Assembly: GCF_964204645.1 (NCBI RefSeq)
Contig: NC_134035.1
Coordinates: 4,464,001-4,528,000 of the forward strand
Source: Tubulanus polymorphus
Lineage: Eukaryota > Animalia > Nemertea
Reading direction: 5' to 3'
DNA length: 64,000 nt
Shown here: positions 1 through 64,000 of the stretch, in pieces
Numbering within the stretch: position 1 is the stretch's first letter
Layout of the letters: each line of letters begins with the position of its first letter
Notes under the pieces: generated by a model
What the model was told of the DNA's origin: nothing
Database searches by the model: none
The model's input: the letters and a program-made list of their open reading frames with translations, nothing else
Program-made: the position numbers and the translations under genes

Positions 1-480
1 GGGACAGTCAGATCATCGATTTCCATGAAGCCCTCGTCCTCTTCCTCTATATCATTATCTTCCGTTTCAGTTTCGGCATTTATCTTTTGTAGGGCTGTAC
101 CTGTCTGTTTGTAGAGGTATTCAATCCCGATTAATTCACCTAAATTTATTTGAAAAATAATAAATTATCATTAAAACATTTACAGATCCTGATTGATGCT
201 TGTAACCTGAAAGAATTTTAACATTTCAAAATGAAATAAAATTAACAATAAATTTAAATCTATTAAGTCTATAAATATTTTACTATGAACTCACCAGTGT
301 ACACTTATGGAGTCCGGAAAGAACAAATATCTTTTTCAAACAAACTTTTGGCGAGTCTGTTCACTGCTTCTTGGACGTGGCCTGAGTATACTCTTAGACT
401 TGAGTGACTGCTACCCGTTGCTGCCGCTCTGTCACGATTCCATCGACTTACTCCATCCAAAAGGAATGCTTGAGGTTTAT
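1..480 (-). mobile_element. Decayed fragment A of Dada-like (DUF6729-type) transposase gene
   Basis: Minus strand reads ...QAFLLDGVSRWNRDRAAA...YSG...VNRL...YTG, then an intron, then GELIGIEYLYKQTG...EEEDEGF. The last part matches the plus-strand element at 15323-15430 (GELIGIEYLYSQTG...EDDEGF). Contains stops. Confidence 0.75.
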
Positions 481-483
481 TTG

Positions 484-545
484 AGGATTTCCCATAGCGA
501 TACCGAATGTCTGTTCGTAAATAAAAAGTCTATCACGGTTTATAA
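484..545 (-). mobile_element. Short Penelope-like reverse transcriptase scrap
   Basis: Minus strand translates to YEQTFGIAMGNP, matching the QxxGxAMGxP motif of Penelope-type RTs. Very short. Confidence 0.5.
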
Positions 546-584
546 TTCCGCGGTCGTCAAAGAACATAAGGGTTTCTGCGGGTC

Positions 585-1360
585 AGCTTCTTATAAATGA
601 TGCCAACGCCAACTGAACCTTTCTTCGAAAACCGTTTTCTATTTTTTAAATGAGCTACATAAGAAGCAGGCAAACTATTGCTTAGCTCACGATCTACATC
701 ATCTAGATGAGTTTCCGTTAAACATACAATATGGTAACCGCAGATAAAATCTAAAGATTCCGGGATGTCAAGCTTGCTTGTCAAACCACACACATTTAGG
801 GTAGATAAATTCATACTAACTGGATCATCAATAATCATATTTTGCCCATCACAAGAGCCTGCAAGTTTCACTATCGGCCGTAACATTAATTCTTTAATTA
901 TTTACAACAAATGAATCTAAACTTTCATTTCCGCTATTTACATCTTAAATATATATGTGAATAATATTTACAAACTCTATAACATAACAACGCTTTCTTG
1001 ACTGGAGCACCGCACGATCAACAAACTCAAAACAGAAGCCCTCCGGGACATCCTAGACGCTGTCCATATCTGAACGATCACGCTGATCACGGATTACTAG
1101 TTTATCGCGGACAGAGAACGCACGCTTTCCACTGGCTTTCGCAGCCCGCAATTCAGGAAGTTTCTCACGCCTATGGGATGCCCATTCCTCCCGGACATGT
1201 TCGCTAAGCCCTGTCGATGATCCGGCAGCAAGGTTTTTCGTGGCGGAATGCACAAATTTTTCCGTCTTCGTGGTGTTCAAATTTTGCAACGATACACAAG
1301 GTTTTTTCAGCCGAGTCTTATTCCTGCCCATTCGATGCGATCTCGCAAATTCTGTACAGC
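585..1360 (-). mobile_element. 5' part of a non-LTR retrotransposon: ORF1 C-terminus plus start of the ORF2 APE endonuclease
   Basis: ORF 557..886 has LNVCGL...IVCLTETHL...GVGIIYK (APE N-terminus). 1100-1350 gives ARSHRMG, IVAKF (frameshifted) and RREKLPELRAAKASGKRAFSVRDKLVI, typical of LINE ORF1 ends. Confidence 0.8.
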
Positions 1361-1369
1361 TACAAATAT

Positions 1370-3245
1370 ATAACCTGTGTTTTGCTTTCGTGCCTTGTGA
1401 TTGTTGCAACATTTTGTAGCTGTGTGGAAAACTGGAATACAGCTGATTAACCATGTGCTGCAATAGGCCACTATAAACAGTAGTCAGCTGTTGATGCAGC
1501 CACACTACGATCAACGTTCCATCGAACCATGCCTTCCAGCAAGTGCGTTCGGAAATGAACACATTCGCGCTCGTTCCTTAATAAGATGGTAAAATCTAAT
1601 AATGAGGAATTTGTATGAAGCCTTAAAAAAGAATAAGCATTGAATGCTAATCATCACGCATAAAACGATTCATGTGTAAACGAAACGATTTCAGAGAAGT
1701 TGATCCTAGCGCGCATCGATAAACCGGAAGATCAATGCCGCCTTTCTTCGTTGATCCTGTTTGTGTGTTTAACGCGAATTCCGGCTGATCCAAGATACAA
1801 CTTATGTGCTGTTGCTGGACCTCCCAAATTGTCCAAATCTTCTTGCTGTCAAGATGTGGTAAGCCAAGAGTATCGACTCCTTGCTCCCCTTCGAATGCTG
1901 TCAGGAGTTCTTTGATCAGATGATATATCTACACCAATGATCGCGTTCTACGTCGACGATGGCGGGCTAACTCCTTTTCGATGGCATAACATCTACATTT
2001 AAACCGAGTTCAGCTGCTTTGGCTCGACGCAGTAACGAAATATCATCTTCGCTCCATTCGAAGATGCAGGCTGATAACCGTTTCATAAAAGTACTGTACA
2101 ACTGTTGTGAATCAGTTATACACCCGACCGCGAATCTCCGCATGAAATGCCAGATATCGAGGTGAATTTTCAAATCTGGCCAATCGTCGAACATTTGAGC
2201 CAACGAATCGCTGTAGCAATCGCGATCAACATACAAAAGTTCAGGAGGGTTGACTCCAGCATCGCGATGATGAGCGATAATTCCAGATGCCATTTTATGT
2301 AAACCATTACCCTCGCTACCTGTGAGCACGCTAATTAGAACTTGTCGTACTCATTGCCAATGTTGGTGGCCCTGGAAGCAGTTCCTGCTGCACTACCAGC
2401 TAATTTCTTTGTAATCTAGTAAAAGTGATGAATTATTGAAAAACGTTGAACTTAATATAAACATACCATTATTTTCTTTACCACTTGCCTTCTTGGTAGA
2501 GTCCATTCTCAAGACATTCCCATATGTCAACGTAATAGCTGCCTTGACCTCCGACAATCTCTTCAAAATATCTAAGGTGTAAGCAGTTAACAACCAGTCC
2601 GGTTGTGGCAAGCTTGGCATCGCTGGCAGTTCTCGAAATACAAATGGTTCAACCAAAGTCTTGGATTGAGCCTCGGGAAATTTTGCGCAGTCCGCGTGAG
2701 CCTAATGAGCCGTTCGCTGCAACCAAGCTTCATCGTGTTGCTCGTTTAACCTTTTCTGTAATTGGGTTGAGCTATTTCCCAAGCCACTCGGCCGGAGAAG
2801 ACGAATGACGCGAACACCACACGTGTAGCGATATGTCAATATGGGTGTGAAAAGCACTCGGTCGGTGTTTTACATCGAGTTGATCGAGCAACTGGCTACT
2901 CCATCCGATTGACTTCTTTTTACATTTCGGGCATTTGAAGTATTCCTTAGCAAAATTATAATAGCCGTCGATATCAAAGACCTGATGCACGTGTGGATAC
3001 AGACCGGCTGACGTTAGTTCGACCTGATTACATGTTACATGTGAGCACAGAATAATTTGAGAGGCCAGTTTTCTGGGCATCGACAAGAGAAGTTTCGTCG
3101 CAAAATAAGGATTTCACCATGATATTGTCTCCGACCCTTCTTGCAACTTGGTGTTGCGTATTCATCGCTGAGCATCAACTCCAAGCACTTGACATACCGG
3201 TTGCAATCTGGCCACTGAGCTGGTTCTCCATGTCTGTTGATCTCG
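1370..3245 (-). mobile_element. Decayed Dada-like transposase copy B, plus a downstream-exon scrap at 3120-3245
   Basis: ORFs 2772..3086, 2393..2656 and 1967..2329 carry YFKCPKC, LRMDSTKK, LYVDRDC and LDIWHFMRR, homologous to 13868-15235. 3170-3235 reads GEPAQWPDCNRYV, out of order relative to the intact gene. Confidence 0.85.
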
Positions 3246-3249
3246 GTTT

Positions 3250-6200
3250 CGAATCAACAGACGTATATTCCTCCCGGCATTTTACGCATTCTTCTGATTC
3301 TTCCAGTATATTGTTATTATCCGCGGTGGCGCGTACATGCGAGTGCAACGCTTGGGCGTCAATGCAGCGGCGGCGTACATTGAGTTTAACGCTTGGACGT
3401 CAATGCGGCGCAATCCGCGCAAATTTAACCGTGACGCCACATCGATTAACTCGGCCAATCCGTTCAAAAAGTTATTGCGCAAATCATCGCAAATGTTGAG
3501 ATGTTCACGGCTCAATATATCAAGGTCCCTTGTGTGAGATACGGACGCCGTGCTGTCCCTGATAACCGCGTCAACAACATTTGTATTACTGCCCCTGGAA
3601 GTTTCCGCATTATTATTATTGGGTTCATCATCGGTGTTCGCATATGTCCTATCTCCCCTCCCCTCAATGAACAAAATACGCCGATCCAAAACAAACAACT
3701 CTTCTAAAACAATTAAACTACCATTTAACCAGAAAAACTCATATAAAAACAAGATGCAGCTCTTTATTGCAGCATAATATTGGCTTAAGGGGACTACCCA
3801 AGCCCTGTGCAGTGTATCAAATTCCGCGGTGATCTGAGAATATAAGGGTATCTGCGGCAGGCCAACCTACGCCAACGCTGTCTAGGTTCGCCGTCTAGAA
3901 AGGCCCACGCAATCAATTGTCTGCACATCGGACACACCGGGTATCTCTCATGCGTGAAAATGTTCATCACGCGTAGGGAACATAGCCGCTGATTGCAACA
4001 TGGTGTCCGGTCAACAGACGTATATTCCTCCCGGCATATTACGCATTTTTCTGATTCTTCCAGTATATTGTTATCATCTACTCCCGCGGCAGCGCTGTAC
4101 ATCGAGTGTAACGCTCCGACGTCAATGTTACGGACGCCGTGCTGTCGTCGATAGCCGCGTCAACAACAATCGTATTACTGCCCCTGGAAGTTTCCGCATT
4201 ATTATCATTGGGTCCATCATCGGTGTTCGTATATGTCCAATCTCCCCTCCCCACAATGGACAAAATACTCCGATCCAAAACAAGCAACTCTTCTAAAACA
4301 ATTAAACTACCATTTAACCAGAAAAACTCATATAAAAACAAGATGCAGCTCTTTATTGCAGCATTTTATTGGCTTAAGGGGACTACCCAAGCCCTGCGCA
4401 GTATAAAAAATTTGGCGGTGATCCAGGAATATAAGGGTTACTGCGGCAGGCCAACCTGCGCCGACGCTGTCTAGGTTCGCCATCTAGAGAGGCCCACGCA
4501 ATCGATTGTCTGCACATAATCGAACAGGCCGGGCGTGCTCTTGCGTGAAAATTTTCATCACACATATGGAACATAGCCGCTGATTGCAACACGGTGTCCG
4601 ATCTACAGACATATATCCCTCCCAGCATATTACGTATTCTTCTAATTCTTCCAGTATATTGTTATTCTCCACGGCGGCAGCGGCGTACATCGAGTGTAAC
4701 GCTTGGACGCCAATGCGGCGGAATTCGCGTGAATTTAACTATGACGCTACATCGATTAACTCGGCCAATCCGTTCAAAAAGTTATCGCGCAAATCATCAG
4801 TGTTGTGATGTTCACGGCTTGATATCTCAAGTTCCCTTGTATGAGGTATGGTATCTAGCCGCTTCAACAACAATCGTATTCCTGCCCCTGGAAGTTTCCG
4901 CATTACTATTATTGGTGTTCATATATGTCCAATCTCCCCTCCCCACGATGGACAAAATACTCCGATCCAAAACAAACAACTCTTCCAAAACAATTAAACT
5001 ACCACTTAACCAGAAAAACTCATATTAAGGACAAGATGCAGCTCTTTATTGCAGCAAAATATAGGCTTAAGAGGACTGCCCAAGCTTCGTACACTATGTC
5101 CATACTTATTTATCGATAACAAAACTTTTGTCACATTTTTCCAATACACCTCGTTTTCATATTCACTTTCCAAACGGTCTTTATCTATCTACTGTAACTA
5201 TACATAATTTTCTCATCCGCAAACCTTTGTATCTCCCCAAATATATTCCTAATACATACAGATACTCCACTCCTTAATGGTGCTTGTATTCTTTGAATAT
5301 TATTATTATTATTATTAGGTTCATCATCGGTAGTCGTATATGTCCAATCTCCCCTCCCCACAATGGACAAAATACTCTGATCCAAAACAAACAACTCTTC
5401 CAAAACTATTAAACTACCACTTAACCAGAAAAACTCATATTAAGGACAAGATGCAGCTCTTTATTGCAGCATAATATAGGCTTAAGAGGATCGCCCAAGC
5501 CCCATACACTATCTCCATACTTATTTATCGATAACAAAACTTGGGTCACATTTTTCCAATACACCTCGTTGTCATATTTACTTTCCAAACGGTCAATATC
5601 TATCTACTGTAACCATACATAATTTTCTCATCCGCAAACCTTTGTATCTCCCCAAATATATTCCTAATACATACAGATACTCCAACCCTTAATGGTGCTT
5701 GTATTCTTTGAATCCCCAATTGAAATCTCTGCAATAAAAACCTTATGGTTGTTTAAGGAAAAAGAATAAGATTTCAATTTTGTGGTTCAAAAACCAAACA
5801 ACATTAACATCCATTCTTGAACCAAAACAGTTTCCTCGTACTTTGTACTAACAAAAAAATTGCCATAAAAAACAACAAAAATTTGATGTGCCCTTCTCGC
5901 GCTGCAGACCTAGAATGACTTAACACATCCATGTTTGGTGCAGCCACGCTTCCTAAATTTACATACATACACCCAAACCCTGTGATAGGTCACATACCAA
6001 CCACATCACTTCCTGACTGAAAAACTCACTTGCCACCGTTCCGATAGGTGGTGTGTGGATATAGGACAACACGTTCATTCTCCACTCCGTGCCGAATAAA
6101 AGTAATAGTCCTTAGGCATATTACGCATTCTTTTGATTCTTCCAGTATATTGTTATCATCCGCGGCGGCAGCGGCGTACATTGAGTTTAACGCTTAGACG

Positions 6201-6560
6201 CATCAATGCAGCCGAATCCGCGCGAATTTAGCCGTGACGCTACATCGATTAACTCGGCCAATCCGTTTAAAAAATTATCGCGCAAATCATCAGTGTTGTG
6301 ATGTTCACGGCTCAATATTTCAAGTTCCCTTGTATGTGATACGGACGCCGTGCTGTCATCGATAGCCGCGTCAACAACAATAGTATTATTGCCCCTGGAA
6401 GTCTCCGCATTATAATTATTGGGTTCATCATCGGTGTATGATGTCCAATCTCCCTTCCCCACAATGAATGAAATACTTCGATCCAAAACAAACAACTCTT
6501 CCAAAACAATTAAACTACCACTTTACCAGAAAAACTCATATAAAATCTTTTTTTTACATC
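3250..6560 (-). repeat. Imperfect tandem array (about 5 units, 0.4-1.1 kb) of RING-finger cassette fragments
   Basis: The block TCCAAAACAAACAACTCTTC...CCAGAAAAACTCATAT recurs near 3690, 4280, 4970, 5390 and 6485. Repeated peptides include TDDEPNNNNAETSRG, DDLRDNFLNGLAELIDVAS and NNILEESEECVICREE. Confidence 0.9.
3794..4102 (-). pseudogene. RING-finger (C3HC4-like) fragment; a second, frameshifted copy lies at 4383-4690
   Basis: CVIC-x11-CCNQRLCSL(R)-x12-CPMCR. One ligand Cys is mutated here but is intact (CSIC) in the 4484..4690 copy. Confidence 0.75.
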
Positions 6561-6599
6561 AATTAACTCGGCCAATCTGTTCAAAAAGTTATCACGCAA

Positions 6600-9165
6600 A
6601 TCATCATATAAAATTGGCTCTATATTTCTTGTTTTGTTACCATACTTTATGAATTAAACCAAAAAGTCTCCCCTCTGCTTTTCATAGGGGCTTGGGACAT
6701 AGTCCAGGCAGCATTAAAAACTTGTTTTGGTTTTCTTTCTAATTTTTTAAACATTTTTTTATAATAGATATGGAATATGTAATTAAAACTTCTTCCCTCA
6801 GACTGCACGACATTTCCGACAGATGCGACATTTCCTTTCACAATACTTTTTAACCTATTCACCGCTTTCAGCTTCCTGAAGTTGGCGTTTGCGATAACAC
6901 CGAGTTGTTGACGGAACTGACTGAATGTTCTGATGTACTGATTGAATGTTCTGATTTACAGAAGTCGCTGTAATTGGTCCAGTCGGAATAACAGTTACCT
7001 GTATTGGCGGCAGCGGTTGTTTCGGCAGGATATTTATTCCAGAGTCTCTTGTTTTGGCTTTCCCAGCATTATTTTCCTAGCTGATGAACTGAAAATGCTG
7101 AGCGGCAAGAGGAGGTTTCAGAATCAGCTGTTTTACTACTGGATCTCGAATTATATCTGTTGTCAGTGGTGGTAACGGCAGTGTGATTCCTTGTTCTAGC
7201 ACCACGGTTTCTTTTCTCTTGAAACGTTTGTTGTACCTTACAAGAATAAGAACAAATCATACGAATTAATTTCTTTTTCATCTGTTGGAATTAAAAAATC
7301 GTAATTTGAGAATTTGTTTTGTATATATATCATAAAACACTTATGATACTGGGTAGTTTGAGAAAAATCAATTGCGGAGATATCTACTAGATAGGATGTG
7401 CAATCTAAAACTCACCATTGACTGTGTTATTTATCTCAACAAGTTGGATGTTGCAACCATTCAAAACAAGCCCGTTGTTCATCACCCTATCTTGATCGAG
7501 CTGTAAGATTTCGTAACCTAAGTAAAACGCAGGGTCGTGCCTGATTTTGTGCGAGTCATTGCTGGATGCAGGTTGCAAAGACCAATGCCTCGACATAGCG
7601 ATTACAGTCGGGCCACTGAGCAGGACTTCCATTCTTGCCGATAAAACACCTAAATCAAGTTTTCAAAAATAATGGTTACCGTATATTGAATATATTTCAA
7701 AGAAAATGCCTCATTTGTGGCTTAAATCGAAATATGATTAATATTAAATAAATACCTTCTAGTACTTTCAACAACAAGCAAAACGTTTGTTTTCGAAACT
7801 TTAAATCTGCCCTGTGTCAACTTTGCCTTGTGTCTCGGAGAGAAGTTAGTGTTTTTCTTGTCGTATGGATCCAGGTTATTCCATAGTGATACAATTTTCC
7901 TTGCTTGCACGTTTGTGATTATTTGGTTTTGGGCACTGAACTGTGACGGATTCTAGAACTTAGAATTACAGAAATATCATTAGAAAATACAAAAATTATG
8001 AAAACATATACATGTACATAAATTTCAACCATCGGATAATCAGTTTAATTGGAGAGACAAAAAGAGATGCAAAACGCCACTTACACTCATCTGATGGCAA
8101 ATCAACATAATTGTCCTCTTCACCAGGAATTGGCACCCGTGTTGCTGTTTGAACTGGGCAGTATTTTAAGATCATCGCATTCATCAATAAAGCCTCCATC
8201 ATCAGCAGCAGTGTCACGAATACATGCAACATCACCATCTGTTTTATCGGGATCGGGCAGATTTTGAAGAGGTTCTCCAGTCTGTTTGTACAGATACTCG
8301 ACACCTAATCAATTCACCTATGTTTTGTAATTAGACACTACATAAAAATGGTCAAAATATTAGATATGTTACACTGTGAAATATAGAATATATATAACCT
8401 GTGTGCTGCTTAGGTTCTATGTAATTGATGCAGCATTTTGAAGCTGACGAAAACAGCAGATTGACTGTGTGCTGCAAGAGGCCACTGACAACAGTTTGGC
8501 CAACAGTTCAGCTATTGATGCAGCCACAGTACGGTTGACGTTCCATCGCACCAAGCCTTCCAGAAAGTATGCTGGAAAGGGAACATCATTTGTGCTTGTT
8601 CCTTAAAAAGATGGCCACATCTAATAATGAGAATTTGGTATGATGCCTTGAAAAAGAATACGCATTGAATGATAATCACCGCGTATAAAACGGTTCACGT
8701 GTCAATGAAAGAGACTCCAGAGATGTTGATCCACGTGCGCATCAATAAACCGGAAGATCAATGCCGCCTTTCTTAGATCCTGTTTGTGTGTATAACGAAC
8801 ACTCCGGCAGATCCAAGATGCTGCTAATGTGACTTCCCAAATTGTCCAGATCTTCTCACTGTCAAGAAGTGGCACGCCAAAAGTATCGACTCCTTGGGCC
8901 CCGTCAAATGCAGTTAGGAGTTCCTTGATTAGACGATAAATCTCCTCTGATGATCACGTTCTTCGTCGTCAATGACGGGCCGTCTCCTTTTTTGATGGCG
9001 CAACATCGATAGTACAGCTACTTCAGCTCGACGTAGTAATGAAACATCATCTTTGCTTCATTTGATGATGCAGCCCGACAAACGTTTTACAAACGTGCCG
9101 TACAACCGATGGGAATCAGCTGTACAACAGACAGCGAATCTCTGCATGAAATGCCAGATATCATG
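6600..9165 (-). mobile_element. Decayed Dada-like copy D (3' two-thirds, with introns)
   Basis: DIWHFMQRF near 9150; CARGSTSLES (putative catalytic E) near 8715; QARKIVSLWNNLDPYDKK at 7722..7910, near-identical to 15866..16114; ICRKCRAV near 6815; 3' UTR 6660-6730 matches 19110-19190. Confidence 0.85.
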
Positions 9166-9172
9166 ACTGATT

Positions 9173-9517
9173 TTAACGAGGAATTGTCAGTAACAATTCC
9201 CGATCGTAACGCTCGGTTTTCTCAATTGTCCGTATAAATCGGGCCGAATGCCCTTTTACCGCATTTAAGTCCTTTGGGTGGTTTATTTCTACGTGATCTT
9301 TAAGTATGCTAACTCTGTGGGACTTAAATATACACAGCGTGCACTGAAAGTTCAATTGACGATTTATTCCGACAGTTTCGCAAATATCTCCGTTTATTAG
9401 TTCCCTCCCACAACTTTCTCGAACAATATGAACATTTCCACACTTTCTCACATTTTGGGAATGGTTCATATATGCCAAGGGGTCCAAAGGGTGAGGACTA
9501 AATTTAATTTTCATCAA
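9173..9517 (-). other. Short ORF with a C2H2-like finger, probably another TE fragment
   Basis: CTLCIFKSHRVSILKDHVEINH pattern; the ORF abuts the truncation point of Dada copy D. Confidence 0.3.
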
Positions 9518-10029
9518 ATCAAATTATGATTTCTAACTCTTTCATCGCTATACACTACATGTAGCATATCCATTTTCTTTCAAATAGCACTGTTTATAGT
9601 TGACATAAAACCACAACTTTGTATCAGTCATCACTTCAGTAACACGCGACACTTAAGAAAATTCAAGGTAGCTGTTTCCCTTTTTGCATGTGGGCTGAAG
9701 GCCCCCCTCTCCCCCAAATACCGCAATTCATATAATGTCCCCCAAGGGCTCTAAAGCTTTAAAGAATCAACCCTTCTTGTGAAACTCGATTAGGATGGTA
9801 CGATGGATCCTCCCATCGCGTATTCCTTGAAACAGCATACTAACAAGGATGCATGAATTGTTGAGTAAAAATAGATATTTGTGGACATATATCCCAAATA
9901 TTGAATTCTTTATTCGTTTAAATTTCTGATGTATAATCTATAATCGATCTCGGGCTAAGTTTTAAGAGTCCACGGTACAAGCCACGCCGCATTTGCATAT
10001 TCGTAGCAGACACCATAACCAATAGCGAG

Positions 10030-10980
10030 ATGGCCTTCGTCAATGTCACCTTCGCTCAACCAATCGGTCACTCTTACCACACCTATTTCGCTCTGAAATC
10101 GATTGTAAAACTATCGGGTTCGAACAGAACAGTGGCGCTGATCATATTCCCGATCGTATTCGGTCTGGGTACGTTCGGCAACACGGCCAGTTTCCTGGTG
10201 ATGAGTAGCCGAAGATTCAGACGATTTTCGTACGCGAATTACTTGATGGTTTTGTCAGTTGCCGATTTATTGCTGTATATCAATATGGCCGGTATGCCGT
10301 TGTGGGAGTACGCGTTGAGAAGAGTTGATTTTTCCAGTGTCGGGCAGTGTATGGCTTACGAATTCGTTTTCCAATTCGCGTATTGCTGGAGCACGACTTT
10401 GATCGCGATTATAACAGTGGAAAGAGTCCTCGTTGTCGTTTTTCCGTTCACATCGCGGGTTATATGCACGGTTAAATGTTCTCGCCGCGTCATGTTAGCA
10501 ATGATTGTTCCCAATTGCCTTGTCGCCAGTCACACGTTTTTTGGAATGCGTTTTTCCGAGCAGTTGAAATGCTACTATTACAGTTTCAACTTCCAGAAAC
10601 AGCTTTACACTTACCTAGTCGCCTTTTACTACGCCGTTCCGTGCGTCCTTCTGATCGTTTGTAATTTAGTAATCATTATTTTCATGCGGCGCGGTTTGAA
10701 AGTCGGGGAAACCGGACGAAAGACGGCTAAAGCCCGCCGTACAACGATAATGCTGATAACCGTATCTCTGGCTTTCGTGGTTACCACATTGCCCAACACG
10801 ATCACGTCCTTTCTACCGATTCCCGAACACACTGTAGAATATCTCTATACGATGTTCACGGTGATAACGTCGCTGAATTATTCGTTTAATTTCTATATTC
10901 ATCTGTTACTGGGGTCTGAAGTCCGCGCGTTCGTACTGGAGAAGATTACCTGCAGAACGGAGGCGAAAATTGCTCGGTAA
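10030..10980 (+). CDS. Intronless rhodopsin-like (class A) GPCR, paralog 1; orphan peptide-receptor-like or chemoreceptor-like
   Basis: 316 aa with 7 hydrophobic segments; GTFGN (TM1), LSVAD (TM2), ERV in place of DRY (TM3), Cys in TM3/ECL2, LP (TM6), NYSFNFYIH (TM7). Confidence 0.93.
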   Translation: MAFVNVTFAQPIGHSYHTYFALKSIVKLSGSNRTVALIIFPIVFGLGTFGNTASFLVMSSRRFRRFSYANYLMVLSVADLLLYINMAGMPLWEYALRRVDFSSVGQCMAYEFVFQFAYCWSTTLIAIITVERVLVVVFPFTSRVICTVKCSRRVMLAMIVPNCLVASHTFFGMRFSEQLKCYYYSFNFQKQLYTYLVAFYYAVPCVLLIVCNLVIIIFMRRGLKVGETGRKTAKARRTTIMLITVSLAFVVTTLPNTITSFLPIPEHTVEYLYTMFTVITSLNYSFNFYIHLLLGSEVRAFVLEKITCRTEAKIAR

Positions 10981-11984
10981 AATTAGATACAAAATTACCG
11001 GGCAATTTTATCCAATCATTATCAACTAACACTTTTATAATTTAGGGAGATTTGACTTCATGTTACATTGATTTTACGTCCTAGAAGTCATATAGAAATT
11101 GTCCGTAACATAGACGATTATTAAACCAATTTGGCAAATCATTTGTGCTTACTTTTGCATCGCCCTTGCTAGCACTATCAAATTTCAGTTACACATTTTT
11201 GATACTCAGAGAAGCTATTAACATAACAGAAATTTCCTCATAGGCCTATAGAAAATGAAAACAGCCTTACGATAAAGAAAGAAAATATGAAATAGAATTT
11301 AATAAGAAAATGGAATGATAACTTTAATTAACGTATGATATATATTTCGTGTGTATGTTTATGGAATATAGTGTAAAATGCAGGAATACTGATTAATGCA
11401 AAGATTATTTACGCGGCCACCTGAGCGCCTAGGCTGAAGCTGCGTTTATGGTCTAAGTCCTCCGAAATCCCAACAACTTACCAAGGCGTTTGTTTTGGCT
11501 TTTGTCTACGCTCTACAGGCGAGGGTACATTTTATTGCAATTGATTACAAAATCGAATGATATTAAAATTAATTAATATCTAACCGCATAGAATGGATTT
11601 ACTTGTTCCACTACCTAGCCCCGACCCCCTCCCGATGACCATCCGCCACAGGCGACCTCCACTCAAAGACCAGGCTTGAATCATGCCTCGTTACCATCTG
11701 TTTTGGGAGCAAATAGTACTCATGGAAGGTAGTATCCACCGTTCTTAATCTTAGAATAAACGGAACAAGGAAAAAAATCAAGCTAGGATAAATGGAACTT
11801 AAGTTTTTTTGCCCTTTTGAACCTTTTTGTCGAGCCGAAAGTGGTTTTGCATTAGCTTCATCTTTTCATTTTAGTGAATTTGTGATCTTGCTAACGATCC
11901 AACATTGTCCTGTTCCGATTCGAACAGCAAATCACCTGCATCGGGATTTGACGAGTTAACTTCGGGGGGTTGTCTTCCAGTTGG

Positions 11985-12089
11985 TAGGGCTAGTCATCCG
12001 GTGTTTTTATTTCGCGGAAACGCGGAATCTCGGAATTTTACAATAACGCGGAATTTATTTGATTTCACTATGAATAATAACCGGGCTTA
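11985..12089. mobile_element. Possible small MITE
   Basis: Imperfect inverted ends TAGGGCTAGTCAT / ATAACCGGGCTTA with internal CGCGGAA repeats. Confidence 0.3.
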
Positions 12090-12159
12090 GTATCAGACAA
12101 GGCACCGGTGCTGATGCCCTTGGTGCCAGCGAATCTTCTCTTGAGAATTGGAATGAACC

Positions 12160-12375
12160 TTCCAAATGTTGACCAATCACAGCCATCGACTGTTCCAATT
12201 TCATTCCAAATGTTCCAAATGTTAACCAATCAGCGGCGAGCTTATGAACGGCGTCGGCTCGTTCTATATCCGGTTCACAACTATACAGTATTCAGCGCGA
12301 TCATTTGAATCGACGAATTTCTCTTCAAAAAATATATCGTTTCCTGTCGTAGATCTAGAGTTTGCTGATCCAAGT
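12160..12375 (+). promoter_or_regulatory. Putative Pol II promoter and non-coding first exon of the transposase gene
   Basis: Two AAATGTTRACCAATCA CCAAT boxes (~12163, ~12217), splice donor GTAAGT near 12373, and acceptor CCCTCTAG at 13140 six nt before ATG 13147. Confidence 0.55.
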
Positions 12376-12982
12376 AAGTGTTTTTATAATATTTAACATA
12401 TTTTTCATCGACGAGTGAAGGTTTCATCGTATTTGGTTGTCGAAATGTCCTGAAAATCGCATCTTAAAATCTGAAATTCGAGTCCGTCGAACCCGGAAGT
12501 AATTTCAATAAAGTTTTATTGTTTTATTTATTTCTGCATGTTTAGAACTATTTAAAGTTCGTTGGTTTCGTGTTAATGTTATCGGTCATCGATGCGCGGA
12601 TGATCTTTTATTCCGTGGGCCTTTTAAGACTACAATAGCCGCCTAGTTTGAAATCAATTCAATGACAATAACAATTCCGAACAATGAACAGCGCGTCGGT
12701 CCGGGCCCACGTGGTGAAGTGAAGCCCCTTTGTCACAAACATTGACAAAACATCTATTGAACGATTCCTTTGTTATGTGAATGTGCATTTTATTGCAACT
12801 TTTGAAGCTTATTCAAAATCTGGCTTCATTTATCAGATATTTTTAAGGGCCTATTTTTAATATATGATAGTAGCCTACTGGATGACAAAGGCTAAAGCCT
12901 TCATATTTAAGCCAGAATTATCTTAGGCTACTTTCTCTATAGGCCTGCATCTAGTCTATCTGAACTTATGTTATGTGATACT

Positions 12983-13058
12983 GTCTGCATGGTGTAGAGG
13001 TAACACCCTCGATTCAGAAATGGATTGAGAGCCCCAGGTTCAAATCCTGGTGCAGACA
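12983..13058 (+). ncRNA. tRNA-like structure with a non-decoding anticodon arm, in intron 1 of the transposon
   Basis: Acceptor GTCTGCA/TGCAGAC (7/7); D stem GTGT/ACAC with loop AGAGGTA; arm CTCGATTCA-GAAA-TGGATTGAG; variable loop AGCC; T stem CCAGG/CCTGG with loop TTCAAAT; A box TGGTGTAGAGG; B box GGTTCAAATCC. Confidence 0.8.
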
Positions 13059-16000
13059 ATTGACATGACGTATTGTTTGTTCTGTGGTATTTTTATGCTT
13101 ATTTTACATATATTTTTTTGAATTATTTTTCTCCCTCTAGGTTAACATGAATTCGAAACCGAAATTCAATCGGTTAGGTAACGGCGAGCTCGTGTTGGGC
13201 TATTCATCTGAGGCTGTGGAGTTGAAGAAAGTTTCGAAAAATTCAGGAACTTATCAGTGTAAAGACCCGACATTAGTCCACAAAGTTGCGCTTCATGAGA
13301 CCAGGCTCGCCGGTGGAGATCCATCAAATGAACAGGATGTGCTTTCCCTATATAAGTTGCAGTTTGGAATGTTTAGGGGCCAGTCCTTTAAATGGCTCAT
13401 CGAAAACGGACTCGGATATTCCAGTTGGATTATCAACAGTATGAGGCGTGAACAGCCATCAGACACGCCTCTTTCAAAAAACAAATTTGCTTTTAAGAAA
13501 TACTTCAGTTTTTTCCCGGAATGCGAAGAAGCTCTTGCCTTAAAGGAAAAAGAACGAATGAAAAGAACAAAATCGAAGAACCTCAAAGGTACACTTGATT
13601 TAATGTTATGATAATGATTAAATTTTTAGAAAAACATTGAAATTTTCAAACAATCTCTTACTATTAACTGTACTTTTATTTTGAGCAGACAATACTGAAC
13701 TCGACGACGCTGAACTAGTTACAGCTGTCGTAAATATTGAAACCATGCAGAAGCAGCAGCAGCAGCAGCAGAGTGAATCTACAGCAGAACCGGAGAAAGT
13801 CTCTGGTAATTATTATTTACAAATAATTTGAAAAAAAATTTATGATTAGTTATATTTTCATAATTTTATGTTCCGTTTCTGGTATTTTGAATTTGTAGAA
13901 AATCAGCAGTTCCCGCTACCAGCTGGCTGGAAAGAGATCCTCCCTGAAATGGATCATAAATGGATTTCGCATGCATTGTTTAAACTTAAGCGAGGTGACA
14001 AAGCCGAACTCGATGCTACCAAAATCGATCGTTTGTGGTATTATCCACCCCAACCTCCAGTGGCGCTTCAGCAGATACCGAACCCAGATCCATACTTTGG
14101 AACAAAGTTATTGTTGTGGATGCCACGTAGACTGTGGCACATGAAATTCAAGTGCAGCGTATGTCCCGATATTGAACTGACTGGCGCTGGAATTTATCCG
14201 AGAACTAGGCAGGTACTGGATATAGATGGGTTTTACTCATTGGCCGGAGAATACCTCGAATGTCCTGCGTGCCATAAGAAGTTTATAAGCTGGAGCCAGG
14301 AAATGCTGTCACAGCTCGATGTTGGCCATCGAAATCTTTTCGCGCCGATTCTGACTTATCGCTTTGCATGTGATATTCGCGTTATCAGACTTCTTCGGCA
14401 ACGCGGCCTCGGTAATAGCGCGACACAGCTGCAAAAGACGATTTCGGAACAACACGCGGAATCATGGCTTACTAAAACTGCGCACTATTTGACCGACTGT
14501 GCTCAGTACAAGAACGCGATCGATAATCGTTTGATAACCCAGTCATCTGCATTCAAAGATTCCCCAGAAATGCCATCTGTACCGAAACCGGATTGGTTTC
14601 TCCGCGTTTATTGTTTGGACGTTTTATCAAGATTGGACGAAGTCAAGTCCAACATAACTTCGGTGTTCAGAAATGTCCTGAAGATGGACTCAACGAAAAA
14701 GGTAAAGCATCACAAAATAAATTTCATTTCGCACTTTTAGCCGATTAAACTCTCATGGACCCTTTTTTCTTCTTTTTTTCAGATTGTAAAAAAGCTACAA
14801 GGTCATGCAGCCGGTACAGCAAATTGGGTAACAAATATGGGGAACGAGTTCGGCCAGGTGTTGATTAGCGTTTTGACGGCAGGTGAGGGCAAAGGTTTGC
14901 AGCAGATGGCCACCGGTATAGTGAAGCGATATTCGGACGCAAATGTAAACCCGCCAGTCGCCCTATACGTGGATCGCGACTGTTGCAATGGACGCACCAG
15001 TGATATGTTTTCTGCCTGGCCAGGTTTAGAAGTACGTCTGGACATATGGCATTTTATGCGACGTATTGCTATTGGGTGTACAACTGATTCGCATCAGTTG
15101 TACGGAGTATTCATGCGGAGATTGTCCGGTTGTATCTTCGAATGGAGTACTGATGACATTGCATTTTTAGTAAGTGCGAAGAGATCGGAACTCGGTGTGC
15201 CGTCACTGTCCGATAGTGATGTGCTGGCCCGTTGAAATATTCAGGTATTTTTGGTTCAATTTTATTTCCATTAATTGCTGTTTATTTATTCGCAATAATC
15301 TTAAAACAAAAATTTATTTTAGGTGAACTTATCGGAATTGAATATCTGTACAGTCAGACTGGAAAAAGTTTACAATCAGCAGCAGAAGACGTGGACAACT
15401 TGACAGAATTAGAAGACGACGAAGGCTTCAATGAGGAAGTTGATGATATGACGATTCCTCCACCTCTTCCGACTGAGCCAGCTCGTTTACCGCTGCCAGA
15501 CTGCGATGAAGACATCGATATGCCATCAACTGAGTGTATGTGTTAACATAAACTGAAAAAAAACCATGAATTAATACTGCAGGCAGCAACTCAACAAATT
15601 ATTCATGAATAGAAATGTAATTAAGCCTTTATCTTTTACTTTCCAGTACTGGAATCATTATCTGTGGCTGCACCAGTTGATATCAACGTTCCACCGGAGA
15701 ATGAATCTCAGGATGCACAGTTTACGGTAAAAAGAATTTTGTTTTCTATCCCTATTTTAATTGGTAGTTTATCGCCTAATTCAATTTGGTTGTAATTGAT
15801 TTTTTATTTTGCTTTAGGAATCAGTCGGACCAGATAATATCCCTGGATTTGAGAAGGTCCAGCAATTGGCTGATTATTTAGTGGATTTACGTCAATGTCC
15901 GGTTCTGACTAACGTACAGGCGAGGAAAATTGTATCTCTATGGAACAACCTCGATCCATACGACAAGAAATCCACAAAATTCTCTCCACGACATAAGACG

Positions 16001-16973
16001 AAATTAACCCAGGGCAGATTCAAAGTGTCAAAAACAAACGTTTTGCCTGGTGTTGAAAGTACAAGAAGGTATTTAGTTAATATTAATCATTATTTCGATT
16101 TAAGCCACAAATGAAGCATTTTCCCTAATATATAACCAATTTTCGGTAACCATTATTTTTGAAAACTTGTTTAAGGTGTTTTATTGGCGAGAATGGTAGT
16201 CCTGCCCAGTGGCCCGACTGTAATCGATACGTCGAGGCATTAATCTCACGTCTCTGCGACCTGCATCCAGGAATGACTCGAACCAAATCAGGCACGACTC
16301 AACGTTGGACTTTGGTGATGAAAACATATAGATCAATTAGAGATAAAGTCATGAGCAACGGGCTGGTTGTAAATGGTTGTAATATACAACTGGTCGAGAT
16401 AAATAACACGACTTTAAGTCAGTGGTAAGTTTTAGATTGCACATTCGTAGATATCTCCTCAATTGATTTTCCTCAAACTACCCAGTATCACGAGTGATAT
16501 ACAAACATCTTTACAGATGAATAAGAAATGTAATGAATTTTTATGATTTTTTTTTCTTTTTCTTCAAAGGTACAACAAACGTTCCAAAAGAAAAGAAACC
16601 GTAGTGCTACAGCAAGGGATAACGTTGCCGACGCCACCACTGACGACAGATACAATTCGTGATGCAGTATTGAGACAGGCGATTCCGATACCTCCTCCCA
16701 CCGCTCAGCATTTTCAATTCAATAACCCGGAAAATGATGCTGGGAAAGCGAAAACAAGAGACTCTGGTGTAAATATACTGCCGAAGCAACCACCGCTGCC
16801 ATTACACCTACCGGTAACCATTGTTCCGGCCGGACCATGTACAATGACTCCAGTTATTCAGAGCGTTCTATCGGTTCCATCCACTACGCAGTGGTATCGC
16901 AAACGACAACTTCACAAAGCTGAGAGCGGCGAATCAGTAAAGAAATATCGTGAGAGGAAAGGTCCAACCATAT

Positions 16974-18812
16974 CCATAGCTAACATTGCTAATAAATTTA
17001 ATGAGTACTTTGTAAACATCGGTAATAAGCTTGCCGAAAAGATAGGTTTGGGTACCGATGGGATTAGCATGAAAGTAACTAAAAAAATTTTTGACTTAAT
17101 TAAAGATCCTCTCTGCCATGTTTTTAACATGAGTCTACAGACTGGAATTGTTCCGGACAAATTAAAAATCGCTAGAATTCGACCTTTATACAAAAGTCGT
17201 GACAAAGATAACTTTAATAATTACCGGCCCATCTCAATTTTGCCTTGCTTTTCAAAGATTCTTGAAAAAGTCGTGTACAACAGACTAATGTCTTATTGTG
17301 ATAAATTTTCTATCATAAATTCAAATCAATTCGGTTTTAGAAAGAATCACTCCTCTGCCATGGCAGTCATCAAAATTATTGATGAAATTTCATATAATCT
17401 TGAAAATAAAAATCCCACTATCGGTGTTTATTTGGACTTATCTAAAGCCTTTGATACAGTCAACCATGAAATATTATTGTCAAAATTAGATTTTTATGGA
17501 ATTAAAGGTCGCGCACTTTGCTGGTTTAGAAATTATTTGGAAAACCGACAACAAACTGTTCAAATTGATAATTGTAAGTCTCAACTTTTGAATATATCTA
17601 CTGGTGTGCCTCAAGGTTCCATTTTGGGACCGTTACTTTTTTTAATATACGTAAATGACTGCGTTAATGTCAGCAACATTTTGAAATTTACGCTTTTTGC
17701 AGATGACACTAATGTCTTTGCGAGCGGTTCCGATATTCATCACCTTGCATTGACCGTGTCTAGTGAACTTGATAAACTAGCCACGTGGTTTTACGCTAAT
17801 AAATTATCTTTAAACTTGCTAAAAACTCATTGCATGGTATTTGGCTCACAACTACCACTTAACATTTCGATTCAAATCAGCGGAATTAATATTGATCAAG
17901 TTCATAGCACAAATTTTTTGGGTATAAATATTGACGATAAACTTTCATGGATTGATCATATCAATAATGTTCAACGCAAGGTATCGAAGAGTATCAGTAT
18001 GTTAAATAGATTAAAACGATTTTTACCTGAGAAAACTCTTATTCAATTGTATTTTAGTTTAGTGGAACCGTATTTAAGTTATTGTAACATAGTCTGGGCT
18101 CAAAATTTTAATGTCTATTTAGATTCATTATTACTACTTCAAAAACGTGCGGTTCGAATAATAACAAATTCATATTATTTAGAACATACTGATCCACTCT
18201 TTAAAAGACTGAAAATACTGAGAATTAAAGAAATGAACAAATTACAGTTAGGATGCTTCATGTTTAATTATAACAAATCCATGCTACCTGATTCTTTTAA
18301 TAACTATTTTCAATTTCGACATGTACTCCACAATTATCAAACTCGTAGCCAAAACAATATGGAAATCCCTCGATTTCAAACTCGAAGAAATAAATTTTCG
18401 GTAAAGGTTTCTGGTCCAAAACTTTGGAATTCACTCGATTCAACTTTAAAGCAGTCGAAGAATGTTTATGTATTTAAAAAGAATTTCAAGCAGTATCTGT
18501 TAACGGGTCAATAGTAATTTAACATTTGTTTAATATGCGTTTATAGGTCGATCCGAAATTAACTTGTCATTATGGATGTGTGTGCGTGCGTGCGTGCGTG
18601 CGTGCGTATGCGTGAGTGTTGTGGTGCAGGGTTGTGTACATGTGTGTGTGTGCGTGCGTGTGTTTGATTTCTATGGGCGCCAGGGCCATGTTTTATGGAT
18701 ATAAGTTTGTAACTTCTCCTGGTGTCCATCGACTTGAATTACATTATTTTATTATATTATCTTGTTGTAATATTCTAGTGTAATTTAATTCGTGAATAAA
18801 GAATAAATAATA
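16974..18812 (+). mobile_element. 5'-truncated LINE (CR1/L2-like) with RT domain, inserted in the transposase
   Basis: NYRPISIL, QFGFR, LDLSKAFD, GVPQGSILGP, FADD and FLGINID motifs; stop at 18514; 3' tail AATAAAGAATAAATAAT; flanked by ATAT on both sides. Confidence 0.92.
18577..18662. repeat. (GT)n/(GCGT)n microsatellite in the LINE 3' UTR
   Basis: tgtgtgcgtgcgtgcgtgcg... runs visible directly. Confidence 0.9.
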
Positions 18813-19529
18813 ATATGTCGGAAATGTCGAGCAGTTCGGGGGCCTGACCATAAACAATATTACGGAAGTTGGTATTGCCCCTCGACTGAAACAGAACAAT
18901 TTGAGACCTGGCTTCAGTCTTTACCAGCTTATAAAAAACGAAAATTGTGATGATGTAAATAATGTTTATATATATATTCATGTGATCTCTGAAAATAAAA
19001 CTTCTTCATAAATAGAATTAATTAATGCTAATGATACCAGTACAAAAATGTTAATTGTATAGAGCATATCTGTTATTTAAAAAAGTTTAAAAATTAAAAA
19101 AAAAAAACAACCAAAACAAGTTTTTAATGCTGCCTGGACTGTGTCCAGAAGATCCCAAGCCCTTATGAAAAGCAGAGGGGAGACTATTTGGTTGATGGTA
19201 AAAAACAAAAGAAAAATATGGAGCAAATTTAATAAATAAATTAATTAGTAAATGTATCAAAGTTTTTTGTTTCATTTTGTAGTTAGGTACCGGTACATAT
19301 ATGGGATTCGAAATAAATAATGAATTAGGAAATGTAGAGGTTTGTTAATTCTGTTTCAATTTTCAGTAGGTATATATGGGATTCGAGTTCAAAATCGGAA
19401 CAGTGTACATTCAACATGACTTCTTTTCGAGTTAACTACCTTTGAACATTCCCCATTTAGTTAACTTTTAGTTCGAGTATATGTGTGTTGGGGGCGCGGG
19501 TTGACCTAGAAGATTGCGGGGGATTTTTT

Positions 19530-19562
19530 GCGCTGAGTCAGGTTCGAATTCCACTATTGACA
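19530..19562 (+). pseudogene. Remnant resembling the 3' part of tRNA-Leu(CAG), internally deleted
   Basis: GCGCTGAGTCAGGTTCGAATTCCACTATTGACA compared with metazoan tRNA-Leu(CAG) GCGCTGCGTTCAGGT...GGTTCGAATCCCACTCCTGACA (recalled); B box present. Confidence 0.5.
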
Positions 19563-20481
19563 CGCAATATCATTTGATATTATTTTATGACAGATATCGT
19601 CGACTGGCTGCCAATTGCCCTATTTACTCGCAATAGCTAATGATATGCCATTTTTTCATTTAGAAACCTCCATCAAGTACCGATAATAAGATGCAAGAAA
19701 TCAGCACGTAGGAACGACTTTGTAATAGCGATCATAAAGTACGAAGTTAAAGAAAAAATGAAACCATTTAATAAACTTAGATATCATTTACCTTTTATTT
19801 ACTTTTCTAGATACACCAAATATACCGAAATGATAGATAAACATCAACCACAATCTAGATGCAGGACACGTCGAATATTCAAAGCCAGAATGAAATGTTC
19901 ATTGGGAGACGCAAACTAAGGCAAATGTCAGAACATATACTTCATTTTTTGTTCGTTACCATACTTTTCCTGACATTTTTCATGACCAAGGCGAACACAA
20001 ATATTATGATACATTGCATATCAGCAGACACCAATACTTAGTAATAGATTATAGAACTATCGAGATAGTAGAACGCAAGGTACTTAAAGATCAGGGAAAT
20101 CAATTATTTTCCGTGCAAAACAATATGAAAACAGGACCTCGTGAGCACAGGACCTATGGATCTTAGTTCTTTTGAACTGTCGAGTTTCGCAAAAATAGTT
20201 ACTTTTAAGTCGATTTTATTTCTTCAGTAATTGATTTAGGGATTAATCCCTTTTGTGAAACTCGACCGAGGTCGCACACTTTATGACTTTGGCAATCTAG
20301 TATTCCTTAAGACACAGAATAACAAGATGTCACACGAATTGATGAATAAAGATAGTTATTTGTGGATATTTTAGTTCTTTAATCAGTTTGATTTATCTAA
20401 CGCGAACGAAATTATGTTTGGCGATGTTTTACGAGTCGACGGCACAAGCCACATCACATTTGCACCAGAACCAATAGCGAG

Positions 20482-21432
20482 ATGGTTATCGTCAATTTCA
20501 CCTTCGCTCAACCAATCGGTCACTCTTACCACACCTATTTCGCTCTGAAATCGATTATACACCTGTCTGGTTCGAACAGAACAGTGGCGCTGATCACTTT
20601 TCCGATCGTACTCATTCTGGGTACGTTCGGCAACACGGCCGGTTTCCTGGTGATGAGTAGCCGAAGATTCAGACGATTTTCATACGCGAATTACTTGATG
20701 GTTTTGTCACTTGCCGATTTATTACAGTGTATCAGTTTGACCGGCATGCCGTTGTGGGAGTACGCGTTGAAAAGCGTCAATTTCTCCAGCGTCGGACAGT
20801 GTTTAGCTTACGAATTCGTATTCCAATTCGCGTTTTCGTGGAGCACGACTTTAATCGTGATTATTACCGCAGAAAGAGTCCTCGTTGTCGTTTTCCCGTT
20901 CACATCGCGGGTTATATGCACAGTTAAGTGTTCTCGCCGTGTCATGTTAGCCATGCTCGTTCCCAATACTCTAGCCGCCAGTCACATGTTTTTCGGAATG
21001 CGTTTTTCCGAGCAGTTGAAATGCCACTATTACAGTTTCAACTTCCAGAGGCAGCTTTATTTTTACATAGTCACCTTTTCCTACGCCGTTCCGTGCGTCC
21101 TTCTGATTGTTAGCAATATGGTAATCGTGATTTTCATGCGGCGAGGTTTAAAAGTCGGGGAGACCGGGCGAAAGACGGCTAAAGCCCGCCGTACAACTAT
21201 AATGCTGATAACAGTATCTCTGGCTTTCGTGGTTACCACATTGCCCAACACAATCACGTCTTTTCTTCCGATTCCCAAACATATTGTAGATTATTTCTAT
21301 ACGATGTTCACGGTGATAACGTCGTTGAATTACTCGTTAAATTTCTATATCTATCTATTACTGGGGTCTGAAGTCCGCATGTTCGTACTGGAGAAGATTA
21401 CATGCAGAACGGACGCAAAATTTGCTAGGTAA
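20482..21432 (+). CDS. Intronless class A GPCR, paralog 2
   Basis: 316 aa, colinear and highly similar to 10030..10980. Confidence 0.93.
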   Translation: MVIVNFTFAQPIGHSYHTYFALKSIIHLSGSNRTVALITFPIVLILGTFGNTAGFLVMSSRRFRRFSYANYLMVLSLADLLQCISLTGMPLWEYALKSVNFSSVGQCLAYEFVFQFAFSWSTTLIVIITAERVLVVVFPFTSRVICTVKCSRRVMLAMLVPNTLAASHMFFGMRFSEQLKCHYYSFNFQRQLYFYIVTFSYAVPCVLLIVSNMVIVIFMRRGLKVGETGRKTAKARRTTIMLITVSLAFVVTTLPNTITSFLPIPKHIVDYFYTMFTVITSLNYSLNFYIYLLLGSEVRMFVLEKITCRTDAKFAR

Positions 21433-22096
21433 AATTGGAGACAAAATTACCCGACAATTTTTACCCAATTTTCTTCAACTAACACTTTAAAATGAAGGGA
21501 AATTTGTGTTTATGGTTCATTGATTTTAGTAGAAGTTTTTTGGAAATTCTTTTCAAATAGACGAAAATTATCTAAAATCAATTGTGCAAATTTTTATCGC
21601 GTAGAAGTTCGAGAAATATGACATAGTCTACTCGGCCTGCATCCATTCGAACCACCCTCCTGGAAACCATTGTTCACAAGATTGGCCACAGAATTCGACA
21701 AAAACTTAATTGTTCTTGGCCTAACAAAGACCATGAAATCCAAATTATGTACTGGAAATACCCAAGAGGAGAGTATTAGAGAAGGTTTTTTGAAGCAAGA
21801 TTTGCTTGTTTGGCATTGAATGGATTCGAATGGCTTATGTATTATTCTCATCTTTTTGAGGTCATTATCATTATTAGGTAGTTTTCTTTTCAAAATTTGT
21901 ATCCACTTCTTATCTTATTTTATTTTACTGAGGAATTCCTTATTATTCGGTGTATCCCTTTCGCGTAACGAATTTAACATATTGCCCAGGCTTTATAATC
22001 TCTCTCGTTATTAGATGTCCCCTTCATTCCGTAGTGCGACTTCTTTAGTTGGCATACGTGTGTTGTTTTTCTGCCAGTGGAGGTCGGTGAAATTAC

Positions 22097-22257
22097 TAGA
22101 CAAAAACCCACAATAAAAAGAAAAATATCTGGTAGCTTAACGTTTCAACTCAATTCTATGAGCCATTTTCAAAACAGTTTTTGAAAATGGCTCATAGAAT
22201 TGAGTTGAAACGTTAAGCTACCAGATAGTTTTTCTTTTTATTGTAGGTTTTTGTCTA
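22097..22257. repeat. ~160-bp near-perfect palindrome, probably inverted ends of a Penelope-like element
   Basis: TAGACAAAAACC...GAGCCATTTTCAAAA / TTTTGAAAATGGCTC...GGTTTTTGTCTA, with a ~4-nt centre at ~22176. Confidence 0.9.
22176..22219 (+). ncRNA. Minimal type I hammerhead ribozyme-like motif (U3-A8 variant)
   Basis: Stem I AGTTT/AAGCT; core TTGAAAA plus T; stem II GGCTCA/TGAGTT; GAA; palindromic ACGT stem III; cleavage triplet GTT (site after 22214). Confidence 0.62.
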
Positions 22258-23410
22258 CTATTGATATTGGACAGCCATTTGTCTATGGAAACCAGTCGGT
22301 GAAATTCATTGGGCCGCTGTTCATATAAATGGTAACGGCTCTTACATAGAGAAGGAATCCACAAGACAGTGGAGAAAACGACATGATACGGATGGTACCT
22401 TTAATTGACTTACAATGTATAATCTCTATTGTATGTTTACCTAATATATATAGCTTATAAAAATGCTGAATATTGCTTAACAAGAAGATTATTTAGCTTT
22501 TGTTTGAGAACTTTTTCATTTATTCATATCTCTATCCGATTTATTCATTTTGTCCTAGTACGTATTCGATTCAGAATTAGTTGAACTGTGTGCTTGAAAA
22601 CGTGGAATGTTTAAGTCTATGCATGTATCTCAATGAAATATGGAGTTTCTATTCGGAAATGTAATTTTGAAGAAAGATAGAACGAAAAGTCCATTACTGT
22701 CCAACATTGTCGTTTCACGTGTTTTGAAATGATAAAAATGTCGGAAAAATGGGATTTCTGAAAATCCATAATCAAAGGGCCTGTGAAATATGATAACATT
22801 CGCGTCACTAATAGTTCTTTGAAAAGAGAAAAATCGCCCAAAACTAAAGGACTATCGTGCTAAACAAAATCGCAACTGGCAACTGCAAATGGTTTATTCC
22901 GGACAACTTCGGCCGTTTACATAAATTACGTGTATTTATTGGAAGAAATAATATTTCCGCTCTTATACTAATGCTGGCCGTTAAAAAGCAATGTTGATTC
23001 TCGAATCTATAAACGTCAGTCACCGACACGAATGATAGAAATTCATCTCCTTTTTCTTTTGAACTTTTGCTAAATTGTTGAGTCTAGGTTCGCAAAAATA
23101 ATTCCTTTAATTCGATTTTATTTCTTCGTTATTGATATAGGGATTTAAATCCTTTTTTTTGAAACTCGACCGAGGTCGCGCTATTACTTTGCCAATCTCT
23201 TATTCTTTGAAACAAATGAATAACTAGATAGTGCATGAATTGATAAATAAAAACAGTTTTTGGTAGCAATACATTCCATTTATTTTGTTCTTTAAATCAG
23301 ATTATTTTATCGAAATCGAATGAAATTATGTTTGGCGATGTTGTACGATTTGACGGCACAAGCTTCACCACATTTGCATATTCCAAGCTGACACCAGAAC
23401 CAATAGCAAG

Positions 23411-24361
23411 ATGGCCATCGTCAATGTCACCTTCTTGCAACCAATCGGTCGCCCTTACCACACGTACTTCGCTTTGAAAGCCATCGCGAAACTATCCGGT
23501 TCGAACAGAACAGTGGCGCTGATCACTTTTCCGATCATATTCATTCTAGGTACGTTCGGCAACACGGCCAGTTTCCTGGTGATGAGTAGCCGAAGATTCA
23601 GACGATTTTCATACGCGAATTACTTGATGGTCTTGTCCGTTGCCGATCTATTACTGACCATCAGTATGTCCGGTATGCCGTTGTGGGATTTCGCGTTGAG
23701 AAACGTTAATTTCTCCAGTCTCGGACAGTGTTTAGCTTACGAATTCGTATTCAAACTCGCGTATTCCTGGAGCACGACTATAATCGTTTTTATTACGGTT
23801 GAAAGAGTCCTCGTTGTTGTTTTTCCGTTCACATCGCGGGTTATATGCACGGTTAAATGTTCTCGCCGCGTCATGTTAGTTATGGTCGTTCCCAATTTCC
23901 TAGTCGCCAGTCACACGTTTTTCGGTATGCGGTTTTCCGACGAGCTGAAATGTCACTATTACAGTTTCTACTTCCAGAAACAGATCTACACTTACCTGAA
24001 CGCCTTTTACTACGTCGGTCCAAGTGTGCTCCTGATCGTTTGTAATTTGGTAATCGTGATTTTCATGCGGCGTGGTTTAAAAGTCGGGGAGACCGGACGA
24101 AAGACGGCTAAAGCCCGCCGTACAACCATAATGCTGATGACGGTGTCTCTGACCTTCGTGGTTACCACATTGCCCAACACGTTCACGTCGTTTCTACCAA
24201 TTCCCGATCATACCGTCGATTATTTCTACACGATATTCACGATGGTTACGACGTTGAATTACTCGTTAAATTTCTATATCTATCTATTACTGGGGTCTGA
24301 AGTCCGCGCGTTCGTAACGGAGAAGATTACCTGCAAAACCGACGCGAAGATTGCTCGGTAA
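23411..24361 (+). CDS. Intronless class A GPCR, paralog 3
   Basis: 316 aa, colinear with the other two paralogs. Confidence 0.93.
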   Translation: MAIVNVTFLQPIGRPYHTYFALKAIAKLSGSNRTVALITFPIIFILGTFGNTASFLVMSSRRFRRFSYANYLMVLSVADLLLTISMSGMPLWDFALRNVNFSSLGQCLAYEFVFKLAYSWSTTIIVFITVERVLVVVFPFTSRVICTVKCSRRVMLVMVVPNFLVASHTFFGMRFSDELKCHYYSFYFQKQIYTYLNAFYYVGPSVLLIVCNLVIVIFMRRGLKVGETGRKTAKARRTTIMLMTVSLTFVVTTLPNTFTSFLPIPDHTVDYFYTIFTMVTTLNYSLNFYIYLLLGSEVRAFVTEKITCKTDAKIAR

Positions 24362-25010
24362 AATTCGATAGAAAATTACCCGGCAATTTTTCCCAATTAT
24401 TATCATCCAAGTTCGATTTTAGTGAAGGGAAAATTTGTTTTAATGGTCCATTGTTGTAGAAACGTTATGGAATTTGCTCGTAAAATGGACGAAGATTAGT
24501 CAATCAATTGTGCATTAAATCGTTACGGTGTGGAAGGTCGTCGAATATGATATAATCAAAGTTGCATGATTCATATATTCAATATATTTCACATCCCCCC
24601 GAACGAGACCAGTTTCTAAGTCTTATTTATTTTTCATAATACTTTGTACTTTCCATCCTTTGCAAAATATTTGTTTTATTACTTTGAAATATAATAGTTC
24701 AATCATCCGTAAATACCCGTTTTCACTTGTGCTAACTTAAAACCTTATCGGTAACTTCACACCGCGTTTAGAATAGTTACTTCCAGAATCTCGATATTAG
24801 GCAACCAACTACATAACAGGATCAATCCCTGTTTTAGGATCAAAATCGAAATGGTTCCTCCGTTTCTAATGCGCGGTGCCGGCAGCGAAATCGTGAGCAA
24901 AAATTAAAACACGGATATGGACTTATGTATTCGAGTCCAGTCTGACAGTCCTACAATTCATTCAACTGGTTACCTCCGCTAGCCAACAATTTATCGAAAA
25001 TTCCCCGAAA

Positions 25011-28000
25011 ATGGCCGACGCTGAAAAAAGTTCGAAAATTGAACAGTTCAAAAATCTGACAGGTGTCGACGACGGTAGAGCCCAGTTTTATTTAGAATCG
25101 GCGGCCTGGCACCTGGAGGTAGGTTGAATCTGATCCGTATCTACCTGTCGATTATCGCTGGCCGGGTTGAAGCGGTTTCGAATTAGATTTTATCCGGCAG
25201 AAAACTGAATTGTCATGCTACTACTATTAAAAGAAATTCAATACAAATCGATCATTTTATTGCGCTGATTTTCATAATCGGATGAATTAACAATAGAGAT
25301 TTCTGGTGCAGTAGTGTATTGGAAGAGGGGGAGGGGATTTCTGAATACAAAGAATCCTAGATCCTCCCTTGTAGTATTCATCCAGTTTCAATTTCAGTTT
25401 TAGAAACCAGTGGCCGGTTTTTATAGACTCTGGTTTATCTTTAAGCTGGGGGCTAACTCACTCGAAAATGAATCGAGTTAGCCCCGGGTTTAAGTTAACA
25501 CCAGTCTATAAAACCAGGCCCAGGTTTTAACTGGTCTGTGCTGCTCATCTAGATCTAACGTATGCGTATGTATACGTTGACGTAACCACTAGTTCTGGCA
25601 TTGATAGTGTAGTGTTCCGTCTCAGTGTGACCGATGACAGCGACTGACAAATAACTACAACGCATGATGACCAGACATTGCACCAACTTTATTATCATAA
25701 ACCGTGTCGACCGCGCACACCTGTACCCGGAAGTATTCTTATCAATACAATTCATACAATTGACACTGATACAATGATAGATGGCGCTTGCATCCAATCA
25801 AGCCCACTTCAATAGACGCAATGATAGACTGTCTCGTCTGTCACACATGCTCTCCATGTTTTGTTTTGGTCCGTAATTTCGTTGATAATCGGCTGATCTA
25901 CCTTTATTGTGCGTCAATTTTTTTTCAACGACGTCCATTCAGAAGTAAACAACAATTTTTGTGAAAGTTGTTTTTGTTTCCATTGATCAGCGATAGTTTT
26001 TCAGCCTACACTCGCGTAATGCTGAATGAAGAACTGATCCGCGGACGCTCAGAAACATTGCTATGATGTCATCACCTAATCATTAGCATAAAACAATGTA
26101 GGTGGCGCCACGTGACAGGCTGCCAAAGCCGCCTTTCAGCATTACGTGAGCGTATGCTAGTTCAACAATCGAGGATAGATGAAAACAAAAACAAATTTAG
26201 GCCCATGCCCATTCATAATTTATTTCTGAATGTAAATATCTTTCTAAACAAATTGATGCATAATAATCACGGATAAATCGATTATTAACGAAATTGCGGA
26301 CCAAAATGTCGTACGGAGAGCATACGTGTGACGGACAGTAGTTTATCATGCCCTCAAATTGTATCTATCATACCCTCACATACCCAACAAATGTGAAAGG
26401 AACCATGAACTAATCTTAACCCCCTGGCCTGGAGTCAGTGACCTAACAACTGAACAATCAATAAGTTTAACATCGCAGCTTTTAGTCAGAAAAAACATTA
26501 TGCTCTGCTCGCCACAAAAGGCAGATTGATTAATGGATGTCAAAATATTAGAATATTCTTGTTCTCACTCATGCTGTAATGACCAATTCCTACTCCGAAT
26601 GCCCCAGAATATACTTGCTTTGACGAAAATTATTGATCCCGCAATTTCTGAGATGAGCTTAGTCTTCTGTATGTCATATTGCAGCAGAGCCAACCCTATA
26701 GATGTCGATATTTACAGGTTGCTGTTGAAAGTTTCTATGAAAACGACGGTTTAGACGGTGATGACGACGACGATGTTCGAGTAATTCCGAATCCTGACCC
26801 GGAGGATTCCCCGGTAACGATGAACACCTCGCCGCAGGCAACTAGAAATACCAACAGGTCAGTTCGTTTATCGAGACACGTCCTGATAAACATCCCGTTT
26901 CTTTGAATCCTAGTCCCAAAGTCGATTCATGTTCGCCTGGGATCGATTTTTCGGGGATTTTTCTCCTAATCTTTTGAACACAATTTGGTCTTAATACGAC
27001 CAGTGAAACTGCGCAGTCTGAATAAAGCGCCTTTTTTATATACATTTTTTGGACTGTGGCCTACTGACTACAGTGGCCACTTTTGACCTAAGTGTTTAAA
27101 TACCTCCGGCACCTGAGGGACTGTTATTATCTAGGGTTTGGTCATTGAAGACTACGGGGCTGAGCCTATAAGAAAAGCAGGGCTGGTTTTAAGCTAAATT
27201 CGGGTTGAAAATGAAAAATCTGATATAATAAATACCGCCGGCCACAGTTTTCCGGCACTTAGGAGCTTATTGTCACCTAGGGTTTGGTTATTGCGGACTA
27301 AGGGGCTGAGCCTATAATTGCAGGCATTGCTGAATCGTAAAAACCGTGTTGTATTTTCGTTTAGGGTAACAACGTTTTCAAGTTTCCAGCGTAATGACCA
27401 GCCGGCTGAAGGCGAGGAAGAGGGCCAGATGTTTTACGCGGGAGGTTCCGAACACAGGTTTGTAGAGCGCTGCGTCATATATTCGATGAATACAGTTCAA
27501 CTTCACAAGTTGTCGTAGTCTTGGCGTTCTTTACGAAGACCACTGGGTATCCGAGTAAATTGAATTGGAAATACAAAATTGGTCCTCGAAAAATTGAAAT
27601 TGAAGGTGACGAGCAATTTGATGACAATTCACATTACAGTGTGGCCACGTAAAGGGAATTTTCTTTCTAGGTCAGGGGATTTTATAATAAGATAAAAAAT
27701 GTCAGGGAGATTTGTTGAGATTGCTAAATTGCTGGTACCGTCTATGTCTTTAGTATTTGAGTGTTTTGATCAATTGGATTCTTAGCACATCCATTCAGGG
27801 AAATTAACCTGCATGTATAGGGAATAGTCGGGGCAAAGTAAGTGGAATAGAAGTGGCCACCCTGACGATATTTGTTTATCGCGCATTTCAATTTGTGCTC
27901 ATTGCTGGGATTAGCTTATACCGCTGCTCTGATGACGATGGCACCAACATCTGTGAACGTTGATAATCCTGTCTGAAACTGAAGTTTTTCCAAGACACTA

Positions 28001-31000
28001 GGCTTCACAGAAATTCTAATTTCTACTTGTTTTCCAGCGGTCAAGCGATAGTTGGACCACCGAGGAAGAAAAAGCAAGGCTCAACCGCTGACGATCTTAT
28101 ACAGAACATGTTTAAATCTGCCAGAGAGTAAGTTCTGGGGCTTTCTTTTATTCATTAAACTACAATAATTTGATTTAGTAAACAAACAGAATACTGCCTG
28201 GTACCAAAGTAGATTGTGCTGACCTTGCAAAAATCTGGCTATGAACTGTAATTTAGGGATTGGGAAAAAGATCTTATTAAGAAAATAAAAACCTGAAACA
28301 TTGCGTTTCATTAGAACATTGTATAGCAAGTATGTCAGGAAATAACACAGAATTGGGAAGATAGGTCGGCGGATTAGGTTGAAGGTTATTCGGCGTATTT
28401 GAATCGTAATTGTTTTCTTGATCAGACACGGAGCCGAAGATGTCGGAATGGATGAAGCGATCGGTCAAAAGAAACGAAATAAACCGACGTTTAAAGGCGC
28501 CGGATATCGACTCGGTGAGACGCCTGACGATTCGGAGAAAGTTTCCAGCGGTCCAGTAGACGAACCGCAAGAGGTATGTTCATGTAGGGCTGTCAGTTTG
28601 GTGAAACACTTTGTTCTATCTTGCTTAAACCAACTTCCGTTGTCGCTCCGTGTTAGACTTTAACATCTAACAAAACTATTGCAAAATTGAAATTTTCTAT
28701 TCGACATACGTAATCTGTGACACCTATAGTAGCCTGTGTGTATCGGTCATCTCTCCCTGAGAGGTCACATCCGAGCTGCTACATTACAGATCCCGCTCAA
28801 TTAGGATCATTATGACCAATCAGATGAATCCGGTTAATCATAAATTTGTATTTTACACAAATTTTTTGTGTGAAATGATATCCCGATTAGGTCAAAATCC
28901 AGATAAAACCAATTCGAATGAAGCGGGTCTGGACTGTACAGCTATCGGTCAGGCAATTATCCATTCACAACCGGGGATATTACGTGCAATTAAGTATCTT
29001 GACCATGGGCTCTACATTAATTACACCTAAGTCTTTTCAAATAATTTTAGCTCTTAAATAATTTCTTCATTAATCAATTGAGAACTAATGATTTTTTGTC
29101 CAAAATCGCACACCCAAACCACACTCCAACTCCTGTGAATGAAACATAATAATTGTTTGTTGTTCGTAAACAGATCGATGTCACTATAACGTTCTGGAAA
29201 GATGGATTTAGTGTTGATGATGGTCCTGTACGTGATTTCATGGATGAAGCGAACAAACCGTTTCTGGATTCGATCGCGAGAGGGTAAGAACTTAACTCAC
29301 AATGGCTGCAGTCATATCATCTTTTGATTTCTCGACCGCTCCTTAGGAAACAGTTCAACACATCGTATGATTATATTACGATGAAGAGTCTTCACCGAAC
29401 TGGCATGGAAAACTGGTCTAGCGCGATTCTAAACGAAAATAATGGCGATTTTTTTTCAATCAGGGAAATTCCGATGGAATTAGTTCGACGGGCAAAAGGA
29501 GGTGAAGTCAACGTGAATATGGTCGACAAGCGGACAGATGAGTTCACGAAACCGAAAAAGAACACTCGTGCCTTCACCGGCGAGGGACGTATGCTAGGAA
29601 GGTCAGTTTTGCGGACAATATTTCTAATTCTTGCACCTCTCCTGATTCTGAAATTAACTCTTGACTTTGTGGTTAAAACTTCAGGGGGCAGTTAGGGTCC
29701 GTTCTAAAGAATGAAAGCCACTTGCCCGAGGGCAAGCGTAGCTGAAATTTCACTTCATAAGTCCAGTTGCCTTACACAGGCAGTCCGACTGGCGGCACAA
29801 TCATCCATTGTATGGATTGGGTAAAAAGCTTTGAGACAAAGAATTGCACCAGCTCGGCTGACTAGTGAAAATGATAACCTACTACTTGCCCTAATTAGAA
29901 TATACTTGTCGCGGGCAATCGAACAATGCTTAGATCAAACCCTGCATAGTCATGGCTTCGATTGAAGACCAGTTAAAGATAATCTTTGTTCTATTGCCAA
30001 TCTGAATAATTCATAAGATTTAAGACTACTTTTCGACTTGAACTAGCAGATTGGGTCAGGAAATACAATCCACTTTATATTAGAAGACAAATTATTTTAG
30101 CTGATTAAGATGAGACAATGCCTCATTAATTGATGCTTAAAGGTTATTTCCAAGGTCCTCCTTCATAAACACAGTTGTAAGCGTTATTTGCATTAGGAAT
30201 TGTGGCCAATTATTGACATGCCTCATAAACTGTACGTTCAGCTCTACGTGTGTCTTAACATTCAGCCCGTGTCCAGCTGTAGCGGTTACGAACACGACGT
30301 CCGACAAGTTAAAACAAAACCAGGACAGCGCGCAATCCGAAATCTCAGTCGATGCTAGTCAACCTACTACGCAAATACAAATACGCCTTTCAGACGGTTC
30401 GAGGTACGTTTCATTTTTCAACCATTTCAACTACAGTCAACCCCTGATATACCGCCCTGCGATATACTGCTACCGCCAGGTTTTCTTAATGTACATCTCA
30501 ATACAAATACATAGTAAAACACCCCCGATAAACGCCATACTCTCTATGTTGCCAAAATCGTTCTGCACCGATGTGGGCGGTATATCGGGGGTTGAATGTA
30601 CTCGGATTTTACGCCCAGTTTGTTCTGTTAGTTCGTGCATGCATCATCCGCTCATTTCCTACGTGTAAGCAATGCTCAAATTTGTGTGCTGGTATTTCAT
30701 GAACTTTTTCTGAACTGAATTACGATAACTGTAAATTTCACTGGGGTTTTGCAGACTGGTGGCGAAATTCAATCACACGCATTCGGTCGGTGACATCAGA
30801 AGATATATTTGCACGTATCCTTTTGAAAAACTAGGCCTCTATGAAACCCGAACCTTCTTCACCGCCTCGCTAGGGCTAAATAGCTGAACTATGGTGTACT
30901 TTGACTCAAGACTAGTTCTGGTAAATGAATCAATTGAGTGGGATCGATAGGGTTAAAGACTGTATTCATTACTCGGGCATTGATTAAATCATACTTTTTT

Positions 31001-31661
31001 GGACAATTCTAAAGACTTACCTTATCGTTACATCTCATAACAAAAAAAGAATTATAAGAAGAATTTTCTGCAGTGTGGAACTCTACTTAGAATTTAATTA
31101 GTTTCATACTGGATTGAACGTACAGATTATCTGGTCTCCTGAAGTTCGTTGTAACAAGGTTCAGTAAATTCGTTTTGTTATGGATTTTAAAAACTCAAAC
31201 GCCGCCACTGACCTGGAAAACTCAGGGCATCAGAAAATTCTAGTAGAATCAACTGGGGGAAAACTCCGGGAATTTGGATGTGTTATTCACCAAGCGTTTC
31301 TTTATCAATATGTGACGCATAAAAAAAGAAGAATAAACAGTAACATTTTAAACCAAGAAATTTCTCTAGACTCACTCACGGAATCTATTCTGATAACGTA
31401 GAAAACATTTGTGAATTGGAAGTAATTTGTATTAGTGGAAAGTGGTTGCCCTGTAACGGTATACGTTTTATACTATATATTATTCATCGTTGTAATGTTA
31501 TGAGATTTAACCGTACGATTGAACTCAGAGCTCGTCCAGAATTCGCATCGATGTCGTTCGTGTTGATGACGGCGTATCCGAAAAACGAACTCACCGACAA
31601 TTCGGTGAAGATTAACGAAGCGAACCTCTTGAACGCGGTTATTATTCAGCAGATGCGATAG
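25011..31661 (+). CDS. NSFL1C: NSFL1 cofactor p47 (UBA-SEP-UBX adaptor of p97/VCP), 10 coding exons
   Basis: Exons 25011-25118, 26718-26857, 27365-27457, 28038-28127, 28426-28573, 29174-29283, 29464-29601, 30266-30403, 30755-30814, 31529-31661, all GT-AG and in frame. Motifs AQFYLESAAW (UBA), FYAGGSEHSGQ, FWKDGFSVDDG...GEIPMEL (SEP), FTGEGRMLG (SHP), IQIRLSDGSRL...FNHTH...EANLLNAVI (UBX). Confidence 0.93.
25412..25520. mobile_element. Palindromic MITE in NSFL1C intron 1
   Basis: GGCCGGTTTTTATAGACT...GGGGCTAACTC / GAGTTAGCCCC...AGTCTATAAAACCAGGCC. Confidence 0.75.
25821..26349. mobile_element. Non-autonomous DNA element with long imperfect inverted arms
   Basis: TTTTGGTCCGTAATTTCGTTGATAATCG versus CGATTATTAACGAAATTGCGGACCAAAA; inner arm CTCGCGTAATGCTGAA versus TTCAGCATTACGTGAG. 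Confidence 0.7.
27105..27317 (+). repeat. Two ~65-bp direct repeats in NSFL1C intron 2
   Basis: TCCGGCAC...CTAGGGTTTGGT...GGGGCTGAGCCTATAA occurs twice. Confidence 0.75.
27637..27864. mobile_element. MITE
   Basis: TIR CAGTGTGGCCAC / GTGGCCACCCTG with internal CAGGGAA-like motifs. Confidence 0.65.
30434..30598. mobile_element. Tc1/mariner (pogo/Tigger-like) MITE
   Basis: TA-CAGTCAACCCCTGATATACCGCC ... GGCGGTATATCGGGGGTTGAATG-TA. Confidence 0.8.
30815..31528 (+). other. Probable U12-type (minor spliceosome) GT-AG intron in NSFL1C
   Basis: Donor GTATCCTTTT; TTTAAC branch-like motif ~20 nt before the AG; no polypyrimidine tract. Confidence 0.75.
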
Positions 31662-33596
31662 ACCGAAAAACTCGCAGCCGTAAACGAACTGTTTAATAAT
31701 TCGAACAACGACGACAGAACTTTTGAAATAATTCACGTGCTTTATAATCGACGGGTGGATATCGTGCGAAGTTCACAACCGAAACGGGATTCGAAACGGT
31801 TCGGGAATTGATAAGTTACGCCGGCATTTCGGGATTTGGCTGTAACCGGTCGTGAGATCGACGCCGTGTACGAATTTTCGATTAATATATGTTTTGGTTG
31901 CGTGTGTTTGTGTATTGTTCGACAGTAGACTCCCATTGTCTAGAATCCGGCGAGACCGATGAATTTGCGCCGAGGTTCACCAGTTCCCAGTTCCGGAGCG
32001 GTCGGAGCTGGGATAAACGTTATCATTAGAATTGAAGTGAGAAGATTTGAAATGCAGTCAAACCCGCTTAATTCGAATTTCGTTCCAATCCGGACAATAT
32101 TTGCAGTCCATTTATTCATTAATATACCAGAAAATCGCTTTTCATCAGGATTTCCCGTAAACCGGATGGATTTTGTTTGTCACAAATGGTCCGAATTAAG
32201 CGGATTCTACTGTACACGTGTATCGGGTAATCTGAAGCAATGGATTCCCGGGTAAACGGAGTCTACTGTTCTTATTCACAACCCGTTCACTGTAATTTTT
32301 GTAAAATTGGCCAGAAAATCTCTTCATGAGTAGCTTTCACCTATGAAGCTAAGATGAAGAAATAATGCGGGTTATTGAAACGCAGTACGTGTGCCCTCTA
32401 TATGTTGGATTGGGAGTCGATTTGATTAAGTAATTGTTAAATACAGAAGCTACTCCCAAGTAAATTTTTAATTGTAACTTTTTCGTGGAATAATTCGTTT
32501 CCAGTATGATGTATGGCTCTCCGGATGATACCGGCTTGAAACAATGATTGAATAAAAAGACTGTAATTAATTGAATCGTTCAGTGCATTATTAAAGTGTT
32601 ATATACGTTTACTTGTACGATTTCACTTGCGCGAAATAAAATTTCGATTTTATAAAAGTTTTATTCGTGAGGAGTTCGGTTTGTACCAGATTCATTGGCT
32701 AGAAGAGGAGACTCATAGAATAACGCTATCTAATGAAAATGCACGGAAATTTTCCAGACCATTGTTCTTGCTGCGTGGTTGCCCTTTCTCGTTATATAGG
32801 TCCTTCTTTACTATACTCTTTTCATTTTGTTGTGCTCCTGTCAAAGTCTGCCCCTTGATCCGCCCTTGATAAACTATGAATGAACATATATTGTGAATAC
32901 TGTATTTTGGGGTCAGAAGCAAATGATTGATTTCATCTATAGAAATGAATAGTTAAGGACAGTCCTACACAGTTCCCAGTCTATTCATCGTTTTCATTGT
33001 GAAGTAATATAGGCCAAATGAATGCACCGCTCCAATGATCATCTATACGAAATATACTAGACCTGAGTGTGTGACCTGTTATCTGGTTAGACTGTGGTTG
33101 TTTGCTGGCAGGAGCGGTTCGTCTTGTCCAGGATACATTACATTACATGTTTGTGTAAGTTGAAATTATATTTGACCAGTTTAATTTTTCATGAATGTAT
33201 ACGTCGCTAATTCATCTATAATTGTTCGAGTATTATTTACATTTATTGCAGAAAGCGTACTGAACTGACGGTCGGACCGTGGCTGTTCGTTGGTGGGAGC
33301 TGTTCTTCGCTGGGAGTAGAATAGGACCCAAGTGTAAGTTGAAATGAGTTTAATTTATAAATTTACACTTCATGTGTATTCATCAAAGATATTGTTCGAG
33401 TTTTATTTACATTTATTATAGAATGACTTCAGACTGTTTGTTGATGGGAGGGGTCCTATATTTGTGAGTTGAAATTACATTTGGCCAGTTGTGGTTGGGA
33501 AGGCTATAGGTACTTTTCCGACTTAATCATTTCGATAATTGACTGAAATGTTATGGGAGACTCAGATAACCGTAGAAAGCGTTTATATCCAACTCC

Positions 33597-33611
33597 TATA
33601 TATATATATGT

Positions 33612-33675
<64 letters not shown>
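33597..33675. repeat. (TA)n microsatellite
   Basis: About 39 mostly TA units with two interruptions. Confidence 0.97.
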
Positions 33676-33678
<3 letters not shown>

Positions 33679-34193
33679 GAATTTATTCAAATATTTGGAA
33701 CAATTTCGCAGTTAAGATATTTTATATGAATGAGCTGGGTTAGTCTGGTTTAGTCTTATTAAAATGACTCGAAACGTAAGAGCATCTCCGCGATAACTGC
33801 TGCGAATTGAACGCTGAAATTTCTCATGAATAACCAGTGGGTGGGCGAGCAGAGAGTTATCGTGGCGGATTTTTGATTAATCCCCTCATTTTCGTGGGCT
33901 GGGGCGTGGGAAATTTTGTATTGCTCGGATCAATGAATGAGTCACTAGCGCTAGTGGCGCAGTGTTTAGTGAACTATCGGAGATGTCTATTACTAATTAA
34001 ATTTGTCAGTTTATGGATAAAAAATATAAATATAAAATATAAATCTATTCCGACGTATTTGAAATCTAAATGCTCATTTTTTGCAAGCCAGTGGTTATAT
34101 TGATGAAAAAACTTTACTTCTGATGTGCGGACGATTGCTCCACTGTACTAATTTGCGTAATAGAACACCGATCAGATAAACCAGATTTCTTAA

Positions 34194-34470
34194 CCCTTTC
34201 AAGGCTGACTTATTAATACCCTATAGTGCTGGAGATAGTTTGAAAATTTTGAATAATTCCACCCTAATGTGTTGAACAAAGGGAATACCACTATAGTGAG
34301 TCTACACCGCAGCGTGGTGTGTCGCTAGATACTGATATTTCACTTTGACAGGTTTTCAGTTTGACAGGTACTGCCATCTTTCAAGAGAGATAATTACTAA
34401 TTATATCAATACACCGCAGTGCGGTGTGCTTGCTAAATCCATCACTGATTTATACACTGCACTGAAAGGG
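34194..34470. mobile_element. piggyBac-type MITE
   Basis: TTAA-CCCTTTCA ... TGAAAGGG-TTAA; internal ACACCGCAGYG(Y)GGTGT hairpins. Confidence 0.8.
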
Positions 34471-35594
34471 TTAAGCATATAATCATAAAATGTATGGCTT
34501 CAATAACGCCTTCAGCGCTGCAGGCTCTGTGGTTTATGACCATACCTGCTCTACAGATGTTCATCTGGTGACCGGCGCTGGCTGGCTGGTCGGACGTCAA
34601 GGTTGATGCCGTGAGGTGGACAAACTACAGACGCTTGCCTATGCGGCTCCTAACGGCAGGGAATATCTGTCTTGATACAAATTTTAGCTAGTAGTGCATC
34701 ATCAACACAACTACGGGTGGATATTGTGACCAATTAGATATGAGAAATGAAAAACAATTTTGCGTTTGGTAAATCCCAAAATTGAAGAACTGACTGAGTT
34801 AACCGATTGTAAGTCAAGCCGGGCACGAAATGTTTTTCTGATGAAAGCATGAAGGACTAAAAGAATTTTTTTGAATTTAATGAATTTTGCAGAATGGGGG
34901 AGGGAGAATCCGTGCTCAAAGTCATTTTAAAATATCTTGGCTATGCAAAGTACTTTACCTGACGCTTAGACTTCACAAGGCCCATTGGCCTCTAGTTTTA
35001 TGTAGCTAGTCGCGCTTTACTGTGTCATATCGCATTTAATACCGCCCAATTGACCACATTATAACAAATCTCAGGTTTCGGACTTGACCTATCGATTTGA
35101 ACCAGCTCTTGATTCTAAACGATTCAGTAAAATGTGTTTCTTTTTTCAGATCTGCCATTCATCCATTTCTCATCATCAGGACCTGATTGCTGCCATCGAC
35201 GCACTAAACTGCCTCCAAACCTTTTGAATTAATGCATGCGGCACTGCACTCAGAAATTGGTGGTGAGTAGATGTATTGTTGTTATAAATTGACTACGATG
35301 TACATGTATCGACTTAAATAAAGAATTCTAATGGTGATTGTTGCGGTTTTTTGCAGAACCTCCTCAGGACCGGATTTCTGCCTTTACATGCTGACTACCC
35401 CAATGAATAAAATACAAAGTCGACCATCCTCAAGCAGGAGCCAATTGCTGCCGATATGCGAACTAAACCACCCTGGCCCGATAGATGACTCCTGGGATCT
35501 GAGTACTGTAGCTTGGAAGTCGCATCTCGCTAGTAAGAGTCACCTCATCGAAATACATCATGAATTGGTAAGTAGACATTTAAACTTTAAGCCA

Positions 35595-35915
35595 CATGGT
35601 TCCCACAGTACAGGGAAATTCGGAAAAACTTGAGAATTTTGAAACAATAATTCCCAGTTTTGAAATATTCGGGAATTTTGAAAAATGTTCCTCTAATCAG
35701 GGAAATATTTGGGAAATTCATTCACATTTCACGTATTGCATTTGTCAAGGGCAACTTACTTCAACGATTTCCCTTGAGAATCACCTCAACCAGTCACCAC
35801 TAAAATATTGTATGATGATATCTGTTCATTTCCATTTGGAAAAACTGAAAAATCACCCCTATAATACTTGGGATAAACTTGGGAATTTTTAATTCATGCG
35901 ACTGTGGGAACCATG
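35595..35915. mobile_element. MITE, absent from the duplicate copy
   Basis: Perfect 15-bp TIR CATGGTTCCCACAGT / ACTGTGGGAACCATG. Confidence 0.8.
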
Positions 35916-36390
35916 TAACAGACTTAGGTCGAATTTAAGCTTATTCAAAAAGATGGACCCTCGTCTCAGCAATCTCAGTTAATATAGACTCGATAACACT
36001 TCTCTAAACTTGAATTTATTTTTTTACCATTGATTAGCGTTAAGGTGAATGAGTTTCATAAATTTAATGGATATTCTATCGTTGCAATGATTCTGAAATA
36101 TCATTATATTCAATTAAAAACGATAATTCGATATCAAAGGATTTGAGTTAAGAGGAGTTTTAATGTATAGCGATTTATCGTGTAAAAGCGAACTTATGAT
36201 TTATTCCATGAAACCGTATTAAGAAATTCTACTTGTATAGATGTACGGTTCCGAGTCCAGAGATAACATCAAATGGTAGTTTTAAAACATACAACAGATA
36301 TCACCTTTTCTCAGGAGACTCGAGGAGGTTAGCTCGGTGGGCACAGGATGGCGCTCCGGGCCACCGGCGATTTCATTTTAACGACTGACT

Positions 36391-38628
36391 TTTTAGCCCA
36401 CTTGGGACTTTAGTCCCAGCGGGCTATTGTGTTCACTTTTCGTCCGTTTGTCCGTCCGTCCGTAGACGGAATCCAGTTATTTTGGGAAGTTTTGAAGACA
36501 TTTCAAGGTAATGTCTTTATATTTGGTTTATACATGTATCTATCCTAGACACATCTTCAGCCCAAAAACTGGCCCTGTCAGATTCAAGATGGCCGACTGG
36601 CAGCCATTGTTGTTCGCCAAAATCAGCACTTTACACGTTTTTGGTTTACCTTTGTCAGCGATATGAAGTTGGCATTGAGCCAATCCATGTAAAATCGCGG
36701 TACGTTTTTTTATGTGAGCATTTGTTTCATTGGTTCTCGGCTTGAACGACGTATAATCGATGCGATTGAAGACATGGCGAACCTCCGTCGATGACATGGT
36801 CAACATTGTAAAAATTCGACGAATAACTGTTTTTGGCGGGAAAATTCTTAGCTCTCGCGTATAAAATTGCAATGACCTCGATTAGGGGGCGTTGTCTCTA
36901 TGAGCGAATGTGATAGGCTGTTTTTGGTATATACGGGGAATTTCCGGCGCTACTAAAATAATTATGGGAAAGCCATAGAATAGCTAACGTTTCATTGGAC
37001 TAATGCTCATTACTGGTGAGAATGTAATTATTATCCGCCAAAGGTATTGTTTCATTTTAATACCCGGTGATTGATTTGATTGAGATTGAAGTGTAAGCGA
37101 ACATTCACTTACACAAGGCCTCCACGTGCGCGCGGAAATCATTAGATTAGACTGTTGCACACACTAACACACGCGCATACAGTATACACTACTATAGTGA
37201 TACTGTAACGCTGCTTGCTGGCGCATTTGACATTTCATCAGCAGAAGATGAGCGCTGTGTTTTCTGTTTGATTGAATTTGTAATAAATTGTAATTTCTTG
37301 TGACCTGAAAATACTAAGCAGCAAACTATAGGTATAGGTCGAGGTCTGAATATTGTAGTGGTAAATTCCAGGATTTAAGACGATCTAATACGCCGATTTC
37401 TTACTGCACCGGTATTTTAACTTCCGCGGCCATACATTCAGCCATCCTCTGATATGTGACATCATATAAATTTTATTTGTATTTTTTTTTTCATATTATG
37501 AAAAAATATTTCTTTGAAAATATAAAATAGTTTCCATGCCGCGCTTACCTGTACCCTACGAAATTTTGGATGTAGACCGTAAACAAATGTATATCTTTGG
37601 TCTTATTTGACTACAAAATAATCCTTTAAGAACGATAAAATACTTTATTTATAAAATACTATATTTAAACTTGTAGAAATTTGAATTGTCACGAATTAAA
37701 AAGATTTTTCAAGCAATGCCCTTACCCCAAAAAACCTCTAGCTTTCAAGGTAAACCACACTTTGCCCATGGGCAATTTATTGAAGTTTTCGAGGGAAATT
37801 TTGAAGACGCTATTATCAATTACCTTGATCGTTTGTATTTATTTGTATCCCCAAGGGCCCATCAGCATGAGAAAGATTGGGTCGATCGGACTCTAGATGG
37901 TTGTCCTGTGACCTTTTATGTGCCCAAAAATATCAATTTTGGCCTGAATTTTGAGTCCTGTAGCTTCCTAATGGTTTGCCATTTTTCATTGCAATTTGTG
38001 ATGGGTATTCTTTGGAAAGGGATCTCTCATACCCGAGACAGGTATATTTGATCAGGCAATTATGACGCAATTGGCGGCCATCTTGGTGTCATTAGTACTC
38101 ATTCGTAGGTGGAAAATGTTTCCACATTATATTGATACTTAAGCATATTTTGTTACCACAATCGCTTGGAAAGTTGTAGCTCATGACATGGTCTATGATC
38201 GTGGTGAGTTTCAAGGTCATTGGTTTTTGTATATGGCCACCAGGAGGTGTTGAACAATACAATAACTTAGTATTTATATATTATATTCGTACCTATGCAT
38301 ATTTTGTAACCACAATCAATTGTAAAGTTGTAGCTCATGACATGGTCTATGATTGTGGTGAGTTTCAAGGACATTAGTTATTCTATGTGGTCACCAGGGG
38401 GCGTTGAATAGTAGAATTACTTAGTATTTCCATATCATATTGGTAACTAGGCATATTTTGTTACCACATTCAATTGCAAAATTGTAGCTGCTGACATGTT
38501 CTATGATTGTTGTGAGTTTCAAGGTCATTGTATTTTTCATGGATGGGGCGTTGAATATTGAAATTGTTAGATTGTTGAGCATCTGAAACCACTTCCCAAG
38601 TGGGCATGGTGTCCCTGGATCCCTAATT
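36391..38628 (+). mobile_element. HINE/DINE-1-like non-autonomous Helentron-type element
   Basis: Starts TTTTAG; subterminal IR GCCCACTTGGG (36396) / CCCAAGTGGGC (38595); 5' hairpin; (GTCC)n tract; three ~154-bp internal repeats (38143-38560); inserted at a T-run. The empty site is visible at ~39860. Confidence 0.8.
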
Positions 38629-40474
38629 ACTAACTGGGTTTTCTGTTTTTCGCAACCAACCAGATGGTCAACTCGTTCACTTATGGGGACTTGTAGAATA
38701 TCTGATACATTATATCCAACTCATATATTTGAAATTTATTCTGAACAATTTTGCAGTTAAGATATTCCTATATGAATGAGCAGGGTCAGTCTGGTTTTAT
38801 GTAGCTAATGGCGCTTCAGTGTCATATTGCATTTTAAACTGCTCAATGAACCGCATTATGACAAAACCTACTCGGTCTCCGGGAAATACTCAGTCATCTG
38901 GATTTGACCCATCGATTTGAACCAGATCTTGATTCTAAACGATTCAGTGTATATGCATTTTTTTTTTCAGATCAGCCATTACTCCACCTGATAGCTGCCA
39001 TCGACGACACTGTTGATTCCAGACCTTTCGAATTAGTGCATGCGGCACTCCACACCGAAATCGGTGGTCAGTAGATTTATTGTTGTTATAAGTTGACTAC
39101 AATGTACATGTATCGACTTAAATAAAAGATTCTAATGGTGATTGTTGCGGTTTTTTGCAGAACCTCCTCAGGACCGGATTGCTGCCATTACGTGCTGACT
39201 ACCCCGATGAATAAAATACAAAGTCGACCATCCTCACCCAGGAGCCGATTGCTGCCGATATGCGAACTAAACCAACCTGGCCTGATAGATCACTCCTGGG
39301 ATCTGAGTACTGTAGCTTGGAAGTCGCATCTCGCAAGTATGAGTTACCTCATCGAAATACGTGAAGCGCACATGAAGATCTATGAAGCTCTCAACTCATG
39401 AATTGGCAAGTAGACATTTCAACTTGTAAAGACGACTTGTAATTCACTAATAACCGGTTCAATCGTCCGAGACGTACAAACAGTGCCAGAGTTCAATTAC
39501 ACGTCACAGCTCAATTGTACATTAAATTTATGAAACATTTGAATGCGTTTTACTTCCTAAATTTTGTAAAATACGTTTTATCTCAAATATCTGATCGGTC
39601 AAGGACGATTAACCGAGTTATAACTGAATTGTTGGTTACATGATCAGGTTTGACTATTTCACGGAATGGCTTCCTATCTTTATTATGATGTACGGTTCCG
39701 GGTCCGAAGAGACGTCAAATGGTAGTTTTAAAATATGCAACAGATGTCACCTTCGCTCATTTACACTTGTCGTAGAGTTTTCTCAGGAGACTTGAGGTGG
39801 TTAGCTCGGTGGGCACAGGATGGCGCTCCGGCCCACCGGCGAATTCATTTTAACGAGTGACTTTATACTAACTGGGTTTTCTGCTATTTGTGACCAATCA
39901 GATGATCAACTCGTTCACTGGACCCAAACTCCTTGCCGCTACAGTCAACCTCGCTGCTTAAGTCATCGCATTCCAAATTTCAAATGTATGGGAGAAAGTA
40001 AAAGACAAGTTGCTTCCAAATATTTCTATTAAAGATAAAAATTTTGCATGCCTGGTCAATATTTCCAAAAATTCCTGTAAAAGTAAAAATAAACACCTAC
40101 TCTCTGAGAAACAAGGTATCATTTTTTGGCTTTTGCGAGGTTGATTGTAGTTTTCCCTGTTAGATGATGAGACGGAGAAATGAAATAAAACTGTTCTGCG
40201 TTTGGCCCTTTCTGATATCCAGTGACGAATCGACGGCTGCAAGAAGATATACCATTGCTGAAATCGTGTTTGATTTTTATTTGAACTTTGTGAAATTTTG
40301 AATAAAATTGACGTGCAAATCATTTTGCTGTGTGTCAAGTTTGTCATTTTTCGGTCAAATCTGCGACAAGTGTAAATTCGAGTCTCTATATTAATTCTTG
40401 CCCAGTCACATGTGTAAAACCCAGCTCAACATATTGAATTTAAGCTGCCATTGACCTGACGCAATAAGATAACA

Positions 40475-40820
40475 AATTTATCACTTGATAATCCGTGGTT
40501 ACAAAAAAGTGACATTTGTTGCGTTATCATAACTACCAGCATGTCAAATTGGGATGCTCTAAGGAAGGTCTGTCAATCTGCTCGTGCAGTAGGACTTCTC
40601 CGATGCTGCTGCTGTGTTCCAATATATTTGACATTGTCATGTTTGGTAAGTCCCGAAATAGTCAAACCAGTTTATCACTTGATAATCGGTGGTTATAAAA
40701 AAGTGACATTTGATGCGTTATCATAACTACCAGCATGTCATATTGGGATGCTCTAAGGACGCTCTGTCCCGATATATTTGACATTGTCATGTAAGTGCTG
40801 AAATAGTCAAACCAGTTTAG
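40475..40820 (+). repeat. ~195-bp tandem duplication
   Basis: TTTATCACTTGATAATC...CATAACTACCAGCATGTCA...GAAATAGTCAAACCAGTTTA occurs twice. Confidence 0.85.
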
Positions 40821-41359
40821 GTATCAATTTGTTGCTGGAAACCACCAATCAGATGTTTACCATTCCTAGTTCCAATGTGAACGAGGTTTAAGAAATCTAG
40901 CCGCCATTACGTTTACTCCTGGTAGAACTTGGAATAGTGTTTAGAATAGAGTTTATCGAAATATGAACAAAAACAATGATGTTAAGATTTGTATTTATTT
41001 ATAAATAAATATTTTACAAAAAAAGGAAATGCAGTCCCCCTCGTGTTTTGTTTTGTTTGAAAAAACAATTATAGTCCCCCCTTTCATTTCTTTCGGAAAA
41101 AAAACAAATACAGGCCCCCTTCTTTAAACCCCCCCCCCCCTGAAGGGGGGCAGGGGGGTCTCTCAGGCCCATCAATCTAATCCACGAGATGGGGGAGGAG
41201 ACCCTTTTATCTGAGATCTAATGATCAAATCAATAAGGTTTTTTGACTGGTTTCTGTGAGCTTGGCACTGGTTTCTGCGAGCTTAGTTCATGGTTTCAGC
41301 TGACTGGTCATGGTTTCATCTGTGAGACCTGCAAAAGTTTTAATGACAATGAGAAACTG

Positions 41360-42275
41360 AGATTAAGACAAAAGCTATTTAAGTTCAAACAATCAGTTTA
41401 ATTGAAGACAAAAGAAGTTCAAACGAAGACAATGTGTATTTGTAGAAACAATGAGTTCAAACAATGAGTTTAATTGAAGACAAAAGCTATTTAAGACCAA
41501 ACAATGAGTTTAATTGAAGACCATAGCAAGTTTAACAATTAGTTTAATTAAAGACAATATGTATTTAAGTACAAACAATGAGTTTAATTGAAGACCATAG
41601 CAATTAAGTTTATTAAAGACGATTTGTATTTAAGTCCAAAAAGCTATTTAAGCTCAAACAATCTGTTTAATTGAAGACAAAAGCTATTTAAGTTCAAACA
41701 ATCAGTTTAATTGAAGACAAGACAAGTTCAAACGAAGACAATGTGTATTTATGTCGAAACGAGTTCAAACAATTAGTTTAATTGAAGACAATATGTATTT
41801 ATGTCAAAACAATTAGTTTAATTGAAGACAAAAGCTATTTAAGATCAAACAATGAGTTTAATTGAAGACCATAGCAATTAAGTTTATTAAAGACGATTTG
41901 TATGTCCAAAAAGCTATTTAAGTTCAAACAAGACAATGTGTATTGAAGACCAAACAATGAGTTCAAATGAAGACCATAGCAATTAAGTTTAAACAATTGG
42001 TTTAATTAAAGACAATATGTATTTAAGTTCAAACAATTAGTTTAATTAAAGACGATTTGTATTTAAGTCCAAACAGCTATTTAAGTTCAAACAATTAGTT
42101 TAATTGAAGACAATATGTATTTATGTCAAAACAATTAGTTTAATTGAAGACAAAAGCTATTTAAGATCAAACAATGAGTTTAATTGAAGACCATAGCAAT
42201 TAAGTTTAAACAATTAGTTTAATTAAAGACAATATGTATTTAAGACCAAACAGAGTTTGATTGAAGACAATAGCT
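41360..42275 (+). repeat. AT-rich minisatellite, ~40-bp unit made of two ~20-bp halves
   Basis: AAACAATNAGTTTAATTGAAGACAAAAGCTATTTAAGTTC and variants, repeated about 20 times. Confidence 0.9.
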
Positions 42276-42444
42276 TATGTCATTGACACATTAAAAGTCT
42301 CTGATTCTGATGATAATAGCTAGTTATATTTCATAGTTATACTGCTCTAACTCTATTGCAACATTGTATATGCTTAAAAACTATTTTGAAAAAAGTAAAA
42401 CATACTTAAAATGTTCTCCTAGTCTTTTATACCGATCACTCGTA

Positions 42445-42944
42445 CTCCAGAGGGCGCTCTAGAAGAATGAAGATCTCGCCCCATTTCACAGACATCCAAC
42501 GATTTCCTGAATGTAAAAATTGTTAAAAATTAAAATCAGTACAACTACATCTGGGCATTATTTGGCCAGATACTGAACTTGAACCAGTATACGGTTAAGT
42601 AGTCCCCAAGACAGCATTACACTTAAAATTTATTTCAGAATCCACTATCCCAAGTTTGGCCACAACCGGTTACAGGTTTTGAGTCCACTGTCCTATGGTT
42701 AGCTACAACCAACATGTTGCTTTGAAATAATAGATGGCGCCACCATGCCAAGGCCAGGTTCGGGTTCCTCCAAGTCCAGAATCCAAAGTTTAGCTACAAC
42801 CAACATGATGTAGTTTTAAAATGATAGATGGCGCCATCATGCCAAGTTCGGTCACTGCCGGGTTCAGGTTCAGGTTCTGTTCACATACTAATTCATTCAA
42901 TAATTTAAACAAAAACTTACCATTCATTTACACCAGAGGGCGCT
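42445..42944 (+). promoter_or_regulatory. Four co-oriented CTCF-like motifs
   Basis: CTCCAGAGGGCGC (42445), TAGATGGCGC (42731, 42825) and CACCAGAGGGCGC (42931), against consensus CCASYAGRKGGCRS. Confidence 0.4.
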
Positions 42945-43604
42945 GTTACGAACGGACATCAGGAGCCGCAGCAGATCCAACATGATATCCTGCATGTAGA
43001 AAAGTTATAATAGAATTACCGAATTTCCATTATAAATAATTCTGAAAACATCATCGAAAGGTTATATCTTACCGGTTCATCGTGTGTTTATTGTAACGAG
43101 ATGCTGGAATGAGTTGCAGCAGCAGTAATCATGTTTCAGTAGCAGAGATGTAAAAACAGACATCTTCACGACTCAAGTTCCAGCAGTCTAATGACCACGA
43201 TGTATTACAGACATATACAGAACATACGAACTGGGTCACGGCACACCTCGGTGTCTTGCGTCACCAGTTCACCATACACACAATTCTATACTGGCTTTGT
43301 CGAAAGTTCGGCTATGAAAAGAAACCGGTTCTTATTGTTAGCTGAGTCGGCACGGTTACCAAACAATAGCCCGGGGACCATTCACAGTAGATCAGGGACA
43401 ATCTCATGACTTACAAGCGAACCAGGGGCTGTTTCCTAATATTGACTTGACCAGGGGCCATCTCCTCAGTTCGGACATAGGTTTCATTTTGGTTTTGGTC
43501 AATTTTCCTGATCTTGGCCCCCCTCGGAAATCCTAATTTTCTATACAACAATTTTTCATAGGATCTCAAATGAACTTATCAGTGAGCAACAATTGAGACA
43601 GTTG

Positions 43605-43828
43605 CAGGGCTGCCAACCTCTGTAATCCGCTATCATTAAAAAGTTGAACTTTTTCAGTAACATTTCATTGAAATATGAAAGAAAATGTTCAAATTAATCA
43701 GGAATCAACGGAAAGACCCTCAGAGCAACATCTTTCATATTTCTGTATGCATCAAAAAATCATATCAGTATTTCTTGTTATAAAATAGTAACAAAAACGG
43801 AAAATCAGGAAGGCAGTTGGCAGCTCTG
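43605..43828. mobile_element. MITE
   Basis: TIR CAGGGCTGCCAAC / GTTGGCAGCTCTG. Confidence 0.7.
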
Positions 43829-44134
43829 TAATAGCTTTGAAATAAACATCAGAAGATACGATGAATTTTCCCACATCACATGTCGCACTTATGATAAACT
43901 AAATGATGAAAAGAGGATGAATTTTCCTCAAACTTAAATTTATTGCAAGAATTTTTATAATCTTTATTTAAACCAATATGTATACGAAATATACAATCTT
44001 GTGTATCAGGTACAGGTCGCCAGCATTGGTCACTGATGGATTGCATCTAGCCTCAAGCCACGGCCGCATTCACATTAACCAGTTTTATGGACAATGCTAT
44101 GCAATTCATACACTTATATATTAATCAAAGAACT

Positions 44135-47100
44135 AGAATTGTAGATCCTTCCAGCAATCTATTGAAAATCAGTTCAGTACACCCTACCCATATTAGACAA
44201 TTGAATACAGCATCTTCAGGACGATATGAAGCCCCAACATTCAAGATCTTTCGGCCAATCAATTGAAAATCAGTTCACTACACCCTACCCATATAAGACA
44301 ATTGAATACAGCATCTTCAGGATGACATGAAGCCCCTAAATTGTGGTTCTTTGCACCAATCTATCGAAAACGATTCAGTAAACCTTACCCATATATGACA
44401 ATTGATTACAGCATCTTCAGGACGAGATGAAGCCCCAAAATTCTGGATCTTTCGCCAATCTAATGAAAATCAGTTCAGTACACCCTACCCATGAAGCCCC
44501 AAAATTCTAGATCTACCAATCTATTAAAATTGGTTCAGTACACCCTACCCATATATGACAATTCAATACAGCATCTTAAGGATGATATGCATGAAGCCCC
44601 AAAATTCTGGATCTTTTGACAAATCTATTGAAAATCAGTTCCAGTACACCCTACCCATATGTGACAATTGAATTCAGCATCTTTAGGACGATATGAAGCC
44701 TCACAATTCTACATCTTTCAACGCATCTATTGGAAATCAGTTCAATAAACACCTACCTGAACTATTGCAATTGAAAACGACATCTTCTAGACTGTATGTA
44801 GCAACAAAATTCTGGATCATCCAACCGTTCACTTGATTATCAGTTTAGTACAATCCATAGCATCTATAAAGATTAAATACATCATTTTCAGGACCATATG
44901 TAGCGAGAAAATTCAGATCTTTCAACCCATCAATTGAAGATTAGTTCAATAAACCCTACCCATATATGACAATTGAATACAACATATTTAGGCGGTATAT
45001 GAAGCTCCAAAATTCTGGATCTATTGACCAATCTATTGAAGATGATTTCATTACACCCTACCAATATATGACAATTCAATACAGCATCTTCAGAATGATA
45101 TGAAACCCCAAAATTCTGGATCTTTCTACCAATCTATTGAAAACCAGTTCACTACACCCTCCCCATATATGACAATTGAATACAGCATCTTCCGGGTGAT
45201 ATGAAGCCCCAAAATTCTGAATCTTTCAACCAATCTATTGAAAATTAGTTCAGTACACCTTACCCATATTAGACAATTGAATACAGGATCTTCAGGGCGA
45301 TATGAAGCCCCAAAAATCTAGATCTTTCGACCGATCTATTGAAAACCACTTCAATACACCCTAACCATATCAGACAATTGTAAACAGCATCTTCCGGGTG
45401 ATATGAAGCCCCAAAATTCTGAATCTTTCGACCAATCTATTTCAAATGAGTTCAGTACACCCTACCCATAAAGGACAATTGAATACAGCATCTTCAGGAC
45501 GATATGAAGCCCCAAAAATCTAGATCTTTCGACCAAACTATTGAAAACCAGTTCAATATACCCTACCCATATTAGACAATTGAATACAGCATCTTCAGGA
45601 CGATATGAAGCCCCAAAAATCTAGATCTTTCGACCGATCTATTGAAAACCATTTCAATACACCCTAACCATATCAGACAATTGTAAACAGCATCTTCAGG
45701 ACGATATGAAGCCCCAAAATTCTGAATCTTTCGACAAATCTATTGAAAACCACTTCAATACACACTAACCATATAGGACAATTGAACACAGCATCTTCAG
45801 GACCATATGAGGCCCTAACTTTCAGGATGTTTCGACCAATTTTTTGAAAATGAGTTCAGTACACCTGCCCATATATGGCAATTGAATACAGCATCTTCAA
45901 GACGATATAAAGCTTCAAAATTCTGAATCTTTCGGCCAATCTATCGAAAATTAGTTCAGTACACCCTACCCATGTATGACAATATGAATACAGCACCTTC
46001 AAGATGATATTAAACCCCAAAATTCTGAATCTTTCGGCCAATCTATCGAAAATTAGTTCAGTACACCCTACCCATATATGACAATTGAATACAGCATCTT
46101 CAGGACGATATAATGTCCCAAAATTCTAGATCTTTCGACCAATATATTTAAAATGAGTTCAGTACACCCTACCCATATTAGACAATATGAATACAGCATC
46201 TTCAGGACGATGTGAAGCCCTAAAAGTCTGAATCTTTCAACCAATCTATTGAAAATCAGTTCAGTACACCTTACTCATATTAGACAATTGAATACAGCAT
46301 CTTCAGGACGATATGAAGCCCCAAAAATGTAGATCTTTCGACCAATCTATTGAAAACCACTTCAATACACCCAAACCATATCAGACAATTGTATACAGCA
46401 TCTTCCAGGTGATATGAAGCCCGAAAATTCTGGATCTTTCGGCCAATCTATTAAAAATCAGTTCAGTACACCCTACCTATATATGACAATTGAATACAGC
46501 ATCTTCAGGATGATATGATGCCCCAAAATTCTAGATCTTTCGACCAATCTATTTAAAATTAGTTCAGTACACCCTACCCATAAAAGGCAATTGAACACAG
46601 AATCTTAAGCACGATATGAAGCCCAAAAATTCTAGATCCTTCGACCAATCTATTGAAACCCAGTTCAATATACCCTTCCCATATATGACAATTGAATACA
46701 GCATCTCCAGGACAATTTGATGCCCAAAAATTCTAGATCTTTCCACCAATCTATTGAAAATCAGTTCAATACACCCTAACAATATATGACAATTGAAAAC
46801 AGCATCTTCAGGACGATATGAAGCCCCAAAATTCTGAATCTTTCAACCAATCTAACGAAAATTAGTTCAGTACACCCTACCCATATAAGACAATTAAATA
46901 CAGCATCTTCAGGACGATATGAAACCCCAAAATTCTAGATCTTTCGACCAATCTATTGAAAATCAGTTCAGTACACCCTACACATATCAGACAATGGAAT
47001 ACAACATCTTCAGGACGATATGAAGCCCCAAAAATCTAGATCTTTCAACCTATCTATTGAAAACCACTTCAATACAACCAAACCATATCAGACAATTGTA

Positions 47101-50100
47101 TACATCATCTTCCGGGTGATATGAAGCCCCAAAATTCTGAATCTTTCGACCAATCTATTGAAAATCAGTTCAGTACACCATACCCATATAAGAAAATTGA
47201 ATACAGCATCTTCAGGACGATATGAAGTCCCAAAAATCTAGATCTTTCGACCAATCTATTGAAAACCACTTCAATACACCCTAACCATATCAGACAATTG
47301 TAAACAGCATCTTCAGGACGATATGAAGCCCCAAAATTCTAGATCTTTCGACCAATCTATTTCAAATGAGTTCAGTACACCCTACCCATAAAGGACAATT
47401 GAATACAGCATCTTCAGGACGATATGAAGCCCCTAAAATCTAGATCTTTCGACCAAACTATTGAAAACCAGTTCAATATACCTTACCCATATTAGAAAAA
47501 AGAATACAGCATCTTCAGGACGATATAATAACCCCAAAATTCTAGATCTTTCGACCAATCTATTTCAAATGAGTTCAGTACACCCTACCCATAAAGGACA
47601 ATTGAATACAGCATCTTCAGGACGATATGAAGCCCCAAAAATCTAGATCTTTCGACCAAACTATTGAAAACCAGTTCAATATACCCTACCCATATTAGAC
47701 AATTGAATACAGCATCTTCAGGACGATATAATGCCCCATAATTCTAGATCTTTCGACTAATCTATTTAAAATTAGTTCAGTACACCCTACCCATAAAAGG
47801 CAATTGAACACAGAATCTTAAGCACGATATGAAGCCCCAAAATTCTAGATCCTTCGACCAATCTATTGAAACCCAGTTCAATATACCCTTCCCATATATG
47901 ACAATTGAATACAGCATCTCCAGGACAATTTGATGCCCAAAAATTCTAGATCTTTCGACCAATCTATTGAAAACCACTTCAATACACCCTAACCATATCA
48001 GACAATTGTAAACAGCATCTTCCGGGTGATATGAAGCCCCAAAATTCTGAATCTTTCGACCAATCTATTGAAAATCAGTTCAGTACACCATACCCATATT
48101 AGAAAATTGAAGACAGCATCTTCAGGACAATTTGATGCCCCAAAATTCTAGATCTTTCGACAAATCTATTGAAAACCACTTCAATACACACTAACCATAT
48201 AGGACAATTGAACACAGCATCTTCAGGACCATATGGGGCCCTAACTTTCAGGATGTTTCGACCAATTTTTTGAAAATAAGTTCAGTACACCCTGCCCATA
48301 TATGGCAATTCAATACAGCTTCTTCAGGACGATATGAAGCCCCAAAATCCTGGATCTTTCTACCAATCTATTGAAAATTAGTTCAGTACACCTCACTCAT
48401 ATTAGACAATTGAATACAGCATCTTCAGGACGATATGAAGCCCCTAAAATCTAGATCTTTCGGCCAATCTGTTGAAAACAACTTCAATACACCCTAACCA
48501 TATCAGACAATTGTATACAGCATCTTCCGGGTGATATGAAGCCCCAAAATTCGGAATCTTTCCACCAATCAATTGAAAATCAGTTCAGTACACCTTACCC
48601 ATATTAGAAAAAAGAATACAGCATCTTCAGGACGATATAATAACCCCAAAATTCTAAATCTTTCGACCAATCTATTTCAAATGAGTTCAGTACACCCTAC
48701 CCATAAAGGACAATTGAATACAGCATCTTCAGGACGATATGAAGCCCCAAAAATCTAGATCTTTCGACCAAACTATTGAAAACCAGTTCAATATACCCTA
48801 CCCATATTAGACAATTGAATACAGCATCTTCAGGACGATATAATGCCCCATAATTCTAGATCTTTCGACCAATCTATTCTAAATGAGTTCAGTACACCCT
48901 ACCCATAAAGGACAATTGAATACAGCATCTTCAGGACGATATGAAGCCCCAAAAATCTAGATCTTTCGACCGATCTATTGAAAACCACTTCAATACAACC
49001 AAACCATATCAGACAATTGTATACAGCATCTTCCGGGTGATATGAAGCCCCAAAATTCTGAATCTTTCGACCAATCTATTGAAAATCAGTTCAGTATACA
49101 CCATACCCATATTAGAAAATTGAATACAGCATCTTCAGGACAATTTGATGCCCCAAAATTCTAGATCTTTCGACAAATCTATTGAAAACCACTTCAATAC
49201 ACACTAACCATATAGGACAATTGAACACAGCATCTTCAGGACCATATGGGGCCCTAACTTTCAGGATGTTTTGACCAATCTTTTGAAAATAAGTTCAGTA
49301 CACCCTGCCCATATATGGCAATTCAATACAGCTTCTTCAGGACGATATGAAGCCCCAAAATCCTCGATCTTTCTACCAATCTATTGAAAATTAGTTCAGT
49401 ACACCCCACACATATCAGAAAATGGAATACAACATCTTCAGGACGATATGAAGCCCGAAAATTCTGGATCTTTCGGCCAATCTATTGAAAATTAGTTCAG
49501 TACACCCTACCTATATATGACAATTGAACACAGCATCTTCACGATGATATAATGCCCCAAAATTCTAGATCTTTCGACCAATCTATTTAAAATGAGTTCA
49601 GTACACACTTCCCATAAAGGACAATTGAACACAGAATCTTAAGCACGATATGAAGCCCCAAAATTCTAGATCCTTCGACCAATCTATTGAAACCCAGTTC
49701 AATATACCCTTCCCATATATGACAATTGAATACAGCATCTCCAGGACAATTTGATGCCCAAAAATTCTAGATCTTTCGACCAATCTATTGAAAACCACTT
49801 CAATACACCCTAACCATATCAGACAATTGTAAACAGCATCTTCCGGGTGATATGAAGCCCCAAAATTCTGAATCTTTCGACCAATCTATTGAAAATCAGT
49901 TCAGTACACCATACCCATATTAGAAAATTGAAGACAGCATCTTCAGGACAATTTGATGCCCCAAAATTCTAGATCTTTCGACAAATCTATTGAAAACCAC
50001 TTCAATACACACTAACCATATATGACAATTGAACACAGCATCTTCAGGACCATATGGGGCCCTAACTTTCAGGATGTTTCGACCAATTTTTTGAAAATAA

Positions 50101-53100
50101 GTTCAGTACACCCTGCCCATATATGGCAATTCAATACAGCTTCTTCAGGACGATATGAAGCCCCAAAATCCTGGATCTTTCTACCAATCTATTGAAAATT
50201 AGTTCAGTACACCTCACTCATATTAGACAATTGAATACAGCATCTTCAGGACGATATGAAGCCCCTAAAATCTAGATCTTTCGGCCAATCTGTTGAAAAC
50301 AACTTCAATACACCCTAACCATATCAGACAATTGTATACAGCATCTTCCGGGTGATATGAAGCCCCAAAATTCGGAATCTTTCCACCAATCAATTGAAAA
50401 TCAGTTCAGTACACCTTACCCATATTAGAAAAAAGAATACAGCATCTTCAGGACGATATAATAACCCCAAAATTCTAAATCTTTCGACCAATCTATTTCA
50501 AATGAGTTCAGTACACCCTACCCATAAAGGACAATTGAATACAGCATCTTCAGGACGATATGAAGCCCCAAAAATCTAGATCTTTCGACCGATCTATTGA
50601 AAACCACTTCAATACACCCTAACCATATCAGACAATTGTAAACAGCATCTTCCGGGTGATATGAAGCCCCAAAATTCTGAATCTTTCGACCAATCTATTT
50701 CAAATGAGTTCAGTACACCCTACGCATAAAGGACAATTGAATACAGCATCTTCAGGACGATATGAAGCCCCAAAAATCTAGATCTTTCGACCAAACTATT
50801 GAAAACCAGTTCAATATACCCTACCCATATTAGACAATTGAATACAGCATCTTCAGGACGATATGAAGCCCCAAAAATCTAGATCTTTCGACCGATCTAT
50901 TGAAAACCACTTCAATACACCCTAACCATATCAGACAATTGTAAACAGCATCTTCAGGACGATATGAAGCCCCAAAATTCTGAATCTTTCGACAAATCTA
51001 TTGAAAACCACTTCAATACACACTAACCATATAGGACAATTGAACACAGCATCTTCAGGACCATATGGGGCCCTAACTTTCAGGATGTTTCGACCAATTT
51101 TTTGAAAATGAGTTCAGTACACCTGCCCATATATGGCAATTGAATACAGCATCTTCAAGACGATATTAAGCTTCAAAATTCTGAATCTTTCGGCCAATCT
51201 ATCGAAAATTAGTTCAGTACACCCTACCCATGTATGACAATATGAATACAGCACCTTCAAGATGATATTAAACCCCAAAATTCTGAATCTTTCGGCCAAT
51301 CTATCGAAAATTAGTTCAGTACACCCTACCCATATATGACAATTGAATACAGCATCTTCAGGACGATATAATGTCCCAAAATTCTAGATCTTTCGACCAA
51401 TATATTTAAAATGAGTTCAGTACACCCTACCCATATTAGACAATATGAATACAGCATCTTCAGGACGATGTGAAGCCCTAAAAGTCTGAATCTTTCAACC
51501 AATCTATTGAAAATCAGTTCAGTACACCTTACTCATATTAGACAATTGAATACAGCATCTTCAGGACGATATGAAGCCCCAAAAATGTAGATCTTTCGAC
51601 CAATCTATTGAAAACCACTTCAATACACCCAAACCATATCAGACAATTGTATACAGCATCTTCCAGGTGATATGAAGCCCGAAAATTCTGGATCTTTCGG
51701 CCAATCTATTAAAAATCAGTTCAGTACACCCTACCTATATATGACAATTGAATACAGCATCTTCAGGATGATATGATGCCCCAAAATTCTAGATCTTTCG
51801 ACCAATCTATTTAAAATTAGTTCAGTACACCCTACCCATAAAAGGCAATTGAACACAGAATCTTAAGCACGATATGAAGCCCAAAAATTCTAGATCCTTC
51901 GACCAATCTATTGAAACCCAGTTCAATATACCCTTCCCATATATGACAATTGAATACAGCATCTCCAGGACAATTTGATGCCCAAAAATTCTAGATCTTT
52001 CCACCAATCTATTGAAAATCAGTTCAATACACCCTAACAATATATGACAATTGAAAACAGCATCTTCAGGACGATATGAAGCCCCAAAATTCTGAATCTT
52101 TCAACCAATCTAACGAAAATTAGTTCAGTACACCCTACCCATATAAGACAATTAAATACAGCATCTTCAGGACGATATGAAACCCCAAAATTCTAGATCT
52201 TTCGACCAATCTATTGAAAATCAGTTCAGTACACCCTACACATATCAGACAATGGAATACAACATCTTCAGGACGATATGAAGCCCCAAAAATCTAGATC
52301 TTTCAACCTATCTATTGAAAACCACTTCAATACAACCAAACCATATCAGACAATTGTATACATCATCTTCCGGGTGATATGAAGCCCCAAAATTCTGAAT
52401 CTTTCGACCAATCTATTGAAAATCAGTTCAGTACACCATACCCATATAAGAAAATTGAATACAGCATCCTCAGGACGATATGAAGTCCCAAAAATCTAGA
52501 TCTTTCGACCAATCTATTGAAAACCACTTCAATACACCCTAACCATATCAGACAATTGTAAACAGCATCTTCAGGACGATATGAAGCCCCAAAATTCTAG
52601 ATCTTTCGACCAATCTATTTCAAATGAGTTCAGTACACCCTACCCATAAAGGACAATTGAATACAGCATCTTCAGGACGATATGAAGCCCCTAAAATCTA
52701 GATCTTTCGACCAAACTATTGAAAACCAGTTCAATATACCTTACCCATATTAGAAAAAAGAATACAGCATCTTCAGGACGATATAATAACCCCAAAATTC
52801 TAGATCTTTCGACCAATCTATTTCAAATGAGTTCAGTACACCCTACCCATAAAGGACAATTGAATACAGCATCTTCAGGACGATATGAAGCCCCAAAAAT
52901 CTAGATCTTTCGACCAAACTATTGAAAACCAGTTCAATATACCCTACCCATATTAGACAATTGAATACAGCATCTTCAGGACGATATAATGCCCCATAAT
53001 TCTAGATCTTTCGACTAATCTATTTAAAATTAGTTCAGTACACCCTACCCATAAAAGGCAATTGAACACAGAATCTTAAGCACGATATGAAGCCCCAAAA

Positions 53101-56100
53101 TTCTAGATCCTTCGACCAATCTATTGAAACCCAGTTCAATATACCCTTCCCATATATGACAATTGAATACAGCATCTCCAGGACAATTTGATGCCCAAAA
53201 ATTCTAGATCTTTCGACCAATCTATTGAAAACCACTTCAATACACCCTAACCATATCAGACAATTGTAAACAGCATCTTCCGGGTGATATGAAGCCCCAA
53301 AATTCTGAATCTTTCGACCAATCTATTGAAAATCAGTTCAGTACACCATACCCATATTAGAAAATTGAAGACAGCATCTTCAGGACAATTTGATGCCCCA
53401 AAATTCTAGATCTTTCGACAAATCTATTGAAAACCACTTCAATACACACTAACCATATAGGACAATTGAACACAGCATCTTCAGGACCATATGGGGCCCT
53501 AACTTTCAGGATGTTTCGACCAATTTTTTGAAAATAAGTTCAGTACACCCTGCCCATATATGGCAATTCAATACAGCTTCTTCAGGACGATATGAAGCCC
53601 CAAAATCCTCGATCTTTCTACCAATCTATTGAAAATTAGTTCAGTACACCTCACTCATATTAGACAATTGAATACAGCATCTTCAGGACGATATGAAGCC
53701 CCTAAAATCTAGATCTTTCGGCCAATCTGTTGAAAACAACTTCAATACACCCTAACCATATCAGACAATTGTATACAGCATCTTCCGGGTGATATGAAGC
53801 CCCAAAATTCGGAATCTTTCCACCAATCAATTGAAAATCAGTTCAGTACACCTTACCCATATTAGAAAAAAGAATACAGCATCTTCAGGACGATATAATA
53901 ACCCCAAAATTCTAAATCTTTCGACCAATCTATTTCAAATGAGTTCAGTACACCCTACCCATAAAGGACAATTGAATACAGCATCTTCAGGACGATATGA
54001 AGCCCCAAAAATCTAGATCTTTCGACCAAACTATTGAAAACCAGTTCAATATACCCTACCCATATTAGACAATTGAATACAGCATCTTCAGGACGATATA
54101 ATGCCCCATAATTCTAGATCTTTCGACCAATCTATTCTAAATGAGTTCAGTACACCCTACCCATAAAGGACAATTGAATACAGCATCTTCAGGACGATAT
54201 GAAGCCCCAAAAATCTAGATCTTTCGACCGATCTATTGAAAACCACTTCAATACAACCAAACCATATCAGACAATTGTATACAGCATCTTCCGGGTGATA
54301 TGAAGCCCCAAAATTCTGAATCTTTCGACCAATCTATTGAAAATCAGTTCAGTATACACCATACCCATATTAGAAAATTGAATACAGCATCTTCAGGACA
54401 ATTTGATGCCCCAAAATTCTAGATCTTTCGACAAATCTATTGAAAACCACTTCAATACACACTAACCATATAGGACAATTGAACACAGCATCTTCAGGAC
54501 CATATGGGGCCCTAACTTTCAGGATGTTTTGACCAATCTTTTGAAAATAAGTTCAGTACACCCTGCCCATATATGGCAATTCAATACAGCTTCTTCAGGA
54601 CGATATGAAGCCCCAAAATCCTCGATCTTTCTACCAATCTATTGAAAATTAGTTCAGTACACCCCACACATATCAGAAAATGGAATACAACATCTTCAGG
54701 ACGATATGAAGCCCGAAAATTCTGGATCTTTCGGCCAATCTATTGAAAATTAGTTCAGTACACCCTACCTATATATGACAATTGAACACAGCATCTTCAC
54801 GATGATATAATGCCCCAAAATTCTAGATCTTTCGACCAATCTATTTAAAATGAGTTCAGTACACACTTCCCATAAAGGACAATTGAACACAGAATCTTAA
54901 GCACGATATGAAGCCCCAAAATTCTAGATCCTTCGACCAATCTATTGAAACCCAGTTCAATATACCCTTCCCATATATGACAATTGAATACAGCATCTCC
55001 AGGACAATTTGATGCCCAAAAATTCTAGATCTTTCGACCAATCTATTGAAAACCACTTCAATACACCCTAACCATATCAGACAATTGTAAACAGCATCTT
55101 CCGGGTGATATGAAGCCCCAAAATTCTGAATCTTTCGACCAATCTATTGAAAATCAGTTCAGTACACCATACCCATATTAGAAAATTGAAGACAGCATCT
55201 TCAGGACAATTTGATGCCCCAAAATTCTAGATCTTTCGACAAATCTATTGAAAACCACTTCAATACACACTAACCATATAGGACAATTGAACACAGCATC
55301 TTCAGGACCATTTGGGGCCCTAACTTTCAGGATGTTTCGACCAATTTTTTGAAAATAAGTTCAGTACACCCTGCCCATATATGGCAATTCAATACAGCTT
55401 CTTCAGGACGATATGAAGCCCCAAAATCCTGGATCTTTCTACCAATCTATTGAAAATTAGTTCAGTACACCTCACTCATATTAGACAATTGAATACAGCA
55501 TCTTCAGGACGATATGAAGCCCCTAAAATCTAGATCTTTCGGCCAATCTGTTGAAAACAACTTCAATACACCCTAACCATATCAGACAATTGTATACAGC
55601 ATCTTCCGGGTGATATGAAGCCCCAAAATTCGGAATCTTTCCACCAATCAATTGAAAATCAGTTCAGTACACCTTACCCATATTAGAAAAAAGAATACAG
55701 CATCTTCAGGACGATATAATAACCCCAAAATTCTAAATCTTTCGACCAATCTATTTCAAATGAGTTCAGTACACCCTACCCATAAAGGACAATTGAATAC
55801 AGCATCTTCAGGACGATATGAAGCCCCAAAAATCTAGATCTTTCGACCAAACTATTGAAAACCAGTTCAATATACCCTACCCATATTAGACAATTGAATA
55901 CAGCATCTTCAGGACGATATAATGCCCCATAATTCTAGATCTTTCGACCAATCTATTCTAAATGAGTTCAGTACACCCTACCCATAAAGGACAATTGAAT
56001 ACAGCATCTTCAGGACGATATGAAGCCCCAAAAATCTAGATCTTTCGACCGATCTATTGAAAACCACTTCAATACAACCAAACCATATCAGACAATTGTA

Positions 56101-59100
56101 TACAGCATCTTCCGGGTGATATGAAGCCCCAAAATTCTGAATCTTTCGACCAATCTATTGAAAATCAGTTCAGTATACACCATACCCATATTAGAAAATT
56201 GAATACAGCATCTTCAGGACAATTTGATGCCCCAAAATTCTAGATCTTTCGACAAATCTATTGAAAACCACTTCAATACACACTAACCATATAGGACAAT
56301 TGAACACAGCATCTTCAGGACCATATGGGGCCCTAACTTTCAGGATGGTTCGACCAATCTTTTGAAAATAAGTTCAGTACACCCTGCCCATATATGGCAA
56401 TTCAATACAGCTTCTTCAGGACGATATGAAGCCCCAAAATCCTCGATCTTTCTACCAATCTATTGAAAATTAGTTCAGTACACCCTACACATATCAGAAA
56501 ATGGAATACAACATCTTCAGGACGATATGAAGCCCGAAAATTCTGGATCTTTCGGCCAATCTATTGAAAATCAGTTCAATACACCCTAACAATATATGAC
56601 AATTGAAAACAGCATCTTCAGGACGATATGAAGCCCCAAAATTCTGAATCTTTCAACCAATCTAACGAAAATTAGTTCAGTACACCCTACCCATATAAGA
56701 CATTTAAATACAGCATCTTCAGGACGATATGAAACCCCAAAATTCTAGATCTTTCGACCAATCTATTGAAAATCAGTTCAGTACACCCTACACATATCAG
56801 ACAATGGAATACAACATCTTCAGGACGATATGAAGCCCCAAAAATCTAGATCTTTCAACCTATCTATTGAAAACCACTTCAATACAACCAAACCATATCA
56901 GACAATTGTATACATCATCTTCCGGGTGATATGAAGCCCCAAAATTCTGAATCTTTCGACCAATCTATTGAAAATCAGTTCAGTACACCATACCCATATA
57001 AGAAAATTGAATACAGCATCTTCAGGACGATATGAAGTCCCAAAAATCTAGATCTTTCGACCAATCTATTGAAAACCACTTCAATACACCCTAACCATAT
57101 CAGACAATTGTAAACAGCATCTTCAGGACGATATGAAGCCCCAAAATTCTAGATCTTTCGACCAATCTATTTCAAATGAGTTCAGTACACCCTACCCATA
57201 AAGGACAATTGAATACAGCATCTTCAGGACGATATGAAGCCCCTAAAATCTAGATCTTTCGACCAAACTATTGAAAACCAGTTCAATATACCTTACCCAT
57301 ATTAGAAAAAAGAATACAGCATCTTCAGGACGATATAATAACCCCAAAATTCTAGATCTTTCGACCAATCTATTTCAAATGAGTTCAGTACACCCTACCC
57401 ATAAAGGACAATTGAATACAGCATCTTCAGGACGATATGAAGCCCCAAAAATCTAGATCTTTCGACCAAACTATTGAAAACCAGTTCAATATACCCTACC
57501 CATATTAGACAATTGAATACAGCATCTTCAGGACGATATAATGCCCCATAATTCTAGATCTTTCGACTAATCTATTTAAAATTAGTTCAGTACACCCTAC
57601 CCATAAAAGGCAATTGAACACAGAATCTTAAGCACGATATGAAGCCCCAAAATTCTAGATCCTTCGACCAATCTATTGAAACCCAGTTCAATATACCCTT
57701 CCCATATATGACAATTGAATACAGCATCTCCAGGACAATTTGATGCCCAAAAATTCTAGATCTTTCGACCAATCTATTGAAAACCACTTCAATACACCCT
57801 AACCATATCAGACAATTGTAAACAGCATCTTCCGGGTGATATGAAGCCCCAAAATTCTGAATCTTTCGACCAATCTATTGAAAATCAGTTCAGTACACCA
57901 TACCCATATTAGAAAATTGAAGACAGCATCTTCAGGACAATTTGATGCCCCAAAATTCTAGATCTTTCGACAAATCTATTGAAAACCACTTCAATACACA
58001 CTAACCATATAGGACAATTGAACACAGCATCTTCAGGACCATATGGGGCCCTAACTTTCAGGATGTTTCGACCAATTTTTTGAAAATAAGTTCAGTACAC
58101 CCTGCCCATATATGGCAATTCAATACAGCTTCTTCAGGACGATATGAAGCCCCAAAATCCTCGATCTTTCTACCAATCTATTGAAAATTAGTTCAGTACA
58201 CCTCACTCATATTAGACAATTGAATACAGCATCTTCAGGACGATATGAAGCCCCTAAAATCTAGATCTTTCGGCCAATCTGTTGAAAACAACTTCAATAC
58301 ACCCTAACCATATCAGACAATTGTATACAGCATCTTCCGGGTGATATGAAGCCCCAAAATTCGGAATCTTTCCACCAATCAATTGAAAATCAGTTCAGTA
58401 CACCTTACCCATATTAGAAAAAAGAATACAGCATCTTCAGGACGATATAATAACCCCAAAATTCTAAATCTTTCGACCAATCTATTTCAAATGAGTTCAG
58501 TACACCCTACCCATAAAGGACAATTGAATACAGCATCTTCAGGACGATATGAAGCCCCAAAAATCTAGATCTTTCGACCAAACTATTGAAAACCAGTTCA
58601 ATATACCCTACCCATATTAGACAATTGAATACAGCATCTTCAGGACGATGTAATGCCCCATAATTCTAGATCTTTCGACCAATCTATTCTAAATGAGTTC
58701 AGTACACCCTACCCATAAAGGACAATTGAATACAGCATCTTCAGGACGATATGAAGCCCCAAAAATCTAGATCTTTCGACCGATCTATTGAAAACCACTT
58801 CAATACAACCAAACCATATCAGACAATTGTATACAGCATCTTCCGGGTGATATGAAGCCCCAAAATTCTGAATCTTTCGACCAATCTATTGAAAATCAGT
58901 TCAGTATACACCATACCCATGTTAGAAAATTGAATACAGCATCTTCAGGACAATTTGATGCCCCAAAATTCTAGATCTTTCGACAAATCTATTGAAAACC
59001 ACTTCAATACACACTAACCATATAGGACAATTGAACACAGCATCTTCAGGACCATATGGGGCCCTAACTTTCAGGATGTTTCGACCAATCTTTTGAAAAT

Positions 59101-62100
59101 AAGTTCAGTACACCCTGCCCATATATGGCAATTCAATACAGCTTCTTCAGGACGATATGAAGCCCCAAAATCCTCGATCTTTCTACCAATCTATTGAAAA
59201 TTAGTTCAGTACACCCTACACATATCAGAAAATGGAATACAACATCTTCAGGACGATATGAAGCCCGAAAATTCTGGATCTTTCGGCCAATCTATTGAAA
59301 ATTAGTTCAGTACACCCTACCTATATATGACAATTGAACACAGCATCTTCACGATGATATAATGCCCCAAAATTCTAGATCTTTCGACCAATCTATTTAA
59401 AATGAGTTCAGTACACACTTCCCATAAAGGACAATTGAACACAGAATCTTAAGCACGATATGAAGCCCCAAAATTCTAGATCCTTCGACCAATCTATTGA
59501 AACCCAGTTCAATATACCCTTCCCATATATGACAATTGAATACAGCATCTCCAGGACAATTTGATGCCCAAAAATTCTAGATCTTTCGACCAATCTATTG
59601 AAAACCACTTCAATACACCCTAACCATATCAGACAATTGTAAACAGCATCTTCCGGGTGATATGAAGCCCCAAAATTCTGAATCTTTCGACCAATCTATT
59701 GAAAATCAGTTCAGTACACCATACCCATATTAGAAAATTGAAGACAGCATCTTCAGGACAATTTGATGCCCCAAAATTCTAGATCTTTTGACAAATCTAT
59801 TGAAAACCACTTCAATACACACTAACCATATAGGACAATTGAACACAGCATCTTCAGGACCATATGGGGCCCTAACTTTCAGGATGTTTCGACCAATTTT
59901 TTGAAAATAAGTTCAGTACACCCTGCCCATATATGGCAATTCAATACAGCTTCTTCAGGACGATATGAAGCCCCAAAATCCTGGATCTTTCTACCAATCT
60001 ATTGAAAATTAGTTCAGTACACCTCACTCATATTAGACAATTGAATACAGCATCTTCAGGACGATATGAAGCCCCTAAAATCTAGATCTTTCGGCCAATC
60101 TGTTGAAAACAACTTCAATACACCCTAACCATATCAGACAATTGTATACAGCATCTTCCGGGTGATATGAAGCCCCAAAATTCGGAATCTTTCCACCAAT
60201 CAATTGAAAATCAGTTCAGTACACCTTACCCATATTAGAAAAAAGAATACAGCATCTTCAGGACGATATAATAACCCCAAAATTCTAAATCTTTCGACCA
60301 ATCTATTTCAAATGAGTTCAGTACACCCTACCCATAAAGGACAATTGAATACAGCATCTTCAGGACGATATGAAGCCCCAAAAATCTAGATCTTTCGACC
60401 AAACTATTGAAAACCAGTTCAATATACCCTACCCATATTAGACAATTGAATACAGCATCTTCAGGACGATATAATGCCCCATAATTCTAGATCTTTCGAC
60501 CAATCTATTCTAAATGAGTTCAGTACACCCTACCCATAAAGGACAATTGAATACAGCATCTTCAGGACGATATGAAGCCCCGAAAATCTAGATCTTTCGA
60601 CCGATCTATTGAAAACCACTTCAATACACCCTAACCATATCAGACAATTGTAAACAGCATCTTCAGGACGATATGAAGCCCCAAAATTCTGAATCTTTCG
60701 ACCAATCTATTGAAAATCAGTTCAGTACACCATACCCATATTAGAAAATTGAAGACAGCATCTTCAGGACAATTTGATGCCCCAAAATTCTAGATCTTTC
60801 GACAAATCTATTGAAAACCACTTCAATACACACTAACCATATAGGACAATTGAACACAGCATCTTCAGGACCATATGGGGCCCTAACTTTCAGGATGTTT
60901 CGACCAATTTTTTGAAAATAAGTTCATTACACCCTGCCCATATATGGCAATTCAATACAGCTACTTCAGGACGATATGAAGCCCCTAAATCCTGGATCTT
61001 TCTACCAATCTATTTAAAATGAGTTCAACACACCCTACCCATAAAGGACAATTGAACACAGAATCTTCAGCACAATATGAAGCCCCAAAATTCTAGATCC
61101 TTCGACCAATCTAATGAAACCCAGTTCAATATACCCTTCCCATATATGACAATTGAATACAGCATCTTCGGGACAATTTGATGCCCCAAAATTCTAGATC
61201 TTTCCACCAATCTATTGAAAACCAGTTCAATACACACTAACCATATAGGACAATTGAATTCAGCATCTTCAAGACGATATGAAGCCCCAAAATTCTGAAT
61301 CTTTCTGCAAATCTATCGAAAATTAGTTCAGTACACCCTACCCATATATGACAATATGAATACAGCATCTTCAAGACGATATGAAGCCCCAAAATTCTGA
61401 ATCTTTTGGCCAATCTATCTAAAATTAGTTCAGTACACCCTACCCATATATGACAATTGAATACAGCATCTTCAGGACGATATAATGCCCCAAAATTCTA
61501 GATCTTTCGACCAATCTATTGAAATCCAGTTCAATATACCTTACCCATATTAGACAATTGAATACAGCATCTTCAGGACGATGTGAAGCCCTAAAAGTCT
61601 GAATCTTTCAACCAATCTATTGAAAATCAGTTCAGTACACCTTACTTATATTAGACAATTGAATACAGGATCTTCAGGACGATATGAAGCCCCGAAAATT
61701 CTGGATCTTTCGGCCAATCTATTGAAAATTAGTTCAGTACACCCTACCTATATATGATAATTGAATACAGCAACTTCAGGATGATATAATGCCCCAAAAT
61801 TCTAGATCTTTCGACCAATCTATTGAAAACCAGTTCAATATACCCTACCCATATATGACAATTGAATACAGCATCATCAGGACGATTTGATGCCCCAAAA
61901 TTCTAGATCTTTCAACCAATCTATTGAAAACCAGTTCAATAAACCCTAGCCATATATGACAATTGAATACAGCATCTTCAAGACGATATGAAGCCCCAAA
62001 ATTCTGAATCTTTTGGCCAATCTATTTAAAATTAGTTCAATACATCCTACCCATAAAGGACAATTGAATACAGCATCTTCAGGACGATATGAAGCCCCAA

Positions 62101-64000
62101 AAATCTAGATCTTTCGGCCAATCTGTTGAAAACAACTTCAATACACCCTAACCATATCCGACAATTGTATACAGCATCTTCCGGGTGATATGAAGCCCCA
62201 AAATTCGGATTCTTTCCACCAATCAATTGAAAATCAGTTCAGTACACCTTACCCATATTAGAAAAAAGAATACAGCATCTTCAGGACGATATAATAACCC
62301 CAAAATTCTAAATCTTTCGACCAATCTATTTCAAATGAGTTCAGTACACGCTACCCATAAAGGACAATTGAATACAGCATCTTCAGGACGATATGAAGCC
62401 CCAAAAATCTAGATCTTTCGACCAAACTATTGAAAACCAGTTCAATATACCCTACCCATATTAGACAATTGAATACAGCATCTTCAGGACGATATAATGC
62501 CCCATAATTCTAGATCTTTCGACCAATCTATTTTAAATGAGTTCAGTACACCCTACCCATAAAGGACAATTGAATACAGCATCTTCAGGACGATATGAAG
62601 CCCCAAAAATCTAGATCTTTCGACCGATCTATTGAAAACCACTTCAATACACCCTAACCATATCAGACAATTGTAAACAGCATCTTCAGGACGATATGAA
62701 GCCCCAAAATTCTGAATCTTTCGACCAATCTATTTCAAATGAGTTCAGTACACCCTACCCATAAAGGACAATTGAATACAGCATCTTCAGGACGATATGA
62801 AGCCCCAAAAATCTAGATCTTTCGACCAAACTATTGAAAACCAGTTCAATATACCCTACCCATATTAGACAATTGAATACAGCATCTTCAGGACGATATG
62901 AAGCCCCAAAAATCTAGATCTTTCGACCGATCTATTGAAAACCACTTCAATACACCCTAACCATATCAGACAATTGTAAACAGCATCTTCAGGACGATAT
63001 GAAGCCCCAAAATTCTGAATCTTTCGACAAATCTATTGAAAACCACTTCAATACACACTAACCATATAGGACAATTGAACACAGCATCTTCAGGACCATA
63101 TGGGGCCCTAACTTTCAGGATGTTTCGACCAATTTTTTGAAAATGAGTTCAGTACACCTGCCCATATATGGCAATTGAATACAGCATCTTCAAGACGATA
63201 TAAAGCTTCAAAATTCTGAATCTTTCGGCCAATCTATCGAAAATTAGTTCAGTACACCTTACCCATGTATGACAATATGAATACAGCACCTTCAAGATGA
63301 TATTAAACCCCAAAATTCTGAATCTTTCGGCCAATCTATCGAAAATTAGTTCAGTACACCCTACCCATATATGACAATTGAATACAGCATCTTCAGGAAG
63401 ATATAATGTCCCAAAATTCTAGATCTTTCGACCAATATATTTAAAATGAGTTCAGTACACCCTACCCATATTAGACAATATGAATACAGCATCTTCAGGA
63501 CGATGTGAAGCCCTAAAAGTCTGAATCTTTCAACCAATCTATTGAAAATCAGTTCAGTACACCTTACTCATATTAGACAATTGAATACAGCATCTTCAGG
63601 ACGATATGAAGCCCCAAAAATCTAGATCTTTCGACCAATCTATTGAAAACCACTTCAATACACCCAAACCATATCAGACAATTGTATACAGCATCTTCCA
63701 GGTGATATGAAGCCCGAAAATTCTGGATCTTTCGGCCAATCTATTAAAAATCAGTTCAGTACACCCTACCTATATATGACAATTGAATACAGCATCTTCA
63801 GGATGATATGATGCCCCAAAATTCTAGATCTTTCGACCAATCTATTTAAAATTAGTTCAGTACACCCTACCCATAAAAGGCAATTGAACACAGAATCTTA
63901 AGCACGATATGAAGCCCAAAAATTCTAGATCCTTCGACCAATCTATTGAAACCCAGTTCAATATACCCTTCCCATATATGACAATTGAATACAGCATCTC
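44135..64000. repeat. ~101-bp satellite DNA array with higher-order repeats; runs off the end of the window
   Basis: Consensus GAATACAGCATCTTCAGGACGATATGAAGCCCCAAAATTCTAGATCTTTCGACCAATCTATTGAAAATCAGTTCAGTACACCCTACCCATATATGACAATT; about 196 monomers; identical spurious ORFs recur at offsets of 1821, 4552 and 5258 bp. Confidence 0.98.

What the first reader, a model, noticed from the sequence alone, without database searches (positions are those of the whole stretch)
12983..13058. A transposon-borne tRNA mimic: perfect cloverleaf with the anticodon loop replaced by a 9-bp stem and GAAA tetraloop
Seen: inside intron 1 of the Dada-like element is a 76-nt sequence in which every tRNA stem pairs (acceptor 7/7, D 4/4, T 5/5) and Pol III A and B boxes are intact. 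The anticodon arm folds as CTCGATTCA-GAAA-TGGATTGAG (9 bp, two G-U pairs, GNRA loop), so it should not decode. An alternative reading is anticodon CAG (Leu) plus a 5-nt insertion after position 37. That would match the tRNA-Leu(CAG)-like site the element sits in, but 5 nt is very short for a tRNA intron. Decayed tRNA pseudogenes and SINE heads usually lose pairing, so full pairing suggests selection on shape. Known: Dada transposons target small-RNA genes (U6, U1, tRNAs). Inference: the element may carry its own Pol III unit or tRNA-shaped RNA, for example to recruit TFIIIC and co-localise with tRNA-gene targets, to act as a chromatin barrier, or to be cut by RNase P/Z and so regulate the transposase pre-mRNA. 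I know of no description of this arrangement.
Basis: partly seen in the sequence, partly recalled or inferred. Interest (0 to 1): 0.85.

Follow-up and report, generated by a model that had tools for sequence, protein, structure and literature searches.

The report
tRNA mimics inside Dada transposon introns
A DNA transposon of a U6-targeting kind carries a non-decoding, tRNA-shaped RNA module inside an intron of its own transposase gene, and related transposons from other animals carry different tRNA-shaped modules in other introns, conserved by selection, which points to an undescribed way these elements control their own transcript.

Summary
The 76-mer is real: a fully paired cloverleaf (Rfam tRNA 51.8 bits) with intact tertiary invariants and a 9-bp anticodon arm closed by GAAA. 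It is single-copy and has no close host tRNA. It lies on the sense strand of predicted intron 1 of a Dada-U6-lineage transposon (12120-19527). This copy is defective and sits off-target in a high-copy repeat, not in tRNA-Leu.

New here: Dada relatives from other animals carry two further, different tRNA-shaped modules in two other introns. One clade's module is 80-92% conserved where four-fold sites are 45-48% identical. The acceptor stem, T arm and an outer leader-trailer stem are kept. The anticodon arm is extended, scrambled or absent, so the GAAA loop is a local detail.

Best reading: a shape-read RNA element of the transposase pre-mRNA, most likely an RNase P/Z substrate like mascRNA; a splicing enhancer is the main rival. 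No RNA data were available, and most Dada lineages lack the module.

I found no paper describing it. Earlier scan notes reported the 3' twister motif in other Dada copies of this genome, but not this module.

The parts
12983..13058 (+). tRNA-shaped module: acceptor 12983-12989/13051-13057, D arm 12992-13006, 9-bp anticodon arm 13008-13029 with GAAA loop 13017-13020, 4-nt variable loop, T arm 13034-13050, discriminator A 13058; no encoded CCA
12962..13078 (+). Outer leader-trailer stem that extends the acceptor stem (about 15 further pairs)
   Evidence: duplex -13.4 kcal/mol, shuffle p 0.002; similar outer stems around the modules of relatives
12374..13140 (+). Predicted intron 1 (5' untranslated region) of the transposase gene; the module ends 82 nt before the 3' splice site; first ATG of the next exon at 13147
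   Evidence: GT/AG consensus seen in sequence; not confirmed by RNA
12120..19527 (+). Dada transposon of the U6-targeting lineage; no terminal inverted repeats, short sub-terminal inverted repeat
   Evidence: 5' end shared with L004, which follows a U6 half gene and TTGCGC; 3' end matches L022/L023/L024 ends joined to U6; PF20499 284 bits
13147..16968 (+). Dada transposase exons; DSTKK, DRDCC and DIWH motifs present; residues equivalent to 623-776 of P0248, including the catalytic E motif, are deleted near 15220-15229
   Evidence: exon-wise translation and tblastn
16960..18815 (+). LINE (reverse transcriptase) insertion interrupting the last coding exon; boundaries approximate
   Evidence: PF00078 119 bits; the transposase resumes at about 18807
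19121..19183 (+). Twister-P1-like ribozyme motif in the 3' untranslated part of the element
   Evidence: 54.4 bits, E 5e-10, below gathering 67.2; also in other Dada families
19528..19533 (+). TTGCGC hexamer (the U6 target duplication) on the right side only; the left side 12114-12119 reads ATGCCC
   Evidence: one-sided hexamer replacement is described in PMC8869645
11990..12119 (+). Left part of the diverged dispersed repeat the element interrupts; the right part is about 19534-19625
   Evidence: joined empty site 165/234 identical to repeat L139; family with 335 candidates in the genome

Best explanation
The 76-mer is a non-decoding tRNA mimic that works as folded RNA inside the RNA polymerase II pre-mRNA of the Dada transposase. 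Shown: it folds as a cloverleaf on a longer stalk; related Dada elements carry other such modules, always sense-strand and intronic; one of these families is under purifying selection; the anticodon arm is dispensable. Inferred: the kept parts (7-bp acceptor stacked on a 5-bp T stem, canonical T loop, leader-trailer pairing) are read by host tRNA-processing nucleases, RNase P and RNase Z, as for mascRNA. Cleavage would compete with splicing, so it would cut a share of transcripts and damp transposase output, or trim a small tRNA-like RNA out of the intron. In this window the module is inherited from an active ancestor, since this copy is dead.
For: Modules in three intron positions and three separate places on the transposase tree: window intron 1; the intron after DSTKK in L023, L024, L029, L031, L060; and the intron after the DDAEL exon in L029 6425-6481. 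A strict acceptor+T-arm descriptor gives 4 hits, all sense-strand intronic, and 0 in 10 local shuffles of 559 kb. Module identity is 80-92% vs 45-48% at four-fold sites and 57-70% in the rest of the intron for the five deep pairs (p 5e-6 to 1e-10 vs four-fold). In the four full modules of that clade, 5/42 stem columns vary vs 12/32 unpaired columns. 95% of cells are paired and 10 pairs change on both sides. The Levitt pair is G15-C48 here and A15-U48 in L023, L029 and L029 6425-6481 (seen in sequence). The anticodon arm is extended (window, L024), scrambled (L023, L029, L031) or absent (L060, L029 6425-6481). Outer stems occur in all seven, p 0.002-0.054, combined 2e-4 over three families. MALAT1 processing needs such pairing (PMC8457004).
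Against: There are no RNA data at all (one search lists no RNA holder). Most sampled Dada lineages, including the young near-identical family in this genome, have no such module, so it is not needed for transposition. The D-loop GG is lost in L024, L029 1195-1268, L031 and L060, so the elbow is not invariant. Intronic mitochondrial-derived tRNAs are not processed as tRNAs in 293T cells (PMC7722341). Most two-sided changes separate the window sequence from the L023 clade and may only reflect different parent tRNAs. Selection on the window's own module could not be measured because no sister copy keeps intron 1.
Confidence: 0.42

Rival explanations
1. The module is an uncut structural splicing enhancer, like the nuclear intronic mitochondrial-derived tRNAs (nimtRNAs), which helps the transposase pre-mRNA splice.
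For: nimtRNAs raise splicing in a cloverleaf- and T-arm-dependent way and are not processed (PMC7722341). All modules lie about 80-130 nt from a 3' splice site. A long outer stalk suits a stable, uncut element.
Against: nimtRNA activity fell on deletion of any arm, including the anticodon arm, and worked in reverse complement. Here the anticodon arm is dispensable and the exact 7+5 bp geometry and nuclear-type T loop are kept. Sister introns without the module exist (76-nt intron in L035).
Confidence: 0.25
2. The module is an internal RNA polymerase III promoter or TFIIIC-binding site acting at DNA level (barrier against silencing, nuclear positioning), or it makes its own small RNA.
For: The window copy has good A and B boxes and a T5 run 32 nt downstream. 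The B box is kept in all modules.
Against: TFIIIC binding does not need acceptor, anticodon or outer stems (established knowledge), yet these are kept. The A-box GG is lost in several relatives. L024 and L031 have TTTT inside the anticodon loop, and the L023 clade has no T4 for 67-116 nt downstream. The lineage targets U6, not tRNA genes.
Confidence: 0.17
3. In this lineage it is a neutral passenger: a captured tRNA gene or a head of the genome's tRNA-derived telomeric repeats that happens to be well paired.
For: It is single-copy, in a dead element, with no sister intron to test. It is 70-77% like degenerate tRNA-like heads near contig ends. The 5-nt insert could have arisen in one inverted-duplication event.
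Against: No host tRNA is closer than about 76%, yet every stem and tertiary invariant is intact. The repeat heads have broken acceptor stems and telomere-like tails, which the module lacks; there is no poly-A tail or flanking duplication. A random 5-nt insert closes the arm in 32/1024 cases and with GNRA in 4/1024. Analogous modules in relatives are under selection.
Confidence: 0.13
4. It is a working tRNA-Leu(CAG) gene with a 5-nt intron.
For: ARAGORN with introns allowed reads (cag) i(38,5); U33, purine 37 and A73 fit.
Against: The third-last intron base is U, so there is no pair with U32, whereas eukaryotic tRNA splicing needs an A/G there and a bulge-helix-loop (PMC10275265). The variable loop is 4 nt, while host tRNA-Leu(CAG) is 84 nt with a long arm and aligns poorly. 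Relatives keep no anticodon.
Confidence: 0.03

Closest known systems
mascRNA / menRNA (MALAT1, NEAT1 3' ends)
   Same: Non-decoding tRNA mimic inside a Pol II transcript, reduced or altered anticodon arm, acceptor stem extended by leader-trailer pairing (PMC8457004).
   Different: Here it is intronic in a protein-coding transposase gene of a DNA transposon; no upstream triple helix or A-rich tract was seen; the sequence is unrelated; cleavage is untested.
[quoted passage not shown]
   Same: Cloverleaf kept inside an intron of a Pol II gene, close to splice sites.
   Different: These modules look like nuclear tRNAs (A box, B box, canonical T loop), are carried by a transposon, and tolerate loss of the anticodon arm.
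Dada-U6 transposons (PMC3706591, PMC8869645)
   Same: Transposase motifs, intron-containing gene, no terminal inverted repeats, sub-terminal repeat, TTGCGC/GCGCAA hexamer, relatives inserted antisense in U6.
   Different: Neither paper mentions an internal tRNA-like element or ribozyme in the parts read; this copy is off-target and defective.
tRNA-derived SINE heads and tRNA pseudogenes
   Same: A and B boxes, tRNA ancestry, no usable anticodon.
   Different: Single copy, no tail or target duplication, all stems paired, and relatives under purifying selection.

Membership tests
Decoding tRNA (RF00005) | Cloverleaf with canonical stems and tertiary invariants | tested here: met
   51.8 bits; invariants listed
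Decoding tRNA (RF00005) | 7-nt anticodon loop | tested here: not met
   12-nt region folds as 4 more pairs plus GAAA, 8 kcal/mol better than open
Intron-containing tRNA-Leu(CAG) | A-I pair (U32 with third-last intron A/G) and 3' bulge | tested here: not met
   third-last base is U; A38 pairs directly with U32
Intron-containing tRNA-Leu(CAG) | Long variable arm as in host tRNA-Leu | tested here: not met
   4-nt variable loop vs 84-nt host tRNA-Leu
mascRNA-type RNase P/Z substrate | Acceptor plus T-arm stack with canonical T loop, anticodon arm dispensable | tested here: met
mascRNA-type RNase P/Z substrate | Leader-trailer pairing extending the acceptor stem | tested here: met
   p 0.002 in window; 0.004-0.054 in relatives; geometry differs from the single bulged A of MALAT1
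mascRNA-type RNase P/Z substrate | Cleavage by RNase P and Z, CCA addition | not testable with these tools
   no RNA run holds the stretch
mascRNA-type RNase P/Z substrate | Upstream ENE triple helix at a lncRNA 3' end | not tested
   the position is intronic in a coding gene; no such motif was noticed or hit by Rfam
nimtRNA | Mitochondrial tRNA origin | tested here: inconclusive
   nuclear-type A/B boxes and 60-76% identity to host nuclear tRNAs; host mitochondrial tRNAs were not compared
tRNA-derived SINE | High copy number, tail and target duplication | tested here: not met
   one BLAST hit, one pattern hit, single-copy read depth
Dada-U6 transposon | Dada transposase with D, D, DxxH, E motifs | tested here: inconclusive
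   D, D and DxxH present; the E-bearing part is deleted in this copy
Dada-U6 transposon | Termini and hexamer shared with U6-inserted copies | tested here: met
   groups with U6-inserted L004 at SH-aLRT 97
Dada-U6 transposon | Inserted in a U6 gene | tested here: not met
   this copy lies in a dispersed repeat; off-target copies are described in PMC3706591

The most novel reading that the evidence does not exclude
U6-targeting Dada DNA transposons have repeatedly and independently recruited non-decoding tRNA mimics into their introns as host-nuclease-read switches. Together with a 3' twister ribozyme, these would process or throttle the transposase transcript: RNA-level self-control in a cut-and-paste DNA transposon.
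Probability: 0.4. Interest if true: 0.85.

Novelty: new variant of a known kind. Interest (0 to 1): 0.67.

Why it matters
tRNA mimics inside Pol II transcripts are known from a few host loci (mascRNA, menRNA, nimtRNAs), but I found none described as cargo of a DNA transposon. Three different modules in three different introns, one with measured purifying selection, form a natural experiment on which tRNA features a transcript-embedded mimic must keep. They suggest that DNA transposons tune their transposase through host tRNA-processing or splicing machinery, which bears on how target-specific elements persist in essential multicopy genes and on using Dada as a delivery tool. The test is cheap: a 230-nt intron in a reporter.

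Tried and rejected
tRNA-Leu target: rejected after rebuilding the empty site. SINE or pseudogene family: BLAST, pattern and covariance-model searches of the genome found only this copy, ordinary tRNAs and the degenerate telomeric heads. Sister copies with intron 1: none; L002 is 5'-truncated by another insertion and L004 is internally deleted. Parent tRNA: could not be assigned, since Arg, Gln and Pro types are all roughly 60-76% alike. The exon-2 protein search found no homologues. The first metagenome scan and both viral scans were blank. About 60 metagenome loci and the Antedon and Lytechinus loci had no module, but many are short fragments. Weak descriptor hits in L010, L019, L030, L052, L069 are near the shuffle background and were not counted. 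Literature searches for a transposon-borne tRNA mimic or twister in Dada found nothing relevant.

Full report
Observation. Window 12983-13058 (+) is the only Rfam match above a gathering score in the 64 kb (tRNA, 51.8 bits) and the only ARAGORN gene (tRNA-???). It folds as described, with z -4.8. In intron context every pair has probability 0.78-1.0, and the closed 9-bp anticodon arm is 8 kcal/mol better than an open 12-nt loop. All tertiary invariants checked are present, including G15-C48, G18, G19 and the T loop.

Copy number and origin. BLAST, a degenerate pattern and a covariance model find no second copy in the 268-Mb genome. Reads of a separate DNA run cover it at background depth; one other sample shows no difference across 12846-13137, and another holds the whole stretch in one contig (one of these may be the assembly's source). 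The nearest sequences sampled are 60-77% alike: host Arg, Gln and Pro tRNAs and a family of degenerate tRNA-like heads followed by telomere-like repeats, whose acceptor stems are broken. No parent can be named. The reading 'tRNA-Leu(CAG) with a 5-nt intron' fails: there is no A-I pair or bulge (requirement in PMC10275265), and the variable loop is 4 nt against a long arm in the host tRNA-Leu.

The element. The module lies in predicted intron 1 (12374-13140) of a Dada transposon running 12120-19527. Its 5' end matches L004, which follows half a U6 gene and TTGCGC. Its 3' end matches elements from other species joined to U6, and it groups with L004 on the tree. It is therefore of the Dada-U6 lineage (PMC3706591). 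This copy is off-target: the rebuilt empty site aligns with a dispersed repeat of about 335 candidate copies, and TTGCGC stands on the right side only, as described for other Dada (PMC8869645). The tRNA-Leu likeness is limited to a B-box-like stretch (22/500 shuffles score as well). The copy is dead: about 150 codons with the catalytic E are deleted and a LINE interrupts the last exon. A twister-like motif lies at 19121-19183. No sister copy keeps intron 1.

Relatives. I fetched about 75 Dada loci from other assemblies. Five carry a tRNA-shaped module in the intron after the DSTKK exon: L023 2398-2470, L024 8942-9011, L029 1195-1268, L031 7966-8037 and L060 975-1030. L023 and L024 are flanked by U6. 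A second family in L029 carries a different, 57-nt module at 6425-6481 in another intron, with acceptor 7/7, D arm, T arm and no anticodon arm; the same intron in the sister L035 is 76 nt and empty. These hosts are unnamed; the L023 clade sits beside Acropora elements, so corals are likely. On a quick tree (SH-aLRT only; exon pieces under 170 aa left out; pieces within a locus joined in the script with X at stops) the carriers fall in at least three places. Different introns and sequences suggest repeated gain, but one old gain with movement and losses is not excluded. A strict descriptor gave four hits, all sense-strand and intronic, and none in ten shuffles. Most lineages, including the young family in this genome, have no module.

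Selection. In the L023 clade the module is 80-92% identical between elements whose four-fold sites are 45-48% identical and whose remaining intron is 57-70% identical; changes fall mostly in unpaired columns (5/42 vs 12/32). Across five modules 95% of cells pair and ten pairs change on both sides, though most of these separate the window from the L023 clade. What is kept everywhere is the acceptor stem, the T arm with its canonical loop, and an outer stalk (p 0.002-0.054; combined 2e-4 over three families). What is free is the anticodon arm: 9 bp with GAAA here, U-rich 6-8-nt loops, or absent. The GNRA loop is thus a local solution to 'no anticodon', not the conserved feature. Selection on the window's own module is inferred from these relatives, not measured.

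Mechanism. Conserved pairing of acceptor and outer stems, sense orientation, intronic position, and Pol III terminator-like runs inside two modules point to function as folded pre-mRNA (about 0.67 in all). Within that, the retained 7+5 stack, T loop and leader-trailer pairing match what mascRNA uses for RNase P/Z processing (PMC8457004); cleavage racing with splicing would damp transposase (0.42). An uncut splicing enhancer like nimtRNAs is the main rival (0.25; PMC7722341). A TFIIIC or Pol III role (0.17) explains the boxes but not the stems. A neutral passenger (0.13) remains possible for this lineage. None of these steps is shown: no RNA run holds the region.

Known or new. It works like a mascRNA- or nimtRNA-type mimic but is a member of neither; it is not a decoding tRNA or a SINE. 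The two Dada papers and nine literature searches gave no account of internal tRNA mimics in Dada or other DNA transposons; the library lacks most subscription papers and Repbase notes. Earlier scan notes (unchecked) name the host as the ribbon worm Tubulanus polymorphus and report the twister in other Dada copies; I confirmed the twister motif, not the name. Verdict: real, new variant of a known kind, interest 0.67.

Noticed in passing
window 19121-19183; L002, L004 (twice), L006, L010-L013, L022 9034-9095, L138 17154-17232: Twister-P1-like motif in the 3' untranslated part of distant Dada families; it could stop read-through into the antisense U6 or tRNA target. No paper found linking twister and Dada.
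   Followed up: partly
L029 6425-6481: 57-nt tRNA mimic with no anticodon arm in an intron of a second Dada family; its 3' remnant is in L060 2872 and L070 784.
   Followed up: yes
L121, L123-L131, L134, L135 (G000 C9 1.2-2.4 Mb, C1 31.3-31.8 Mb, C3 0.36 Mb and others): Family of degenerate tRNA-like heads with broken acceptor stems followed by telomere-like repeats near contig ends.
   Followed up: partly
window 87-9180 (minus strand) and L002, L003: Cluster of decayed, partly tandem Dada copies in inverted orientation next to the element, each with different deletions.
   Followed up: partly
window 11990-12119 and 19534-19625; L139-L146: Unnamed dispersed repeat, about 335 candidates at 96-99% identity, with a sharp 5' start and a B-box-like motif; the Dada copy sits in an old member.
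   Followed up: partly
window 16960-18815: 5'-truncated LINE inserted in frame with the last transposase exon, giving a 655-codon open frame.
   Followed up: no
window 9937-10977 and 20401-21429: Two intronless GPCR-like paralogues flank the element; a third related piece lies near 23800.
   Followed up: no
window 22115-22238: 60-bp, 95% complementary hairpin (MITE-like).
   Followed up: no
window 44491-63999: 101-bp satellite, about 193 copies, strongly strand-skewed.
   Followed up: no
L024 10377-11186: Four tandem tRNA-Thr-like repeats, 245 bp apart, just beyond the U6 target of a Dada element.
   Followed up: no
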